Virus record (IMG/VR): IMGVR_UViG_3300009671_000009
Location: 160,467-224,466 of that record
DNA: 64,000 bases
From: a virus
Lineage: Duplodnaviria; Caudoviricetes
Direction: 5' to 3' (one strand)
Shown here: piece by piece, positions 1 to 64,000 of the stretch
Position numbering within the stretch: the first letter of the stretch is position 1
How the letters are laid out: every line of letters begins with the position of its first letter
Notes under the pieces: model-generated
Told to the model about the DNA's origin: nothing
The model's input: the letters and a program-made list of their open reading frames with translations, nothing else
Databases searched by the model: none
Position numbers and translations under genes: made by a program

Positions 1-3000
1 TTCACAACAAGACGAATCCTTGCTTGTGTTCCTGTTATGTTTTGTGTCCATCTGTCATAAGACAGAGTAACAACCTTTCCATCCATGCCCACAGTGGGAA
101 TATTTTGTGTTACCGATATCGGGCCACTGATCTCGTACTGTTTATATAGTCTTAAACAATACGGCATACTCTCTGGCAACACTGCATCTTCTTCGATTGA
201 AGCAACGCTACCGCTGATGTTCCAGTTAAGTCCTAGGTTACCGCTAAAATCTTGCATACCAAAGGCAGAGTTAAGGATGTAGTTGTAACCACCCATTGTC
301 AAATCAAGATTTTGGGCTCTGATCGCTTTGGCTGCAATCTTTTCTGAAGTTATAATTTCAGATTTAATATGCCTTGCTTCAATTGCTTCGGCTGCAATAT
401 TGATAGCATTGATAGTATTAGCATAAATTTGATTGCCGTGGATGGCGTCTACTGCTATGTCTTCGTTTCCGACTTGGCCAGGGACATAGTCGCGAGACTC
501 ATAATCAGACGGAGAATAGTTAGAAACATTGCCAGCAGAGTCTGCGGTAGCCACTCTATATTGGTAGAACCTAGTGTACTCTAGAGGAGTATCAATATGG
601 TATGATCCTCTTCCGACGTATATGACTTCCCAGTTTGTCCATGTTCTGTTCTGTGCATCATGAGGGTCGGTTGTTGATCTTCTCTCTAAAACATTTCCAA
701 CAACCTTACTCATCGAAATAGGAACGTCCCAATGCAAGGCAATAAGGTTTTTACCGATGTTCACTCCGAAGTTAGTTGGAGCATCTATTGGACGTACGAC
801 ACTGGAAGACAATCCAGATGCAACTCCGCTAAATGGGCCTTCATCGTTGAACTTGTTTGACGCTGTTACTTTAAAATAATAGATGGTGTTCGGAAATAAA
901 TTATGAGCTACGAAATCAACGTAAATAGGAGTAATGGTTGTCCCAGGATCTCTTACTGTTCCTACTTGGTAGTAAACCTGGTTGTCTTCGCTCATGTAGA
1001 TTTTGTAATGATCGGCATAGTCAACCTGTAACCATCTAAGCTTGATCCAGACGTCTGGTTCATCTCCGTACAGAATGTTGGGAGTTACTGCATTATCTGT
1101 TTGCCATATGACACCTGTATCTAGAGGCAAATCAATTGTTACTTCTCCTGGAACTATTCCTCCGCCAACAAAGTCAGTGATGTCGATAGATCTTATACCA
1201 TCGCTAATCACCATTGCTGAATGGTTGCCAAAACTGTCTACAGCTCTGACTCTGAAATACCACAGATTATGATCAGACGTGTCGTATAGGTAATTAGTAA
1301 TAACAGAAGGGATATTAACTGTTCTTGATATAGGATTAAATTCAGGATTGTCGGCAATATCAAGAGCATAATACGACAAATCAATACAAGTAGACTCATC
1401 TGTATTTGTGGTTACAGGCTCCCACTCCACTCCGATTGCAAGTACCTTAGAGTTAACTCTTATTTCTGATGGAGCATTTGGAATAGTATCGTCGTCTGGA
1501 GCACCAGAAACCCAGTATGGAGTAGACCATATGTGGTATTTATTTTCCACAACAACCGCAAAGTCATGAATTACTCCACCTTCAAGTCCTGATACCCTAA
1601 AAGTCTTAGTATTTTTGTCCCTTATCGCAGTAAGTACAACAGGGGTTGCTGCGCCACCGTATAACACATTGTAGCTATCAAAGTAATCTAGCTCATTGCC
1701 TACAGGGTAATATTGCCATGAGATTATAGCATCAAAGAAGTTATTTCCTTTTGGTTCATATCTAATAGAGATATCATATTGATCAATGTCGCTTGGAGCT
1801 ATATTGTATGTAGCCTGGAAAACATCTTCTACATATGTGCTTTCTGTGCCAGGAATTGATACCGCGGATATCCTATAATACACGTATGATCCATAGGGTA
1901 CTGTAAACGAATAATATGAGCCTCCTGCTTCGTAAGGAACAGCTTGAGGAGCTGCCCATCGTATTCCGTCGTTTGACAGATATACATTATAATGTCCTAC
2001 CTCTTGCGTACAAGAAATATCAAATCCTATAGTTGCAATCTCAGTACTTGTGGGAGAAAAATAAGGAGTTAGAATTACAGATGGTTGAGGTGGCTGAGTT
2101 GTATCTCCAGCTGTTACTGGCCCAACTTCACACGGATAGCTCTCTGCTCCGACTCCGTTATACGCAATTATCCTGTATAGGTATTCTCTACCATTAACGA
2201 GTTCCATATCTGGGTACTCATATGTTGCAGACCCAGAAGGAATGTCGGCAATCATTTTGAACGGAAGACCTTGAGACGATCTATAGATTCTATAACCTTT
2301 AAGTGCAACGACAGGCGTCGGCGTAGCTTCATCGTTAGTAGTTACTTCACTCCACTCGAGTACAACACCAGAAGTACCATTAAATAGCCCTTCTGCTGTC
2401 ACTAGTGGAGGGCTTGGTTTAAACGCGATATCGCTACTGATAGATCTAATTGTTACATTGGATAAGTTGCCTGACTCGTCTTCAGCTCTGAGCTGATAGG
2501 TGTAGGCAATCTGGCCAAGCACTCTTGCATGGATATATTTATATTCTCCATCTTCCCGTTTAGGCACAAACTGCAGTGGCTCATAGGATCCTATGTCAGA
2601 TCTCATGACATATATCCAAGTCCCTTTCAGATCAGACTCTTGGTCAGTAGTCCAAGATAAGATATTGTCAATAGAAGAATCTTCGTTGATTCTGGCTGTA
2701 AGGCTTAGCCAAGTTGGAACGTTAGGAGGAACAGAATCTCCTGCTTCTACTGAAACAACTGCAGACATATCTGATATTGCATTGTTACGATAAGCAACAA
2801 CTGCATAGTAATATGTTACATTTGCAGAAACAGATCTGTCTTGGTAAGTATAAGTATCAGATTGTGGGTTTTGAACTGGAACTTTACCAATCTCGAAAAG
2901 CGTAAAAGCATCCAAGCCTCTATAGACAACGTATCCAGTAAGTCCGCCAGGTAGTGATATTTCGGAATCATCTGTATATTGAGTTACCTTATCGAAAGTT

Positions 3001-4709
3001 ATATTTACTTCATTACTTCCATTTGGCATGACTACGATGTTTGTGGGAGACTTTGGGATATCTCCTCCTGCGACAATGTTTATCTCGCTAGAATAAGATG
3101 ATTCATTTAAAGATCTGTCTACTGCCGTCACAACAAATCTGTAAAGTGATCCTGCTAAGAATGTGTTTCCTGTCCACTCCCTGATTTGGTTAGCTTGTAC
3201 TACAGCCAACAAAGTAGCAGGGTCAGTTGAATTGTCATAGATCCTGTAATGATCTAGATCTAAAATTGTCGATCCGTCAGTATTGGTAGTAACCTGATCC
3301 CATTTAATTTTAATCCAACATGTTTGTGTACCGTGATCTCCATAACCAAGGAAGTCGGTGGTTATGGGATTGACAAATGCCCACTCGGGAGAAGAAGGAA
3401 TTGTTAAGTCTCCAGCAGAAACTGTGATTGAGTCACTTCTTGGAGATTGCGCTTTAAGTTTGTTCTCAGCACTAATACAGTATTGGACTGTCGCCCCGTT
3501 ATGTAAGTTGCGATGACGATATGTGTTAAATCCCTTTGGCACGAAAGACAGCAGCTGCCAATTGTCCATTAGCGCTGTTTTGTACCATAGCCGATACCCG
3601 CCAAAGTTTTGTTCTGTGTTTGGTGACCATGACAAATCAATATAGAAATCTGATCCTGCTCCGCCACCCGCTCCTGTAAGACCTGTCGGAATTGCAGGAA
3701 TTGTATAATCATCAGCTGGAACGTCAAGCCTAGTTGTTGGGCCAAAAGAAGACTCGTTGCTACCCCAATCGACGGCTATAACTCTATAGTAGTACGTTTG
3801 GCCAGCTATTACTGCCGTATCGACGTACTCAGAAGAATCTCTTTCAACGTTACCGATGGGTTTAAAATCTTCTACTGGTGGCTCAATTAAAGGAGAACCA
3901 GCAGCTCGGTAGATTCTCCATTGTTTGAGGTTGATCTCTTTATACGGAGTCCATGCAATAGCATACTGCAAAATTTCAACACTTTGATCATAACTTACAA
4001 ACAAGTCTAGCGGAGCCCATAGAAATCTTGTATCGACAACTGTTATATCTCCGTTTAGATCAATAACAATTTTGGCAAGCCTTATGGCGTTGGCCGCATA
4101 CAAATTCGTATCCCAAGTACAGTAACCTATTACGCCATCTGGGTTAACATAGACAGCATAAGTAACGTTGGTAGTATCTGGCAAACGAAGACCTACCTCT
4201 TTGGCAATAAGAATTCGTTTGCCTCCAAGATACGCAGTTCCAGGCTGAACTGTAACGTTGGCACCTTGTCCTTTTTCTACAACTAAACCGTCCTTGACAA
4301 AGAACTGATTGGTTTCAGCATATTCCGATCCAGTAATTTTTACGTCACACGAAGTAAGAGACCATTCACTTTCAATGCCCTCTGTCTTACTAATGGACTT
4401 AACGCGCAAAGAAAGTGTTCTGTCAAGATAATCTGTTTCAAAAATTACCTTCTGGGGCGGCCCAATATCTTTGGTGTTATCCTTAGATGATAAAATACCA
4501 TGGAAGCCGTCATATGGCTTCCATGATTTAGTGTTGATATCCCACAGCTCAACTATGAAATATTTTACAGCCGACACGTCAGGAACAGACCAGGACAATC
4601 CTACATTCTGCCCATCTCCCATGTTTGTGGCTTGTAGATTCGATATTGTTATCTTGTTTCTCTGAGCCAGAACGCTTAATTGGTTCTGGAGATTTCCAAG
4701 TTCGGCCAT
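1..4709 (-). CDS. Large tail fibre / host-specificity protein with many fibronectin type III-like repeats (>1560 aa, truncated at the left edge)
   Basis: Not in the ORF track because there is no stop within the window. ATG at 4709 follows the RBS AGGAGG, and my manual translation (MAELGNLQNQ...) stays open to the edge. Repeated FN3 signatures: 'IDLSWSPNTEQNFGGYRLW', 'YYYRVIAVDWGSNES', 'YRFVVTAVDRSLNES', 'WYFRVRAVDSFGNHS', 'YQYRVATADSAGNVS'. These are followed by an 'I.A..I.A..I' fibre repeat and an 'NYILNSAF' carbohydrate-binding-like start. Confidence 0.85.
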   Translation of the reverse strand, partial: MAELGNLQNQLSVLAQRNKITISNLQATNMGDGQNVGLSWSVPDVSAVKYFIVELWDINTKSWKPYDGFHGILSSKDNTKDIGPPQKVIFETDYLDRTLSLRVKSISKTEGIESEWSLTSCDVKITGSEYAETNQFFVKDGLVVEKGQGANVTVQPGTAYLGGKRILIAKEVGLRLPDTTNVTYAVYVNPDGVIGYCTWDTNLYAANAIRLAKIVIDLNGDITVVDTRFLWAPLDLFVSYDQSVEILQYAIAWTPYKEINLKQWRIYRAAGSPLIEPPVEDFKPIGNVERDSSEYVDTAVIAGQTYYYRVIAVDWGSNESSFGPTTRLDVPADDYTIPAIPTGLTGAGGGAGSDFYIDLSWSPNTEQNFGGYRLWYKTALMDNWQLLSFVPKGFNTYRHRNLHNGATVQYCISAENKLKAQSPRSDSITVSAGDLTIPSSPEWAFVNPITTDFLGYGDHGTQTCWIKIKWDQVTTNTDGSTILDLDHYRIYDNSTDPATLLAVVQANQIREWTGNTFLAGSLYRFVVTAVDRSLNESSYSSEINIVAGGDIPKSPTNIVVMPNGSNEVNITFDKVTQYTDDSEISLPGGLTGYVVYRGLDAFTLFEIGKVPVQNPQSDTYTYQDRSVSANVTYYYAVVAYRNNAISDMSAVVSVEAGDSVPPNVPTWLSLTARINEDSSIDNILSWTTDQESDLKGTWIYVMRSDIGSYEPLQFVPKREDGEYKYIHARVLGQIAYTYQLRAEDESGNLSNVTIRSISSDIAFKPSPPLVTAEGLFNGTSGVVLEWSEVTTNDEATPTPVVALKGYRIYRSSQGLPFKMIADIPSGSATYEYPDMELVNGREYLYRIIAYNGVGAESYPCEVGPVTAGDTTQPPQPSVILTPYFSPTSTEIATIGFDISCTQEVGHYNVYLSNDGIRWAAPQAVPYEAGGSYYSFTVPYGSYVYYRISAVSIPGTESTYVEDVFQATYNIAPSDIDQYDISIRYEPKGNNFFDAIISWQYYPVGNELDYFDSYNVLYGGAATPVVLTAIRDKNTKTFRVSGLEGGVIHDFAVVVENKYHIWSTPYWVSGAPDDDTIPNAPSEIRVNSKVLAIGVEWEPVTTNTDESTCIDLSYYALDIADNPEFNPISRTVNIPSVITNYLYDTSDHNLWYFRVRAVDSFGNHSAMVISDGIRSIDITDFVGGGIVPGEVTIDLPLDTGVIWQTDNAVTPNILYGDEPDVWIKLRWLQVDYADHYKIYMSEDNQVYYQVGTVRDPGTTITPIYVDFVAHNLFPNTIYYFKVTASNKFNDEGPFSGVASGLSSSVVRPIDAPTNFGVNIGKNLIALHWDVPISMSKVVGNVLERRSTTDPHDAQNRTWTNWEVIYVGRGSYHIDTPLEYTRFYQYRVATADSAGNVSNYSPSDYESRDYVPGQVGNEDIAVDAIHGNQIYANTINAINIAAEAIEARHIKSEIITSEKIAAKAIRAQNLDLTMGGYNYILNSAFGMQDFSGNLGLNWNISGSVASIEEDAVLPESMPYCLRLYKQYEISGPISVTQNIPTVGMDGKVVTLSYDRWTQNITGTQARIRLVV

Positions 4710-4721
4710 GAGTTAAGCCTC

Positions 4722-7700
4722 CTATTTGTTAGGGTCATATTGAACAAACACATAAATGCCGTAGGCAACGTGCTGATTAATAATTTCAAGAATATCTTCT
4801 TCGGTAAACTTACCTCCGTGCTTTTTGAGCAACGACTGAGGCAATGTTATTTCGATAACTCCGTTGCTTGGATAAGGCAGTCCATCCCATGATCCTACAT
4901 CCCAAATGTATGAGGATTCTGGATCTTTGACTGCCTTGACTGCTTCGGGAGAAAGCTTATCTTTAAACCCGCCCCCGCGTCTTCTAGCATCGGTTGATTG
5001 AACCATAGAGGGTACCGCGGGCCGTTTAAGATGCACTTTAGCAATGACGATTACTCCTCCAGCATATTCTTCAACAGGTGTGGTATCTGATGGAGTTGTT
5101 GGCTCGTAAGTAAGACTGTCAATAATTTCTGCTACAGCCTCTGATTCTGTCTTTGTTTTATCAATTATCTTATGACGCAAAGAAAACACAACAGGGTCTG
5201 TAGTTTCACCTGTATTTCGATTATAAATATACGTAGGAACAAGATAGAAGTATATCGATTTATTAAGCAACTCCAAACTAGGAGCTAACTCCCCAGCGTC
5301 ATTGGTGTATACATGCCCAGGCATTGGATTTAAATCTAAGTAATAGAACTTAGAAGTATTGACATCTCCATACCCTTTGTAGACAAGGTGCTTTTGGTGG
5401 AAATAGTAATCAACATAAATTTTATCTGTATACGAGAGCTGTCGATCAAGTCTTATTTCTCCAGTATACATGTTCCAATTTATAATAGGAATCTCAGTTA
5501 TAACATCTTCGATATCCAAGTACACCTTAATATTAGTCGGATTACCGTCTTCATCACACACTACGTGTAGTGGAGTATGCTTAACTGTAATAGTAACAGC
5601 ATCATATATTTCTGCCTGTTCCTTTACAACGTAGCTGTAAGGAACCTCTGGATGAAAAGCCTGGCTAGCATATTCGGGTAAGTGATAATCCAAGAACAAA
5701 TCCTGGGTTGCATCTTTTTTCTCTCTAGTCATCCGCCCGTTATTAACTTTCGGGAGCCACATTTCGTCTTTATCCATGCTCTCAAAGGGGAACATAAAGA
5801 TCTTACCGCTCTCGTCGTTCTTGGCACTAAACATTCTAGAGTAATATGCCTCTTCTGCTTCGCTGTTTATAGACATTACTATGCTATAGTCGGTTATGTC
5901 TGGATAAGTAAAGTAGATCCCATCTTGGTCATCTGGTAATCTTCCAAGGGGATATCTCCAATTCCATAGATTGCCCGAGCTTTTTTTGATCGCAGAAAGA
6001 GATGCATAAGGGTTTGCTGGTATTGGAGTAGTAGCAGTTGTATCTCCCAAAGTAATTCTATACTTTAGATTATCCTTAGTATACTCTTCTGGAATCATGT
6101 CGTTCTCAAGTAACAACTGGTAAAGATCAATCTTATAAGGAGAAGCTTTGCTTACCGAGAACCCTAAACTGATCTTGGTATCACAGTTGTGTTCTATATC
6201 TGGTGGATCGTAATAATTATATGCATTTACCTCGAACAGTTCGAACCCCGATTGGTAAAGATCCCTGTAATATTTCTTCCACAATTTTCTTTTATACACG
6301 TAACTTCTTGTATACCAAACACTAGGAGTAATCGTGATAAGTAGTTGTGTTACATCTGAAACAAGACCGCTTGTATTTTCTGCAGTGTAGTATCTGCCGT
6401 ATCCATAGAACACTGTCTCAGTCTCGTTTAAAGTAAGGGTGACCAATGTTCCATTAGATTGCCTAGCTCGTACCTGGGCAAGGTTGCCTCTAAGACCCAT
6501 AACCACTTGAATCTTGTGAAGATCGGTTGATCGTTGTAAGTTAACAGTAACAGTTACAGCAGCAGTTGGAGGGCTGGTATCCTCATCACTTCTGACATAA
6601 AAAGCACCCACGTAATCCTGCCCCCACCAGCGGTCGCCTGGGCTTCTACCGTCTATAGCACACGCTGGACTTGTAGAGTAAGGGTATTGACTACTATTGA
6701 GATTAGATGTAGCAGTAGCCCCAACTGAAGTTTTCGATACATTAGTTTTAACAACAGGGATAACTGTCACGTCAGGAGGATCTAGCCATCTTTCAATTGT
6801 TATGTCTACTGGAACTTGTTCATATGCTTTGTCTATATTTCCTGGCTGGTCTATTTTTCCGCCAGTATCGTTCATAGTCCAAGCAAGCAATTGATTTCCA
6901 TTGAACTCAAAGTAAACTGTATTGCTAGAATCTTGAACCCACGAAGACGAATCAGGATCCCATATCTCGTATTCCACAGAATAGCTCGGGACTGCTCCTG
7001 CAATTTCATCTGCAATATTTTCACTTAATGTTTTTTTGGCCACACCGTCTTCTTCTGTGTAAACAGTTTTACCGCCAAATGTAAAATCTTCTTCGTATAA
7101 AGAGCCTAGACTAAGTAGATATTCACTTTTCCAGGTTGACCTCTTGTCGTTTCCTTCTCTGAGCCTCCACCTAAATAAGACCTCATTACGAATCAGCATA
7201 TCTATATCTTCAGCAGTATAGACTTTGTACCCTTCATCGGTAACGACTTTTTCAAGAGCAAATATGTTTGAGCCATCTTCTGCAGCCAACACTTCGTTTT
7301 TTTCGGCCTTAACAAATAAGGGCTCCGAGTTATAAATTTCTTCAAAACCGTGCTCGGCAATCTGATTAGTTGCGTTCCACTTGGAATATTCGACAACATA
7401 GTATTTGTCCACAGAAGAAGTAAAGTCAGAATAGATGTGCACTTTATAGATTTCTTCAGAGCCGATAGATTCTAGACATACGATATAGTTGCCTTCTGGC
7501 GGAGTATCGTTATCATGCAATCTAATATTGTGACCAAGATAAATTCTCTGAAGATCATTTGGAGCTCCATCTGTCGTCAGAGGAGGATTTTTTTCATAAT
7601 GCTTAAATCTTGTGACGTAGTGATAATACATCGGTATTAGTTTTCCGTCAGATAGTTCCTTATAATAGTTGGTAAAAAGAACGTTATCTATTGGTACATA

Positions 7701-7946
7701 GGAAGTTCCAGAGCTATCTTTTACAAGTCTTCCACTTCCAGCCCAAAATGTTTTTTCAAACTCTTCTACAACAGTAGTATTTTCAGGAATATTATTGCTG
7801 TAGTCGTACAGTTCTACCACATCTTCAGAAATGAGTTCTGGGCTATTTACATACGCAAGATTAACTGTGTTGTCTGGTAAAACAGCTCCAACTCTTACTG
7901 AGGGTTCTGTGTTTGCGTCGTCTATGTTATCTTTGAATCTATGCAT
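4722..7946 (-). CDS. Baseplate/tail structural protein (1074 aa), possible discoidin/CBM-like insert
   Basis: Long ORF between baseplate and fibre genes. The internal segment 'ACAIDGRSPGDRWW...VTVNLQRSTDLHKIQV' resembles F5/8-type beta-sandwich domains. Confidence 0.6.
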   Translation of the reverse strand: MHRFKDNIDDANTEPSVRVGAVLPDNTVNLAYVNSPELISEDVVELYDYSNNIPENTTVVEEFEKTFWAGSGRLVKDSSGTSYVPIDNVLFTNYYKELSDGKLIPMYYHYVTRFKHYEKNPPLTTDGAPNDLQRIYLGHNIRLHDNDTPPEGNYIVCLESIGSEEIYKVHIYSDFTSSVDKYYVVEYSKWNATNQIAEHGFEEIYNSEPLFVKAEKNEVLAAEDGSNIFALEKVVTDEGYKVYTAEDIDMLIRNEVLFRWRLREGNDKRSTWKSEYLLSLGSLYEEDFTFGGKTVYTEEDGVAKKTLSENIADEIAGAVPSYSVEYEIWDPDSSSWVQDSSNTVYFEFNGNQLLAWTMNDTGGKIDQPGNIDKAYEQVPVDITIERWLDPPDVTVIPVVKTNVSKTSVGATATSNLNSSQYPYSTSPACAIDGRSPGDRWWGQDYVGAFYVRSDEDTSPPTAAVTVTVNLQRSTDLHKIQVVMGLRGNLAQVRARQSNGTLVTLTLNETETVFYGYGRYYTAENTSGLVSDVTQLLITITPSVWYTRSYVYKRKLWKKYYRDLYQSGFELFEVNAYNYYDPPDIEHNCDTKISLGFSVSKASPYKIDLYQLLLENDMIPEEYTKDNLKYRITLGDTTATTPIPANPYASLSAIKKSSGNLWNWRYPLGRLPDDQDGIYFTYPDITDYSIVMSINSEAEEAYYSRMFSAKNDESGKIFMFPFESMDKDEMWLPKVNNGRMTREKKDATQDLFLDYHLPEYASQAFHPEVPYSYVVKEQAEIYDAVTITVKHTPLHVVCDEDGNPTNIKVYLDIEDVITEIPIINWNMYTGEIRLDRQLSYTDKIYVDYYFHQKHLVYKGYGDVNTSKFYYLDLNPMPGHVYTNDAGELAPSLELLNKSIYFYLVPTYIYNRNTGETTDPVVFSLRHKIIDKTKTESEAVAEIIDSLTYEPTTPSDTTPVEEYAGGVIVIAKVHLKRPAVPSMVQSTDARRRGGGFKDKLSPEAVKAVKDPESSYIWDVGSWDGLPYPSNGVIEITLPQSLLKKHGGKFTEEDILEIINQHVAYGIYVFVQYDPNK

Positions 7947-7951
7947 CTGTT

Positions 7952-10561
7952 TTACCTCACTTTAATCTCTGCTATTTCACTGGCGATTCCGCTAGTGAAA
8001 GTTATCTTGGTCGAACAAGGAATAATATTGTCATTCACGTCTAACGGCATGTCGTCGCTATCAGGAGCAATATATCTATAAACTTTTCGGTTATAGAAAG
8101 TCCCAACTAATTCAAGGGTTCCGTTTACTGCAACAACAGATCCTGTATCATCCCTGGTCATTTCTACGGAATAGTTGGGTTCGACATTTAAAACAGGATT
8201 ACCATATCTGTCTATGCAATCTACTATTATAGTACATGAATCCACGGCATCTGCACAAATTACGTCAGGATGAACCTTGATATCAAAATCATTCAACTCA
8301 GGAACAGCTCCAGTAATGTACACAAATCCGTCTGTGATATGAGAAAACATAGGATCGAAACTCAGCAAATCATATTCACGATAGGCCGTTTGATCTTGTG
8401 ACTCTAAGACAACTTCTATATCAGCATATTCATCAGAGAAAATCAACTTGGCTGTTCCGTCTTCTACAGTTAAAACAAACGAATCTTGTTGGCGATACAA
8501 CACCGAAAGCAATTCGTCCGACTCTATCGTACGATCTAGCATAATGATGTTCTCATCCGTAGCTAACACTTCGCACCCGCTAACAACAACCCCGATAGGG
8601 TCAGCATAATTTAGAGCAATCTGGTTTGTTCCGTTCCCGTATATCTCCTCTACATTTACAATAGAAGGCTCTCCACCTACAACGAAACTCACCTGTGAAA
8701 GTGTTATTTGTTCGCTATCGCGTGTTGCATTAACAATTATAGGAGCTCCTTGCATTGGAAAGTTCTCGAGTGTCACCTCTGAGGTGGGGCCGATGAAGTT
8801 TTCTATAGCACTCTTTGCGTAAACATAGTGTTCAGCACAAAAGCTTACAATTAGCATAGACCCTGCAGCGACTGGTGATGTTTGAATTCTGTTCTTTTTG
8901 ACACCGATAACAGTAGGACTTATTTTGTTACCGCTTGGGTCAGTTCCAGTTATTGTCACAAACTGAGGATTTTTGTATCTAGTATATATTATATTCGTTC
9001 CATCGGCAGTATGTGTTTCTTTTACCGAAAGATAATAAAATCCTGAATGGATTAATGGAGACCACGAGACGTCTTCAAATTTGATCTTGCAATCATACCC
9101 ATCACCGATACCTGTTTGGAGATATGCGTTTGCTATTTCTCCTAGCCGCGGATCCCACTTGTTAGGCAACACATGAAGACCCATGAGGTTTTTACCTACA
9201 ACATCCCAGTAACTTTCGTCCCATTTCCATTTGCCCCACATAATAGGCACAAATGTATTAAGTTCGTCTACATAATTCTTTAGTTTCTGGGAAGGGCTTC
9301 CATCTACTTCAAACAAACTATTTCTGAAAGCATCGTCGTGTAGAGCTTCCATTTGGACATCGTGAATACACGAAACTACAGCCTCTTTTGGCACGTACTC
9401 AAGCGTGATGTTTCTAAGTTCTACTGTGTCTGTTCTAAGAGGACGCGACAGAGTTATAATAAGTCTGATAGGTTCTTCAATACGAATAGGCGTTGTGCCC
9501 AATAAATTTGTGACTCCTGTTATTCCTTTAACAATGTAAGCTTTGCTTTGATCGACGTACTTATCAAAATCATATCTAACTATATCGACTTTGATGTCGC
9601 CATCTCCATCTATCACTATTGTGCTCCATTCTTTTAGATTGGATGGATTAATAACAGGCGTTATTATGTGGCCTTGTTTTACTCCGCTAACAAGTTTGAC
9701 AGTTTTTGTCGGAGACAACACAGTGTTGCTAAATTGATATGATAAATTCTTATCATAAAAAACACGATACTTGGGGTATATTGTATATTCTTTTGTAGCG
9801 TAGTCATACTCATATTGACCATCTTGCAGAACTTGACCATTAACGATAAAGGTTTCTGGAATAATTGATATCCCCTCGATTTCCTCGTTAATTACAAATG
9901 AAGTTGAATCTTCTGGCCAAGTTGTGGAAAATACCAATCCTAACTCTCTGCCAACAGCTCTTTGAAGACCTAGCTTGGTAGAATTGCCAGGAAATCTGAA
10001 TACATCTAAGACTCTCTCTTTTAGTTCTGAATTCGTTTCCATAAACCTTCTTCTGATGCCTAATAGAAGGGCAAACTCATCAAATACATTCCATACATGA
10101 TGAGCCAATATGTCTGTAAGACTTTCAGAACCAAATTTTATCCAGCTGTAGTTTTGTTTGAAATAAAGAGTCTTGGCCCCGAAATCAATAATGAAAGGAT
10201 GATCGTCTATATTAGAACCATAAAACTCAAACAAAGTAACGCACTCTTGCATATCGGTCGGATTTGGTGTTGCACTAAAGTCAAACCCTTGCACAATTGT
10301 CACAGAGTCTGCATCATCTGTTTTGAACCTTGTCTTATAAATCCAGGCCACTTCTCCAATATTCGCTGTACCTATGTATTGATTGTCTAAGGCAGCTTGT
10401 AGAAATCCATCTACTTCTTGTACTTCAAGACCAAATACATTTAGGAATTGAGCTCCAAGTGCATTCGGATCTTTTCTTATTTTTGTCCACGTCGGAAAGG
10501 CCCTAACTAGTTTGGCCGTAACATATGAGTAGGGAAAATCAGCCGTATATCCGTTAAACAA
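7952..10561 (-). CDS. Baseplate wedge-like protein (869 aa)
   Basis: Follows the baseplate J-like gene. 'DEFALLLGIRRRFMETNSELKERVL...NSTKLGLQRAV' is typical of wedge (gpI/J-like) proteins. C-terminus is Ig-like ('ADAVDSCTIIVDCIDRYGNPV'). Confidence 0.65.
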   Translation of the reverse strand: MFNGYTADFPYSYVTAKLVRAFPTWTKIRKDPNALGAQFLNVFGLEVQEVDGFLQAALDNQYIGTANIGEVAWIYKTRFKTDDADSVTIVQGFDFSATPNPTDMQECVTLFEFYGSNIDDHPFIIDFGAKTLYFKQNYSWIKFGSESLTDILAHHVWNVFDEFALLLGIRRRFMETNSELKERVLDVFRFPGNSTKLGLQRAVGRELGLVFSTTWPEDSTSFVINEEIEGISIIPETFIVNGQVLQDGQYEYDYATKEYTIYPKYRVFYDKNLSYQFSNTVLSPTKTVKLVSGVKQGHIITPVINPSNLKEWSTIVIDGDGDIKVDIVRYDFDKYVDQSKAYIVKGITGVTNLLGTTPIRIEEPIRLIITLSRPLRTDTVELRNITLEYVPKEAVVSCIHDVQMEALHDDAFRNSLFEVDGSPSQKLKNYVDELNTFVPIMWGKWKWDESYWDVVGKNLMGLHVLPNKWDPRLGEIANAYLQTGIGDGYDCKIKFEDVSWSPLIHSGFYYLSVKETHTADGTNIIYTRYKNPQFVTITGTDPSGNKISPTVIGVKKNRIQTSPVAAGSMLIVSFCAEHYVYAKSAIENFIGPTSEVTLENFPMQGAPIIVNATRDSEQITLSQVSFVVGGEPSIVNVEEIYGNGTNQIALNYADPIGVVVSGCEVLATDENIIMLDRTIESDELLSVLYRQQDSFVLTVEDGTAKLIFSDEYADIEVVLESQDQTAYREYDLLSFDPMFSHITDGFVYITGAVPELNDFDIKVHPDVICADAVDSCTIIVDCIDRYGNPVLNVEPNYSVEMTRDDTGSVVAVNGTLELVGTFYNRKVYRYIAPDSDDMPLDVNDNIIPCSTKITFTSGIASEIAEIKVR

Positions 10562-10574
10562 TTAAAGCCCTCCT

Positions 10575-11393
10575 TTAGTTTACAACTATATCGTATTGGC
10601 TATCTATATATAGTTGTTCATCCCAATATGGTTTATAGTTCCCTATAAGAATTTGTCTGCGGTTTACTTCCATCCTGCGTATTTCTACGTCTTCTATAAT
10701 TCCTTTACCTACTTCTTTTGCAACATAGATAAGGTCGCTATACACTAGTTGTTGCCCCATAGTGAGTTTATTAATGTGATTAATTAGCGCGGCCTTGATA
10801 TCATTGCTAGTCATTGCTCTGATTTCATCAGATATGTTTCCAAAGAAGGCCAACACAACGTCGAAGAACACAGGAACTTTTTTAGGAGCAACAGCAACTC
10901 CTTTAACTCCAAAAGCTTCTACCCTATCTAGTTCTTCTTGAACCTTAAATACGGCATTGTCTAGATTTTCCATGTTGTCAACTATTACATGAACTGTGAA
11001 TGAACCCGTACCGAACACAAACGGAGTTAGTTCAACATTAACGACGTGATCTACACTAAGTGCTGCCAGTCTAATAGCCGTTTTGTTAGCACCCTCTACA
11101 ACGTATACGTGATTGCTAATACGGTATCGGTAGTTGTCATCGCTCTCTCCAGGTGTACGTGAACAGTTGAGCAACACACCTATTTCATCTAGGAAAGCGC
11201 CAGTTGCTCTACTGACAAATGCCATTACAACATTAAAGTCCAGTGCTTGATAATATGTAGCCAATATCTTGTTAAAAATTAATAAGAGAGCTTGGGCTCT
11301 CGCTCCAGGACTTGTGTTGCTTATGTCAGTATTCTCGAGCAGGCCTTCTGCCATGGCATTGAGTTCTTGCTCTGATTTGTTATATAAAATCAT
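10575..11393 (-). CDS. Baseplate J-like protein
   Basis: 'ATGAFLDEIG...R..GESDDNYRYRI...GANKTAIRLAALSV..V...GTGSFTVHV' matches the baseplate J pattern. Confidence 0.85.
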   Translation of the reverse strand: MILYNKSEQELNAMAEGLLENTDISNTSPGARAQALLLIFNKILATYYQALDFNVVMAFVSRATGAFLDEIGVLLNCSRTPGESDDNYRYRISNHVYVVEGANKTAIRLAALSVDHVVNVELTPFVFGTGSFTVHVIVDNMENLDNAVFKVQEELDRVEAFGVKGVAVAPKKVPVFFDVVLAFFGNISDEIRAMTSNDIKAALINHINKLTMGQQLVYSDLIYVAKEVGKGIIEDVEIRRMEVNRRQILIGNYKPYWDEQLYIDSQYDIVVN

Positions 11394-11396
11394 TTC

Positions 11397-11792
11397 TTAA
11401 CCTCCAAATCCTGAAAGCTTTATTGGGTATTGAATAATATCTTGTTCTCCATCCTCACGCTGCACAACGATGTAATATTTTATTTCATCTCCAGCTGGGA
11501 GGGGAATAACAGTAAGGTCTTCAGATCCAACCAATCCATTCGCTACAAGAGTACTGAATATCCGTGCCGCTCCCTCTTCTCCGATTTCTCTAGAATTAGG
11601 AAACCCAATCAGTTCTTCAAGATCAGCTCCGAAATCTGGATAAACATCAGAATCGTTTTTCTGAGTTTTGACAGCAAGAGAGATATCGTCTTTAGTGCAA
11701 TCAAAGCCTTCGGCTAAAGCAAGATCACCAGTTTCGTCTAAAACAAAATCCCCGTCATTGTCTAGGGCAAGATCTGTTTTATTATATTCCAT
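11397..11792 (-). CDS. Baseplate gp25/XkdS-like (sheath initiator) protein
   Basis: 'DGDFVLDETGDLAL...YPDFGADLEELIG' pattern; lies immediately upstream of the J-like gene. Confidence 0.75.
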   Translation of the reverse strand: MEYNKTDLALDNDGDFVLDETGDLALAEGFDCTKDDISLAVKTQKNDSDVYPDFGADLEELIGFPNSREIGEEGAARIFSTLVANGLVGSEDLTVIPLPAGDEIKYYIVVQREDGEQDIIQYPIKLSGFGG

Positions 11793-11795
11793 CCT

Positions 11796-12254
11796 TTAAC
11801 CTCCTACCTTCATTAGTGCACCTACTGCATTCGATACATAACTAGAAGCATCTTGAAAAGCAGTATTGTACGGCATTAGAGTTCCAGGCTGCACTACGAC
11901 TGGGCCAACAGCGCAACCGCCAGTTAGTATAAACGCAAGGTTTAAGGGGAACTTATTCCACTTTAGCCCTAGTGTATCTGTATACATATCGAATTGTTTT
12001 GTATACACATTAAATTTTGAACAATAGAAAGAGATTGAATCTGTATCTGGATCAATTTTAATACCCAAACCTTCTTTGCTAAAGATGTCGATACCTCCGT
12101 TGTCCCTAACAAACACACTGCCACCATTTGCTCCAACGAGACCTGGTTCTGTATTATGAGCTGTCACCTGTCTATCTAGAGCTTTATCTACATCTTTACA
12201 AGAGTTGCGATCCATCTCGCGTAGTCTTACTTTCCAATTGCTTGCTGTGGCCAT
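11796..12254 (-). CDS. Putative baseplate spike-associated protein
   Basis: 152 aa with short beta-strand repeats ('GSVFVRDNGGIDIFSKEGLGIKIDPDTDSISF'); synteny between hub and gp25-like genes. Confidence 0.45.
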   Translation of the reverse strand: MATASNWKVRLREMDRNSCKDVDKALDRQVTAHNTEPGLVGANGGSVFVRDNGGIDIFSKEGLGIKIDPDTDSISFYCSKFNVYTKQFDMYTDTLGLKWNKFPLNLAFILTGGCAVGPVVVQPGTLMPYNTAFQDASSYVSNAVGALMKVGG

Positions 12255-12611
12255 TTATATACCTCCTGATATCTTTGTCGTGTAAGTCCCAGCGATTCGT
12301 TCGACATAATTTTGCTTAGGAATGGTACACGCAACCACTGGAGCGTTTGAGCTTCCATTTAGAAAACATATTAACACGAAGTCTCCAATGCTAACAGTGC
12401 CATGGACATTCCCCATTTTACTAACATCAACTTCGTCTAGATCAACAACGTTTCCATTGGTAGGATCAACATACTGAATAGACACTCGTCTAGTGTCCTC
12501 ATTGTAATAGGTGATACTCCCCAGAGTTGGGAGTATTTGATTCGTCAATCTTCTTACCTCTGGGGATTCTTTAACTATCTCATATATTTTTTCGTGTAGT
12601 GGGTTAGCCAT
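12255..12611 (-). CDS. Putative baseplate spike OB-fold (gpV N-terminal-like) protein
   Basis: 'GSITYYNEDTRRVSIQY...SIGDFVLICFLNGSSNAPVV' resembles the gpV/gp5 OB domain. Confidence 0.6.
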   Translation of the reverse strand: MANPLHEKIYEIVKESPEVRRLTNQILPTLGSITYYNEDTRRVSIQYVDPTNGNVVDLDEVDVSKMGNVHGTVSIGDFVLICFLNGSSNAPVVACTIPKQNYVERIAGTYTTKISGGI

Positions 12612-15600
12612 TATCCTGCATTAAGCCTCCTGTCGATGCTTATGTCAAACATGGTATACAAGTCGAATGCAACTCCATGACAAGTGCCTTCTCCGTTTAC
12701 AATGACCAATTTTCTTTTTATGAAATCGTCTTTAATCATTTTTTCTCGGTTGGCCCTTGATTTTTCACTCTCACCAGGATTTGCTTTTATTTTGATTGCG
12801 CCATGTTTAAGATGAGCAATTGCATGCATCTTAGAATACTCTAGCTCCTGGGCTCCAAGAGATTGGCTGAATGTTTCAAATTTTCTTTTCATGGCATCCA
12901 TGTTGGCGATGCTTATACTTCCTGCCTGAACAGCAATGTCGAAACACAAAGCAAATCCTCTTTCGGTTTGCAATCCTAAGTATTTAAAGTAGCTTAAAGC
13001 TTTATTAAAATACTCTTCGGCTGCTTCCATTTGGTATCGCTGACAGTTAGGATCTGCACCTAGCCTATGAAAGTAAGTGTTCCATGGCTCACGGACATAT
13101 CTCTTGTAGTCCTTTCCTTTGGTGTAAGAAAGCTTGTCTCCCCAAGCGATAGCCTGAGAGGGTGTCATCCTAAGCATCCGCTGCAATTCTCCGTAGTCTT
13201 TTCCAAAGATTGACTGAACTGTTGATGAATGACTAGCAACCATCCTCTTGAGCAGTGCTTGCAAAGTTCCAGATTTTAAGTTGAATTGTAAAGTTCCAAA
13301 ACTTAGCCCTGCTCCATCAAAGTTACCAGAGACAACAGCAAATGAACCAGGAGGAGCAATACTCGTTTCAAACGTGCCTGTCATCATTAAGATTTTTTTC
13401 TTAAACTCATCGTCATAGTTGACTGTATTTGCACCAAAGAGTGCATCGCCAACTTCAACGCTGCTGCTTCCGAACAGTATCCTAGGACTGAGGTCTGGGT
13501 CTTCAGTATTAAACATTGTTTGAACCCACCCTGGCAAGGTTTGAATTATCTTATCCCACCAGCTGATCTTACTCTTGCCACCAACTGAACAGACAGTTAT
13601 TCCCTTGTGACCAGTTATCCCTGCAGAGAATTCTTGACCTTTAACTTGCAGTAGGCTCATAACAACACACTGAGCCTCGCTTAGTTTACGCTCTACCATG
13701 TTAGAAATAATCTTAGATGCTAATATCAGCGAAGCCGTGACAGCAAGCATAGCCCAACCAGGCACGGCAGCAGCTTTAACAAAGTTGCCTGCTTGAGTTA
13801 AAGCGTTTTGGGTTTGGCCTAAACCTGCACTGGCCTGCCACAACCCTTTGGTAACTACTCCTGTTCCGTATCTGTCCATTAACCATGTAGCACTTTGGGC
13901 TCCCCTGCCCATCATCTGTCCTAGCCTTAACAACATTGCTCCTCTAAGCGACCCTGCTCCTTGGCAAGTCAATCCCCAACTGAGTAATGTTCCCGATGCT
14001 ACTGAAGCTGCCCATACGAGCCGATCAGAAAATTCTGATTCCATTACTCCTGCAGCACAATCTGGGGAAACACTAGAGATGAAGCCTGTATCTAATGAAA
14101 ATTGATGAACAACTTGCTTTACAAATGCGGCACCGAACATCTCGTTATAAGCATCCCCGATATACATTCCGTCGTGGGGTTTGACGCTAGGATCACCCAT
14201 AATGACAAGATCCCCTTGATACATGTCTTTCATATAATCTCTGACAGTGCTCATGGCAAGGAACTGCGCTGTTTTCAAAGTGCCTAATTGCATTTGACAC
14301 CATTCATAAATTCCAGAAATAAACGATAAGAACGCAAAAGGCTTCCTTGCATATAGTTCGGAAACAATTGATGTGGTTCTTTGGATATGTGGATAAATAT
14401 CCTTATCAGCATTCGCTTTTACTGTTTCTTCAACAATAGAATGGTCTAGATTAAATATCTTGTCTCGAGCTACAGTTGCAATAACGTTATGATACATTCC
14501 TTGAGATGTAGCCTTCACTCTATTATCTAGTATATGTCCGAAAGAGGTATACAGATGCCATTGCCGAAACGGTTTTTTCTTAGCCCGCACGTAGAATCCT
14601 AGTTTTCTTTTTGTACCATCTTGATAAGAATGAGCTTCGGCGTATCCTTCCTTTTTAGTGGAAGATATGTCGTACCCATATGTTAGCGGCCACCACGGCT
14701 TTCCATAAAAGAGTGTTGATCTAAATTCAAACGGGTGAACTGCAGCTGTGTAATTTGGAACGTACATCGATAGTAGCTGTGCGACATCCCAGGTGGTCTT
14801 GCCTTCCATCATCAGATGGATATTAGGCTCGTCATTTGCATCCAGCCCCAGCTCGCCGTTTTCGCGAATGCCTGTTCCGTTTCCAGGATAGATGTTTTGT
14901 CCGAGTTCGCCCGCATCTTCATATAGGCCCATTAAAAAGTTCGGAGTTCCAAAGTGGGTTATTCCGTGACTGTCATCTAGCATCCAGTTTGTTTTGATCG
15001 CAGACCAAAAACGGCTGAAGCCTTGCTTGTCTCCTCTGATGAGCAGTCTAGCGAGCATGTTGCTAGGCTCTTCGCCTTGCTTGAGATTACCAGCAACCCA
15101 CCCGTTTCGGTAGTTTAGAACACTACATAACTCTAAAGCGTCGCTCTGCGCAATAACATTCAATATCTCTCCACAGCTGACTTCAGTAACTGTGCCGTTA
15201 AACATTATCGGCAACTCAGTTAAGTTGTTGCCATAACCCATTCTGACATGCAATCTTGCTCCAGGCAACAGACCCATATGCTCTTGAATAGCTGCGTGTC
15301 GTTGTTTCATTTCTTCATCGATAGAAAGCTGAAAGAATCGGTTTAGGTTGAACTCTACTTTTCCTATCTTGAATTTTCTATCTACAAATCTTTGATAGGT
15401 ATTGGCTACCGACATAAAAACAGTATCGGCAGCAATCTTTCTGCTCTTAACAACATCGATGCTGCTTATTGCGTTGAGCCCATAGAAGTTGTCCCAGAGT
15501 TTGTACCAACCTATTCTTACACCTTCATCTACAAGAAAAACATGACAAGTCGGAAAAGCCCTAGCCATAGTTCCTGTTTTGTCGTATGTCTTAGCGTCGT

Positions 15601-18217
15601 GCCATTCACTGCTCCACTCTGGTTCCGCTGCTCTCCCTTCGGGGCCATATCCTATCGGTCTAGGCTTACCATCGTCTGGAATATATTCGACATCATATAA
15701 TTCTGTCAGCATATTTCTTTTTACTGCTTCATCATATGGCAAAACTTTGTATCCCATCTCAGCTGCTATTCTATAGCCTTCTTGCTTGGCTCGTTCTTCT
15801 ATGGCAGTTTTGGAATATTTTTCGTTATATTCTTGGACGCTTAATTTACGAGCGTCTCTGAATTGACCAGCTTCAGCAGCGTTTTGGATGCTACCAAGAT
15901 GTTTTTCGATAACCTTTTCGGGGTGTTTTGATAGCTCAATAGCCTCCTGGACATAGAACTCTACACTCTTCATGTAGTTATCGTGTTGTTCTTTGGCACT
16001 TTCCGAAATAAGACTTTTCGACCTTGAGTTTATCCTATCCGAAGTTTTATCACCGATCTTGAAGTCGTATTCGTAAACTCTGGAAGTGGAAGTATCTGTC
16101 TCGTAGATAGTCATCTCTGGTTGGCGGGCAATAACTTCTTTAGTCAAATGTCTCATATCAAAATGGGGCCTAAAATAAAAATCGGGATCAACATATACTC
16201 CTGCATTTTCTGGACGTGGATAACCTTCTTTGCGACCGATGCTCTTTAGAAACTTATCGACCTCGTCATAAGTTGGCAAATCTAAGTCTGGATAGAGATT
16301 GATATTTTTGAATAGCGATTCAAGACGTGCCCACTCTATTGTTTCATTTACAGTGTTTGGCTTAATCCCTTTAGGAAAGATAACATATCCAGGCTTAAAT
16401 GTTTTGGAATTAAAGATAGAAGGCGAAGTATTAATTATCGGATTCTCTCCATCATGAGAGATAATTTCGCCGTATTCTCTCTTCTTCTGTGTTATATCAA
16501 AATCCATAAAGGTCATCTCTACATAGTACCTACCAGGGAAGTTAGGGACTGTAGAACAGCTCAGCGTATCAATGAACACGTAGTTAATACCGAACAGCTG
16601 TAGAAGATCGTTCTTCAATCTAACATAATTAGCTACCATGTCATATTTATATTCGCGCGCCACTCTTTGACAGTACTCATATAGATCTTGTAATCCCTTA
16701 AGTGCCTCATCACCAAACACTTCCATTGAAATCTTGCCGTAAACATCTTGGGTGCCCAAAAATTGATACGCTGGAGCCTCATATCCAAGCAAAGGTAATC
16801 TAGCAAAAGTGTTCTGATACGACACAGCTACATCTGTAACTATGATACTAGAGTAGTTGATATCATGAATTTTAAGGTATCGGCTGGTATCGAGGTTACC
16901 CTCTTCTTCGGTTTTCTTTTGCTCTACAAAGGCCTGTTCTATTGATAGAGTATTCTTAAGATGCTGATAGAACTCTTCCTTTTTAGTGCTCCATTTGCCT
17001 TCGGAATATCTAAAAGTAAGCCAACCTTCTCCTAGAAACGGAAAGACCAGAGGCGGTTTCTCGTCGCATTTGAGCTTGTTAAGATTACTAAAGTGCTGAA
17101 CTTTGATTGCAATCCAGCCATATCTGCTTAATGTTGCGCCACCATAGCCAGCCTCTGCACGAGTATAATCTATTTTCCAGTAGTCAGAATTTCTCGTACA
17201 ACGCTCTCCGCGGGTAGCTTTGTCAAATTCTTCGAAAGCCTTTTCGAAAGTTCTAACATCAGCTTCGGCACGTTCAAATCTGTTTCTAACTGCGTCACCG
17301 ACCGTCATCCCACTCTTTGCGGCAAGTTGCCTTTCCGCTTTTCGTTCATGTAAAAACGTCTCATCCATTGTAAAGAACGCTATTCCACTATCAGAACGAG
17401 TCATCGGTTTGAGTTTCTGACCAACGGTGTTATCCATAAGCCCTCTCTTGTAATACCACCTGTAGAGGTCTCCATCTATGGTATCTACAAAAGAAGGTTC
17501 TTGAGGCATAAAGGCCATATACTCAAACGCAAATAGAGTTATTGTCGCCTGTAACGATCTTGGGAATCCTTCTACTGTTTGCACAGTTAAATCATGCAAG
17601 CACACTGCATCTATTTTATGAACATAATTTAAGTAGTGGTTTAAGACTGGAACGAAAGGAGTTCTCATAAACTGAGAAATTAAAGACATAAGACTGTTGT
17701 CGTTACCAGATGAAGGCCCGTTAATAGAATATAAATCAGGAAAAAACAAGGTTAAAGAAATTCTAGTATCGGTATGTCCACTCTGCGATTTAATACTACC
17801 CTTTGATCTTATGGTTGGAACTCTTTTGGTTGTACTTATCTTGTCCACTTTAATCGAAGTAGGAGGAACATAAAATACGCTTGAACCCAGCTGTAACTTA
17901 TGATAGTAATCCTCTTGTTTGAGGAGAGAGGATATTTGATCCTGTCTCTCCTCCACATACAAGATTTTGGTAATAGAGTTATCCTTTAGACTAGGGAAGT
18001 AAAGAGTTACTTTATCGCCGCTGGTAATAGTCCTATTGGTGCCTTTGTAACAAAGCACACCTCGTCCGTTGTCAACATCAAAGACGCTCGAGAACTTATC
18101 CCGTGTAACAGTAACATTTTTTGTCCCTTGACCTTTATCAGCTATTGTAGCAAAGGCTACATGGTCTGGGCCAACAAAACTTATCTTAGCATATACAATT
18201 ACTTCTTTTTGTGCCAT
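12611..18217 (-). CDS. Baseplate hub / tail-associated protein with C-terminal lysozyme-superfamily peptidoglycan hydrolase (1868 aa)
   Basis: Hub-like motifs 'GARLHVRMGYG...MFNGTVTEV' and 'GDLVIMGDPSVKPHD...VKQVVHQFS..GFIS'. The C-terminal domain (~12611-13410) 'FETS...VSGNFDGAGLSFGTLQFN...ALCFDIAVQAG' is lysozyme/chitosanase-like. Confidence 0.7.
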   Translation of the reverse strand: MAQKEVIVYAKISFVGPDHVAFATIADKGQGTKNVTVTRDKFSSVFDVDNGRGVLCYKGTNRTITSGDKVTLYFPSLKDNSITKILYVEERQDQISSLLKQEDYYHKLQLGSSVFYVPPTSIKVDKISTTKRVPTIRSKGSIKSQSGHTDTRISLTLFFPDLYSINGPSSGNDNSLMSLISQFMRTPFVPVLNHYLNYVHKIDAVCLHDLTVQTVEGFPRSLQATITLFAFEYMAFMPQEPSFVDTIDGDLYRWYYKRGLMDNTVGQKLKPMTRSDSGIAFFTMDETFLHERKAERQLAAKSGMTVGDAVRNRFERAEADVRTFEKAFEEFDKATRGERCTRNSDYWKIDYTRAEAGYGGATLSRYGWIAIKVQHFSNLNKLKCDEKPPLVFPFLGEGWLTFRYSEGKWSTKKEEFYQHLKNTLSIEQAFVEQKKTEEEGNLDTSRYLKIHDINYSSIIVTDVAVSYQNTFARLPLLGYEAPAYQFLGTQDVYGKISMEVFGDEALKGLQDLYEYCQRVAREYKYDMVANYVRLKNDLLQLFGINYVFIDTLSCSTVPNFPGRYYVEMTFMDFDITQKKREYGEIISHDGENPIINTSPSIFNSKTFKPGYVIFPKGIKPNTVNETIEWARLESLFKNINLYPDLDLPTYDEVDKFLKSIGRKEGYPRPENAGVYVDPDFYFRPHFDMRHLTKEVIARQPEMTIYETDTSTSRVYEYDFKIGDKTSDRINSRSKSLISESAKEQHDNYMKSVEFYVQEAIELSKHPEKVIEKHLGSIQNAAEAGQFRDARKLSVQEYNEKYSKTAIEERAKQEGYRIAAEMGYKVLPYDEAVKRNMLTELYDVEYIPDDGKPRPIGYGPEGRAAEPEWSSEWHDAKTYDKTGTMARAFPTCHVFLVDEGVRIGWYKLWDNFYGLNAISSIDVVKSRKIAADTVFMSVANTYQRFVDRKFKIGKVEFNLNRFFQLSIDEEMKQRHAAIQEHMGLLPGARLHVRMGYGNNLTELPIMFNGTVTEVSCGEILNVIAQSDALELCSVLNYRNGWVAGNLKQGEEPSNMLARLLIRGDKQGFSRFWSAIKTNWMLDDSHGITHFGTPNFLMGLYEDAGELGQNIYPGNGTGIRENGELGLDANDEPNIHLMMEGKTTWDVAQLLSMYVPNYTAAVHPFEFRSTLFYGKPWWPLTYGYDISSTKKEGYAEAHSYQDGTKRKLGFYVRAKKKPFRQWHLYTSFGHILDNRVKATSQGMYHNVIATVARDKIFNLDHSIVEETVKANADKDIYPHIQRTTSIVSELYARKPFAFLSFISGIYEWCQMQLGTLKTAQFLAMSTVRDYMKDMYQGDLVIMGDPSVKPHDGMYIGDAYNEMFGAAFVKQVVHQFSLDTGFISSVSPDCAAGVMESEFSDRLVWAASVASGTLLSWGLTCQGAGSLRGAMLLRLGQMMGRGAQSATWLMDRYGTGVVTKGLWQASAGLGQTQNALTQAGNFVKAAAVPGWAMLAVTASLILASKIISNMVERKLSEAQCVVMSLLQVKGQEFSAGITGHKGITVCSVGGKSKISWWDKIIQTLPGWVQTMFNTEDPDLSPRILFGSSSVEVGDALFGANTVNYDDEFKKKILMMTGTFETSIAPPGSFAVVSGNFDGAGLSFGTLQFNLKSGTLQALLKRMVASHSSTVQSIFGKDYGELQRMLRMTPSQAIAWGDKLSYTKGKDYKRYVREPWNTYFHRLGADPNCQRYQMEAAEEYFNKALSYFKYLGLQTERGFALCFDIAVQAGSISIANMDAMKRKFETFSQSLGAQELEYSKMHAIAHLKHGAIKIKANPGESEKSRANREKMIKDDFIKRKLVIVNGEGTCHGVAFDLYTMFDISIDRRLNAG

Positions 18218-18228
18218 CTTGATTCTCC

Positions 18229-21200
18229 TTAATAGCTGTTTGGATCTTGGTTAACTCTCCCATAATTTAGAGCTTGACCTAAAAGATTTTGGGCAAAATT
18301 ATGATCAATAGTGCTGGTATCGTCTTTTTGGAATATGTTTACCGTACCTTCTTTGACTTGTTTCTGAACAGCATCAGATAAAGTACTCACATCGATATTC
18401 TTGCGGTTTTTAGCCTTGGCTGTAATTATTTGTCCATTGACCTGGGCTTCTACTCCGCTGTTCATTTCGACTCTGGCAACAGGAGTACCGTATCCCACTT
18501 CATTCGGAAGCATTTCGGGTTTTGGTTCTTTTCTGGCTGCGGTATTGGCAACAATAGCTCCAGCTCCAATGGCAGCACCTATCTTAGCCCACTTGGGGAT
18601 TTTCTTCCACAGACTTGCTTCCTGAACAACGTTCGCTGCAGTTTCTGCCATAGTGTCTTGTACAGCATCAGCTACAACAGTGGCTGCGCCTCCTGCTCTG
18701 GTCATTGTAGCAGCAATATCTTCTAAGTTATTCATATGCATATGTTTTAGCTTATCGTAGAACATCTCTTTGGCTATTGCGTATTGTCCACCTTGTGAAG
18801 TAGCTTTGGCAAAAGATTCGACCACATCAGTAGGTACAAAGCTTTTCATGTATGCTTCACTGTTAGGATCGATAGCCAGGTACTGAGAAAACATATTGGC
18901 AAGATCGCCGCCGCGCTTGCGGGAATATGCTGTATCACTAAAAAACATCTTGGAAGCTGCGCCACCAAAGTATTCTGGTGATACACGATCTACGGTATCT
19001 CGTACTTGTTCAATGTTCTGCAACATTTGATCTGCCATAGTAGTTTTAATTCTTGACATGGCAGTGTCGTTAATTAAATCGCCCTCGGCGACACCTAGCG
19101 ATGAAAGTACTTCTCCAGCTCCACTCCAGCTCAATGCTACTTCGTCACTAATGGCCGAAGCATAGGCTTCACCCCAGTCACGCACTAGCCCCTTACCACG
19201 CTTAAGAGATCCTTTAAGAGCATCTAATGCTTCGAACGAAAGAGGGTTTCCACCACGCTTACCCTTGAGGGTAACTTGTTCTGTTGTGGTTTCGGTAAAA
19301 GCATTAAGTAGTTCTATACGACGCATTCTTTCGGCTGGGTCATCAATACCTTCAAAAACAGCCATTCCTACGTCTCCATATCTTTGGGCAAGATTGTACA
19401 TTGGGCCTGCAGCTGTCTTTGAGAGATGAGCATTCATTACTCTTTCAACATAAGAATGGCCGCTGAAAAGATTAGGATCTTGCAAACTATTACCGAGGTA
19501 CTTTTCCCACGAGGTTCCAGCCTGAATACTCTGTTCGTTCAGGTATTTATATCTCAGATGATTGGCCAACCGATTGTTGTATTCAGTTTGTTTACGATGA
19601 ACACTCGCCAGGTTCATTTGCATTCTAGCAAATGATTCGTTGTCCATATCTAGCATTCTCTTAGAGAACGGAGATAGCATTGCAACTTGGTCACCATCGA
19701 AGTCTGCGTTGGCAAGTGCTGCATCTACTGCTGACATTCTAGCGACCCTGCCTTGGAGTCCTTCTTTGACCCTGATATTCATGATAGCAAAGTTGCCAGC
19801 CCATTCATTTGGGTCACGCATCATAATACCATAAAAGCCTTTATCGCTTCTAAGAGCTCTCATGATATTCTCGTCTGCTCCCTCAAAGAGCTCTCTTGCA
19901 AAGTCTTCGCCGATTTCCATAGTTCCACTTAAGTTGGCAGCAACTTCGAGATTAGCTGAAATATTTTGTGCCTTAAGTCGAGCTGAGGTAGGCATCCTAG
20001 TTTTCATTGCTCTTTCCATTACAGCGCCACCAGAAGAACTGATATTATATCCAAGTTCATCGATGTATTGTTTAACATGAGTCTTCATGGCACCAATGGC
20101 TTCTTCTCTAGTTCTGAAAGCGCCATGGGCAGCATCTACAGTATTAAATGACTCAACCGCTTTGATATCTTCAAATATGTTCATAAGCGCTCTGTTTTGG
20201 TTCTCAAGAAAAATTCTACCTTGGGAATCTCTACCGATAGGAGCTCTAGCCACTGGTAATGTAGAAATTGCTCTTCTGGCACTTCCAAGATCTACAGCGA
20301 TTTCAGTTGGAAGTTTTAGGGCAAACATTCCTTTTTCGGTGTCTAAAATAGTATCTTCGAGTTGTCCTCGCGAAAACCATGAACGACCAAGTATCTCGCC
20401 AAACCCTTTGTCGAAATCTCCAGCGTCAAGCTGAGCAAGTTCACCCATTCTGCTAGGGTCAACCAAGTATCCAATTGCCCTTGACATCTCACTAGCAGCT
20501 TGGCGATGCTTACCAAGACCAGGCATATCGCGAGCCTCATCTGTCATGTAATTAAGAATGGCATCCATGTCAGCTCCAATGATTGCGCCCTTGGCTTTCA
20601 ATGAGCGAATCTCTCTTGGGCCAATTCTGAGACCTGCTCCTACCGTTCTGTCCGAGCCCAGATAGTTAGAGAATCTAAAAGTTTCGTTGATATTCATACG
20701 GCGAAGCTCAACTAGTTCCTTATCTACTTCTCTTCCTCCTGGAAGAACAACAGACAAGTCATTGCCAAACTTTGCCATGAGACTATTCATTTTAGACTCA
20801 AAGGCTTCTGGCTGTAAACTTAGATTTTTATCGGCCAACATTTGTGTGGCATCTGGTACAACAAAACTCAGTCCTGTTCTGCCTGGCAATTGTACTAGTT
20901 CTGTTGCTCCAAACATACTCGACATTTCTTTACGAATTTCTTCAAGCTTCAACGGATTATTTTGGTATTGTTCTGCCAACAAAGCAAGCCTACCTTTTAG
21001 AGTAGCAGATAAGTCTTGATATTTTTTTGGATTTCCAAGATGTATAAGATGAGTATCTTGTCCAAAGATCTCATGCATTGCTTTGCTCACCGCATCAGAT
21101 TTATCTGGAGCACCAAGAAAGCTCATTGTGCTTTTCCTGGTATCATGCATTACTTTTACAGACTCTTCAGCTTCGTATATAGCCTCTGCATTCAAGCGAA

Positions 21201-24200
21201 GCATTCTTCTGCCTTCGGTATTTGTATACACCTCTGCACTTCTAAGGACTCCGCGGTCATCTTCAAACATTGTTTTAAATGTTTCTCGACCTTTGCGGTT
21301 CAAGATATCCTCTTCAAATAATGCTTGGTTTCTAGCTATCTCAAGAGGTGTTTTAGCTCCAGACTCAATCCACGAACTAACATCTTCCGTAAGCCTGGCA
21401 ACTCCTTTATCTAGATCGTCTAAGGCGACCTCAAACGACTTAGGTTGTCTTCCTTGCAACAATCCTCTTAGTTCTGGTGAACCAATAGAGCCTTGCTTCC
21501 ACGTACCAGGAGTAATAAAGTCATCACTCGTTAAACCGTATTTCGCAAACACTTTCTGTGCTTCGTCTGATCTGATAACATCCATGTACTCTTGTGAAGA
21601 TAACTGAATTGCTCCAATTGAAACACCTTTGGCAAGAGCAAATTCTGGAGCTACTGCTTTAGAAAGTTCGGTATAAGACTTCAACTCAGTTCGTGAAAGT
21701 ATGAACGGATTTAATCCTATACCTCTCCTGTGTGCAATATTTTGTAATTTATCTTCTAACTCTTTGACTGTGTATGGATAGTAATTTAACCACTGACGGA
21801 GATTTGGACGAGCAGCACTTTGCATGGCCCCAAATGGAGAAAAGTCTCTTTCTGTCATCATACCATAGAAGCCTCTGGATAGCTTTTCTGCCTTAACACC
21901 TTCTCCTGTCAATCTATTAATTATTTTTGCTTTGACTGGATCGTCTCCATATTTCTCTGTAGCCCATTCTTTGAACTCCATGAGAAATCTTCTTTGCTCA
22001 TGTAATTTAAGATCGTCTAGGCCTTTTGCTTGCCTGTTAAGTCTATCAGCTGCAAATTCAGGAACTAAAGCTCTTATATCAACTTCATGACGTCGTAAGA
22101 TATCGGCATCGTTACCTCTAACATTAAGACGAAATGCCTCTTCAAACGAATCTCTAGTTGATGCTCTCGAAGCTCCAGAGGCTTTTTCAAATATACCTCG
22201 GACTGCTCTACTAACTCTTCTTTGAGCTGCTTCCACATCAGGGGCACCAGATAAAGGAGCAAGATACTTGGCTACTGTACCTGCACGTCTGCCAAGAGTT
22301 TTAGTCAATTCATCGTATAGGTCAGTAAGTACGAACCCTTTACCTAAACGAAATTGATTGACTTTTGATTCTCCTCCTAATATTATATTCCCTGCGTCGG
22401 TCAGCATTGGGAATTCCATTACAACTGCATTTCGAGGAATTGCACCTGTCCTGGCTGCATTTAGTACACTTTCTAATGTACTTCTGTCACCGCCATGAAC
22501 ATAAAGATTTATTCTGTTGCCAGCTCTCGCTACATGTACACCAAGATTGCGATCTTCGTAAGACTTGATAATGCTTTCTAGAGCCTTACTCATTTTTCCC
22601 CTGTTAGTTTGTGATGTGGTTAATCCGTCAAACAAAGACGACACATAGTCGGGATATTCAAAAGCTCTTGATTGTCTCTTCGCAGCCGCAATAGAATCGG
22701 TGGCAATCTCCGCTGCTCTGGCCATGTCAATTTGCACCATTCTATTTTTAACGCTTTCTACTGGAACATTGATATTTTCTTTCAAGACTAAATCTGAATG
22801 TTGTAGGATATTTTGCAGCTTCTGGGCACGATAAAAAAATGGTGATTCCATGCCTGCAATTTGGTCAACGTGCGATTGAGTAAGATATCCTCTTTCCCGT
22901 AGATCAAACAGGGCTTCATTAAATAAAGTGTTTCTGGATACATCTGCCTCTAAAGATCCAGCCTTGACGCGACTGTCAAGATTACTTTTTAAGGCACCAG
23001 CAAATCCCTCTGATCTTATTGATATTCTATTGCCAAGAATTTCAACTGTTGGATCCCAGGCGCGGTTAACGACCTCAGTATCGACTGGGAATTCTTCTTT
23101 GAGTCTGCTATAGAAATTTTTAAACGCTAAGGTTTTTTCGTGCGGAGACAAATCAGACTGATCAGCAGCTTCAATAAATCTAGTTAAGGCTCCAGACTCT
23201 GCTGATATCCTACCATACATTGTACCAAGGTCTCGTTTTTCAGTAAATGAAAGTCTATTGTACTCATCAAGATCTCCACCAAAAGCCTTAACCATCCGTC
23301 TCATTGATGAGTAGCCTTTGCTGTCTACGCTACCCCACCTATGGATAGCTTGTCTGGCAAGATCTTCTAGGCCCTCTTGTCCAAGCACGGCACTCTCTGG
23401 ATTGATATATTGCAGAGCTCCTCCTTGGATCTTTTTTCTTACCTCATCAATACTTGATCCAGTTAAAAATGCAGATCTCCCTAAGTCTGTCGAATAGAAC
23501 TTAGCAATGAAGACATCATTATCTTGAAACATTCCTTCATAACGATAAACCGCTCTTCTGTTAAATACCCAGTTGTATACATTGCGTCCATCATCGTCTA
23601 TTGAAAAGTCTCTGCCTGTCCCTCTTACGCCTTGCATCGACATAAACATCTGACCAGGTTCCATAGGAGCCGTAGAATAGCGAAGCATGTTACGAACACC
23701 TGGTTTGATAGAAGGAGTAGAAACTACACCTTTGTCAAACATTCTAGCAATTGGGTCAAAAGCAAAGCCGAAGATTTGTTCTTGGGAAGCTATGTCAAAG
23801 GCACCCATGTGGGCTGAACCTTTAATACCCATAAGCCCCCTCATGGCATCCATGGTCAAAAGCCCTTCTTGGTTTGTGCGAAGAAATGTTCTTAGTTGAC
23901 CGCTTACTTCTCTTCCTATTTGTCTTCTAACTTTTCTGTTGGCTTGAGAGATGTCGGTAAAACCTCTCTCTTGCAAAGCCTTGTTAAGCAACATTCTGCG
24001 ATATAATATTGTCGGATCGTTATGCGTAATTCTGAATAGGTTGAGAACATCAATAGGATGATTTTGCTGACCATTGGCAATCCCTATCAATTCAGCCCAT
24101 TTCCCTTTGCCTCCTCCAGCATCTACAATCTTCTGCATTGCTGGGAAGTCGAATGCATCTGAGTTAAATCCAACCAGAGTAAATTGGCTTCCTAATAATC

Positions 24201-24924
24201 TGTGGGACTCAAAGAAATCTCTAACCTTGGTATGAACCTGATGTTCTGGAACACCGTGTCTAGTTATATTTGTAAGACCTCGCTCCATAAGATCATATTC
24301 CGCGTTGGTAAAATTAAGATTTCCTGTCGCTTTTTTGAGATTAAAATCGCTATGATATTTTACCATATTGGTAGCTGGATCAATTGTTCCTTCTTCGGCA
24401 TATCTCATAAAGCTGGCAATGGCAAAGCGCTCCTCTTTAGTGAGAGCAGCTCCAGATCTTGCTTTTGTTATTAACGATTTAAATCTTTCAGTCTTGATTT
24501 CATTTGGTGCCACAGCAATATTTAGCATGCCTTCTTGTCTTCCGAAGTTTGCGTATTTTGCCATGGCTATTTCAGTTGCATGGAAGAGATCGCTATCTAG
24601 TTTCAAACCTGTTGTTTCAAGGTCGAACATAAGAAAAGGATCCCTTCCAATTCTCTGTCTAAAATTCTGAAATGATTCAATCGTCTGCTGCGCATCAAAA
24701 TGACCCATACCTGGAGCACTTATATAACTCCAAGGAGCAGCATGTGGAATTGGATTAAGGGCTTTATTTGTCCAACTCTTCTGGGTATTGTCAATGCCAA
24801 ATCGCTCAGATCGTCCTGCGCCAGCATTAACATTTTTAAAACCTAATGATGAATAGAAATGCGAAGTATTATTAGAAACAACTTTGATTCCTGCATTTCT
24901 AAGCATCTCATCGTATTTGCCCAT
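18229..24924 (-). CDS. Single-chain two-barrel (beta+beta'-like) RNA polymerase with N-terminal DEDDh exonuclease; putative virion RNA polymerase (2231 aa)
   Basis: NADFDGD at 19690-19710, preceded by 'MRDP' and '[10 protein letters not shown]' (beta'-like). Beta-like motifs '[19 protein letters not shown]' (20584-20640) and '[11 protein letters not shown]' (K1257/K1264). DEDDh motifs 'FDLETTG', 'GFNSDAFD' and 'HMGAFD'. Confidence 0.85.
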   Translation of the reverse strand: [2231 protein letters not shown]

Positions 24925-24936
24925 TTTGTTCTCTCC

Positions 24937-27900
24937 TTAGAGTAAAGTGTCCATATTGTTGTTAACGAACTCTATTATCTCTTGCCTGCGATCCTTGTCA
25001 ATGTGTACATCCATTTGAACCCCAGCATTAGGTGAAGACTCTACTATTACGTCTACATCTTCGAGCCCTATGCCTTGCATGATCTCTATTAGATTTCGAC
25101 GCAGGTCTTCGCCCTTAAATGTTGATTTATTGATTGGCATCCCTGGTGCTTCATTGGTTTCTGACTTCTCAACATCCTGTCTCCAGAAACCGAACTCAGA
25201 AAGGTCAAGTCCTTCATTGCGCACTACGCGAACTTTAACATCGGCTAGATCTTTTGTTCCAGACCAGCCTTCCCATCCTGCCTGCGGAAGATAATGGTTT
25301 TTGAAATACTCTTCAAGATCAGGTCTTGCGTCTGGTCGCATTCCCCAGGCTGCCTGCAAGAATCTCCGCTCATTCTGAGGAACAAGTTCGAGGATTTCTT
25401 TGCGCTCTTCTGGCTTAGCTTTGATAAACTCAGCAAAGTATTCGCGTTCTTTTGAGGGCATGGCGCTCATTATTTTGCGAATGCCGCCTTCAGCATCAGC
25501 ACCATAGAGAGTCGATTCAGCAGCATTTTTATATTCGATAGCGATCCTTGCCCAGTTTGGAATATCTAGAAGTTCTTTATTTTTTGAGATAATATCTAGC
25601 TGTGCATTGATTTCTCTTAATCGAGGATCTTCTTTAAAATATTCGCTGAACTTAGTTTTGGTTTGATAATAAGCTCTTCTTTTGGCTTCCTTCTCATCAA
25701 ACTGTCCTTTAATTCTCTCTATCTCTTTGTCTTGAGCTCGATCAATTGATTTTCGCAGCCATTTTGGAGTGCGCTCTCTGATGCCACTCCATTTGTCTTC
25801 TGCTTCTTTAACAGCCGACCACTTGTCTTTGATGATATTGTCGATTTCCCGATCCCTTTTAGCTCTCATACGCTCAATGTCGCGTTTGTATGTCTCTGTC
25901 GCCTTGCGCTTTTTTGGTAGCTGCTCTAATTTTAGTTGTAATTTTTCGTTTTCAAGATCTCTTCTTAATTGCTTGGTTATGTTGCGCTTCTTCCTAAGTT
26001 CGTCGTAGAGTTTTTCGACGTTAAAGCCTTCTTCTTCGGCTCTGCGTTTTGCGTATTCATACATTCCTTGATACTTGATATAATCAAGAATATCAAAATA
26101 CTCATTTATCTCACGCTCTTTACGACGTCTCTCAGGAATCCATCTTTCGTCGCTAAACACATCATGAAGACTTCTTGCACCAGATAGAGCGGCAAATAAC
26201 AACGCTCCATACTTAGCGCCTTTAATTCTTCTTGGCATTGAAGTTCCATAAACCAAGCCGCCCAGAATACCTCCACTGATAGCAGCACTAAACATGTCTT
26301 TAGAAGCAATACCAGATATAGCAGGTTCGAGCTGGTCTCTAATAGACCATGACTGGAATGACTTACCGAAAACTTCCCTTCTTTTGTATTCTTCTAAGGG
26401 AGAAGCAACATGTAGGAATTTGGTATGGAAAGGAGTGTCTGCATGAGCAAAGCTCTCCCATAACGAACCCAACATAATTTCTGGGCCACTAAACCTGGCG
26501 TGAACTCCTGCTGAAGACCAATCTGTCTCTTTCTCAGTAGCTAGACCTGCACGCATCATTGCGTAGTTAAGATTTTTGCCTCGAGCAAATACGACCGCTG
26601 CCATACTTCCCATCGAATCATTAGTGCGTCGCTCGCTTTCGTTGACATCGACGCCGATAGTCAATGCAGCCCCAGGATAGATAAACTTGTTGATGAATTC
26701 TCTGGTTTGGTCTGCACCTTGGGCACTAGAGACAGTGATACCTGCCATCCTGATTGGAGTTGTCGGATGCTCGCGCGTTAAGAAGGTTTGATTATCTAAG
26801 ACCTCGGTAACATGAACCTTCTCTCTGACAATATCAGTATACTTAAAGCGATATGGAAAGAACCTGTGCTTCTTCTTCATGTCAGCTACTCTATCTTTGG
26901 TATCGACTATGAATTTTTTAATCTGTTCTTTCTCTTGTCGTTCAGAACCAGTAATTCCTGTAAGATCTGAATATTCTTGGCTTACATATTTAGCATAGTA
27001 TCTATATTCATCAGAATATGGAGCAACATCAGCCAGAATAGCAAATCGATGTAGTGGATCATAAAGTTCAAACTTGGATACTTTGCCTTCATCTATTAAT
27101 GCTTTGATTGTTGCTCTTATGCCTTCTAGTTTGTCAACCAGTCTTTCATATCTTCTGTTGTCAAAATCAAAGCCTATGTATTTTGTCTGTGACAAATCAT
27201 CTCGATTGACATATTGTATTCCGCCTTTTTTGATGCCCAAAGCGTGTTGATAAATTGTTATCTGATCAAGATGCTCTTCAAAAGCTCCTTCTTTCATCAT
27301 GATGTCCCAGCGTCTTTGATTTACTGTTTTAACATCTACTACAGTTGGAGTCCCGTGTAAGTTGAGAATAGCATCGTAGTGCCCTGTAGATCGAGCTTTT
27401 TCATCATACACAAGTTCTTCCATTGACATCAGAATACCTTTTTCTTGCCACATCCGCTGATATGCTTTGTGGATTTTTGTACCTTCCGCCATGGCATTTT
27501 CTGCACTATCAAAAATTGGGGCGTCTTCAATGTTTAAAAGCTTATTAATAATCGTCTCTTCGTCTTGACCAGCTAACGAAGCACGGATAACCATATTTTC
27601 TGGATGATAATTCCAGAGAGCTTCATATCCGCCACCAGGAAGTCTTGCTTCGCCGCGGGGAATCTTAACATAAGGATCGCCTCGCTTGAAGTCTAAGAAA
27701 TAGTTCTCTCCAGGCATCCAGCTTGGCATAGTATTGGGGATCAGATTTATATCTAAATCTTGTTGGTATCTTCGGTCTCTTGGTAAGAACCGACGTCCAA
27801 TTTCCGAAAACTCCCCACCAAAACCGCCAAGGTTTTGATCCCAGAACGCCCTAGAGTAACTAGTCATCCTAGAAGAATCTTGGAGAACTTTCATCGAATC

Positions 27901-30900
27901 AATTGGTTGTCCAGTAAGACCTTGAGCCATAAAGCCGTAAATACCGCCCATTTCAGTCAGGCCGTAGTATGTTTTGGCACCAACATATTGCAAGCTATTT
28001 GTCTGAATAGCTCCTTCAAGAGATGGAGGTTGTTGTGAAGTATCCCACCGCGACGGAACAAAAATTCTTTCTCTTAAGGATTTGGGCTTACCACTGTAGG
28101 CTCTGGCAAATTCCCCCTCATTGATTGACGCCACAGCAGCTCTCCCAGAGCCAGTAGAACCAGCAACGCGGTATCCTAACCCTTTTTCGCTACCTCTGGC
28201 AACTTCTTGGAAGTTTCTTGCTGGGCCAATGTCTCCAACAATAGAGATGTCGCCAGAAGGTGTGATGTAGGCAAAGTTACGATCTGCTTTATCTTTTTCT
28301 CTCTGATTAAGAGTAGAAATATGTTCTTGGGAAACTTCCGCGGCATATCGTCGCATTTCCTCTTCATGCATCCGTTTTGGAGGTTTGAGCATGTGCCCAA
28401 CAGCAGCTGACAACGTAGCTCCAGCAACAGGTATATCTGAAAACTCTGAAATAGGCCCTGTTGTAGGGTAGGGCCTGTCGTAGTAATGTTTACGCTCCCA
28501 ATGATACGGATCTGTGATAAAATGTCTAATAGGAGCCAGCGGATATCTTGGAGTAGGAAACCATGCATTTCTATAATACTCTTCCCTAGAACCGTACATA
28601 ACGTCCGTCATCTTATAGTCAGCGTATGCCATTCTTCGTTCACTTGGAAGATAGTATTCTATCTTTCCTCCGACGTAAGGGGTATTATGAAGAATTACTG
28701 ACAAAGAACAAAAACTATGGTTTTCGTCAACCTCATAGTCATAAACTATACCACGATAGCCACTATCAACAACCTCGCGAATCTTAATATAAACATATTC
28801 ATCATCAATGTATATATATTTGTGAGTTGAGTTGCTTTTTTGCGGAATAATCTTTTGGTCTATTTTATAAGATTCTAGTTGTAATGCTAAATCTACTGCT
28901 CCTTTGCCATCAACAATGAGTCTCCAACCTACGAATTCTTTGCCGTCTAGCAATGTATTGTGTTTTATAACGCTATTGGGAATTCCAAAAGAGAACAATA
29001 CGTTTCTTACAAATAACAGATGCTCTAAAGTTGCAGAAGTTATATTAAGTTGGCAGGAATTTCCCACGACAACACAGTGTCCATCCCCGTCGAACATTCC
29101 TGCAATGAATCCCAACATGAAGTCCTTGCACTTGGTCATAAGTATACGAGAAGGACTCTTTTTTCCAGCGCAGTACAGGACTTTTTCAATCCATTTAACT
29201 AATTTTCTAGAACATGCAATAATTTTTATTCCATTGTCTGAAGTTTGTTCTAATCTAGTTTTGCAACCAAAATATTTATTGACAAAATATGCAACAAAGT
29301 TTGCCAAGTGTGATTCTTCAGAATTCAGATAAATCTCTATAGAATATCCTTTACCCTTTACTTTTTTCTTAATAGAACCTTCTGCAAGATACAGTCCTAA
29401 GAAATAGCCTACTTCTTTATTAGAAGAAATATCATATATGGGCTCTGTACATGTACCAACCTTTGGCCTTGGGAATGCTAAATAGTCTCCTGCTTCCAAG
29501 TCCCTTGCCATTGTCCATTTTGGAGTCCAAACAAAACGTTCATTACAAAACCTGGGATATGGACACTTATCGCACATCTTATTCTGCCTATCGGGTCTGC
29601 AATCAACAACGGTGTTTGATGGACACTTTTTCTTTTTAACTGCAAGATACGGATGGTTATCGGTCGTAGTCGTTGCAATAGGAAATGTGTGAAGTTGAAC
29701 TTCTGGAGCCCATTCGTCGTCACGCATGTTTCTTACAATTACATCTTTGACAGGTTTTAACTCTCCAGTGTGAGTAAGAAGAAGATCTCCGATTGCAACT
29801 TGTTCAGCGCGCTTTGATTCGGCAAAATTAACCAGAATAAGGGTATCTGGTGTGACACAGTTTCCAAGGAACCACCATCTACCTTTGCGCATTGGGCGCA
29901 CGCCTGCGTCTTCTTCACGGACTTCTTCTAAGCTCTTAGTGGGATCGAGGAAATGGAACCCTGGTAACTCCCATATTAGTTCGGAACCAGGAGTTAGCCT
30001 CGCGGAACGTTTAAAGAAATCGGTGATACCAGTGGCGTCACGCACAGAAGCAAGTCCTTCTCTGGCACCTTCTTTGACATCTGCCAGCCATTGCTGGCCA
30101 GTCTTGCCTGTGATATTTCCGAATTCCCAGGATAGATAACCAAGAGCGCCGACACCCAATAATGCTGGTAAGTATCGTTTAGTTATCATATTCCCAAAAA
30201 GTGAAGCTGCAGAGCTTGTGCTTTCTGGGCCAAGTCCGACACCTAAGTAGGATAGAGCTTCTTGAATACGTCCAAACGGCATGTGATAAGCAAACATAGA
30301 AGTTCTAGTAAACTTATCCATGTTATATCTGCCCGCAGTAAATTGTCTGGCCCAGTCGAGCATTTTGTCCTGAGCAGCAGAACGTTCTTTCTCGGCACCG
30401 TTAAGAGCAGCGATGAGATCTTTACCAGTTACTTTTACTGAATCTCTAACCATAAAGAACTCAGTACCTCTGGCGATTTCTTTTTCTGCCGTCAACGGCA
30501 TTGGGCCGTAAGAATACCACGGAGCACGATTGCTCATATAGTCTGTAGCGCCAGCGCTAATGATACTGATGCTATTATCTAATTCATTTTTTATATCATC
30601 AACTGATGCATGACTCATGAACACATCAAGGGCCATGCCTTTTGCGTTGATGTCTCCTGTTTGTATGAGATTAGACGCAATATCACGGAAATCTCTGCCA
30701 GAGTTTTCGCGTACCTGCTCAATTAACTCTTGTTGAACTAAGCGCTTGATACTCTCTTGCTTTGTAATCATATCTCGCTCGGCAAAAAATTCACCGAATT
30801 GCCCAATATCTGGCCACTTATTGGAATAGGTCTTCATATTCTTCATAAAAGAATAAGGGTCTCTACTATAAGCGTTCCAGTTTGTAAGGAACTCCTCGCC

Positions 30901-32487
30901 AAACGAACGGGATATCTTATCTTTGTTGTGAACAGCTAAAGTCTCGAAAGCGCTAAGAATACCCTCGTCGGTATCTAGACTAAACTTAATACCTGGATAA
31001 AGGTTTTCGAGATCTTTTCCAAATGCCCGATTGAAGACATGATCTGGAACAGGGCGCGAATCGAAGTGAATAAACTTTTTTAATCTATTTGTTGCATCAA
31101 TAAGATCTCTCTGATCAACGGGCTCAGAAATTCTTGACAACAAATTGCCTTCCCAGCTAGGATTTTTATGCTTTCTGAACAGGTTAGTTAGTTTGTCAAG
31201 AATGCTGTTTGATTCTTGTTCTCCTATGTCAAGCCAGTCAAGTACTTTGCGCCAGCCTTCTCGGCTTCCTCTTCTTTGCTGGTACGCGGCGAGATCTCCA
31301 ACAGAACCAGAAACCTGACCGAATATCCTAGCAGCCTGACCCCGTTGGCTAGGAGCAAGCCCTATATTTTGGGCCATGACCTTACCAGAGGTCATGGAAT
31401 AAACTTTACCGCCAATATATGCCATATCTTCTGGCAGTTTCCATAGTCCAAGGTTTCCAACTACTTGCGAGTTCTGGATACCCTTGCCGAGAGGGAAGAT
31501 AAATTGGTTTTCACCTTGTCTAAAAATATGCATAAACGGCATCATTCTACGTTCTTGGTATTTACCAAGACCAAACAGATGATAAGGCCCAATGCCCACG
31601 AATGGAATATGAAACTCTGAAGATGCTTCAATCGCTTTGTCTACGCCTTTCCATATTGAACGTAGATCAATGAAGTCCCCATCTGCCGTTTTGAAAAGGC
31701 CCTTATTGACAATTAAATTCTCAAATCTTTTATCTTTACGAACAAGTCCTCTTAGAACGCTTTCTTGGAAGGGAGTTTGTAGGCTTACGGGCTTTCCTCT
31801 TACAAATAGTCGTTCTTGTCCGAACTTGAAGTCTTTCATTCTTTTAGACAGAATGTCTCCTGCTGTTGCATGTTTTAAAGGAGATCTGTCTGTGTATTTA
31901 CTAACTAAAAGATCGTCATATCTCTCACGAAAGAATCGCATTTGTGCTCCAGCCGCTTTTCGCTGAGCTTGATTCAACATAACAGACTTTCTAATACCTG
32001 ATATTAGTTCTGTACGATCCATATCAAGCTTGCCAGCATTAGAAATTATCATATCGGCAAGTCTGCCAGGTTCATAGACGGCATTGCTAAATAAGGATAA
32101 AGTTCGCTCTTTGTTCGATCCTTTAATTATATCAAGCATAGCATCTCTGATATCCGCATGCCCTCCAAAGTATTCAAGGGCAGCATTCATCCTTGTCTGA
32201 GATAAAACGCTTTGATTGAGTTTATGTAAATCATAGTGACGCTGTAAGATAATGTGTTCTAAATCTGTTGTGTCTGCTGTCCTTGGAAGATGCTTGGCCA
32301 TTCTGGCCATTACCTTCTGACCAGGACGAGACATGGCGGCCTTACCAAGCAAAAAGCCCAGGCCAGCAGCAGCCGCGACCTTCGCTATCGGCGACCATTC
32401 TATTCTGTCCTGAGCTGATTGTAAGCGTTCAGAATACCTGGATGAGGTACGCTCATCCAGGTATTTGCTAAATCTGTTTTCTGCCAT
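24937..32487 (-). CDS. Tape-measure-like giant virion protein with intein, PD-(D/E)XK nuclease and SNase-like domain (2516-aa precursor, ~2124 aa spliced)
   Basis: Directly downstream of the tail chaperones; largely helical with Gly/Ala hydrophobic segments. PD-(D/E)XK: 'GTKIH...GHYDAIL...VVDVKT...QITIY'. SNase-like: 'VTEVLDNQTF...IRMAGI...NLNYAMMRAGLA'. Confidence 0.72.
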   Translation of the reverse strand: MAENRFSKYLDERTSSRYSERLQSAQDRIEWSPIAKVAAAAGLGFLLGKAAMSRPGQKVMARMAKHLPRTADTTDLEHIILQRHYDLHKLNQSVLSQTRMNAALEYFGGHADIRDAMLDIIKGSNKERTLSLFSNAVYEPGRLADMIISNAGKLDMDRTELISGIRKSVMLNQAQRKAAGAQMRFFRERYDDLLVSKYTDRSPLKHATAGDILSKRMKDFKFGQERLFVRGKPVSLQTPFQESVLRGLVRKDKRFENLIVNKGLFKTADGDFIDLRSIWKGVDKAIEASSEFHIPFVGIGPYHLFGLGKYQERRMMPFMHIFRQGENQFIFPLGKGIQNSQVVGNLGLWKLPEDMAYIGGKVYSMTSGKVMAQNIGLAPSQRGQAARIFGQVSGSVGDLAAYQQRRGSREGWRKVLDWLDIGEQESNSILDKLTNLFRKHKNPSWEGNLLSRISEPVDQRDLIDATNRLKKFIHFDSRPVPDHVFNRAFGKDLENLYPGIKFSLDTDEGILSAFETLAVHNKDKISRSFGEEFLTNWNAYSRDPYSFMKNMKTYSNKWPDIGQFGEFFAERDMITKQESIKRLVQQELIEQVRENSGRDFRDIASNLIQTGDINAKGMALDVFMSHASVDDIKNELDNSISIISAGATDYMSNRAPWYSYGPMPLTAEKEIARGTEFFMVRDSVKVTGKDLIAALNGAEKERSAAQDKMLDWARQFTAGRYNMDKFTRTSMFAYHMPFGRIQEALSYLGVGLGPESTSSAASLFGNMITKRYLPALLGVGALGYLSWEFGNITGKTGQQWLADVKEGAREGLASVRDATGITDFFKRSARLTPGSELIWELPGFHFLDPTKSLEEVREEDAGVRPMRKGRWWFLGNCVTPDTLILVNFAESKRAEQVAIGDLLLTHTGELKPVKDVIVRNMRDDEWAPEVQLHTFPIATTTTDNHPYLAVKKKKCPSNTVVDCRPDRQNKMCDKCPYPRFCNERFVWTPKWTMARDLEAGDYLAFPRPKVGTCTEPIYDISSNKEVGYFLGLYLAEGSIKKKVKGKGYSIEIYLNSEESHLANFVAYFVNKYFGCKTRLEQTSDNGIKIIACSRKLVKWIEKVLYCAGKKSPSRILMTKCKDFMLGFIAGMFDGDGHCVVVGNSCQLNITSATLEHLLFVRNVLFSFGIPNSVIKHNTLLDGKEFVGWRLIVDGKGAVDLALQLESYKIDQKIIPQKSNSTHKYIYIDDEYVYIKIREVVDSGYRGIVYDYEVDENHSFCSLSVILHNTPYVGGKIEYYLPSERRMAYADYKMTDVMYGSREEYYRNAWFPTPRYPLAPIRHFITDPYHWERKHYYDRPYPTTGPISEFSDIPVAGATLSAAVGHMLKPPKRMHEEEMRRYAAEVSQEHISTLNQREKDKADRNFAYITPSGDISIVGDIGPARNFQEVARGSEKGLGYRVAGSTGSGRAAVASINEGEFARAYSGKPKSLRERIFVPSRWDTSQQPPSLEGAIQTNSLQYVGAKTYYGLTEMGGIYGFMAQGLTGQPIDSMKVLQDSSRMTSYSRAFWDQNLGGFGGEFSEIGRRFLPRDRRYQQDLDINLIPNTMPSWMPGENYFLDFKRGDPYVKIPRGEARLPGGGYEALWNYHPENMVIRASLAGQDEETIINKLLNIEDAPIFDSAENAMAEGTKIHKAYQRMWQEKGILMSMEELVYDEKARSTGHYDAILNLHGTPTVVDVKTVNQRRWDIMMKEGAFEEHLDQITIYQHALGIKKGGIQYVNRDDLSQTKYIGFDFDNRRYERLVDKLEGIRATIKALIDEGKVSKFELYDPLHRFAILADVAPYSDEYRYYAKYVSQEYSDLTGITGSERQEKEQIKKFIVDTKDRVADMKKKHRFFPYRFKYTDIVREKVHVTEVLDNQTFLTREHPTTPIRMAGITVSSAQGADQTREFINKFIYPGAALTIGVDVNESERRTNDSMGSMAAVVFARGKNLNYAMMRAGLATEKETDWSSAGVHARFSGPEIMLGSLWESFAHADTPFHTKFLHVASPLEEYKRREVFGKSFQSWSIRDQLEPAISGIASKDMFSAAISGGILGGLVYGTSMPRRIKGAKYGALLFAALSGARSLHDVFSDERWIPERRRKEREINEYFDILDYIKYQGMYEYAKRRAEEEGFNVEKLYDELRKKRNITKQLRRDLENEKLQLKLEQLPKKRKATETYKRDIERMRAKRDREIDNIIKDKWSAVKEAEDKWSGIRERTPKWLRKSIDRAQDKEIERIKGQFDEKEAKRRAYYQTKTKFSEYFKEDPRLREINAQLDIISKNKELLDIPNWARIAIEYKNAAESTLYGADAEGGIRKIMSAMPSKEREYFAEFIKAKPEERKEILELVPQNERRFLQAAWGMRPDARPDLEEYFKNHYLPQAGWEGWSGTKDLADVKVRVVRNEGLDLSEFGFWRQDVEKSETNEAPGMPINKSTFKGEDLRRNLIEIMQGIGLEDVDVIVESSPNAGVQMDVHIDKDRRQEIIEFVNNNMDTLL
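28684..29859 (-). mobile_element. Intein with LAGLIDADG homing endonuclease (392 aa)
   Basis: Starts C877 'CVTPDTLILV', block B 'TTDNHPYL', ends 'VYDYEVDENHSFCSLSVILHN' followed by Thr. LAGLIDADG helices 'YFLGLYLAEGS' and 'FMLGFIAGMFDGDG'. The core is visibly AT-richer than the exteins. Confidence 0.95.
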
Positions 32488-32490
32488 TGA

Positions 32491-33018
32491 TTAAGGCCTC
32501 CTTGGGAACGCTGGAGGTGGGGGGAGGGGCGGAACTTGAGGTGTTTGTTGGGGATCTTGAAATCCGATTTGTAAACCTCTCAAGTTTAGAGACCACTCAG
32601 CCTGAGCATATCTTTCGAATAGCTTCTTCCTTGTCCAGGTTTCTATCTCTTCTTGTCGATATTGAGGAAATGCAGTCATTATGACACATTCCATTTGTCT
32701 GTCTAAATCAAGTTCAAGTTCTTGTTTTGCTTGTTCTATTAGGGTTAAAGAAGTACTAGCATTACAGAAACCAGATGTGTTGAGAATTGAAAGACAAAGC
32801 ATTGCTGGAAATCCTGCTTTGCAGTTACCCAAGTCAAGGCCTTCTGGCTGTATTAAACATAAGTAAACTACATTTTCTTCAAAATCAAACCCGTCTGGAC
32901 TAGATTGAAGCAAGACTCTGAATTCTTTTCGGGTGAGTGGCCTGAAGTAACAATCTGTATTATCAACGTTTATACTATATACTTCGTCATACGTAGCAAA
33001 TGCTTCTTCTAAGGTCAC
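32491..33018 (-). CDS. Tail assembly chaperone (paralog 2, with C-terminal extension)
   Basis: Lies between tube genes and the tape-measure-like gene; 'YFRPLTRKEF' chaperone-like motif; similar to 33037-33627. Confidence 0.65.
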   Translation of the reverse strand: MTLEEAFATYDEVYSINVDNTDCYFRPLTRKEFRVLLQSSPDGFDFEENVVYLCLIQPEGLDLGNCKAGFPAMLCLSILNTSGFCNASTSLTLIEQAKQELELDLDRQMECVIMTAFPQYRQEEIETWTRKKLFERYAQAEWSLNLRGLQIGFQDPQQTPQVPPLPPPPAFPRRP

Positions 33019-33036
33019 TTAGTTCACCACGCCATC

Positions 33037-33627
33037 TTATAGGCGCTCTGGTTCTGATGTTGGAACGAATCCTGATTTGTCCATAATTTGCTCTGCTAGT
33101 AAAGTAGGAGTACCTGCTTTTCCAGAAATCATGGCTGTAATACTATATCCGATTGGCCATAGTACGCAACGTTGACAGATATTTTCTTCTCGGAACATTG
33201 TGTCGCCATTCTTAACTTGGATCCGTAATACCTCTTTATACTCGTTCCGTCTCAGACAACGCCAGATGAATGTCTCGTCGCCGAACGATGATGAATAGAC
33301 TTCACCGAATTGTTGCTTCCACATTTCAACTAATCCTTGTGGTGGGCCGCCAGGGAAAATTTCTTCCTCGTCTTCTGGAGACATAGGGGCATAGCCAACG
33401 TCAGATCTCTGGATAGGCATTTGTGTTTGTGACATCCCCATAGGCATCATAGGCACTTGAGGAATTTGCGGGATTAAATTTGGATCCCCAGGATCTCCCC
33501 CAGGAATACCTACAAAATCGTTAGAATCTACAGGCACCATCACTTGTCCTCCGATATTTAGAGCTCCAGGAATATTCATTCCTTCTTGCTCTTTCTTAAC
33601 TTGGGCTGCTGATTTTCTTGCTGCCAT
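33037..33627 (-). CDS. Tail assembly chaperone (paralog 1)
   Basis: 'WKQQFGEVY...FIWRCLRRNEY' resembles myovirus tail chaperones; synteny. Confidence 0.65.
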   Translation of the reverse strand: MAARKSAAQVKKEQEGMNIPGALNIGGQVMVPVDSNDFVGIPGGDPGDPNLIPQIPQVPMMPMGMSQTQMPIQRSDVGYAPMSPEDEEEIFPGGPPQGLVEMWKQQFGEVYSSSFGDETFIWRCLRRNEYKEVLRIQVKNGDTMFREENICQRCVLWPIGYSITAMISGKAGTPTLLAEQIMDKSGFVPTSEPERL

Positions 33628-33645
33628 TTAAAAACTTCCTCCTTA

Positions 33646-34368
33646 TTAACTTCTAGGGACTAAGTCCCTTGCTATAAATGTGTAATCTTCGTATACAGGA
33701 ACACCATCTGGGGTGATGATGTTTTGCAAAGAAGATAACTGCACTCCTGTGATTGTATAACTTGTGGTTGGCGGAACATCAAACTTGCGGTTGTAATCGG
33801 GGTGTCCAGCTACTGAGCTTATTTTTGAACCGTACATAATAACAACTTCAAAACCTCTAGCTGGCTGAACAAAGAAGGGCATGCTACCATTGGCTCCCCC
33901 GCTTGTTTTCTTATCCCATGCTTGATTCTGATAAGCTTTCGCTATCTTGAGCATATCTTCTAGACTCTTATCTTGCATTTGAGAATCTATATCTTCTTTT
34001 GCTAACGTTTCTTCTAAATAGTTATTTTGAAGATACTCATTATCAGCTGTGATACGATCAGCGGCATATTTACTCCAGGAGTCTTTAGTACCACTCATTA
34101 TATTTTTATCTCTTATTATTTTATGCAAATAAAATGATTCCCTAAAATTTATTCTAAAAGTTCCTGAAACAAGTCTTGATCCCCTAGCTGCTGCATCGTA
34201 AACGAAACTGTTGTAGCCAAAAACTGGCTGCACTTGTTCAATTACGGCAAAATTAATTGATACAATCTCATCAATCCAGGCATCTCCGAAATAAATAGAG
34301 ACATCGCAACCAGAAAAATATTCCTCTGGATAAACTTGGTACTCAAGTGCGCCTGCCAAAACTATCAC
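33646..34368 (-). CDS. Tail tube-like paralog (baseplate-proximal / tube initiator)
   Basis: 'FSGCDVSIYF...EQVQPVFGY...ARGSRLVSGTF...YTFIARDL' aligns by eye with the two upstream tube ORFs. Confidence 0.65.
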   Translation of the reverse strand: MIVLAGALEYQVYPEEYFSGCDVSIYFGDAWIDEIVSINFAVIEQVQPVFGYNSFVYDAAARGSRLVSGTFRINFRESFYLHKIIRDKNIMSGTKDSWSKYAADRITADNEYLQNNYLEETLAKEDIDSQMQDKSLEDMLKIAKAYQNQAWDKKTSGGANGSMPFFVQPARGFEVVIMYGSKISSVAGHPDYNRKFDVPPTTSYTITGVQLSSLQNIITPDGVPVYEDYTFIARDLVPRS

Positions 34369-35036
34369 TCCTTACTGAATAGAGCTCTCCAGCTCCATAG
34401 TTTCTCAAGATCCTTCTTACGCTTAAGATCTGCTTTGTCTTTTTCTAATTGCCTAGCATAATCATTTGCAACTTCGCCAGCATAGTAAGCAAAATCTGGT
34501 TCCATTAGATCAATACCAGTCGCAACGTATTGCATTGTGTTTTCTGTTATAAGATCATCAATACTCATTACTTGTCCCTCATTGAGAACCCTGACTCCAT
34601 ATATTCTGAGCTTGGCTCCGATTGGATCTCTCTCATTCATCATCGAAATAACAATGTCAAACGGAGGAATCTCATCTGTTACAAATTGAATATTGGAAAA
34701 ACGGGATATGTTGCTGTATTGATTCTCATTAAGCATATTAATGTATCGCTGTGTTAGATCTCTTTGGATGTCATACAAGACATGGCGATCAAAAACAGTA
34801 AATACCAGAGATCCTGCAATTGATCTTGGCCCTCTGGCAAATCCCTTCGGGTTGATTGTACCCAGACCTCTGACAGGTACAATCTCTCTATGGGTACTGT
34901 ATGATATTGTAGCTAACTCACCAAAAATTTTATAACTTCCAAGAGCAGGAATATAAATGCCAGCAACCATATCGGCTCCAGCAAAGACCCCTTGCATAGG
35001 TAGCTCAATTCTCGGATTGCCATTGTATAGTGCCAT
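34365..35036 (-). CDS. Tail tube-like paralog
   Basis: 'FAGADMV...FGELATISYSTHRE..P...G..NPKGFARGPRSIAGSLVFTVFD...IPPFDI...LNEGQVMSIDDL' is clearly similar to 35108-35767. Confidence 0.72.
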   Translation of the reverse strand: MALYNGNPRIELPMQGVFAGADMVAGIYIPALGSYKIFGELATISYSTHREIVPVRGLGTINPKGFARGPRSIAGSLVFTVFDRHVLYDIQRDLTQRYINMLNENQYSNISRFSNIQFVTDEIPPFDIVISMMNERDPIGAKLRIYGVRVLNEGQVMSIDDLITENTMQYVATGIDLMEPDFAYYAGEVANDYARQLEKDKADLKRKKDLEKLWSWRALFSKE

Positions 35037-35057
35037 TACGAGACCTCCTTAACATAG

Positions 35058-35093
35058 AAAAAAAGGGGAGAGGAAATCTTGTCCTCTCCCCTT
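35058..35093 (-). terminator. Rho-independent terminator after the major tail tube gene
   Basis: 12-bp perfect stem AAGGGGAGAGGA / TCCTCTCCCCTT with a 7-nt loop, followed by a T7 tract on the minus strand. Confidence 0.9.
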
Positions 35094-35107
35094 GGTATTA
35101 CTTGGGA

Positions 35108-35767
35108 TTATTGACGGTTGCTGATGACGCCGTTGTCTCCAAGAGGAGCAAGCGGTTTAATGTCAGTAGCAACAAATGTGCAGGCTTTTTCTTGTACGAG
35201 GTCGTCGATACTGAGACCTGAACCTTCGTTCAAGATTTGGACGCCGTACATGCCCATACTTGCAGCGGCACCGTATTCGTTGGCCATCGAAATGGTCAAA
35301 GCGAATGGAGGGATTTGGTCAGCGTAGCGAATGTTCTCGGCTGTTAATCTGCTGAACAAATCAGTAACCTTGATGGTGTCTTTGTTTTGGAGTGTTTGAG
35401 CATAGTACTGGTTCCAGTTGGATGGATTGTACAAGTTGTTATAGTTTGACCATCCAGCTGTCTCGCCGCTAGCCTTATATAGGTTAGCGCTCGCGCTATA
35501 GCCCCAGTCTTTGAATTTTAACTTAGAACTCTTAACTGCATCAAGCAGAGCGTCCTTATCGAAGACTAGGAAGACCATAGTTCCAGAGATACCCCGTTTG
35601 TTCTTAGCAAAACCACGAGGGTTAGCAGAACCGAGGGAGTACAACGGAGCGACTTCTCTATGAACAGCATATGTTATTGCTTGTAATTCGCCGAACACAA
35701 CATCATTGATCATTACAATGATATCGGCTCCAGCGAAGTTAGAGTATGTTCTAACTTCAGTATTCAT
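35108..35767 (-). CDS. Major tail tube protein
   Basis: Immediately after the sheath gene and followed by a strong terminator, a pattern typical of high-copy genes; beta-rich 219 aa. Confidence 0.8.
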   Translation of the reverse strand: MNTEVRTYSNFAGADIIVMINDVVFGELQAITYAVHREVAPLYSLGSANPRGFAKNKRGISGTMVFLVFDKDALLDAVKSSKLKFKDWGYSASANLYKASGETAGWSNYNNLYNPSNWNQYYAQTLQNKDTIKVTDLFSRLTAENIRYADQIPPFALTISMANEYGAAASMGMYGVQILNEGSGLSIDDLVQEKACTFVATDIKPLAPLGDNGVISNRQ

Positions 35768-35796
35768 TAGAGTCTATTCCTCCTCGTATTTTTAGA

Positions 35797-37440
35797 TTAC
35801 TGTTGTCGGGTTAAGTTCGGGAACTTTCTGGAAACAGTGACCAGGATTCTCCGTAACTCTGACGGAATTTCGAGCTCAAGTTCTACATCGATGTCTCCAA
35901 CGATGCTGTTATTTCCGCCGAAGAACAACTGGAATGTTCCATTTGTTACAGCGCCATTTTTAGCGAATGTTGCGATGACATCTCTAATTGCTGTTTCAAT
36001 CGAGTTGACATGCGGGATGTCAAGCGGTTCGCCAATGAATGGGTCAGTTGCGGAACGAACTGATTTCATCATACCGTGGATAATTCTAACGGTAGATAGA
36101 GCTTGGAAGTCAGAGCTCGCAAGGGAGGCCAATAGACCTTCGATAACAACGACTCCTCGACCGACTTTGTACCGTAGAACGGTGAATTTATTGTCTTTGA
36201 GAGCTTCAGTCTGAGCTGGTGAGAAATTGTAACGGAGGTTAACTGCGTTAGCAATAACTTTATTTGTAGTACCAGACTGTACTGGTAGGCTACTTGCTAG
36301 ACCAAAGTAACAAGCAGGACTGAGGTTGATGTAGTTTCCACCGAAAGCAGTATCGTTGAAAACTGGTTCGCCAACAACAATGTTGATGTAACGACCGAGA
36401 TCTACGCCGTCCACGACGTATGTGTTATCTGCAGCTACAAGATCAGCGCAAAAAGCGCTAATACCTGAGAGAGTTGTATCAGATAACGGTGCGACGCCGA
36501 TGACTCCGATAATATCGTTATTGCGCATTGCTGCTTCAAAACAGAATTTTGCTAATTCTAGCGCGTCTGTTTTGTCATATGTTGGAGTAGCCCCTCTGAA
36601 TCCTATGCAAACTCCTAGCGGGATTACTAACTCTGCGTCATATTCAAAGAATAGGTCGTATGCTCTTGCAAGCATGCCGCGGTAGCCATCACCGTAGCCA
36701 GTACCTTCTGTGTTAAGATATGTACCTAACTCAGGGGTAAGCTCGTCGTCTCCACCAAGAAGTGTAACTCCTTCAGTTAAAGCAACGTCAGCTGGGGTTG
36801 CTGCTCCATCAGTAGCAACAGCAGTTGTTAAGCCTAAAGTAGCAGTGTTTTCTTGGCCAGTAGCAACTACAATTCTTAAGTCTCCAAGGGCTTGATTAGC
36901 GTTGATAGCTGTTGCCAAGTCTCTAAGAGTAGTGATTACCGTAAGGTCATACTCGAATGTTGGGAGCTTAGCAGAATTTGTTTGGAGCAAGAGAGCATCT
37001 GCCACATTCCAAACTTTGAGTTTGTTGCTCTCAACGAGCATTCTTACATTATTGTACTTAGCGCCAGGGAATTTTCCATAGGCAGTAAATAATGTAACTC
37101 CGCCAGCGGTTTTAACTTCCAAAGAAGCATCAACACCGCTCACCCGAACACAGGTAATGCGTCTAGCACCAGCATAATAAGCTTCGTTGACAGCAGCTGT
37201 TATTAACGGTGACCCACAGTCGTCGATTACTGGAACAGTTGGGTTGCCATTACCGTCAACAGGGAATCCGCCGAAAGTAGCGATACCGTCTGCTGGACGA
37301 GTAATAGTCACTGGAGTAAGGACAGGGCCATCAGTAGCTGTACCAAAAACTAGAATTTCGTCTGTGGTAGGCTCGTTGGAAACGGCTACGGCAGGTTTCT
37401 TCTCTTTATACAGGGTATAAACACCTGGAAGATTAGCCAT
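35797..37440 (-). CDS. Tail sheath protein
   Basis: 'NLPGVY...FGTATDGPVLTPV...YYAGARRITCVRV...PGAKYNN' N-terminus and a sheath C-terminal domain 'LSTVRIIH...FIGEP...ELRRI'. Confidence 0.9.
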   Translation of the reverse strand: MANLPGVYTLYKEKKPAVAVSNEPTTDEILVFGTATDGPVLTPVTITRPADGIATFGGFPVDGNGNPTVPVIDDCGSPLITAAVNEAYYAGARRITCVRVSGVDASLEVKTAGGVTLFTAYGKFPGAKYNNVRMLVESNKLKVWNVADALLLQTNSAKLPTFEYDLTVITTLRDLATAINANQALGDLRIVVATGQENTATLGLTTAVATDGAATPADVALTEGVTLLGGDDELTPELGTYLNTEGTGYGDGYRGMLARAYDLFFEYDAELVIPLGVCIGFRGATPTYDKTDALELAKFCFEAAMRNNDIIGVIGVAPLSDTTLSGISAFCADLVAADNTYVVDGVDLGRYINIVVGEPVFNDTAFGGNYINLSPACYFGLASSLPVQSGTTNKVIANAVNLRYNFSPAQTEALKDNKFTVLRYKVGRGVVVIEGLLASLASSDFQALSTVRIIHGMMKSVRSATDPFIGEPLDIPHVNSIETAIRDVIATFAKNGAVTNGTFQLFFGGNNSIVGDIDVELELEIPSELRRILVTVSRKFPNLTRQQ

Positions 37441-37443
37441 TTA

Positions 37444-38052
37444 TTAATTCTCCTCCTGTTTTTTTAGTTTAACTTTGATTGTTTCAACAACCTGGTTAAA
37501 GACTTCTACGGTCTTTTCTATGTCAACTCTGTAGATGACATGTGAGGACGCCAGGTCTGCCCTCTGTACAGAAGCACGAGGAACATCCTCGGTTGCTTCC
37601 TGATATATCAACTCACTTACTCCTAATTCCTTAAAAACTCCCGTATAAGTGAGCATGAAATCTTCAAATTTTTCTTGGAGCCTTTCAACTTTAGGCCAGT
37701 TGACATCCCATATTCCGAAATCTACTAGATAAGTAAACCTCTGAGCAAATATAGTACTTGTCTGTTGAGGATTTAGGGGATCGGAAATTACCGCTCTCGG
37801 TCTCGGCTTGATCTCTTGTTCGCTACCCATCTCGGTAGGAAATTTTCTTAGATACAAATAGTCTATTATAGGCGATTTAATATCTTTGAATGACTCATCT
37901 TGAAGGGGATAGGCGTGAAGTATTTCAGCATCGTGAGGATATACAAGCTTCCAAGTTCTTTTCACAGTATCGGCAAAATCTGCAAAAGTAAAAATGGTTC
38001 TCGTTTTTACTGGAGGTGTTAGAATTTGTTGTAGTGTTCTTCTCTCGGTCAT
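37444..38052 (-). CDS. Putative tail completion/terminator protein
   Basis: 202 aa directly upstream of the sheath gene; function inferred from synteny only. Confidence 0.5.
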   Translation of the reverse strand: MTERRTLQQILTPPVKTRTIFTFADFADTVKRTWKLVYPHDAEILHAYPLQDESFKDIKSPIIDYLYLRKFPTEMGSEQEIKPRPRAVISDPLNPQQTSTIFAQRFTYLVDFGIWDVNWPKVERLQEKFEDFMLTYTGVFKELGVSELIYQEATEDVPRASVQRADLASSHVIYRVDIEKTVEVFNQVVETIKVKLKKQEEN

Positions 38053-38063
38053 AGGCTTCCTCC

Positions 38064-39353
38064 TTAGCTGGTCAATACAAGAGGCAATCTAATGTTAAAC
38101 GTTTGGGCTCTGACCGCATCTCTGGGCTGAACTTCAATTTCTACATTAAGATCTTTGCCGTCTACTGATCTGAGGATGGTGTATGTTCCAGCGGAAATTT
38201 GATACGTATCGATCAGTTCATTGATGTATCCGTTTATATAACTATCCAGATGGTCAATACTTACTGATACATTTCCAATCATGTTCTCTAATCCTATATC
38301 TCTGATATGAGATGAGACAGATTGCATAACCCTTATATCTTGAACGAGAGAGATTGTGTTCTTCGACATAGTTACTGACGTTGCTATAGCTGGCCCATTC
38401 TTTACAAAATTAACCATTGTAACAAACCCAACACTCGCAAGAGTATCACACTCATCGTATTTATAAGCAAGTTCAATGGTTCCAGAGTAATCGTGAGCAA
38501 CAATAGTGCTAGTTTGATAATCTATTAAAAAATCAACATACTCTGTAGAAGAACTGCCATCAAGTCTTACGGCAGAGACAGAGCCTTCAATTGGACGTCT
38601 TTCAAGCAATTGAGGGTTAATGCTTAGATCAATTATCTCTGTCCGCGAGGTACTTTTTAATGAGTACCTTAATTGAGGAGCAGAGGCAATCTTTTTATTA
38701 ACTGGACTGTGACCAGGTAATACCAGTGATAGAAGAGCGGAGTATGTTGCAACTCCATCTGAGTATCTCTGTTTTGTTGTTCCTTCAAAAAGTAAGAGTT
38801 CGGTTGCGATCACACTGAGATAGTATCCTTCTTCCCATCCAATCCGAGCTCGTTGATTTTGCCAAAGCTCAGTTATCCTTGCGTCAACAAGATCATCGAA
38901 AACTGTTGGAGTAGAAGGAACATCGATGGGTCTAACACCCATCACAGCAATTGCTTCACCATAATCCTTTTTCAATGAACAAAAACTTACTAGCACTGAA
39001 GCATAGTTTGTTTCGTCATCGAAATACATTCCTATCGGAGCTATAATGTGGATATCATAATCAAGAATTATTTCTAATGCCTTGAGAAGATTATCAATAT
39101 CAAGCTCTTCTAGTCTAATTAAGTAAATATATCTTGCCCCAGCAGCATAGGCCTCTTCGTAAGCGTCAACTATATCTCCGCTAACAAACATCTTCTTGGC
39201 TTCAGCCAAAGATGTTACATAGGTCAGGCTGTGGTATGGGCCATCATCTGCTAATCCGATGAATACTATATTTTTGCCGTACGGAACTTTAGGAGGTTTT
39301 GCAATCGGCTTGTCATATATTGTATTGAAAGTTGGAACATATGATGCTGCCAT
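38064..39353 (-). CDS. Second tail-sheath-like protein
   Basis: 'FIGLADDGP...EAYAAGARYIYLIRL...IIAPIG...VMGVRP...SPVNKKI...LRYS...DIRVM' parallels the 547-aa sheath. Confidence 0.75.
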   Translation of the reverse strand: MAASYVPTFNTIYDKPIAKPPKVPYGKNIVFIGLADDGPYHSLTYVTSLAEAKKMFVSGDIVDAYEEAYAAGARYIYLIRLEELDIDNLLKALEIILDYDIHIIAPIGMYFDDETNYASVLVSFCSLKKDYGEAIAVMGVRPIDVPSTPTVFDDLVDARITELWQNQRARIGWEEGYYLSVIATELLLFEGTTKQRYSDGVATYSALLSLVLPGHSPVNKKIASAPQLRYSLKSTSRTEIIDLSINPQLLERRPIEGSVSAVRLDGSSSTEYVDFLIDYQTSTIVAHDYSGTIELAYKYDECDTLASVGFVTMVNFVKNGPAIATSVTMSKNTISLVQDIRVMQSVSSHIRDIGLENMIGNVSVSIDHLDSYINGYINELIDTYQISAGTYTILRSVDGKDLNVEIEVQPRDAVRAQTFNIRLPLVLTS

Positions 39354-39365
39354 TTAGTGTACCTC

Positions 39366-39923
39366 CTATATTAGTGGAATCTCTTTTATAGAATCTCTTA
39401 TTTGATATAGAGCCATTGATCTGCTTTCGCTTTCGGCTATACTTCTTTCACAGGCAACTTTCCAAAATATTAGTTCTCCAGTTTCATCATACTTTGGTTC
39501 TGGATGATTAGCAGTATAAAACTCAGCTGTCTGAAACACGGGCAATCCGTCTTCACCAAATTCTGTTATTACTATTTCATCTCCTACTTCAACATGAGCA
39601 CTTCGGAAAAAGTAGAAAAACTTAGCATTAATTGCTGTAGCTGCTGGTTCCAGAACTTCTATAACTCTAGGTAGAGACTGAGGAACTGATGCCATTTGAT
39701 ACCAAGATCTGTGTTTTTCAATGGTTGGTATCCAACCAGTACCAAGGCAGACATCGTGCCCGCTGTCATACGAACGCTCCAGGTCGTTGTAGCAAGTGCA
39801 CTTTATCTTTTGGGTGTTCCTGATTAATAATACGAAACGAAAGCCTGAAAATAAATCTCTTACTTCTTTTAAAAGTGGAGATAATAGCTCTGGCTGTTTC
39901 TTTCTCGGTCTCAAGTGTTTCAA
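39366..39923 (-). CDS. Putative head-closure/neck protein
   Basis: Between adaptor and sheath genes; Cys/His motif 'KCTC...HDVCLGTGW'. Confidence 0.5.
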   Translation of the reverse strand: MKHLRPRKKQPELLSPLLKEVRDLFSGFRFVLLIRNTQKIKCTCYNDLERSYDSGHDVCLGTGWIPTIEKHRSWYQMASVPQSLPRVIEVLEPAATAINAKFFYFFRSAHVEVGDEIVITEFGEDGLPVFQTAEFYTANHPEPKYDETGELIFWKVACERSIAESESRSMALYQIRDSIKEIPLI

Positions 39924-39936
39924 TTCAATCTACCTC

Positions 39937-41475
39937 TTAGAAGCTATTTCTTTTTGCTAATGGATAAGGATAAAGAGTTTCGCCTTTAACTGCAGACTTT
40001 GGTAGCGGATAAGTGTTTCTGCCCATTGTCAAGTAGAGCTGTGCCCTATTTCTAAGAGCTTCGATTCTTTCGATCATCATCCTGTAATCTGGCGACAGAT
40101 TCATTGGGCCTTTAACAATTAAGTCACCAATTTGTCTCATACCTGCTTGAAGCTTATTGTTCTCAAGCGTTTTGGTATGAAGCAAACGCAATGATGTTTC
40201 GTATTTAACATAATTATGATAAAAAATATTGTTAGTGGTCTCGGCTTGGGTTTCTCCTAGGTAATCTTCGTTCACGCTGCCATATGGTAAAGCAGCTATC
40301 TGATCTGCCCATTGACTTGTTGCGTGAATCATCCTAGCTATATCAAGATCTGTCTTGTCAGCTATTAGGTCTCCTGTAGCCTCGCGTACTTCTTTTATCT
40401 TTGAATAATAAGGGGTAAAAGGTGTGGCGAATATCCAAGTGATATCATCAACAAGTGGGGCTCCGCTTAAGGATAATATCTCTTTCCTAAGTTCAACAAT
40501 GATAATTGTATTTTGGCTATAGGTAGGAGTTGCAACAGGGGTAGCTGATTCAGAAAAGAAGAATTGGATTATGCTGCCATTAACTTCGAAGTAGCCACCA
40601 ATCTGAGTTGGCTCTCCCAAACCGTCTAGGTAATCTACTTTTACTTGAAAAGTTTCAGATGTTACAGTTGATGGATCAACATCATCTGTAAACCTAACCG
40701 TAATCGGTGACGGGTTTACAACAAACAGTTCTTCTGGCCCAGGCATTACTTCCATCACATCAAGAGGTGCAATCTCAGGCGTAGTCGGATTAGGATCAGC
40801 TGACGAGACTGGAATCACATATCTGAATTGACGCGGATCGCTCCACGCACCTATTGTGGGAGTTGTGCTATCAGAGATTGCTCTAACTCGCCAATAGTAG
40901 ATATTATCATGAGCAAAAGTAACGTCTGGAACAACGAAACTGCCAGTTATGATTGAAGAATAAAGAGTGGTTCCAAAAGTGTTTTCGACACTTATTTGGA
41001 GTTCGTAAGTCTGGACATCCTCTACAGGATTCCATGAGAATTCGGTGAGAACTGTTAGAACAGACTTATCGACAGGAGAAACAAGGGAAACTTTATCAGG
41101 AGGGATAACGTCAGCAGTAGTAAAGTTCATATTCCAGTCTGTTCCCAGCATAGTGCCAGTTATAGACTTAATACCTCTAGTGCCACCGTTGATTATTACC
41201 TTATACCTTGTGGTAGGGTCTAGCTTATCTACAGGTTTAACCGTAGCGATCTTAGCTGATGGAGTATCTACAGAAGTATCATACGTAATTGTTGTAGGTA
41301 TTCTGGTTGACGAATCGTCCAGCAGTACAATATTTGATCCAAGCGAATCTTTCGCCATATCGAAGGTGAAAGTCACCACGATGTCGGTATCAACAGAAAC
41401 ATTGGATGTGCCGTTTGCTGGCGATACGCTTCTAATAATATTACCTAAAGAGTTTAAGTAAGCCACTCGACGCAC
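39937..41475 (-). CDS. Neck/head-tail adaptor with Ig-like and FN3 domains
   Basis: Ig-like (Big_5/SbsA-type) 'VSPANGTSNVSVDTDIVVTF...MNFTT', FN3 'YYWRVRA', a second Ig domain, then a helical adaptor-like C-terminus 'YSKIKEVR'; directly after the capsid gene. Confidence 0.65.
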   Translation of the reverse strand: MRRVAYLNSLGNIIRSVSPANGTSNVSVDTDIVVTFTFDMAKDSLGSNIVLLDDSSTRIPTTITYDTSVDTPSAKIATVKPVDKLDPTTRYKVIINGGTRGIKSITGTMLGTDWNMNFTTADVIPPDKVSLVSPVDKSVLTVLTEFSWNPVEDVQTYELQISVENTFGTTLYSSIITGSFVVPDVTFAHDNIYYWRVRAISDSTTPTIGAWSDPRQFRYVIPVSSADPNPTTPEIAPLDVMEVMPGPEELFVVNPSPITVRFTDDVDPSTVTSETFQVKVDYLDGLGEPTQIGGYFEVNGSIIQFFFSESATPVATPTYSQNTIIIVELRKEILSLSGAPLVDDITWIFATPFTPYYSKIKEVREATGDLIADKTDLDIARMIHATSQWADQIAALPYGSVNEDYLGETQAETTNNIFYHNYVKYETSLRLLHTKTLENNKLQAGMRQIGDLIVKGPMNLSPDYRMMIERIEALRNRAQLYLTMGRNTYPLPKSAVKGETLYPYPLAKRNSF

Positions 41476-41495
41476 ACCTCTTTATTTTTATATAA

Positions 41496-41520
41496 GGAGG
41501 CAGAGGAAACCCCTGCCTCC
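41496..41520 (-). terminator. Hairpin terminator after the major capsid gene
   Basis: GGAGGCAGGGG-TTT-CCTCTGCCTCC stem on the minus strand, with a weak U-tract (TTATAT). Confidence 0.65.
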
Positions 41521-41538
41521 AGTTTTGATTGGCTTGGA

Positions 41539-42606
41539 TTACTCGTCGATCATACGGATAACTTCTGGTTTCTTGTAGGTTTGAGCATAAGCAATATTCT
41601 TAGCTACAGAAATAGCACGACCGTTGTTCAAGATACCAGGCGCATAGCGCTCTTTAATCTTGAGGGCACGGATGTCTCTTTCTGGGTTATCCCATTGCTC
41701 GGTGCTGATATCCTCTTTAACCAGCATGATACCGATTTCGTTGCGGTCTAATACGTACATATCGAACCGTTTTTCAGCAAGACTGAAAGGAATAAACGGA
41801 GATAATGTAACGTTAACAGCAAACGGAAGTTTGCCCTGAACTTGGTCAGGAGTAATGCTGACAGTGTTATTTTGTCCACCGAAAGCGGCAACTGTCATAC
41901 GGTCTAAGAGCGGATTTTTCGCGAAAATCGGCCATACCAACGGATGCATAAGAATGTCAGTTGTAGTGTAGCCATTAGCGATATTACCGATCATAAGATC
42001 GATGAAGTCTTCGACACTTAAAGTGTCATTCGGTTGATAATCTTCACCTAAGCCGTGAACGGCAAGAAGAGCATTGTCAGGATCACTAGCGTCTAAAGCT
42101 TTAACAGGGTCTTTGATGCAATGGCCGTGACGAGTAAATTCACGGAAGCACCATTCCTCTTTGTAACGAGCCATAGCGCGACCAGCTTTTTGAAGCATTA
42201 CGCCGATAACGTCCCACTGAGAGTCGGATACCATTTCGTCGGTTACCCGAACGATGAGACCGACTTTCTTAACGGACACTTCGGTTGTGCTTTCTTTCCA
42301 GTTCACGTCTACAGTCTCTTGAGGGTAGACGCCCATTTCGGGCACTTCAGAGGCTTTAATGTCGCTCATAGCAGGGAATAAAATGCTACGGCCTTCGGTA
42401 ATCCGAACAGGTCTGAACATTTTAGTTGCAATGTACATCGGCTCTGCAGTGTCTTTGATTACATCGATGATTGTGGTTTGCAGAAATTGAGAAAGATCGG
42501 GGGTGGAGAGAGCCTCTCTTAAGGCGATACGGTCTTTGACCTTCTCTCCCCGTCCTTCGGCCTCAATCTGCGCAATATATCTCTCAACGAGGCCTAGTTC
42601 ATTCAT
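41539..42606 (-). CDS. Major capsid protein (HK97 fold)
   Basis: 355 aa; 'ASEVPEMG.YP...VKKVGLIVRVTDEMVSDSQWDVI...AGRAMAR' and 'IKERY' match HK97-fold capsids; follows protease and decoration genes. Confidence 0.9.
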   Translation of the reverse strand: MNELGLVERYIAQIEAEGRGEKVKDRIALREALSTPDLSQFLQTTIIDVIKDTAEPMYIATKMFRPVRITEGRSILFPAMSDIKASEVPEMGVYPQETVDVNWKESTTEVSVKKVGLIVRVTDEMVSDSQWDVIGVMLQKAGRAMARYKEEWCFREFTRHGHCIKDPVKALDASDPDNALLAVHGLGEDYQPNDTLSVEDFIDLMIGNIANGYTTTDILMHPLVWPIFAKNPLLDRMTVAAFGGQNNTVSITPDQVQGKLPFAVNVTLSPFIPFSLAEKRFDMYVLDRNEIGIMLVKEDISTEQWDNPERDIRALKIKERYAPGILNNGRAISVAKNIAYAQTYKKPEVIRMIDE

Positions 42607-42639
42607 TAGCTTATTTTCCTCCTTGTTAACTTTTATCTA

Positions 42640-43863
42640 TTAGTATTTAAGTAAGATTCTTGCTACGCCTACAGCGCCTAGGTAATCCCAAGAAGCTGGC
42701 ATACCAACTAAAGAGTTAGGGTCAACTCTGTATGTCACAACGATGTTGCGGACAGTTGGAGTTGTTTCCTCTTCAGCAGTAACTGTAAGAATTTGGGTAG
42801 CGGCGTTGTATTGGTAGTACGGAGCAGATGGAGTAGCTTGAATGCTGTCTACTTCTGTTCCATCAAGGGTGACTGTGATTGACTCAGGATCGACCTTGGC
42901 CACTGGGTCAAGTGCGCAGTTAGCTACTTCTGCGCCAGCCGCAATAGTAAATCTTTGAATGCGAACTGTTTGAGCAGCAAGTTTACCGTCGGTTAATCCA
43001 GGTTGTCCGCCGCCGATGGTTTTCCAAGCGCCAGGAGCGTTTGGTCTCATGTAGTCATCGGTGTAGGGATATGTGTAATCTGGATCGTATACGGTTCCGC
43101 CGTCTTCTGGAGCTGGCTCTGGAGTAAACTCCTCGCGGTTGCTCATGCGGCCTTCGTAAACTTGCTCGATGTATTGGAGCCATCCGAGCGGTGGCATATC
43201 GGTGTCAAGCTCTAAGCATTGACCGACAATGAGGTGAGCAGAGTCAGTGCCAGGAACCCAGCGAACGAATTTGCCGCAAGGGCCAGCTTTGACGTAATCG
43301 CCAGCTGCTAATTCGTTAGCGGTGTTAACGTAGTCAGTTCTAACGTTGGTGGCACAACCCCACATCATTTTGAGGTCTTCCATGGTTGGCATGCCTACAC
43401 CAGAGGTTGTTACAACACCGTCGGTGATACCGTCACCAAATACATCTGCAGGATTTGCGATATAAGGAACCTCAACATATTCACGAGTGATGATAGCTGG
43501 CTGAAAATCGTCAGCACCAAACATATCGTGATATACTTTGCCCTCTGTATCGAATCTGTTGAAGTAGTTGTAAGGGGCAACACCGATTGAGTTGTTGTTA
43601 GCGCCGTCAGCCACAGTGATGATGTTGCGGTATTTGCCTGTGAGGTAATCTTTGGCTTTACCTTTAACAGCAACAATAGTACCTTTCGGAACAACAACCT
43701 TGCTAAGTCTCCGTCCTACGGCATAAGGATAGCTGAACAATCCCTTAAGGGTATTGTCGATTATCCACTGACCGCCAGGGGCATCTCCAGGAGACTTGAT
43801 AAGATTAGTATGGGAGCGAATTGTGGCATTGACTTTAGCTCCGCCTTGATCATAAAGTGCCAT
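42640..43863 (-). CDS. Capsid decoration/cement-like structural protein
   Basis: Between scaffold and capsid genes; 'VVVPKGTIVA...GVAPYN...AGDYVK...IVGQ' is decoration-like. Confidence 0.55.
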   Translation of the reverse strand: MALYDQGGAKVNATIRSHTNLIKSPGDAPGGQWIIDNTLKGLFSYPYAVGRRLSKVVVPKGTIVAVKGKAKDYLTGKYRNIITVADGANNNSIGVAPYNYFNRFDTEGKVYHDMFGADDFQPAIITREYVEVPYIANPADVFGDGITDGVVTTSGVGMPTMEDLKMMWGCATNVRTDYVNTANELAAGDYVKAGPCGKFVRWVPGTDSAHLIVGQCLELDTDMPPLGWLQYIEQVYEGRMSNREEFTPEPAPEDGGTVYDPDYTYPYTDDYMRPNAPGAWKTIGGGQPGLTDGKLAAQTVRIQRFTIAAGAEVANCALDPVAKVDPESITVTLDGTEVDSIQATPSAPYYQYNAATQILTVTAEEETTPTVRNIVVTYRVDPNSLVGMPASWDYLGAVGVARILLKY

Positions 43864-43867
43864 TTAC

Positions 43868-45445
43868 TTATTTTCCTCCTCTTTTAGTTTGTGGAATGTC
43901 TTTCTTTGTAAGTAAGCGTTTAAAGACTTCATTGGGGGTAAGGTTTAATTCTGGGGCTTCTTCTTCGGCTTCTTGAGAGATGTTTGTGATAATTCCTTCT
44001 TCGTCATTTTCAACTAAGCCTGGGTTTTCAACTCTCTCTATGTGTCGAGGAAGAGCGGGTTTCCGATGAGCTAAATCATCGAGAGTATCACGCAGCGATT
44101 CTTCAGATCGTGATACAAGCCTTGCAGTTTCAGCTTCAACGTCAGCTTCGGAGATATCTCCTAATTCAACTTTGCGCTTAACGACTTGTTCCACTAGACC
44201 ATGGAGATTGGCCGCTTTTAGTTCTGTGATTTGCGCCGTGAGAGCTTGGTTCTCAGTAGTGAGAGCGTCGATTGCGCCCTGGAGTTCGACAATCTTATCT
44301 TCTAGCGCCTTGATATCTTCTGATCTGTCAGAAGTCTCACTTAAAATTCCTAGTTCTTTGGCAATTGCAATAACCTTTTCTGCGAAAGCATTGGGTTCTT
44401 CGACATTTGCCTCTCCTACTGGAGCCTCGGTTCCGCTTTCGGACTCTTCAACTTCTTGAGTTTCCTCAGCAACCTCGGCCTCTTCGGATGTATTAGTATC
44501 TTCGACAGCTTCTTCGGACTCAACAGTGATGTCTTCAGCCATCTCAACAACTTCTTCTGTTGCTTCCTGTGTGCCTAATACTTTTTCGTCTTTAACAGTC
44601 AAGTCTGTAATCCTCCTTTGCGTATCTTCTTGAACCGATTCCTCGTCAATTTTTATATTGAAAGGTACATAGAAGTATTCTTGCATGTACTCGGTTCTCG
44701 GGATCAATACTAAACCTTTATTTGTTATCGCGTACAACTCATCTTTAGATAAGTCATACATCTTGTGTTCACGCAAATCTTGAATGAGCAAGCTCATATC
44801 TACTAGAGTAGATTCTTTTGCATCAGGAATTTCTTTAACTCCCGCAAACTCATCAGATGGAGCGTTAACGAATGAACATTCACCGAACCATAACTCACCC
44901 ATAGACCAGTAACACAGTTTTCCATCGTAAACTTGGCCTCTTCGGTGATCGCACCACTCTATAACTTGATTTTTCTTACAGATACTACAATAGGCAGCAT
45001 CTGTATCAGCTCCAATACTTACGGTAGAATATCTACCATCTAAGACTTTTATAGCGGCATCTGGATCTGTAATCTCTGGATAGATTATAATGCCTGGTAT
45101 ACCTGCGGACGTTCTTTGCTTGTATTCGGCTTTAACTATCCTTCCAAGCGGATCAACCAAGATATCGTGATTAATCAGCATTGGTCTATTAAAAGGATCA
45201 GTCCAGGAGTATACACCAGAAGGTCTTTTTTCTCCAGTTTCCTTTTGGATGTAATCGGGTTTGCCTTTAAGTCTACTTGGGCCATAGAAAGTGCGATTCC
45301 TGGTAACCTTCGAGTGAATTGCTTCGATGGTTGGAATCACCACACCACCTTTGGACTCGACGAGTTTCTTCGCCTTATACGCAATCTCTTCTTGATTTGC
45401 GCCGAGAGTTACATCTACGCTCTCGGTTAAGTGAATCAATTTCAT
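43868..45445 (-). CDS. Prohead protease fused to acidic coiled-coil scaffold
   Basis: 'LINHD...PLGRI...YSTVSIG...ECSFVNAPSD' phage serine-protease pattern, followed by an E-rich, coiled-coil C-terminal half. Confidence 0.8.
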   Translation of the reverse strand: MKLIHLTESVDVTLGANQEEIAYKAKKLVESKGGVVIPTIEAIHSKVTRNRTFYGPSRLKGKPDYIQKETGEKRPSGVYSWTDPFNRPMLINHDILVDPLGRIVKAEYKQRTSAGIPGIIIYPEITDPDAAIKVLDGRYSTVSIGADTDAAYCSICKKNQVIEWCDHRRGQVYDGKLCYWSMGELWFGECSFVNAPSDEFAGVKEIPDAKESTLVDMSLLIQDLREHKMYDLSKDELYAITNKGLVLIPRTEYMQEYFYVPFNIKIDEESVQEDTQRRITDLTVKDEKVLGTQEATEEVVEMAEDITVESEEAVEDTNTSEEAEVAEETQEVEESESGTEAPVGEANVEEPNAFAEKVIAIAKELGILSETSDRSEDIKALEDKIVELQGAIDALTTENQALTAQITELKAANLHGLVEQVVKRKVELGDISEADVEAETARLVSRSEESLRDTLDDLAHRKPALPRHIERVENPGLVENDEEGIITNISQEAEEEAPELNLTPNEVFKRLLTKKDIPQTKRGGK

Positions 45446-45455
45446 CTTTTCGGAA

Positions 45456-47537
45456 TCACCTCTTTATTGTTACGTAACATTCACATCCGTGGTGCCATGG
45501 AGGAATTACGCTCATCACGCCTTTGCCCTTAATAAGTCTAATAGTTTGACCATTAAGCTTAGAACAGATCTCACAGCTTCCACCTGTAGATGTTAGCTCT
45601 TCGCGATCATATCCTAGTGCAGACAGAGCATAGCCGTAGTTATAAGCAAAGCGAGACTGATACTCAGCCATAAGATTTAATCTGTATTCGGTTGCATCAA
45701 AAGCAGATGATACAAAGATTGTTTTTTCTTTTTGCTCTTTTGTTTTTGCAACATCAACGATTTTTCTAAGATCATCTAAAATACGCTCTACATTTTGTAA
45801 AGCTCTGTATTCCAGCGTCTTCTTGACTGAGTTATCAACATCGGGCTGTCTTGAAACTCCACAGTCTCTTTGACAATTAAGTGCTCCTAAATTAAACGCC
45901 TCTGCGATATATACGGAAGCTTGCTTTGTAATCCTGTCTTTAGCAAGTGACATATACAGTTCAACTTGATCTTCTTTATCAGATGCAACTGCACTGACGA
46001 CGTCGTTTCGGAGTGACTTAAAGTTGTTGATGAGTTTGTTGTAATATTCTCGGGTTTTTATATTGCTGATCGATTCTGAGAATAGAGGATCGTCAGCTGA
46101 AGCTACTTTCTTGGGACTTGTCTTGGTTCCGTGTTGGTTTGTTGGTTTTTGTTTATTGTTGGTAGCAGGGTCACCAGGTTCTGCGCTTGCTTTAGCATCT
46201 GCTTGGGCAATTGCTGTTTGCTTAGTAACTCTATCTAAGAACATTTGTGACTCATCAACCATTGGATCCATACCAAGTTTTAAGCGCATTTCTGAGAATG
46301 AAATGGCGTTATGCTCGTACTCGTAAATTGCTTGGTTGCGGACTTTAATCATTTCGTCTACGGCTATTTCTTGGAAATCGAAATATACCATATCGTCGGG
46401 ATTGATAACAGGGTCAAATCCGCCTTCCATGAGTAGTTCTTTAATTATGCGAAGGTTGATTTCATCTTCAATTAGTGATTGTATCGCACGAATTCTGTCG
46501 TGCATTTCAACAGTAAGATTCTCTGCGGTAGCTTTATTGGCAGTACCAGCAATACCGAAAACCGTTTCAGGAATACCTAAACCTGAAAATACTCTTTGTC
46601 TAAAGTAGTTTAGAGCCCAGCTTGCATCAATTGCTGCACCTTCTGCTCCAACTACTTCAACGTTGTACCGTTCAGGAATTACAAGAGTTCCATCCATCGG
46701 CATCTCTTGAATCATCTGTCTAACATACTCTATTTCTTCTGGAGTGGATTCTTTTCCATTCTCTTGGAGACCTACAATGAACTTATACAGCGGATGTAGG
46801 TATTTATAGAGGAGGTTTGCTACGTTATCTTCAATTTCTCTAAGTAGCCTAATATCATCAAGAACTGGAAGAAGAAACGGAACGCCAAATCCGTAACCTG
46901 TTGGCTTCTTCCATGCCATATGTACCATATCTTCAGGCTTAATCAGTAAAGGTTTATTGGATCCAGCAACCTTTTGTTGATACTGAAGCACTGTACCATT
47001 AGCATTTCTGGCAATTTGAATTGTCTTTGGTGCTAAGCAGAAGTAACCACCTACAGGTTGTGCTCCTGCAATGCCTTGAACATTCAAGCCTGGGATATTT
47101 ACTGCTTGTTTTAAACGGGCCTTGATAATAAATGTGTTGGCAAACTTGAGGAGATTGTCGGCTATCTCTTTTAAGAAGGCATTGGTTGTAACATCTGTGG
47201 CTTCTTCCATTACGGCGAGGCGTGTTTTAATATACTGTAAGCTGTTTTCGTTTTTACCCTTGAGTTGCCATCCTGCCTTGAAGATTAAGTCGAGGTATTT
47301 GTCAATTGCCTGTCTGATATAGGATTCTGTATCATAGGCAGTTTCGATTGTTTCGAGGTTAAAGGAGGGAGACTCGAAGTTCTTTCGAGCGCTTCCCCCG
47401 CTTCCACTCTTAACAAATGCATAACCTACTCTTTTTATTGCTGTCCGTTCGGGGTCTCTAGACGTTGCTTCTTGTTTTGGTTCTTCAACCTTAACGAAGA
47501 AGAGGTCAAATATTTGCTTTCGCAATCTCTCAAACAT
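45456..47537 (-). CDS. Portal protein with C-terminal Mu gpF/SPP1 gp7-like domain
   Basis: Portal motifs 'MVHMAW...GYGFGVPFL', 'VFSGLGIPETVFG', 'ISFSEMRLKLGMDP'; C-terminal 'CEICSKLNG...PPWHHGCEC'. Confidence 0.88.
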   Translation of the reverse strand: MFERLRKQIFDLFFVKVEEPKQEATSRDPERTAIKRVGYAFVKSGSGGSARKNFESPSFNLETIETAYDTESYIRQAIDKYLDLIFKAGWQLKGKNENSLQYIKTRLAVMEEATDVTTNAFLKEIADNLLKFANTFIIKARLKQAVNIPGLNVQGIAGAQPVGGYFCLAPKTIQIARNANGTVLQYQQKVAGSNKPLLIKPEDMVHMAWKKPTGYGFGVPFLLPVLDDIRLLREIEDNVANLLYKYLHPLYKFIVGLQENGKESTPEEIEYVRQMIQEMPMDGTLVIPERYNVEVVGAEGAAIDASWALNYFRQRVFSGLGIPETVFGIAGTANKATAENLTVEMHDRIRAIQSLIEDEINLRIIKELLMEGGFDPVINPDDMVYFDFQEIAVDEMIKVRNQAIYEYEHNAISFSEMRLKLGMDPMVDESQMFLDRVTKQTAIAQADAKASAEPGDPATNNKQKPTNQHGTKTSPKKVASADDPLFSESISNIKTREYYNKLINNFKSLRNDVVSAVASDKEDQVELYMSLAKDRITKQASVYIAEAFNLGALNCQRDCGVSRQPDVDNSVKKTLEYRALQNVERILDDLRKIVDVAKTKEQKEKTIFVSSAFDATEYRLNLMAEYQSRFAYNYGYALSALGYDREELTSTGGSCEICSKLNGQTIRLIKGKGVMSVIPPWHHGCECYVTIKR

Positions 47538-47563
47538 CCACGTCTTCCCCTTATAATTATATT

Positions 47564-47920
47564 CTATTTGTTTTCAATGCGTGCGCCTTTTTTTAAATTA
47601 CATTCTGGACAAGATAATTCTAGATTGTTTAAATCCCACTCGTCTCCTCCAGCTGCAATAGGAATAATGTGATCAACATGAAAACTATTCAACGGTACTG
47701 GCTTGCCGCACTTCATACATATTCCACCGTCGCGCTCAAAGATAACGCGGCGAACTCTTTGCCAGTCAGTTTGCATAAAGAAGTCTCGAACACAGCGCTG
47801 GTCACAGAAGGAAGTCCTTCTTCCTACCAAGACCTTTCCGCACACCCTACACAGGTGTTGTCCTTCAGAATTCTTTTTTCTAGGAAAACGCTTATAGTTT
47901 CCTCTGCCGTGTCTATCCAT
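47564..47920 (-). CDS. HNH endonuclease (possibly packaging-associated)
   Basis: 'RDGGICMKCG...HVDHIIPIAAGG...NLELSCPECNLKKG'. Confidence 0.9.
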   Translation of the reverse strand: MDRHGRGNYKRFPRKKNSEGQHLCRVCGKVLVGRRTSFCDQRCVRDFFMQTDWQRVRRVIFERDGGICMKCGKPVPLNSFHVDHIIPIAAGGDEWDLNNLELSCPECNLKKGARIENK

Positions 47921-47921
47921 G

Positions 47922-48320
47922 TTAGTTAAACATAGCGGCGATATAATCCAGGGCCTCTTCGATACTGTTCATGAATTTTGTAACATGATAATTAATCCAG
48001 ATATCGTTTTTGCCCCACTCGCCTACAAACAAGATAATCTTTTCTCTTGCATGGGCATACTCGATTTCCATCGCAGTGCCGTTAGATGTGCATTTTTCAG
48101 GCCAATAAACCAAAGTAACCTCAGCACAAGCTATATCATTTTTATCTCTTAGAACAATCTCGGCTGGTGTGTACGTCCCACGGTCTTTTTCAAGCTTTCC
48201 CCTAAGAGGATTCAATGCTTTAATACCGCGTTGTGCTAAAAATTGGGTAGCGGCTTCCCGCCATACGTTTGCCTCTGCAATTGTCATGGAGCCAATCGGC
48301 CCCGCTAAATAAACCTCCAT
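47922..48320 (-). CDS. Nucleoside 2-deoxyribosyltransferase-like protein
   Basis: 'VYLAGPI...WR...LNP...RDKNDI...SNGTAMEIEYA' matches the NDT family, including the catalytic-type Glu. Confidence 0.8.
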   Translation of the reverse strand: MEVYLAGPIGSMTIAEANVWREAATQFLAQRGIKALNPLRGKLEKDRGTYTPAEIVLRDKNDIACAEVTLVYWPEKCTSNGTAMEIEYAHAREKIILFVGEWGKNDIWINYHVTKFMNSIEEALDYIAAMFN

Positions 48321-48331
48321 GATACCTCCAT

Positions 48332-49198
48332 TTATACTGTTGCTGACATATTTTTAATTGTTCCATCTAGTGATACTTTTACTAGCCCCGTAACACTAGG
48401 TGTAAGCAATTTTTCTTCAGCATACATATCAAAGTAGTTAACCAATGAGCCTCCTACTACGTAAAGTCTTCGTCTTTTAACAACTTTGTCGCCTTCTAGT
48501 TCGCAAATACTCTCATCGTAGCTCATCCTTCTATGAGTATGACCAGAGAAGTACAGATCGGCAACTGCTACCTTACCAGCTTTAGATGCTGCATTGGCCG
48601 CTCCACCTGGAGTGGATCCTCCTCCTACTCCGTGGTGAAACATTACATGATATTCAATGTCATTTACATTGATACTAAGAAATCCTGAATATCCACAATA
48701 TGGAATGTCGAGATCATAACAAATTTCTTTCATCGGATCATCATCGGCAAATCGGGCAAGCCGTGCCTCATGATTACCAGATATCCCACCTAAGATTTTA
48801 CCTGCACAAGCAAGTGGTCTTAGTTTATTTGTTAGTGAACGACGTTGTTGCCCAACGTGCTCCTTTTCTTCATAGGCTGCCTTACCAACAGAATCTCTTG
48901 TGGCAACTTCACAGGAGTCTCCGCCTAGAAATGTATAGCAGTCTTCTGTGTCAAGTATGTACTCAAGGTACGAATCCAGGAGTTGTGTATCGCTGCCCTT
49001 GAGACCGTGATGGATATCGTATAGCGGAACTATGGTAATGAATCCTGATTGTGGCGTAAAGTTGTAAACTAAAGCGCTTTTTGTTTCAACGCTTTGTGAT
49101 GCAATTTTTGCGAATCTTTCATTCTTGGCCAATACTTCAAACTTTGCAAGTTCAGCAAGAACCTTATCAATCTTTTCTTCAATCTTCGCTGATTTCAC
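48332..49198 (-). CDS. Calcineurin-like metallophosphoesterase
   Basis: Motifs DIHHG, GGD, GNHE, HHG and GHTH in order. Confidence 0.88.
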   Translation of the reverse strand: MKSAKIEEKIDKVLAELAKFEVLAKNERFAKIASQSVETKSALVYNFTPQSGFITIVPLYDIHHGLKGSDTQLLDSYLEYILDTEDCYTFLGGDSCEVATRDSVGKAAYEEKEHVGQQRRSLTNKLRPLACAGKILGGISGNHEARLARFADDDPMKEICYDLDIPYCGYSGFLSINVNDIEYHVMFHHGVGGGSTPGGAANAASKAGKVAVADLYFSGHTHRRMSYDESICELEGDKVVKRRRLYVVGGSLVNYFDMYAEEKLLTPSVTGLVKVSLDGTIKNMSATV

Positions 49199-50948
49199 CG
49201 TATTGCCTCCAGTTTAGTGAATCGACCACAGGTTCTAGGGCTTGTTCGGACTCTTCAGCAATAACCTCTGAAGCATCGAGAAGACCAGTATTGTCATCAT
49301 CCCAATCGAGTTTTTCTTTCACTCGATCTACATATGACTGGATGTTATCCAACGAATTAAAGAATGTTTGATCTTGAACTGCCGCTAAGCCTATTTCGAT
49401 AATATCTAATGCTCTATAGATGGCTTCGGCCCAAGCTTTTTTCTCTGCATTGGACAACTTCTCGTTGACTGCATCTGTCCTAGACTTGGTGATTTTGTAA
49501 TAATCTAAAATAAAGTCTTGAAATTTATCTTCGATGTTATTTGCTACATCAATTATTGTATTCGCAAGACGGTCAACAGCTTGTGAAATAGGAATATATT
49601 TTTTTCTTTTTATTACTTTGCCTCTATCATTTGTGTAGCTATCATCGACAACTTTATACGGGATAAGCTTTGTACTCTCGCTTAGTTTGTCAAGCCACTT
49701 TAGAGGTGGCGCTATCATATTGACTTTCATTTCGGCAAAGAACGAAATTAACTGATTTGTGATTTGTTTAATAACTGGAGAGATAATGGTTAATATAAGA
49801 TCTGTTAGCTTTATAGATCTCATAGTTGACAGAGAATTTGCTACAGATACTATCTTCTTAATCTTTGTTATGTTTTCTCTTATCTCTCTGATATTGGCAT
49901 TAGGATCATCTTGGGCGTTTACGGTTAAAACAGCGCTAACAAGACCGTCGATGTTTCCTCCGCCGCCAAGGGCAGTTGTAATATCCTGTACAGTTAATCC
50001 GTACAGTTTTTTGGCACTCTCTTCTGTGTTGACAGCCCGATCTTCTACAACTCTTCCTATGAGAGGAGTGGTGTCTTCATCCATCTCAGACAACTTGCCT
50101 TCTATCTGAGATAATTCCAAGAACATATCTGGATCTGTATTGCCAGATTGAATGCTTGCTTCTAACTGGGTTTTACGATTCTCAAGGGATATTCTATCCT
50201 CGATCCTCTTTTTGGTGGATCCTTCCAAATCAAGCTCGCTGTCATATCCATAAGCGGTTGCCAGATTTCTGCAGTCACCATTAACAAAATCGATGTTAAT
50301 GTCCATGTCCATATCCAAAAGCACTGCATCTGGGTATAGGAGAGCTGGAACACAGTCTGCCTTCTCCATATAGAGATACATGACTGATCTTGCCTCTGGC
50401 GCAGTATCGCGGCATGCTCTGTCGAATACGTCAAACGTGATGTAAACATCACTCTCAATAGGATTCTCGATTAAATCTCCTACAGTTGAACCGAGAACAT
50501 ATGCTTTAAGAATTAATGCTTTTTCTTCAAATGGCTCATCAATAAGAACCTTAATATCTTTCAGCTTTTCCTTTAACTCAGCTAAGAGCCTAGTAGTCGC
50601 TGCTTTAGCTCCAGTTAAAGCTTTTTCGGTATTGGCTAGGTTGTATGTAACAAGATACGACAGTTCAGCCGAAGGCATAAAGTTCTCATGAAGCTTCTGT
50701 TGCTGGTCTATCTTCTCTCGTTTAATATAACTAAGTGCGGGATTGTAGTTAATGATATCTCGTTCAATCTGAGTATCAATACCTCGAAACCCGTAATTAT
50801 ATAGAATGTCTAGCTCGTCCATATCTAACCTCCTTAAAAAGGTGAGTAGGGGTTTGAGGGCTATCAAAACCCCGTACTCTAAAGGATAATAAGGTGGAGG
50901 TTTGTTGATCGTTGTGTAGAAGGATTTGTACAACGATGCAGAGGACAA
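49179..50948 (-). CDS. Hypothetical helical protein (589 aa)
   Basis: Long ORF in the packaging operon with no recognisable motif; exact start uncertain. Confidence 0.6.
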   Translation of the reverse strand: MSSASLYKSFYTTINKPPPYYPLEYGVLIALKPLLTFLRRLDMDELDILYNYGFRGIDTQIERDIINYNPALSYIKREKIDQQQKLHENFMPSAELSYLVTYNLANTEKALTGAKAATTRLLAELKEKLKDIKVLIDEPFEEKALILKAYVLGSTVGDLIENPIESDVYITFDVFDRACRDTAPEARSVMYLYMEKADCVPALLYPDAVLLDMDMDINIDFVNGDCRNLATAYGYDSELDLEGSTKKRIEDRISLENRKTQLEASIQSGNTDPDMFLELSQIEGKLSEMDEDTTPLIGRVVEDRAVNTEESAKKLYGLTVQDITTALGGGGNIDGLVSAVLTVNAQDDPNANIREIRENITKIKKIVSVANSLSTMRSIKLTDLILTIISPVIKQITNQLISFFAEMKVNMIAPPLKWLDKLSESTKLIPYKVVDDSYTNDRGKVIKRKKYIPISQAVDRLANTIIDVANNIEDKFQDFILDYYKITKSRTDAVNEKLSNAEKKAWAEAIYRALDIIEIGLAAVQDQTFFNSLDNIQSYVDRVKEKLDWDDDNTGLLDASEVIAEESEQALEPVVDSLNWRQYGEISED

Positions 50949-50981
50949 ATGGCAGGACTGAGTCCTACCTTATGCGAGGGA

Positions 50982-52841
50982 TTAAAAAGAACCCCTCGAG
51001 TTATGTCTTCGTTGAGTACCTCTTGGTACAAACGGAGAGTTCGTAAACAGGTTGACTGTAGTCTGATCTACGTTCCTGTTTTTGTTTGTGTCCCTAATAT
51101 CATCCACTCTAAACCATGTTTGATAATCTTTAGGATGTTCACCCTTGGTTGTATATTGATACTGCCCTCGGGCTCTACTTGCTTTGGCGTATGCATCATC
51201 AACATTAATATCGCGAGGCCCTCTTGTGATAGGGATCACAGGAGCAACTATAGGAGGAGCAACTGTCATCTTCCTGGTTGGCTCGTACTTTTGTACGAAC
51301 TTGATGTGGTCTGGCAATTGTTCAGCAATAGCTAATGCGCAAAGCATGAGTGCATCAACAGAATGTTCATTTACCGAAGTGTAAGTGGGTCTACCATCAA
51401 CAGAGACTTTCTCGACACGGTAGTTCTCCATTTGTTTCCACATCTCATCGTCATTCTTATTAAGAACGAGTCGATCACGCTCTAAGAGAATTACAGTCTG
51501 AGTAACCATCCATGGTTTTATAGGTTTTTTAACCATTTCTCCAGTTCCTGGGTCTCTGATCTCTCTGGATTCTCCAAAATGAATCCCTTTTACTCGTTTG
51601 TGTAGAAGATAGGCTGGATCATGTGGATTGCTGCCTGCATCTTTGCCCATCTTGTGGAGCATTTCAACTTGGTATTCACCAGCGCCGCGGTCTACATAGA
51701 TCCATTCTGGCTGATAAATCATATTCCATTCTACGACTTTGCGAACTCCTGCATCCAAAGTGAACTCTTCGGCAGGGATTGATATACGATTGATTACTTT
51801 AAACATGCCTTTTTGTCCAGATTCGTTTTCTTCGTCTGGACACCACTCTAAGCAGCATAAAGTTGGAGTGGCTTGTATCTTATCCCAGTCAACTCCGATT
51901 ACTCTGACTGGGCCTTCGATAGCTTTTTCTATATATTGATAATCGCGCTTTGATCTATCAATGTGACTTTTGTTAAAAACACCGACAGCCTCAACGCCGA
52001 ATTCGGCAAGTATTTCGTGAACGTAGCCCGCTTCACCAAGCGTAACTTTCCATTGGTAAATTTCCTGTTCTCGCTCATCTTCTGTCATATCCATCCATCC
52101 AGGGTTAGCTAGTGATGGATAATAATACTCAGTCCACATAGCGCTTCTACCTGTACCATGATATCTGCCAGGAGGCACCTCAAGAATGTTGTCTTGAGCA
52201 TCCATACAGAATTCGTAGAATTTTCCACGTCTTCCGTTTGGAGTTGAGGAGATCATCAATCCAATTGGTGGTAAGTACTTCGGTCTGTTTTTATCAGACG
52301 CGATGGCAAAGATAGCTGTAATATCATCGTCAGTCATGTAATCCATCTCATCGACGATGATCCAGTCAGCATACTGACCACGCATGTTTCCTGCGCCAGC
52401 GCCAGATTTGGTGCCAGCAGTAAAACCTGCTATAGTTGCTTTGTTCTTAAACTCAATATATTCAGGATTTTTTCTATTAACTGCAATACTTTGTTGCAGT
52501 TCTGGACTCTTAGCGATAAGCTCTCGAATCCGTTTAAAAATTAACTTTACTTGACTTTCATATGGGGTTGCAACCAGACACACGGAAGGTCTGACTTTTG
52601 GATCATCTGGATCTTCACCGTGAGTAAAGGCAAACCATAGAACAAATACAGCCAACATATCCGATTTGCCTGTACGTCTGCCCCACCTAAGCACTTTTCT
52701 ATAATACATGTCTCGCAGCGCTTCTGCTTGGTAAGGATATGCCTCCCATCCAAAGTGATGTTGTGCAAACTTAACAGGGTCGGATAATACTTCTAGAAGC
52801 TCTTTTTCTTCAAAAGAAAAAGTTTCATCCATAATTACCAC
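50982..52841 (-). CDS. terL: Terminase large subunit
   Basis: 'YPYQ' adenine-binding motif, Walker A 'GRRTGKS', Walker B 'IIVDE', 'SSTPNG', RNase H-like 'IGVDW' and 'EHSVDALM'. Confidence 0.95.
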   Translation of the reverse strand: MVIMDETFSFEEKELLEVLSDPVKFAQHHFGWEAYPYQAEALRDMYYRKVLRWGRRTGKSDMLAVFVLWFAFTHGEDPDDPKVRPSVCLVATPYESQVKLIFKRIRELIAKSPELQQSIAVNRKNPEYIEFKNKATIAGFTAGTKSGAGAGNMRGQYADWIIVDEMDYMTDDDITAIFAIASDKNRPKYLPPIGLMISSTPNGRRGKFYEFCMDAQDNILEVPPGRYHGTGRSAMWTEYYYPSLANPGWMDMTEDEREQEIYQWKVTLGEAGYVHEILAEFGVEAVGVFNKSHIDRSKRDYQYIEKAIEGPVRVIGVDWDKIQATPTLCCLEWCPDEENESGQKGMFKVINRISIPAEEFTLDAGVRKVVEWNMIYQPEWIYVDRGAGEYQVEMLHKMGKDAGSNPHDPAYLLHKRVKGIHFGESREIRDPGTGEMVKKPIKPWMVTQTVILLERDRLVLNKNDDEMWKQMENYRVEKVSVDGRPTYTSVNEHSVDALMLCALAIAEQLPDHIKFVQKYEPTRKMTVAPPIVAPVIPITRGPRDINVDDAYAKASRARGQYQYTTKGEHPKDYQTWFRVDDIRDTNKNRNVDQTTVNLFTNSPFVPRGTQRRHNSRGSF

Positions 52842-52855
52842 TCCCCTAGTGTTGT

Positions 52856-53095
52856 CTATTTTCTATTTTTTAGCATCTGTTGTAGACTGTTCATAATCTG
52901 TCCTGGTTCAAACTGCGGCCCGACAGACAGACCTGCGGCTTTAAGAGCTCTTTGACTCCTAAGCGCGTTGTTTACTTTTGTAATAGTAGGCATCGAGTTC
53001 TCAAATACTTCAGATGCAACTTTAACTAATCCTGTTGATCCTTGAATTCCCTGAATAAAGTTAATAGGTTGTGTATATAGCGCCATTAATATCAT
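52856..53095 (-). CDS. Small hypothetical protein
   Basis: Tightly packed ORF with RBS (AGAGG). Confidence 0.55.
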   Translation of the reverse strand: MILMALYTQPINFIQGIQGSTGLVKVASEVFENSMPTITKVNNALRSQRALKAAGLSVGPQFEPGQIMNSLQQMLKNRK

Positions 53096-53102
53096 CCTCT
53101 TT

Positions 53103-53480
53103 TTATACGTGTCCCATAGTTCTCATCTTTACAAGCATTTCTTGTTTAATAATCCTTTCGGAAGCCTCTCTGGCCGCCACTTCAGACTCTGATGTGAAGT
53201 ATGGAGTTTTATAATCTGAAGGTCTAAAACCTGGATTTGATGCACGCGCTTTTTCAACTGGACTTATATATGATGGGCCGCTAGACTTAATGCTGAGTTT
53301 CTCAACTGCTCTTCTGCCAGCATCAGACAAAGGTTTACCTTCTCCGATGATGTTAGCAGCTGCTTGCTCAGGAGTTAAAGCACCAGCGACTTTGAGTCTG
53401 TCTATTGTAGGGTTTATTCCTCTACCTCCGCGCTCAGCTCCAACAGTTGGTACCGCAGTGGAAGCAAAGTTTCCAGTCAT
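53103..53480 (-). CDS. Hypothetical protein
   Basis: ATGA overlap with the upstream gene. Confidence 0.6.
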   Translation of the reverse strand: MTGNFASTAVPTVGAERGGRGINPTIDRLKVAGALTPEQAAANIIGEGKPLSDAGRRAVEKLSIKSSGPSYISPVEKARASNPGFRPSDYKTPYFTSESEVAAREASERIIKQEMLVKMRTMGHV

Positions 53481-53818
53481 TGTTTTTTAACTGCAGGAGC
53501 TGAGGCTACTTGGCTAGCTGTTTCTGCTGCATTAGCGACTGCTGCACCAGCTCCAAGTTGTGGCCTTACTCCTTTATAGGCACCATAAGCGCCACCAATA
53601 GCACCGCCATATGCAGCGCCTTTGATTCCGCCTTTTAGGATACCTCCCATATCTTCTCTCTGGAGTGCAGCTAGTCCTGCGCCACCAGCGGCTCCGACAC
53701 CTGCTCCCAGGATCGCCTTGCTTCGAGCAAGTTCAAGCACAGGTTTGGGATTTATAGACTTTATCTCGTTCATGATCTTTGTGAGACCACTATTTAGAAA
53801 ACCTGCCACTAAACTCAC
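53477..53818 (-). CDS. Glycine-zipper protein
   Basis: 'ILGAGVGAAGGAGLAAL...GAAYGGAIGGAYGAY'. Confidence 0.65.
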   Translation of the reverse strand: MSLVAGFLNSGLTKIMNEIKSINPKPVLELARSKAILGAGVGAAGGAGLAALQREDMGGILKGGIKGAAYGGAIGGAYGAYKGVRPQLGAGAAVANAAETASQVASAPAVKKQ

Positions 53819-53821
53819 TCC

Positions 53822-54229
53822 TTATAGATATCGACTTGTATTGAATACTGATCGACCTCTTAGGAAATGATTATATCGCGCTTCGTTGTAGACACTTCGC
53901 CCTCCAGTGTAGCCTCCATAACCAATTGCGCCAAGCATAGCTCCTCTAACGGTATCTCTACCCATAGCTCCATCGCCAGAAAGAGCGCTATACGAAGCTC
54001 CTACTCCTGCTCCCCATGCAGCACCAATTCCTGCTCTGCGGGCCGCATTCATACCTATGGATTTCCATCGATCTAGCCCAATATCTTGGACTCCTCTGAT
54101 AACTCCCATAACTTCGCCATGTGCCATTTTTCCAGCATACATGAGATCTCTTCCCATTCCTTTGATGCTTCCGAGACCGTCGATCTTGTTAATCACTTTT
54201 GTAATTGCCCCATTGAACGGAATATTCAC
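53822..54229 (-). CDS. Glycine-zipper protein
   Basis: 'AGIGAAWGAGVGASY...GAMLGAIGYGGY'; similar layout to 53477-53818. Confidence 0.65.
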   Translation of the reverse strand: MNIPFNGAITKVINKIDGLGSIKGMGRDLMYAGKMAHGEVMGVIRGVQDIGLDRWKSIGMNAARRAGIGAAWGAGVGASYSALSGDGAMGRDTVRGAMLGAIGYGGYTGGRSVYNEARYNHFLRGRSVFNTSRYL

Positions 54230-54246
54230 AGTACCTCACCTCTCTA

Positions 54247-54660
54247 TTACCGATGTAAGAAACTTGCTTCGTTTCCTAAAACCTGTCTACCATTTATTCT
54301 AGATTGTTGGATAGCTTGAACCGCAGCTTGTCTTTGAGTTAATGCTTGATGTGTATCGCGATATCCGCCACCGATCTGTTTTTGACCGTAATTCCGTGCA
54401 AGCACTCTATCCCACTTGCTCTCGGCAAGATTGTACATAGTGCTTACGCCCATAACGCCTAATTGACCTAGGAAAAAGATGTTTCCAACAGGGCCAACAG
54501 CGTTCCACATGACAGCTTCTCCAAGACCTTTAACCATTGCTGTAACTGGATCATTGCCGTCCATTAAAGAATAGCCAGCAAAGGCCATCGTAGCATCTGT
54601 CATGAAGTTTCCAACGCCAAAGTTGCGTTTCCCGCCGACCATTTTACCTATTGCTGGCAT
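54247..54660 (-). CDS. Gly-rich hypothetical protein, possibly virion-internal
   Basis: Hydrophobic Gly-rich middle and a Gln/Arg C-terminus 'TQRQAAVQAIQQSR'. Confidence 0.6.
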   Translation of the reverse strand: MPAIGKMVGGKRNFGVGNFMTDATMAFAGYSLMDGNDPVTAMVKGLGEAVMWNAVGPVGNIFFLGQLGVMGVSTMYNLAESKWDRVLARNYGQKQIGGGYRDTHQALTQRQAAVQAIQQSRINGRQVLGNEASFLHR

Positions 54661-54666
54661 TTATCA

Positions 54667-55113
54667 TCACCCATGTCTATTTTTATGTAATGCTTGTACA
54701 ATACCAGTAGAGTTCAAGTCACTCGCCATGTTTTGCATTCCGTCGAATGTCATTGAACTCGGAAGATTTGGTGCAAGAGGAGTTGTGAATGTCGGGACAG
54801 GAGCTGTCTCATCTCCAAGAATTCCTGTGTTGCCTTCTTCTTGAGGCTGAACTCTCATACCGTTAGCCATTTCGTCTCCCATGCTCCATCCAGAAATAAG
54901 AGCAGCAAACGCAAGAGACCCAGCCATCCAAGGCTTGGGCTTTCTACCCAAGATATTGGACATATCATGATATGTTCTGTTGAACATCACTCTGTCCGCT
55001 CCTCTTAGATAGTGAGAAACAGTCCCTGGAAGATCTTTGGTTCCTTGCTTGGTGACACCACCCAACCTGGCAAGGAACTTATTAACATACGGTGTCTGAC
55101 CAGGTTGTACCAT
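54667..55113 (-). CDS. Hypothetical protein with one hydrophobic segment
   Basis: 'WMAGSLAFAALISGW' putative transmembrane segment. Confidence 0.6.
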   Translation of the reverse strand: MVQPGQTPYVNKFLARLGGVTKQGTKDLPGTVSHYLRGADRVMFNRTYHDMSNILGRKPKPWMAGSLAFAALISGWSMGDEMANGMRVQPQEEGNTGILGDETAPVPTFTTPLAPNLPSSMTFDGMQNMASDLNSTGIVQALHKNRHG

Positions 55114-55116
55114 GTC

Positions 55117-55299
55117 TTACCGCCCCTTATGAACATATTCTATAAAATCATTGAACATGCCGACACATTTTCTGTGGGCATAAAATAAAAGCTTGCCTCC
55201 AGCAACCACTCTAGTGACTGCTTTGGTTTCGCTCCCGTCTATTCTTTTTTTACATAGAGGACATATATCAATTGGTTGATGGGAAATTCTAACTATCAT
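55117..55299 (-). CDS. Small zinc-ribbon protein (60 aa)
   Basis: Likely true start at 55299 (MIVRISH); 'CPLC...HRKC'. Confidence 0.5.
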   Translation of the reverse strand: MIVRISHQPIDICPLCKKRIDGSETKAVTRVVAGGKLLFYAHRKCVGMFNDFIEYVHKGR

Positions 55300-55990
55300 C
55301 CCTGGCAGGTTTTGCTTCGACATTGATTGTCTTCCTTTCAAGCTCTTCCTGCTCTCTTCTGAGTTGCTCTGATTTACGTAGAATCCTAGTTGCATAAGTA
55401 CTAGGATCGATAATGATAGCCTGATCAGTCTTGGCTTTATCTTTAGGGGTTGAATTGAGCAACGAATAGGCATTATTTCGTTGAGTATATGCCTTATCAC
55501 GAATAGCAAGGGCAGGATGCGCATCTAACTTTGTTATGACTCTTCCTTGAGGTGTCATCCCTATCGGTGTATCCTTAAGAATGTCCGCATCTCTTGCAAG
55601 TATAGCATTGCATCTATTAATAGTAATCTCTGCATCAATAAGAGATTTGATCAGTCCCAGATTGATAATTTGCGTTGTATCGATCTGCAACTCTTTTGTA
55701 TAGTCGTCGTACAACTTAAGCAGCAAAGCAATCTCTACCACACACGGTTCGCCTTCTGGTGCCATGTCTGACATATAAGCAGCACATGTATCGCAGTAAG
55801 GACATTGAGAAGCTTTGCATATAATTGGTATATTAGCAAAAAGACCGTGCTTGGTCTTTTGTACTTTTTGAGAAACCTGTAGGCCTTGCTTGGCCTTTTC
55901 TGACATCTTGAGCCAGGGGTACTCTGGCTCCTTCGTAAGAGCGGTTTCTTCGGGAACGGCTGGAACCTGAGCTTTTTCTTCCTCACTCAT
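55289..55990 (-). CDS. terS: Terminase small subunit
   Basis: Start MSEEEK overlaps the upstream stop. 'HPALAIRDKAYTQRNNAYSLLNSTPKDKAK' resembles the P27-type TerS C-terminal motif; first gene of the packaging region. Confidence 0.65.
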   Translation of the reverse strand: MSEEEKAQVPAVPEETALTKEPEYPWLKMSEKAKQGLQVSQKVQKTKHGLFANIPIICKASQCPYCDTCAAYMSDMAPEGEPCVVEIALLLKLYDDYTKELQIDTTQIINLGLIKSLIDAEITINRCNAILARDADILKDTPIGMTPQGRVITKLDAHPALAIRDKAYTQRNNAYSLLNSTPKDKAKTDQAIIIDPSTYATRILRKSEQLRREQEELERKTINVEAKPARDDS

Positions 55991-56399
55991 CGGAAGCCTC
56001 TCCCTTCTTTTTATCCGCACGAATCTTACGCATCAAATCTCTTTGATAGGCGTTGTACTCTTCGCGGTTCTCGGCTCTCTTCTCTCGCTTTCTAGCCGCA
56101 TCTTTTTCGCGCCGTATCCGTTTTTTGCAATCTTCGCAGACTACGTGCCCTTTCTTCAAAAGGCGCTTCCTAGTCTGCTCATCAAGTTCACAATCAGGAT
56201 CAACCACGTTGTTACATTCGAGACAAACGATCTGTTGGTATTTCCACCAGAGCCTAGCATCAATGGCGTAGATATTGGCGTATTTACGTAGCGTTTTCTC
56301 GGTAACTTCAAGTTTTTGTGCAGCCTGCTTAATCGTTAAGTGTTGGTTAAGCAAGAGATCGGTGAGCTCATTTCTGCCCACAAGGAACTCTCTACCCAT
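55983..56399 (-). CDS. HTH + zinc-finger DNA-binding protein
   Basis: RBS GGAGAG before MGREF. HTH 'TIKQAAQKLEVTEKTLRKY', CxxC...CxxC and a basic helix. Confidence 0.7.
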   Translation of the reverse strand: MGREFLVGRNELTDLLLNQHLTIKQAAQKLEVTEKTLRKYANIYAIDARLWWKYQQIVCLECNNVVDPDCELDEQTRKRLLKKGHVVCEDCKKRIRREKDAARKREKRAENREEYNAYQRDLMRKIRADKKKGEASDE

Positions 56400-56546
56400 A
56401 CTAGACTCTCCTTTCCTTTTTTGGACTAACAAAATTTGACAATAAAAATTTCAAATTATTTATCTCCCTAATAGTACATAACCACGTATACATGTCATTT
56501 TGCATAATAGAAACTTATTTGACCTTTAATCGAATGTAGACCGTGA

Positions 56547-57248
56547 CTAAATTTTCTTCTTGCGCAAATCTCTCATAAGATTCCTTTGGTATTCATTGTA
56601 TGATTCTCTGTTTTTTGCTCTTTCCTTTCGCTTTCTATTTCTATCCTTTTCTCGTCTAATATCTAATTTACAATTGTCACACAACCTATTTGTTTTGTTG
56701 ATAAGTTGGATTCTGTTTTTCTTGTCTAGTGATATTTTAGGATCCATTTCTTTACCACAACGGGAACAACAAATTTGTTGATATTTCCACCAATCAAATG
56801 GATTAATATCGTACCTTCTTGCATATCTACGCACTGTTTTTTCTGTAACCATTAGGATATTTGATACAGCTTTGCACGTAAGATGTTGATATATAAGCAA
56901 GTCAATCAATTGATCTTTTGATAAGAGCTGTCGTTTTGGAGGCTTGTGATTTCCTCCAGCGCGTTGCATAATGTTATATCCATTTTCTGGATTATATGAT
57001 GCAAACTTATCAATCCAGTATTGCTCTCTGGAAATTAACACTTCTTTATTGTCAGAAAGTTCTTCTAATATTTCAAAAGAGAAACTGTTTGAATCATACT
57101 TATTCCATGCATTTTGTAAATGTGAAGAATGGTGAAAGCCGTTTTTAAGCAACCAAATATGGTTCTTCCACCTATTCTCGATGTCACAAGAACTCCCCAC
57201 ATATACTTTATTGTCAATAGTATTTCTTATGCAATAAATACCTGTCAC
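56547..57248 (-). CDS. GIY-YIG endonuclease with C-terminal HTH/Zn-finger domain
   Basis: 'GIYCIRN...VYVGSS...R...H...LQNAWNKY...EQYWID...GYN'. The C-terminal half is a paralog of 55983-56399. Confidence 0.9.
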   Translation of the reverse strand: MTGIYCIRNTIDNKVYVGSSCDIENRWKNHIWLLKNGFHHSSHLQNAWNKYDSNSFSFEILEELSDNKEVLISREQYWIDKFASYNPENGYNIMQRAGGNHKPPKRQLLSKDQLIDLLIYQHLTCKAVSNILMVTEKTVRRYARRYDINPFDWWKYQQICCSRCGKEMDPKISLDKKNRIQLINKTNRLCDNCKLDIRREKDRNRKRKERAKNRESYNEYQRNLMRDLRKKKI

Positions 57249-57254
57249 TTCAAA

Positions 57255-57428
57255 TCACTCTTTTTCTTGGACTATCAAAGTAATATCTTGGTTTTCAGAT
57301 AAGATAATAGACCTAAAAGGAAGCTCGCCAGAGAGATCCCTAGCGAGCTGTTCTACGGCCTCCTCGTTCTTAACCCTGAAAATAACAAAGATGTCTTGCT
57401 TAAGGTCTTTGACGAAGATGGTTTCCAT
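57255..57428 (-). CDS. Small hypothetical protein (57 aa)
   Basis: METIFVKDLK...; start overlaps the upstream stop (TAATG); below the ORF-track cutoff. Confidence 0.55.
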   Translation of the reverse strand: METIFVKDLKQDIFVIFRVKNEEAVEQLARDLSGELPFRSIILSENQDITLIVQEKE

Positions 57429-58186
57429 TAGCCGTTAGCCCTCCCGATGATGTCTTTGGCTTCAAAGAATACGGTCTTGGTCATCAAGACATCGTTCATT
57501 GTTACACCACCTGTTTCGGCAACAGTATGAATGCCCGCAATGGAGATGTCAAAGGTCTGACCGTAGTCATTAGTGTTGATCATTCTGATACTATCGACGT
57601 TGAAAGTTGCTGCGTCAAGTGGGGAGAAAAACATCAGAGTGATCCAGCCTACTACGTGGTAGGGATCGGCAGGGACGCTGTGCACTACTTCTTCAGGAGT
57701 GCGGTCGTCCACATTATAAAGATATGCATAGTCAACAGAGTATACGTTGTCTGCGAGGTTTCCGTCCAAGAGGATCTTAGTATCCGATGGAGCAGGAGGG
57801 CAATAACTTTCAACAATCCCAGGGATGCGCACAGGGCCTTTTCCAGCTGCTTGCTTTAAGTATTCTGCCATTTCAGTATATGCTTCTTGTTTTTTACGGA
57901 AGTCGTCCATCAGTTTTTCTTGGCTTTCTTTTTCCGTTGTCTTTTCTTCTTTAAGCCTCTCTATCTCTTGGGTAAGGTCTTGAAAGCTTAGAGTGTCTTT
58001 TCGAAAATCAACATCATCAATCATACTATCGATGTGTTCCTTTTGTTTTTGTAATGAGTCCGATTCGTTGCAAACATGAATCGTGCTATGCGGCTGTGTC
58101 ACACTGGGCACTTGCATCGAAAACGGAACAATATGTACTGTGTTCTTAAGTTTTTGTGCTAATTCTAGTTTATCTATAAATTTCAT
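57428..58186 (-). CDS. Coiled-coil protein with C-terminal tail-tube-like domain
   Basis: Likely start MKFIDK (RBS AAGGAG). The C-terminus 'NTNDYGQTFDISIAGIHTVAETGGVTMNDVLMTKTVFFEAKDI' parallels the tube's 'MANEYGAAASMGMYGVQILNEGSGLSIDDLVQEKACTFVATDI'. Confidence 0.6.
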   Translation of the reverse strand: MKFIDKLELAQKLKNTVHIVPFSMQVPSVTQPHSTIHVCNESDSLQKQKEHIDSMIDDVDFRKDTLSFQDLTQEIERLKEEKTTEKESQEKLMDDFRKKQEAYTEMAEYLKQAAGKGPVRIPGIVESYCPPAPSDTKILLDGNLADNVYSVDYAYLYNVDDRTPEEVVHSVPADPYHVVGWITLMFFSPLDAATFNVDSIRMINTNDYGQTFDISIAGIHTVAETGGVTMNDVLMTKTVFFEAKDIIGRANG

Positions 58187-58205
58187 AGTGTTTCTCCTTG
58201 TGTTG

Positions 58206-58529
58206 TTATGATACGGGGCCTGATCTACCGAGTAGTCCCGATGTTGCTTGCGATATACTGTTTTGGACACCGTGCATGATCTGCTGCACTCTAGAGTTTG
58301 GCTCTGGCTCTTCTGCTTCAACTGGGCCACGAAGAGTGTACAGCGGCGGTCTCTCCCTGGTTACCTGATACTGTAACGGTTGTAACTCTTCAAAGACATG
58401 ACGGTCGAGTCGAGCAACAGCATCTTGTCTCATGATATCCATGAACTGATCTTCAGTGATAACGCCTTGGATGCCGTCTTCGGTAGTAGCTACTCCCCCT
58501 GAGTCAACACAGGTCTTTGTGCAATCCAT
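58206..58529 (-). CDS. Hypothetical protein
   Basis: Fills the gap between neighbours; start uncertain. Confidence 0.45.
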   Translation of the reverse strand: MDCTKTCVDSGGVATTEDGIQGVITEDQFMDIMRQDAVARLDRHVFEELQPLQYQVTRERPPLYTLRGPVEAEEPEPNSRVQQIMHGVQNSISQATSGLLGRSGPVS

Positions 58530-59203
58530 GTAGAGGTTGGCTCTGGTGGATCAACCCACATCGGTGTATCGTTGTTATTCGTTCTTTGTACTTCGCGCCA
58601 AGGTATTGTATTGCCTTCGTTAAGGGTGAGTCCTGTTTTGATAGCCTCGGCATTGATGGCAAGAATATCTTCAATCATCTTCTCCTCACCGATAATCTCA
58701 ACACCGATATCTTCGTAGGAAGATATTAGCATCAAATACAGAAGGTTACTTTTAGGTGTACATACCACAGAAGGGAGACCATTCTCGTCCACTTTAACTT
58801 TGCAATCTGCCTCTGCTGTTATAGCAGTTCCTATTACGGCGACTTGCTTTGCCCACTTCAGGATCTCAATAAGAAACTCATTTAGTTTTTCTCTGGGTAT
58901 CCCGTCTGGCTCGTCTATGATAACAAGATCATATTGTTGTTTTATTTTTGAAACCTTATCAACACCAGCACAGGTAATATCTGCTCCATAACTGACGTTG
59001 GCGTATTGCTTAATGGCCTCTTCGGTGAGTTTGCGCTGTGAAACAGAAGGGCACAAGTATAGGGTTTTACCAACATACTTACTAGCCTTCTCTATGGCTG
59101 CTTTAGTTTTTCCCTTTCCGCGCTCAAATCCGCCGACTAAGATCTCAGCATCTGAACAGACCCAATCTGGTAAAGATTTGGGATAATTGCGACAACTAGA
59201 CAC
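58490..59203 (-). CDS. Stand-alone P-loop ATPase domain, terminase/SF2-like
   Basis: Walker A 'FERGKGKT', 'YLCPSVSQ', Walker B 'LVIIDE', 'VIGT'; no nuclease domain. Confidence 0.65.
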   Translation of the reverse strand: MSSCRNYPKSLPDWVCSDAEILVGGFERGKGKTKAAIEKASKYVGKTLYLCPSVSQRKLTEEAIKQYANVSYGADITCAGVDKVSKIKQQYDLVIIDEPDGIPREKLNEFLIEILKWAKQVAVIGTAITAEADCKVKVDENGLPSVVCTPKSNLLYLMLISSYEDIGVEIIGEEKMIEDILAINAEAIKTGLTLNEGNTIPWREVQRTNNNDTPMWVDPPEPTSTWIAQRPVLTQGE

Positions 59204-59403
59204 GTTCTTTCTCCTTTAGCGAGGTCTTATGACCTAAAAATAATAATAACGTCTGGAGAGCACGGAGAGTAAACTCTCGGCTCTCATAGAAAAGAATTCC
59301 ATCTGTGTAAATCTGAATCTTATCTCCACTGATGATATCGATTTTCACTTTACTTCTCCTTTACGCTGTTAACTAATTCATCATAAGCTTCTACACGAGC
59401 ATA

Positions 59404-59574
59404 CTACATCTGGAATAACAGATGAACTTGATTGGCAATTTCGCGGCAATACATAACTCGCTTCTCGTCGTCTGCGGCACTATCGCGTAGTCCTTCTAGG
59501 ACTTTAACATTTCTCTTGATTACTCCATACGGATCGAAGTTTTCTGCACATGATCCACAACACTTGTCACTCAT
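59404..59574 (-). CDS. Small Cys-containing hypothetical protein (56 aa)
   Basis: MSDKCCGSC...; ATGA overlap with the upstream ORF. Confidence 0.5.
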   Translation of the reverse strand: MSDKCCGSCAENFDPYGVIKRNVKVLEGLRDSAADDEKRVMYCREIANQVHLLFQM

Positions 59575-59798
59575 TTTAAGTCATTACCCTCCATATAATC
59601 TCTCTTTACTTGTTCTATATCAAATCCATAACAAAGTTGGATATCCGCAATCTCGTAGAGAGACTTAAGAAAAGCAGGAATAACCCTCTCTCGGACAACG
59701 TAGTTATCCATGTTGTATCCCATACTGGGGATCTCAGCTGCATTTAGAAACTTTCTGACTGCTCTTAAGAGATCTGTTTCGTTAATACATACGCTCAT
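59571..59798 (-). CDS. Hypothetical protein
   Basis: RBS GAGG; part of a tightly packed operon. Confidence 0.55.
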   Translation of the reverse strand: MSVCINETDLLRAVRKFLNAAEIPSMGYNMDNYVVRERVIPAFLKSLYEIADIQLCYGFDIEQVKRDYMEGNDLK

Positions 59799-60105
59799 TT
59801 TGTTCCTCTTTTTGTTTCATTTCTCTGATCTTGGCCACAACATCTGCTACGAACTTCCGTTCTGAATCTGTAAGAGTACCATCGGCTTTCTTCTTACAAA
59901 GACTTTTCCAAACGGCGACACCCATAGCTCTAAGAATAACCCAACCCAGGAGTGTTACTACTGCAGGAATCCAGAATGGCGAGAAAATCCACCACCAACT
60001 CCAGTCGATATCCCCTGTAAGCTTAAAGATAATAAACAACACTAACAGGGTATTCGTTGTATATCTGATTTCAGTTCCAACAGCAGATGCGGTTTTATTT
60101 GTCAT
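59782..60105 (-). CDS. Small membrane protein
   Basis: Two hydrophobic segments around 'FKLTGDIDWSWWWIFSPFW', a motif common in phage membrane proteins. Confidence 0.7.
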   Translation of the reverse strand: MTNKTASAVGTEIRYTTNTLLVLFIIFKLTGDIDWSWWWIFSPFWIPAVVTLLGWVILRAMGVAVWKSLCKKKADGTLTDSERKFVADVVAKIREMKQKEEQNERMY

Positions 60106-60347
60106 TTTGTTACCTCTGGCTTAACAGCATTGGCGAGTTTTGCAACCTCTTTATCTGTTAAGTATCTACCGAACACTTGGTTATAAGTATTCATGATTCT
60201 ATCATATGCTAGTTTCATGCAGTCCTTGCAACAGAATGTTACATCCTCGCCTACAGGAGAATCTACCCATTCCTCTGGCAAGTAGTTTCCTGTATATTCC
60301 TTACCGCATACATCGCATACTGCTGAAATTAAATAACGTTTTGACAT
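60102..60347 (-). CDS. Small zinc-finger protein
   Basis: 'CDVCG...FCCKDC'. Confidence 0.6.
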   Translation of the reverse strand: MSKRYLISAVCDVCGKEYTGNYLPEEWVDSPVGEDVTFCCKDCMKLAYDRIMNTYNQVFGRYLTDKEVAKLANAVKPEVTK

Positions 60348-60365
60348 TTATCGGTTCCTCCACCT

Positions 60366-60599
60366 TTATTTTTCTTTTGTCTTTTCGTTTTTGAGACCTA
60401 TTATTGTTACAAGACATGCTGCGCAGATATCTAACTCTTGATTGATAAGCTGCCCGCGTCCTATGTATGTTCCTTTGGTGATCTTGTCGTCAAACCACAT
60501 TAGTTTGGCGAATTGTGCATACATACCAGTTGGAGACTCGCCTGATGCAGAATACCCGCAGATATCACATGTTACTGTTGTTGTATTGCTAATACTCAT
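60366..60599 (-). CDS. Small zinc-finger protein
   Basis: 'CDICG...DICAAC'; RBS AAGGAG. Confidence 0.6.
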   Translation of the reverse strand: MSISNTTTVTCDICGYSASGESPTGMYAQFAKLMWFDDKITKGTYIGRGQLINQELDICAACLVTIIGLKNEKTKEK

Positions 60600-60619
60600 T
60601 TTGTTCTCCTTGTTTTAGA

Positions 60620-60838
60620 TTATAAACCGTTCTTGTATTTCGGACACTCCCACACAGGGGTTGTGATACCGTACTTTATACAGTTTTCGAACACAGCCTG
60701 GGCGATCTCACAGTTATCAGAGCTTCCTGGTCGGAAGTGCTCGCATGCTGTATAGCACAGGCAAAACTCCTTATGTTTACCTTTGAGGTTATCTTGTACT
60801 GATACTTCAGTGCCATGGTGATTGTATCGTAAAATCAT
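60620..60838 (-). CDS. Small Cys-rich protein
   Basis: 'CLCYTAC...C...C...WECPKY'; RBS AAGGAG. Confidence 0.6.
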   Translation of the reverse strand: MILRYNHHGTEVSVQDNLKGKHKEFCLCYTACEHFRPGSSDNCEIAQAVFENCIKYGITTPVWECPKYKNGL

Positions 60839-60862
60839 TCATCTTCTCCTTTGATGAATCCA

Positions 60863-61048
60863 TTACTTCATCCGCAGTTTTATCTTCCATATCCAACTAG
60901 TGAACGGCATATCTTGAGCATATTCTTTAAAACTGGCCACACGTCCTTCTCTTTTAAGCGCAATAAAAACCAAGGTGTATAGTATGGCAGCATAGCACAG
61001 ATTAGGTATAATTACTATTGTTGCAAGCTTAGTAAAGAAATCTTTCAT
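60863..61048 (-). CDS. Small membrane protein
   Basis: N-terminal hydrophobic helix. Confidence 0.5.
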   Translation of the reverse strand: MKDFFTKLATIVIIPNLCYAAILYTLVFIALKREGRVASFKEYAQDMPFTSWIWKIKLRMK

Positions 61049-61049
61049 C

Positions 61050-61220
61050 TTATTTCAATGGGCACAACGGACAGTTGGCCTTTCCTTTCGCTAATAGTGT
61101 ATTTAAGAATTTTAGCCCTCTATGACATTTAGAGCTGCAAGCTTCACATGCTTCCGAAGATACGTATTTTGATGGCCCTTGCTGGCCTTTGTTTTTATTC
61201 GATCCTGGTTTTACTCCCAA
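61050..61220 (-). CDS. Small Cys-rich protein (56 aa)
   Basis: TTG start after AAGGAGG; 'CEACSSKC...CPLCP'; below the ORF-track cutoff. Confidence 0.55.
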   Translation of the reverse strand: MGVKPGSNKNKGQQGPSKYVSSEACEACSSKCHRGLKFLNTLLAKGKANCPLCPLK

Positions 61221-61233
61221 AGTCTTTCCCTCC

Positions 61234-61404
61234 TTATTTTTCTACCCACGCTCCGTGTTCTAGCCACTGGATTTTGCCACAGTTTTTACAAACACGATAT
61301 GCTTTTGCTTTTCTATCTATCCAACCTGGATCCAATCCTACTACAGCATCTGCCCAGGTTGTCTTGTTTTCCCACTGATGCTGGCACTGGTCTAGATAAC
61401 TCAT
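61234..61404 (-). CDS. Small zinc-ribbon protein (56 aa)
   Basis: ATGA-coupled start MSYLDQCQHQW...CKNCG. Confidence 0.55.
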   Translation of the reverse strand: MSYLDQCQHQWENKTTWADAVVGLDPGWIDRKAKAYRVCKNCGKIQWLEHGAWVEK

Positions 61405-61748
61405 CCAGGCGTCACCCCGAAATCTATGACCTTGCCCAGCACTAGCTCTGATCCACAAATCAAGCAGTGTTCATCTTCTACTTCTGAATGGCCATTCGGG
61501 CAAACCAAGTCATAATTCGCACAAAGATAGCCCTTCTGGTCTTGACGGACTCCGATGAAACCATTAAGAATACCTATCAGTCCTACACGATATTCTCCGT
61601 CGTGCATACCGCATTGAACCGTGGGATGCTCTAGTAGTCCATTATTGTTTACTTTAACCCGAGCATTACAAAGATCAGTGATAGCGTCCCTGTCTAGTTT
61701 TGTTAGTTCGTTAAGATATACTATTAAATCTTCTAATCTTGAATTCAT
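61401..61748 (-). CDS. Hypothetical protein with C-terminal zinc ribbon
   Basis: 'CPNGH...CLICG'. Confidence 0.6.
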   Translation of the reverse strand: MNSRLEDLIVYLNELTKLDRDAITDLCNARVKVNNNGLLEHPTVQCGMHDGEYRVGLIGILNGFIGVRQDQKGYLCANYDLVCPNGHSEVEDEHCLICGSELVLGKVIDFGVTPG

Positions 61749-62011
61749 TACAATCTCTCCTCTGATTCTTCCATTACATCGATGCGATTCATTCCTTCAT
61801 CGACCTTAAGTCCTTCGAGATCTGGATATGGAGCAATATGTAACGCCACTGTTAGTGGATCTGGACTTTTGCGCAGCATTCTTTCTAGCTCTCCTTGAAA
61901 CTCCTGATCTTGAATTAACTCTTTAAGATTTTCAGTGCGGGCCACAAAGAGTCGGTGGGTCTCCGCTCCGATTCTTTCAGCTGGTGGCCCAATGGCTACG
62001 AGATAAGTCAT
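61748..62011 (-). CDS. Hypothetical protein
   Basis: Stop/start coupled at both ends. Confidence 0.6.
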   Translation of the reverse strand: MTYLVAIGPPAERIGAETHRLFVARTENLKELIQDQEFQGELERMLRKSPDPLTVALHIAPYPDLEGLKVDEGMNRIDVMEESEERL

Positions 62012-62367
62012 TATTCTTCCTCCGCTAGTTTCATAAAGTATTCCTCGATGTATTGTTCAGAAAAACCTAGCGCTTTGAATAACATCCAGTGTTGCACAGT
62101 TCCTGTGATACCGTTTTCGATCAAGTCGCTGACTTGATCGACAACATGGGTCATATGGAAAAACTTAAAGATCCACAGGAGAACTTTTCCAGATTGCACG
62201 CAGGATTTTACGCAGAAGCGCAGTCCGAAGTTTTCTACTAGTTCTATGAGTTCTGCCAAGAACTCATAGCGTACAGCAATGCAGGCAGCTGGTTTCGATT
62301 CATTCGAAACTTGCTGACAAAGTGCGTAGGTTTCTCCCCAGTAGGTATCGATGTTGTCGTGACTCAT
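62011..62367 (-). CDS. Hypothetical protein
   Basis: RBS GAGGAG; first gene after an AT-rich intergenic region. Confidence 0.6.
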   Translation of the reverse strand: MSHDNIDTYWGETYALCQQVSNESKPAACIAVRYEFLAELIELVENFGLRFCVKSCVQSGKVLLWIFKFFHMTHVVDQVSDLIENGITGTVQHWMLFKALGFSEQYIEEYFMKLAEEE

Positions 62368-62426
62368 TTGGATCTCCTCGATTTCGGTTAGTGTTTTATA
62401 CTATTATTATATTTATTTTAATAGGA

Positions 62427-63062
62427 CTAATTGTTGTCTACAAAAATATTTTTCTTGCGCTTCATATAGATTGTTGCATTGTCGTACATCAAGTGATACA
62501 ACTTCCTTGTGTCTATAGTATAGTATTTGAACTGATAGTATTCCCCCCAACCATGGTTCGTGCGATGAAATAGAGTAGATTCCCTAAGACCTAATCTATG
62601 AAGATTAGATATAATACCTTTTGCAAATTCTTCGCTACCAGTTGAGAATTCAGAAATAATACGTCGTAACTTCTGTTTTTTGCTATGTTCTTGAACAAAA
62701 GAACCATTCCCATCAAAGTATCCTCGTATAAAATGCATTACGTACTCGTCAGGAATATCAGGGAAAGTTTTGTTTTTACTTTTGTTAAAACTGAGTCCTA
62801 ATTTTTGGAGACGATCAGTCATATGTTTATTACAGATCATTAGTTTATAGTTTGGATTTCCTCTTGTGTCACAATGAATTTTGTGTTCAGATCCCATCGC
62901 TATGCGAATCTGTTCAATGATGTCTCGGTCGTTGTTGGAAAGACCGAAGACAGCCGAATTTCTGTCTTTTGTTAAGTACCCATCGGCGTATATAAAGCCG
63001 AGGGTGTACGCAGATTCTTCTGTCCAAGAATCAAAGAAATTTGTATTAATGGCTTTAGCCAT
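62427..63062 (-). CDS. Free-standing LAGLIDADG homing endonuclease
   Basis: Likely start MAKAIN (RBS GAGGTG); two motifs, 'AYTLGFIYADG' and 'HFIRGYFDGNG'. Confidence 0.88.
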   Translation of the reverse strand: MAKAINTNFFDSWTEESAYTLGFIYADGYLTKDRNSAVFGLSNNDRDIIEQIRIAMGSEHKIHCDTRGNPNYKLMICNKHMTDRLQKLGLSFNKSKNKTFPDIPDEYVMHFIRGYFDGNGSFVQEHSKKQKLRRIISEFSTGSEEFAKGIISNLHRLGLRESTLFHRTNHGWGEYYQFKYYTIDTRKLYHLMYDNATIYMKRKKNIFVDNN

Positions 63063-63234
63063 TTCTATCACCTCAATAATTATTATATGATTTCTTTCGA
63101 TAGTGATCGGGGCCTTTAGAAAGTCAAAAAATACATATTTTGGCCTGGTGGTAATGTACATATACAAGAAAAAGTCCGAATGTTTACGTGCCCCACTGGG
63201 TCCAATATTAACTATTATGAGAGGAGTGATACCA

Positions 63235-63348
63235 ATGGACAAAAGAAAGATTGTAAGACCATTGAAGAAAGAGATCACAGTAAATGGTATTAAGCATGTG
63301 TATATCAATGGTGTATTACACGCAACTAGACCTGTAATAACAAAATAA
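63235..63348 (+). CDS. Small hypothetical protein (37 aa)
   Basis: RBS GAGGAG; first gene of the divergent plus-strand unit. Confidence 0.45.
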   Translation: MDKRKIVRPLKKEITVNGIKHVYINGVLHATRPVITK

Positions 63349-63363
63349 CAAGGAGGGATTACT

Positions 63364-63636
63364 ATGGTATTCCAATCAAGAGACTATGTGGTGTACAGAC
63401 CCAAGGATGAAAGTATTAAAATTAAACTATCTAATCTACAACATGTAACACTAACTGAGCTAGCAGCAGCACAGTATAGAAGAGTAAGTAAAGGGTTTGT
63501 TATCGTACAAGGTACTAAAGGACACATGCTTACAGAGATCATGGTATCAGAGCATAGCTTGCTAGGTGACGTAGTAGACCTAGAGTATGAAGGTGTATAT
63601 GTTCTGACCAGTACAGGTTGGGAAGAGGTTAAATAA
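63364..63636 (+). CDS. Hypothetical protein
   Basis: RBS AAGGAGG; 90 aa. Confidence 0.65.
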   Translation: MVFQSRDYVVYRPKDESIKIKLSNLQHVTLTELAAAQYRRVSKGFVIVQGTKGHMLTEIMVSEHSLLGDVVDLEYEGVYVLTSTGWEEVK

Positions 63637-64000
63637 ACTAAATAAGCAGAGGAGAGTGGTATCATGGTAGTATCTATCAGTAGAGGAGCTAGTGTATTAG
63701 AGGACACCTTAGAAATGGACAATATGTGTGCAGAGCTAGTACGTAGGGTTGTATCTAAGAGCAAAAGGAGGAATAAGAGAAATGGCAGGACAAAGAAAGT
63801 ACAACATGATTTTCTTCAAGGTAAAGATGAAGGACGGTACTGAAGTAGGAGGACGTATCAGTGAGTTCGATATGTTGTATGAACTGCCAATACAGCACAT
63901 GTAAAACAATATAGAAAGGAGAAAGGAATAGCATGAGTACATTAAAGAAGATCGGTAGTAGGTTGGCCACAGCAGGCAAGGCGGTAGGTACAGAGGTAAA

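Follow-up and report, generated by a model that had tools for sequence, protein, structure and literature searches.

A giant protein from the tail operon of a jumbo myovirus combines a DEDDh exonuclease with a single-chain beta/beta'-type RNA polymerase core: a candidate virion RNA polymerase

In the Thermus phage P23-45, gp96 is a virion RNA polymerase (RNAP) that is fused to the tape-measure protein (PMC10770324; PDB 8h2n/8h2m). Chaban et al. described it as flat and without a clamp, and placed it in a phage/plasmid single-subunit clade (PMC10770324). The crAss-like phage phi14:2 encodes gp66 among the giant genes of its structural block, a giant (~2200 aa) single-chain two-barrel RNAP with a DFDxD loop that is thought to be ejected (10.1101/2020.03.07.982082), and whose core is highly divergent from the cellular subunits (PMC7481178). 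The virion and non-virion RNAPs of the jumbo phages phiKZ and AR9 are of the cellular beta/beta' type (PMC7598289; PDB 7ogp, 7s00). In the YonO/QDE-1-type enzymes (Pfam PF05183) both barrels lie on one chain, and a flap-type sandwich-barrel-hybrid (SBHM) insertion is absent (PMC7824862). A separate RNAP of the YonO/RdRP-like kind, orf99, is found in Bacillus phage 0305phi8-36, where gp146 was assigned as tape-measure protein based mainly on its length (PMC2147016).

The window analyzed here is a stretch of 64,000 nucleotides from the 224-kb genome of a contractile-tailed phage. All positions refer to this window and all features lie on its minus strand (-). The gene P0001 (18229..24924) is one uninterrupted ORF of 2231 aa. 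It is the middle gene of a conserved cassette of three giant genes, which jumbo myoviruses related to 0305phi8-36 carry in their tail operon. The order of the giants A, B and C is conserved in relatives down to 17% identity. The upstream giant (2516 aa, 24937..32487) is a homologue of the 0305phi8-36 virion protein gp145 (E 1e-121), and the downstream giant (1868 aa, 12611..18217) is a homologue of the baseplate hub/lysin gp147. An intein and a Cas4-like nuclease domain are also found in the gp145 homologue. By position only, a pair of small genes (32491..33627; 175 and 196 aa) corresponds to the tail chaperonins gp143/gp144 of 0305phi8-36. The ATG of P0001 is located 12 nt past the stop of the 2516-aa gene, with a GGAGAG Shine-Dalgarno sequence 6 nt before it; the gene is a translationally coupled member of the structural operon. 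The earlier note had located the gene between the tape measure and the hub; instead, P0001 is itself homologous, in position and C-terminus, to the gene that was assigned as tape measure in 0305phi8-36.

P0001 is a mosaic protein: a DEDDh exonuclease at the N-terminus is followed by an unassigned region, the beta-like and then the beta'-like module of a single-chain RNAP core, a hydrophobic helix and finally the C-terminal domain. The unassigned part, residues ~415-790 (22555..23682), is a folded alpha/beta region, for which the hit lists are dominated by the exonuclease. P0001 has no PHROG match, and Pfam Rpb1_2 stays below its cut-off of 25.3 bits, scoring 16 bits when the whole protein is scanned and 20 bits when the genome is searched.

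The polymerase core is recognized by both fold and profile. When the AF2 model of residues 950-2050 (pLDDT 87.4, pTM 0.85) was submitted to Foldseek, a check that the earlier note had proposed, only RNAP beta and beta' type chains were found at the top (E 2e-6). The beta-like module (residues 950-1468, 20521..22077) aligns to E. coli beta 537-1300, with a VIA-align Z of ~15 over ~390 residues and an rmsd of ~4. The beta'-like module (residues ~1485-2045, 18790..20472; model 536-1096) aligns to beta', RPB1 and RPA1 chains (Z 9.7-10.8, 380-445 aa). The two barrels expected around NADFDGD are supported as well: standalone DPBB domains match the region of the DFDGD loop (model 693-830), and the alignment of the beta-type half to beta subunits extends over their barrel-holding part. 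At the sequence level, the 27-member family profile matches beta' subunits of the PDB across 134 positions that span RxPxSGR to NADFDGDQ (E 3e-7), and also phiKZ gp55 (E 1.5e-6), while hhalign against E. coli RpoC gives an E of 2.4e-5. A sandwich-barrel-hybrid (flap-like) insertion (residues 1158-1250, 21175..21453) is placed between the ED position and two conserved lysines, as in cellular beta. By the SBHM criterion of PMC7824862, it is identified from the matches of model 209-301 to NqrA, RnfC, DUF2118 and NusG-insert (Z 5.6-5.9). Further upstream, residues 834-862 (22339..22425) resemble the N-terminal beta block EIPLMTDNGTFVINGTERV and contain a P839 that is invariant in the family; hhalign pairs them with beta 99-146, which is not significant (E 0.053). 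The core is closer to beta/beta' than to the QDE-1 or YonO type, considering the Z of 15 per half, the flap insertion and the E for RpoC, compared to 0.047 for the YonO-like orf99, where hhalign covers only the catalytic loop.

Six cellular-RNAP-like motifs had been noticed in this ORF, and all six were found in the correct order. Motif 1 (residues 1028-1040, ~21805-21843), motif 2 (the K1257/K1264 block) and motif 3 (residues 1429-1447) lie inside the beta-like module, followed by motif 4 (residues 1640-1649), motif 5 (residues 1670-1680) and motif 6 (MMRDP...NADFDGDQ, residues 1701-1746). The match exceeds chance, as follows from the family profile, hhalign and the matches of the AF2 model. 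The claim of a single-chain beta-then-beta' RNAP in a tail operon is backed by profile, fold and conservation.

Conservation was assessed in 27 relatives with 15-20% identity. The catalytic loop is D1741-F-D1743-G-D1745 within NADFDGDQ (19690..19704), and the 224-kb genome contains no second DFDGD. The three Asp of the loop are invariant, as are R1703, P1705, G1431, G1840 and K1889; K1257, K1264 and S1647 are nearly invariant, and the family does not conserve the Asn of NADFDGD. In cellular RNAPs, the Arg equivalent to R1703 of the R-x-P motif contacts the 2'-OH of the NTP. K1257 and K1264 (with T1266; 21133..21156) are the two basic residues of the beta-type barrel. The bridge-helix-like segment (19369..19440), which we take to be comparable to beta' ALKTANSGYLTRRL, contains G1840 and a nearly invariant N1844 and forms a long helix in the model (874-908). 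The trigger-loop-like segment (19240..19308) has the family consensus EQ..IS.KH, in which K1889 is located. Judging from this alignment, the catalytic residues of the core are under purifying selection. The beta 'ED' motif had been flagged as aberrant, and rightly so: the position of the acidic pair E813-D814 is taken by K1143-Q1144 (21493..21498). The first position is Glu in 22 of the 27 relatives and Asp in two, and a Lys is present in P0001 and its 72% relative. As RNA-library contigs show zero differences over the K1143-Q1144 codon, the Lys is not an assembly error. Its presence in place of the Glu could weaken the binding of the second metal.

The DEDDh (DnaQ/RNase T/ExoI-like) 3'-5' exonuclease domain (residues ~86-414, 23683..24669) is assigned from fold and profile. 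Foldseek matches it to ExoI/RNase T, the superposition on ExoI gives a Z of 13.5 (189 aa, rmsd 2.7), and the profile matches 9mrc_A (E 2.5e-6). D101, E103, N254, D259, H372 and D377 are invariant in the 27 relatives. At the other end of the protein, a Gly/Ala-rich hydrophobic helix (residues 2109-2131, 18532..18600) is a putative membrane anchor with an equivalent segment in gp146. The C-terminal domain (residues ~2140-2231, 18232..18507) is homologous to the C-terminus of gp146 (hhalign 95.5%, E 1.5e-8; HMM positions 2011-2216, E 2.4e-13). gp146 is similar in size (2537 aa), occupies the same site between the gp145 and gp147 homologues and also contains a DEDDh Exo I region. However, it does not contain the RNAP core. 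In the NC_009760 record it is a virion protein identified by mass spectrometry and named 'hypothetical tape measure protein'. Because the exonuclease is present in the RNAP-less gp146, it probably serves entry, by processing nucleic-acid 3' ends, rather than RNA proofreading.

Full-length homologues of P0001 exist in the Bacillus phages WH1 (gp095) and KLEB27-3 (gp034). They are annotated only as structural proteins, and no paper on either phage was found. The earlier note knew of no myovirus with such a fused RNAP, yet these two were in GenBank, without an RNAP annotation. The P0001 phage, WH1 and KLEB27-3 possess the RNAP giant and no YonO-like gene, whereas the pattern is reversed in 0305phi8-36. 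Neither PF00562 and PF05183 matches nor a further DFDGD point to another RNAP-like gene in the P0001 genome. PF00940 gave no match there either, but this negative is uninformative, as PF00940 also matched 0/14 control genomes. The genome does encode a sigma-70 region-2 gene. A motif search upstream of its genes returned no distinct promoter motif, with only Shine-Dalgarno and TATAAT-like words enriched.

Taken as a whole, P0001 is probably a virion-carried RNAP that starts phage transcription after being made late, packaged in the tail and ejected. We infer packaging, ejection and activity, and the link to the virion is supported indirectly, by the operon coupling, the C-terminal homology to gp146 and the annotation of the WH1 and KLEB27-3 homologues as 'structural protein'. 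P0001 would be made late together with the tail, incorporated in the virion via the C-terminal module and expelled when the tail contracts. The ejected protein may then be retained at the membrane or entry channel through the hydrophobic helix, where the exonuclease domain probably acts in entry. The first phage genes would be transcribed by P0001 from the incoming DNA, without the host RNAP, after which a sigma-70-type factor, which the phage encodes at another site of its genome, may redirect the host RNAP to later genes. A difficulty for this reading is that the folded core (~120 kDa) is too big for the lumen of the tail tube; a packaged P0001 would have to travel in unfolded form or be housed in another part of the virion.

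P0001 might also be a structural tape-measure or ejection protein in which the RNAP-like module is a catalytically dead relic, retained as a scaffold or DNA-binding element. The Lys at the ED position, the Pfam scores below threshold and the fact that 0305phi8-36 forms virions although its version of the gene lacks the RNAP fit such a role. We nevertheless consider it unlikely: the three Asp, R-x-P, the two lysines, the bridge-helix Gly and the trigger-loop Lys are (nearly) invariant across the 27 sequences, as one would expect of a catalytic module but not of a scaffold, and the genome is without any other RNAP. An active polymerase that is made late and stays outside the virion, transcribing late or other genes in the infected cell, seems equally improbable. 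Many phages do encode non-virion two-barrel RNAPs (Supplementary Data 4, PMC10770324), and the virion link of P0001 is indirect. However, a late-gene polymerase would not be placed deep in the late structural operon, 12 nt behind a structural gene, and the hydrophobic helix and C-terminal domain are common to gp146, a protein identified in virions.

Little probability is likewise left for a two-barrel polymerase of other chemistry, be it primase-like or RNA-dependent (as QDE-1) or a DNA polymerase (as PolD) with DEDDh proofreading. DNA polymerases classically proofread with DEDDh domains, and exonuclease domains of polymerases occur among the structural matches of the fused domain. QDE-1 and RDR2 align over the entire core at Z ~10, and the variable Asn of NADFDGD points the same way. 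Against this, the polymerase-less gp146 has the exonuclease too, which uncouples this domain from the polymerase; the core is nearer to beta/beta' than to the QDE-1 or YonO type, and R1703 is invariant.

As a candidate virion RNAP, P0001 can be compared to several known systems. The YonO/QDE-1-type enzymes share the single chain with both barrels, but the P0001 genome has no PF05183 match and P0001 does carry the flap-type insertion. phiKZ and AR9 provide the same cellular beta/beta' type in jumbo phages, and the core finds some of its best structural matches (Z 15.1-15.4) in their beta C-terminal-half subunits. Their enzymes, however, consist of four or five polypeptides encoded outside the tail operon, whereas P0001 is one chain, fused to non-polymerase modules, in which the N-terminal beta lobes appear largely missing. 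gp66 resembles P0001 as a giant single-chain polymerase from a structural block, but is of podovirus origin; crAss giants appear weakly in a BFVD search with P0001 (E 4e-5 to 9e-4), and gp66 is not known to be fused to an exonuclease. Like P0001, gp96 of P23-45 places a two-barrel RNAP with DFDGD inside a giant tail-operon protein with membrane segments, and the role proposed for each of them is to transcribe (pre-)early genes while the DNA enters. The similarity of the core model to gp96 is structural only (Z 6.9), with no sequence similarity detected between the two proteins. Moreover, gp96 is a siphovirus protein of 5002 aa with its RNAP at the N-terminus, while in the contractile-tailed jumbo phage the RNAP lies between the exonuclease and the C-terminal module. 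P0001 probably adds a jumbo-myovirus case to the giant virion-protein RNAPs, next to crAss gp66 and P23-45 gp96.

P0001 is encoded by a single open frame of 2231 aa (window 18229-24924, minus strand). Its gene has another giant gene on either side, and the three (2516, 2231 and 1868 aa) are separated by 12 and 11 nt. A GGAGAG Shine-Dalgarno sequence stands directly after the stop of the upstream giant, 6 nt before the ATG of P0001. The earlier note had quoted six strings from this frame as motifs resembling those of cellular RNA polymerases (RNAPs), and all six were found in P0001 in the order claimed. The virus record measures 224,466 bp and is rated complete; the window is its final 64 kb. 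PHROG matches to a terminase, a portal, a major capsid protein, two sheath-like genes, three tube-like paralogues and a baseplate wedge identify the genome as that of a contractile-tailed jumbo phage. The two sheath-like genes (547 and 429 aa) are located at window 35797-39353 (-). The three tandem paralogues (240, 223 and 219 aa; window 33646-35767, -) match phrog_9206, which is labelled as major head protein, yet they occupy the tube position.

A phmmer search with P0001 as a single sequence against the PDB returned only spurious ribosomal L6 matches (E about 0.5), the PHROGs scan assigned P0001 to no family, and tblastn against 50,697 phage records gave no match at 1e-5. The tblastn blank reflects low sensitivity, since full-length members in the phages WH1 and KLEB27-3 were picked up afterwards with an HMM of 27 sequences. 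A word-indexed search yielded three relatives only (identity 99, 72 and 49%). A full hmmsearch with a profile of residues 950-2050 recovered 31 cluster representatives, nearly all of 2100-2600 aa, and 27 of these, with 15-73% identity to P0001, were used for the conservation alignment. Eight positions are invariant (G1431, R1703, P1705, D1741, D1743, D1745, G1840 and K1889) and nine more are nearly so (G1032, N1041, Q1044, K1257, K1264, T1266, P1539, S1647 and N1844). They coincide exactly with the six motifs and also mark two additional segments: a bridge-helix-like K..G..(Y/S)N and a trigger-loop-like EQ..IS.KH. Metagenomic relatives with 17-19% identity have their three giant genes in this same order.

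The family profile matches bacterial beta' chains of the PDB (E 3e-7) in a stretch of 134 positions that runs from RxPxSGR to NADFDGDQ, as well as the phiKZ nvRNAP gp55 (E 1.5e-6). With hhalign, E. coli RpoC is matched at 75% probability (E 2.4e-5), and the YonO-like orf99 of Bacillus phage 0305phi8-36 in the catalytic loop only (E 0.047). The DxDxD loop of a beta'-type double-psi beta-barrel (DPBB) is present as the invariant D1741, D1743 and D1745, and the two basic residues of the beta-type barrel are found in the nearly invariant K1257 and K1264. The hhalign comparison of the family with single-sequence E. coli RpoB was not significant; the beta assignment is based on the fold and the conserved residues instead. 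At residues 838-860 there is a stretch with an invariant Pro that is similar to the universal N-terminal block of beta; its hhalign score is not significant. The large lobes of beta appear to be missing or replaced in P0001. Among the Pfam models, PF00623 (RNA_pol_Rpb1_2) scores 16 and 20 bits on P0001, under its cut-off of 25.3, PF00562 (RNA_pol_Rpb2_6) does not match P0001, and a scan of four distant family members gave one sub-threshold Rpb1_2 match only.

The fold points in the same direction. The AF2 model of residues 950-2050 (model position 1 being residue 950) is of high confidence, with a pLDDT of 87.4 and a pTM of 0.85. Its top Foldseek matches in the PDB are all second-largest or largest RNAP subunits (E 2e-6 and up). 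With VIA-align, model positions 1-519 were superposed on E. coli beta 537-1300, the part that includes the beta barrel, with a Z of about 15 over about 390 residues and an rmsd of about 4. An unbiased structural scan of the core model against 48,161 representative chains separated two halves. Beta-type chains, including the beta halves of AR9 and phiKZ, align within model 1-519 (Z 12-15.6), while the beta', RPB1 and RPA1 chains align over 536-1096 (Z 9.7-10.8), where isolated DPBB domains are matched at 693-830 (Z 7-8). The full length of the model is spanned by QDE-1 (Z 10.4, model 1-1093) and RDR2 (Z 10.1, model 1-1098), followed by P74-26 gp62 (Z 8.9, model 23-1092). The bridge-helix-like and trigger-loop-like segments are located on long helices of the model, in the part aligned by the beta' chains. 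SBHM-type domains (NqrA, RnfC, DUF2118) match model 209-301, i.e. residues 1158-1250, with a modest Z of 5.6-5.9. This segment is flanked by the ED position and by the two lysines, as is the flap of cellular beta. Such an SBHM insertion in the beta barrel separates cellular-type beta from the YonO- and RdRP-type enzymes (PMC7824862).

One feature of the active centre deviates. The earlier note had cautioned that the 'ED' motif of beta seemed to be absent, and rightly so: the position of E813-D814 in beta is taken by K1143-Q1144 in P0001. Glu occupies the ED position in 22 of the 27 relatives and Asp in 2 of the 27, the Lys being common only to P0001 and its closest relatives. Independent contigs confirmed the Lys, and the active centre of P0001 truly differs here from that of cellular RNAPs. 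This lowers the confidence in the predicted activity somewhat without removing it, given that the Asp triad is intact, as are the other catalytic residues.

The polymerase core is flanked by other modules. Residues 86-414 adopt the fold of a DEDDh (DnaQ-like) exonuclease, with a Z of 13.5 to ExoI, 3'hExo and TREX1; for ExoI, 189 residues were aligned with an rmsd of 2.7, and Foldseek retrieved both ExoI and RNase T. The motifs Exo I (DxE; D101 and E103), Exo II (NxxxD; N254 and D259) and Exo III (HxxxxD; H372 and D377) are invariant in the 27 sequences. Residues 415-790 form a folded but unassigned region in the N-terminal model, and the fold-search lists covering 415-950 were filled by the exonuclease. 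C-terminal to the core, a Gly/Ala-rich hydrophobic helix (2109-2131) is followed by a domain of about 90 residues.

The neighboring giants connect this locus to 0305phi8-36. The upstream giant (window 24937-32487) is homologous to gp145 of that phage (E 1e-121), and the downstream giant (window 12611-18217) to the hub/lysin gp147 of 0305phi8-36 and its relatives. The middle gene of 0305phi8-36 encodes gp146 (2537 aa), annotated as hypothetical tape measure protein. The Exo I region and hydrophobic helix of P0001 are found in gp146 as well, and so is the C-terminal domain (hhalign 95.5%, E 1.5e-8; HMM E 2.4e-13), but gp146 has no RNAP core. Its record notes virion detection by mass spectrometry, and this RNAP-less gp146 is the only homologue with such a note. 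The tape-measure role of gp146 was assigned mainly from its length, and conservation with prophage homologues is limited to its last 60 residues (Hardies et al., PMC2147016). In comparison, P0001 shares both the position and the C-terminal homology of gp146. One giant gene separates P0001 from the chaperone-like genes, and its core is globular, not tape-like.

0305phi8-36 also carries a separate YonO/RdRP-like RNAP, orf99 (PMC2147016; PMC7824862). The RdRP family model PF05183 scores orf99 at E 1e-20, whereas the same search of the genome studied here gives no match at E <= 10. Two Bacillus phages contain full-length members with the DxDGD intact according to a local HMM search, namely vB_BauM_KLEB27-3 (gp034, E 6e-294) and vB_BceM_WH1 (gp095, E 1e-250). 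Both proteins are annotated solely as structural protein, no PF05183 match occurs in either genome, and the literature search returned nothing on these two phages. In Moorella phage MTATph1 (L021, 7820-15176), a transposase gene divides the homologous gene in two: CDS0027 corresponds to the exonuclease region and CDS0031 to the C-terminal domain, and neither an RNAP core nor a PF05183 gene was found. The comparison of RNAP giants with the YonO-like enzyme covers four genomes. The contrast with 0305phi8-36, where an RNAP-less gene is accompanied by a free YonO-like RNAP, would offer a natural experiment on the swapping of transcription-initiation strategies. The mReC phages were rejected as family members; these are RpoB/RpoC-marker finds with phiKZ-like split enzymes (PMC7481178).

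P0001 is the only RNAP-like gene that was found in its genome. PF00623 matches only inside P0001, PF00562 has no match in the genome, and DFDGD occurs once in the whole genome; the search with PF00940, also blank, is uninformative, its control having matched 0 control genomes. Outside the window, a DnaE-type polymerase, a ribonucleotide reductase and an SNF2 helicase are encoded. The helicase and the reductase both have inteins (positions 39943-43182 and 66836-70411 of the whole record, respectively). Adjoining the SNF2 helicase in the replication arm is a sigma-70 region-2 gene (whole record, C1:37911-38120, +; PF04542, E 5e-16), a candidate for redirecting the host RNAP. A search for vRNAP promoters yielded no 13-mer present at least 6 times, and the enrichment in the upstream regions of genes was limited to Shine-Dalgarno and TATAAT-like words. 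The 'direct terminal repeat' of the record measures only 123 bp, against 6.5 kb for the terminal redundancy of 0305phi8-36. It resembles the overlap left by a circular or permuted assembly more than a real terminal redundancy, and does not allow the genome ends, and hence the end entering first, to be inferred.

The upstream giant is itself composite. It contains an intein with a LAGLIDADG homing endonuclease (window 28678-29520, -; LAGLIDADG_3, E 5e-12; Intein_splicing below its curated cut-off), and its homologues in two related loci (L002 and L003) also bear an intein. A Cas4/PD-(D/E)xK-type nuclease domain was detected at residues 1664-1796 (window 27100-27498, -; phrog_1706, E 1e-11), and this region is conserved in gp145. 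Together with the neighboring DEDDh domain, the cassette would bring two nucleases into the cell.

DNA near-identical to this phage was found in 16 studies (2016-2025), in data sets from bioreactors, landfill, activated sludge and digesters; one of these data sets may be the source sample. Contigs at least 99% identical to window 17000-26500 are present in DNA data from landfill, activated sludge, digesters, compost and soil (2016-2025), and also in four metatranscriptome libraries, which belong to four bioreactor studies. The metatranscriptome contigs cover most of P0001, with some bins without cover, and are not used as evidence of transcription, as they say nothing on transcription, strand or level.

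Overall, the domain composition, the conservation of the catalytic residues, the operon position and the homology of the terminal modules to a virion protein have been shown. From these, a sequence of events can be proposed. P0001 would be packaged in the virion, ejected and anchored in the membrane, where it would transcribe the first phage genes and subsequently hand over to the host RNAP via the phage sigma factor. The exonuclease occurs with or without the RNAP, and therefore probably acts during entry rather than as RNA proofreader. A folded core of about 120 kDa cannot fit the tail tube, which poses the chief physical problem. How such a core would pass through the tail is a question that was also left open by the authors of the P23-45 study (PMC10770324). 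Taken together, and tentatively, the tape-measure-position gene of this contractile-tailed lineage might be a modular ejection machine. Its exonuclease, membrane helix and hub-binding tail would be constant, while a cellular-type fused beta-beta' RNAP would have been acquired or deleted between them, a free YonO-like RNAP being exchanged for it. Through the membrane-anchored enzyme, genome entry and first transcription would be coupled. If this rather doubtful reading holds, no earlier myovirus system of this kind would be known, and P0001 would be closer to the cellular enzymes than any fused phage RNAP seen so far.

The literature search found no description of the P0001 family or of an RNAP in a myovirus tape-measure-position gene, and neither tape measures nor two-barrel or fused RNAPs come up in a jumbo-phage review of 2026. 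Because WH1 and KLEB27-3 are culturable, the prediction is directly testable. Among the BFVD models, the core fold recurs in uncharacterised giants of Acinetobacter phage vB_AbaM_ME3 and the Microcystis phages MaMV-DC and Ma-LMM01 and in a gut-contig protein labelled 'minor tail protein' (entries A0A172Q021, A0A172Q0S6, A0A075BUT7, A0A7J4 and A0A8S5SD80; E 5e-19 to 2e-4). Hidden single-chain RNAPs may thus be common in large myoviruses, widespread and unannotated.

That a giant virion or tape-measure protein can conceal a two-barrel RNAP is already established for the crAss-like phages and P23-45. The known cases belong to a podovirus lineage (crAss gp66, 10.1101/2020.03.07.982082) and a siphovirus (P23-45 gp96, PMC10770324), and P0001 would extend them to contractile-tailed jumbo phages. 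CrAss-like giants were matched in the BFVD search at E 4e-5 to 9e-4 with low TM, the gp66 structure 6vr4 being absent among the matches listed, and P23-45 gp96 (8h2n_A; Z 6.9 over 314 aa, model 59-970) is far below the matches to beta, beta' and QDE-1. The halves of P0001 still resemble cellular beta and beta', with a flap-like insertion and bridge-helix- and trigger-loop-like segments, which makes P0001 a compact model, in one chain, of the active centre of cellular RNAPs.

What the first reader, a model, noticed from the sequence alone, without database searches (positions are those of the whole stretch)
26530..27560. PD-(D/E)XK nuclease plus degenerate SNase fold embedded in the tape-measure-like protein
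Seen in sequence: 'AMAEGTKIHKAYQ...EELV...GHYDAIL...VVDVKT...HLDQITIYQHALG' is an apparently intact RecB/Cas4/lambda-exonuclease-type active site without Fe-S cysteines. Downstream, 'VTEVLDNQTF...IRMAGITVSS...NLNYAMMRAGLA' follows the thermonuclease pattern, but the usual DGDT and D-x-PE acidic residues are replaced, so it is probably binding-only. Established: known tape-measure cargo domains are mostly cell-wall hydrolases. Inference: an injected nuclease for host DNA attack, genome-end processing or circularisation, or anti-defence.
Basis: partly seen in the sequence, partly recalled or inferred. Interest (0 to 1): 0.75.

Follow-up and report, generated by a model that had tools for sequence, protein, structure and literature searches.

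The report
Cas4-like nuclease inside giant virion protein
A 2,516-residue tail-module protein of an uncultured 224-kb phage really does contain an intact-looking DNA-end nuclease (a Cas4 relative that has lost its iron-sulfur cluster) followed by a catalytically dead staphylococcal-nuclease-fold domain, so this phage probably carries a ready-made nuclease in its particle, a cargo that no paper I found describes.

Summary
Observation confirmed. Residues ~1632-1806 of the ORF at 24937-32487 (-) fold as a lambda-exonuclease/Cas4-type PD-(D/E)XK nuclease (Z 14-15.5). Its signature H-E-D-[D/E]xK-QxxxY is kept in 171 of 181 related modules, and none of the 181 has a cysteine. Residues ~1886-2000 fold as staphylococcal nuclease (Z 12.4) but lack D21, D40, E43 and R87 family-wide.

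The host protein is the ortholog of Bacillus phage 0305phi8-36 gp145, a virion protein found by mass spectrometry. It lies directly after the two tail chaperonins. The published tape-measure assignment in that phage goes to the next gene, which here carries an exact NADFDGD RNA-polymerase motif. "Tape-measure-like" is therefore positional only.

The nuclease module is an optional cassette: 18 of 58 homologs lack it cleanly at the same site. It forms a clade apart from the phage's own free-standing 4-Cys Cas4-like exonuclease. The mature protein is cysteine-free.

Best reading: an active DNA-end nuclease delivered with the genome. Delivery, activity and target are inferred, not shown.

The scan has found the same module in several other uncultured phage genomes. 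I found no paper describing it. Verdict: a new variant of known kinds (enzyme cargo in tail-lumen or ejected phage proteins; phage Cas4-like exonucleases).

The parts
24937..32487 (-). Giant protein P0001 (2516 aa including the intein; 2124 aa mature), ortholog of 0305phi8-36 gp145
   Evidence: ORF list, translation, tblastn to ORF145 'virion structural protein, identified by mass spectrometry'
27070..27594 (-). Cas4/lambda-exonuclease-type PD-(D/E)XK nuclease module, residues ~1632-1806, Fe-S-free, an optional cassette
   Evidence: phrog_1706 E 1.4e-11. Fold Z 14-15.5. Cleanly absent in 18 of 58 homologs with the flanks joined
27469..27471 (-). H1673 codon (GTxIH helix), 179/181 conserved
27418..27420 (-). 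E1690 codon, 177/181 E
27373..27375 (-). D1705 codon (motif II, GHYD). 176 D + 5 E of 181. Aligns with D99 of Cas4 SSO0001
27328..27336 (-). D1718-V-K1720 (motif III, D/ExK). D 119 + E 60 of 181; K 179 of 181. Aligns with E113-x-K115 of SSO0001
27250..27264 (-). Q1742-x3-Y1746 (RecB/Cas4 motif QhxxY). Q 177/181, Y 178/181
27595..27690 (-). Upstream scaffold motif (residues 1600-1631, GDPY...GE.RLPG.GYE), invariant whether or not the module is present
26833..27069 (-). Helical linker (residues 1807-1885) with the near-invariant ILADVAPYS motif (27013-27039)
26488..26832 (-). Staphylococcal-nuclease-fold (OB) domain, residues ~1886-2000, catalytically degenerate, present in all homologs examined
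   Evidence: Fold Z 12.4. Profile vs PDB E 8e-5. Column counts at the SNase catalytic positions
28684..29859 (-). Intein with LAGLIDADG endonuclease (residues 877-1268). Holds all 14 Cys of the ORF
   Evidence: Pfam LAGLIDADG_3 E 5e-12 and Intein_splicing. Boundaries and Cys positions
33037..33627 (-). Ortholog of tail chaperonin gp143
   Evidence: BLASTP 48% identity, E 4e-32
32491..33018 (-). Ortholog of tail chaperonin gp144
   Evidence: BLASTP 35% identity, E 2e-22
18229..24924 (-). Second giant (2231 aa, Cys-free) at the gp146 'hypothetical tape measure' position. Has exact NADFDGD (19690-19710) and FDLETTG (24607-24627)
12611..18217 (-). Third giant, baseplate hub homolog (gp147 position), 17 Cys
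   Evidence: phrog_20474 E 4e-177

Best explanation
P0001 is a member of a large, unnamed family of ~2,000-residue, cysteine-free virion proteins whose prototype is 0305phi8-36 gp145. These proteins are encoded directly after the tail chaperonins and before an RNA-polymerase-like second giant and the baseplate hub. A Cas4-derived PD-(D/E)XK nuclease that has lost all four Fe-S cysteines is inserted as a self-contained cassette (residues ~1632-1806) into a loop of the conserved scaffold. Just downstream lies a conserved staphylococcal-nuclease-fold domain without its catalytic residues, which most likely serves as a nucleic-acid- or protein-binding module. The catalytic signature is under strong purifying selection, so the domain is most likely an active Mg-dependent DNA-end nuclease (5'->3' resection and/or ssDNA cleavage, as in Cas4, RecB-family and lambda-exo enzymes). 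I infer that the protein is stored in the particle, probably in or at the tail lumen. I further infer that it leaves with the DNA and acts in the first moments of infection, before any phage gene is expressed, on DNA ends. The most economical target is the entering, terminally redundant phage genome. Attack on host or competing DNA is the main alternative. Shown: the folds, motif conservation, cassette behaviour, synteny, and virion status of a cultured ortholog. Inferred: activity, ejection and target.
For: Folds: model pLDDT 87.5. VIA Z 15.5 (LHK-Exo), 14.8 (Cas4 SSO0001), 14.2 (lambda exo); SNase Z 12.4. Foldseek E 2e-6. The profile alignment places D1705 on D99, D1718/K1720 on E113/K115 and Q1742/Y1746 on the QxxxY of SSO0001.

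Selection: 171 of 181 modules keep H-E-D-[DE]-K-Q-Y at ~30% overall identity, and all 181 have 0 Cys.

Family size: 498 clusters at 50% identity with E<=1e-3, and 144 of 181 hosts are >=1400 aa.

Virion status: gp145 is annotated 'identified as virion protein by mass spectrometry' and has the same motifs. Other cultured homologs are annotated as structural.

Synteny: chaperonin orthologs lie upstream, and the giant-giant-hub order is kept in three metagenomic loci.

Translocation-compatible chemistry: the mature P0001 and the second giant have no Cys, against 1.6% genome-wide and 17 Cys in the hub.

Precedents: the tape-measure-fused virion RNA polymerase of P23-45 (PMC10770324), and Mu gp43/N, a tail protein that enters with the DNA and circularises it (PMC11915804).

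The cultured relative has 6,479-bp terminal repeats.
Against: There is no biochemical or proteomic data for this phage. Virion status rests on homology at ~35% identity. Nothing shows that gp145-type proteins leave the particle or reach the cytoplasm. The module is dispensable: it is absent in 18 of 58 homologs, with 4-6 gain/loss events. A core genome-processing role would therefore need a substitute in those phages. Pfam does not reach its gathering score for either domain. A few lineages have degenerate motifs (P0031, P0050, P0067, P0068, P0086). An active nuclease made late in a cell full of phage DNA needs some restraint that I cannot identify.
Confidence: 0.6

Rival explanations
1. The same delivered nuclease, but its target is host, plasmid or competitor DNA, or a nucleic-acid component of a defence system. 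It would be an accessory weapon or anti-defence cargo rather than a processor of the phage's own genome ends.
For: Patchy presence and absence with repeated loss is typical of arms-race accessories. Homologs swap in other enzyme cargo such as subtilase PF00082. The polyvalent-protein concept predicts virion-packaged enzymes aimed at host nucleic acids (PMC5512222). This genome also has a free-standing Cas4-like exonuclease that could cover housekeeping recombination.
Against: Cas4/lambda-exo-type enzymes need DNA ends or ssDNA, and only a few copies per virion would be delivered, which makes them poor at destroying a chromosome. 0305phi8-36 has no other Cas4-like gene. No defence-related partner domain was found.
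Confidence: 0.25
2. The domain no longer cuts. It is kept as a DNA-end-binding or structural module, for example to hold the leading genome end in the tail or shield it from RecBCD/AddAB, together with the dead SNase-fold domain.
For: The neighbouring SNase-fold domain has clearly become non-catalytic yet is conserved in all 58 homologs. Mu gp43/N protects and circularises ends without being a nuclease (PMC11915804).
Against: Binding-only PD-(D/E)XK domains normally lose the metal ligands. Here D, D/E and K are kept in >97% of 181 modules, and the whole seven-residue signature in 94%.
Confidence: 0.08
3. The nuclease works in the producing cell, late in infection. It might trim DNA at the portal-tail junction during assembly or degrade host DNA, and its presence in the virion is incidental.
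For: The gene lies in the late structural block, so the protein is abundant late.
Against: Insertion into a cysteine-free giant scaffold, and loss of the Fe-S cluster that the free-standing paralog keeps, point to adaptation to life in the particle. A late cytoplasmic role could be served by a small free enzyme.
Confidence: 0.07

Closest known systems
Cas4 nucleases (Sulfolobus SSO0001, PDB 4ic1; Cas4-Cas1 7mi4/7mi5) and free-standing phage Cas4-like exonucleases (phrog_1706/1990), including this phage's own paralog at genome 113,699-114,439
   Same: Same fold (Z 14.8, rmsd 2.7, 147 residues aligned). Same RecB motifs II and III and the same QhxxY. The N-terminal helix also aligns.
   Different: All four Fe-S cysteines are gone in all 181 modules, whereas the paralog group keeps C...CxxCx5C. 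The module is not free-standing but inserted in a ~2,000-aa virion protein. It has only 24% identity to the paralog and forms a separate clade (support 1.0).
Lambda exonuclease / LHK-Exo / RecE / MGME1 (Fe-S-free PD-(D/E)XK 5'-3' exonucleases)
   Same: Best structural matches: LHK-Exo Z 15.5, lambda exo Z 14.2 with 180 residues aligned. Like the module, they have no Fe-S cluster.
   Different: No sequence-family hit to YqaJ/lambda-exo models. The QxxxY motif and PHROG hits place the module with RecB/Cas4. A toroidal oligomer could not be tested.
Bacillus phage 0305phi8-36 gp145 (ORF145, virion structural protein)
   Same: Ortholog: same position after the gp143/gp144 chaperonins, the same nuclease motifs and the same SNase-fold domain. 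35% identity over residues 1600-2000.
   Different: gp145 has no intein and has a ~65-aa insert between motif II and motif III. No nuclease was annotated or discussed for it.
Thermus phage P23-45 gp96, tape measure protein with a fused virion RNA polymerase (PMC10770324)
   Same: A nucleic-acid enzyme built into a giant tail-lumen protein and delivered with the DNA. Here the adjacent giant carries NADFDGD.
   Different: The enzyme there is an RNA polymerase, and that paper mentions no nuclease. Here the nuclease sits in a separate polypeptide whose ruler role is unproven.
Phage Mu gp43 (N), DNA circularisation protein / tube initiator (PMC11915804)
   Same: A tail-tip protein that enters with the genome and acts on its ends.
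   Different: It is not a nuclease and has an unrelated fold. The likeness is functional analogy only.
Staphylococcal nuclease (PF00565) and inactive SN-like domains
   Same: Same OB-type fold (Z 12.4) and the same sequence pattern: (R/K)LAG(I/V) matches RLxGID, and N.N..L...G.A matches the C-terminal helix.
   Different: D21 is N/G/Q, D40 is variable, E43 is variable, and R87 is T/S. Only R35 survives, as R/K in 48 of 58.
Polyvalent proteins of phages and conjugative elements (Iyer et al. 2017, PMC5512222)
   Same: A giant multidomain protein encoded among virion genes, with swappable enzyme domains. One BFVD family member is named 'Large polyvalent protein associated domain-containing'.
   Different: No MuF, zincin peptidase or other hallmark polyvalent domains were found here. 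That paper lists neither a RecB/Cas4-type nor a staphylococcal nuclease domain.

Membership tests
Cas4 / RecB-family PD-(D/E)XK nucleases | PD-(D/E)XK alpha-beta core fold | tested here: met
   VIA Z 14.8 to 4ic1 and 13.9 to 7mi5. Foldseek E 3e-5
Cas4 / RecB-family PD-(D/E)XK nucleases | Motif II D, motif III (D/E)xK, motif QhxxY | tested here: met
   D1705, D1718-x-K1720 and Q1742-x3-Y1746 align to SSO0001 D99, E113-x-K115 and QxxxY. Kept in 171/181 modules
Cas4 / RecB-family PD-(D/E)XK nucleases | Four-cysteine Fe-S cluster (one N-terminal Cys plus C-terminal CxxCx5C) | tested here: not met
   0 Cys in residues 1601-1800 and in all 181 modules. The free-standing paralog has the four Cys
Cas4 / RecB-family PD-(D/E)XK nucleases | Curated sequence-model score | tested here: inconclusive
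   Pfam PDDEXK_1 scores 12.5 bits against a cut-off of 22, but phrog_1706 gives E 1.4e-11 and the family profile vs 4ic1 gives E 4e-5
Cas4 / RecB-family PD-(D/E)XK nucleases | Metal-dependent nuclease activity | not testable with these tools
   Needs an enzyme assay
Lambda exonuclease / YqaJ family | Fold and catalytic D...ExK | tested here: met
   Z 14.2, 180 residues aligned to 6m9k_B. LHK-Exo Z 15.5
Lambda exonuclease / YqaJ family | Sequence-family membership and toroidal trimer | tested here: inconclusive
   No YqaJ hit in Pfam at E<=1. The oligomeric state was not modelled
Staphylococcal nuclease (PF00565) | SNase OB-fold | tested here: met
   Z 12.0-12.4, rmsd 2.4-2.7, 109-115 residues over model 286-401
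Staphylococcal nuclease (PF00565) | Ca2+ ligands D21, D40, T41 and catalytic R35, E43, R87 | tested here: not met
   Q1900 (N33/G12/D2 of 58), T1918 (variable), S1921 (variable), S1961 (T38/S15). Only R1913 is kept, as R28/K20
Tail tape measure protein | Gene directly downstream of the tail chaperone pair | tested here: met
   Orthologs of gp143/gp144 lie immediately upstream
Tail tape measure protein | Mostly extended helical ruler whose length sets tail length | tested here: inconclusive
   The two modelled stretches (401 + 621 aa) are globular or compact helical domains. Only residues ~2100-2330 look like a charged coiled coil. Tail length is unknown. The literature assigns the ruler to gp146 (PMC2147016)
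Polyvalent proteins (Iyer 2017) | Several unrelated effector domains in one giant polypeptide encoded among virion genes | tested here: inconclusive
   The virion-gene context is met. There is one live nuclease, one dead nuclease fold and an intein, and a subtilase in some homologs. The hallmark MuF and zincin domains were not found

The most novel reading that the evidence does not exclude
The first two tail-module giants form one delivered nucleic-acid machine. Giant 1 carries the Fe-S-free Cas4-like nuclease plus a dead SNase-fold clamp. Giant 2 carries a DEDDh exonuclease motif plus a two-barrel RNA polymerase with NADFDGD. The nuclease, tethered at the cytoplasmic mouth of the entry channel, would resect the leading end of the entering, terminally redundant genome. 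That would expose single-stranded DNA for annealing of the terminal repeats (protein-primed circularisation before any gene is expressed) or for loading of the virion RNA polymerase.
Probability: 0.15. Interest if true: 0.85.

Novelty: new variant of a known kind. Interest (0 to 1): 0.62.

Why it matters
Known enzyme cargo of tail-lumen or tape-measure proteins is mostly cell-wall hydrolases and, since 2024, one RNA polymerase (P23-45). A conserved and apparently active DNA nuclease built into a virion protein would add a new class of pre-made enzyme that phages bring into the cell. The module is found in hundreds of sequence clusters of uncultured jumbo phages and in the cultured Bacillus phage 0305phi8-36. 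This bears on how large terminally redundant genomes survive and are processed in the first seconds of infection. It also gives a natural example of a Cas4-type nuclease made independent of its Fe-S cluster. A cultured relative exists, so the idea can be tested directly.

Tried and rejected
- Megablast of the gene against 50,697 phage records found no match.
- The search for related loci in viral contigs with the single domain found nothing.
- phmmer of the single sequence against PDB gave only noise. The family profile was needed.
- A search for fused forms of 4,404-5,000 aa found none. That is weak evidence, and the >7,000-aa fusions reported earlier by the scan are outside the searchable range.
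- The ESM Atlas returned only unnamed 'hypothetical protein' clusters.
- I modelled the conserved 620 residues around the intein site and upstream of the nuclease, using the intein-free homolog P0004 (pLDDT 75, pTM 0.70). No PDB fold match was found: Foldseek E > 8, best VIA-wide Z 3.2. BFVD returned only family members. The rest of the scaffold therefore stays unexplained.
- The second giant gave no PHROG, Pfam (E<0.01) or PDB sequence hit. It gave only a weak RNA_pol_Rpb1_2 hit (E 0.015) plus the exact NADFDGD motif.
- The idea that the nuclease makes ssDNA template for the virion polymerase finds no support in the P23-45 paper.
- Thomas et al. 2007 (the virion proteomics paper) is not held, so gp145 copy number could not be checked.
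- Chance motif match: rejected (E-values and Z-scores above).
- Repeated capture from the resident Cas4-like gene: rejected. The modules form one clade apart from the paralog group.
Full report
**Context.** The window is the last 64 kb of a single 224,466-bp virus record whose ends overlap by 123 bp. All genes around the finding are on the minus strand. Reading downstream, the order is as follows:
- a tail sheath (35797-37440);
- three tube paralogs;
- two small genes (33037-33627 and 32491-33018);
- three giant ORFs of 2516, 2231 and 1868 aa.

The only cultured relatives found by tblastn are jumbo Bacillus phages headed by 0305phi8-36, plus a Moorella phage. The two small genes are orthologs of the 0305phi8-36 tail chaperonins gp143 and gp144 (48% and 35% identity). 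The 2516-aa ORF (P0001) is the ortholog of gp145. The GenBank record calls gp145 a virion structural protein identified by mass spectrometry. Hardies et al. assigned the tape-measure role to the next gene, gp146, mainly from its length, and noted that the chaperonins are 'one gene removed' from it (PMC2147016). The giant / giant / hub order is kept in three metagenomic relatives.

**The observation.** Pfam alone is not convincing: PDDEXK_1 E 0.14, SNase E 0.058. The other evidence is stronger:
- PHROGs gives phrog_1706 (Cas4-like) at E 1.4e-11.
- A profile of 33 family members hits Cas4 SSO0001 (4ic1) at E 4e-5 and thermonuclease at E 8e-5 among PDB sequences.
- An AlphaFold2 model of residues 1600-2000 built on that alignment has mean pLDDT 87.5.
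- Model residues 32-204 match LHK-Exo (Z 15.5), Cas4 SSO0001 (Z 14.8), lambda exonuclease (Z 14.2, 180 residues), MGME1 and Cas4-Cas1.
- Model residues 286-401 match staphylococcal nuclease (Z 12.4, rmsd 2.4-2.7, 110-115 residues).

Both fold calls are therefore correct.

**Is the PD-(D/E)XK site intact and conserved?** The profile alignment puts D1705 on D99, D1718-x-K1720 on E113-x-K115, and Q1742-x3-Y1746 on the QxxxY of SSO0001. I collected 181 instances of the module from two searches and aligned them to a module HMM.
- 171 keep the whole signature H1673, E1690, D1705, D/E1718, K1720, Q1742, Y1746.
- Five more have only the conservative D-to-E change at motif II.
- About five are degenerate.
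- All 181 contain no cysteine.

Overall identity among these sequences is about 30%, so this is purifying selection on catalysis.

**The SNase-fold domain.** The pattern (R/K)(L/M/F)AG(I/V) corresponds to RLxGID of the SNase family. Counting 58 homologs at the catalytic positions gives:
- D21 equivalent: N/G/Q (D in 2 of 58);
- D40: variable;
- E43: variable;
- R87: T/S;
- R35: the only survivor, as R or K in 48 of 58.

The domain is nevertheless present in every homolog examined, together with the near-invariant ILADVAPYS helix before it. It is a dead nuclease fold kept for another purpose. Binding is a reasonable inference, not a result.

**The module is a cassette.** In 18 of 58 giant homologs the ~175 residues are missing cleanly. 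The conserved flank ...RLPG.GYE.L..LHP then joins directly to ...FDRFxILADVAPYS, and no module is detectable anywhere else in those proteins. On a tree built from 1,407 scaffold columns the absences are scattered. This amounts to 4 parsimony changes, or 6 losses if there was a single gain. One module-less protein is nested within a module-bearing clade with support 0.96-1.0. Some members, including gp145, carry a 27-70-aa insert between motif II and motif III. A scan of 1.84 billion representative proteins with the module alone found 498 clusters (173 at E<1e-10). Nearly all are ~2,000-aa proteins with the module at about residue 1,200-1,700.

**Origin.** The same genome encodes a free-standing 236-aa Cas4-domain exonuclease at genome 113,699-114,439 (phrog_1990 E 5e-37). 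It has the canonical N-terminal Cys and C-terminal CxxCx5C. It is 24% identical to the module, and the alignment includes the N-terminal helix, where the cluster Cys is replaced by D1642. In a joint tree the 4-Cys paralog group is a separate clade (support 1.0) from all virion modules. This fits one ancient capture rather than repeated capture, although sampling of free-standing forms was small. 0305phi8-36 has no Cas4-like gene other than gp145 itself.

**Chemistry of the carrier.** All 14 cysteines of the ORF lie inside the intein (residues 877-1268), so the spliced 2,124-aa protein has none. The 2,231-aa second giant also has none. The hub has 17, and long ORFs of the genome average 1.6% Cys. 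121 of 162 family giants are Cys-free. I read the loss of the Fe-S cluster and the avoidance of cysteine as adaptation to storage in an extracellular particle and perhaps to passage through a narrow channel. This is inference.

**The neighbour.** The second giant shares with gp146 only its C-terminal ~150 residues and a D(L/I)ETTGL exonuclease motif. It has a weak Pfam hit to RNA_pol_Rpb1_2 (E 0.015) and an exact NADFDGD at residues 1739-1745. A homolog in another contig has a weak RNase_T hit. This recalls Thermus phage P23-45, whose 5,002-aa tape measure protein carries a virion RNA polymerase recognised by DFDGD (PMC10770324). That paper mentions no nuclease. The tail module here therefore seems to encode two giants with nucleic-acid enzymes.

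**What the rest of P0001 is.** It has an N-terminal hydrophobic segment (residues 34-52), Gly-rich hydrophobic stretches and a highly charged region at ~2100-2330. The 620 residues around the intein site and upstream of the nuclease give a fairly confident model with no match in the PDB. 'Tape-measure-like' holds for gene position only.

**Mechanism.** The best-supported reading is a virion-borne, catalytically competent Cas4-type DNA-end nuclease delivered with the genome. Two observations favour action on the phage's own ends. Enzymes of this type need ends or ssDNA, and only a few copies can be delivered. The cultured relative has 6,479-bp terminal repeats, and Mu gp43/N shows that a tail protein can enter the cell and work on genome ends (PMC11915804). 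The patchy distribution of the module argues instead for an accessory, conflict-related role, as in polyvalent proteins (PMC5512222). I cannot separate these two readings.

**Literature and earlier scan notes.** Full-text searches found no paper describing a nuclease in gp145-type or tape-measure proteins. The scan itself has reported the same Fe-S-free Cas4-like module in giant tail-module proteins of several other uncultured phages. My results agree with those notes and were obtained independently on this DNA. Their claim of >7,000-aa RNAP-nuclease-ruler fusions could not be tested here.

Noticed in passing
window 28684-29859 (-): Intein of 392 aa (Cys877 to Asn1268, +1 Thr) with a LAGLIDADG endonuclease. 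It splits the invariant motif RKGRxW..GN|TPF.GGK of the giant protein and holds all 14 cysteines of the ORF. Homologs carry inteins at this and other sites.
   Followed up: partly
window 18229-24924 (-), motifs at 19690-19710 and 24607-24627: The second giant, at the position of the published 'hypothetical tape measure' gp146, has an exact NADFDGD (residues 1739-1745), a weak Pfam RNA_pol_Rpb1_2 hit and an FDLETTG DEDDh-like motif shared with gp146. It is cysteine-free. It looks like a virion RNA polymerase fused to a tape-measure-type C-terminus.
   Followed up: partly
genome G000:C1:113699-114439 (-) = L002:8697-9407 (-), outside the window: Free-standing 236-aa Cas4-domain exonuclease with the four Fe-S cysteines (phrog_1990 E 5e-37). 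It is a paralog of the virion module at 24% identity.
   Followed up: yes
P0001 residues ~714-876 and 1269-1630 (window ~27597-28683 and 29860-30348); modelled on L005:9050-10912: Highly conserved ~620-residue scaffold region (motifs such as TDPYH.E.KHY.DRPY and NPI.NTMP.WMPG). It gives a fairly confident AlphaFold2 model (pTM 0.70) but has no structural relative in the PDB (best Z 3.2).
   Followed up: partly
window 12611-18217, 18229-24924, 24937-32487: Marked cysteine avoidance in the first two giants (0 Cys in 2,124 and 2,231 mature residues). The hub has 17 Cys and the genome average is 1.6%. 121 of 162 family giants are Cys-free.
   Followed up: partly
homologs P0009, P0041, P0046: Some gp145-family giants carry a subtilase (PF00082) domain, with or without the nuclease module. 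The scaffold therefore accepts different enzyme cassettes.
   Followed up: no
L010 (EF583821.1 208026-211682): 0305phi8-36 gp99 is annotated as a hypothetical RNA polymerase of the QDE-1/YonO type next to the right terminal repeat. With an RNAP-like gp146 this would parallel the virion/non-virion polymerase pair of P23-45.
   Followed up: no
genome ends (G000:C1:1-123 and 224344-224466): A 123-bp identical overlap of the record's ends is what IMG/VR classes as 'direct terminal repeats'. It is more likely an assembly overlap, so the true termini and any long terminal repeat of this phage are unknown.
   Followed up: no
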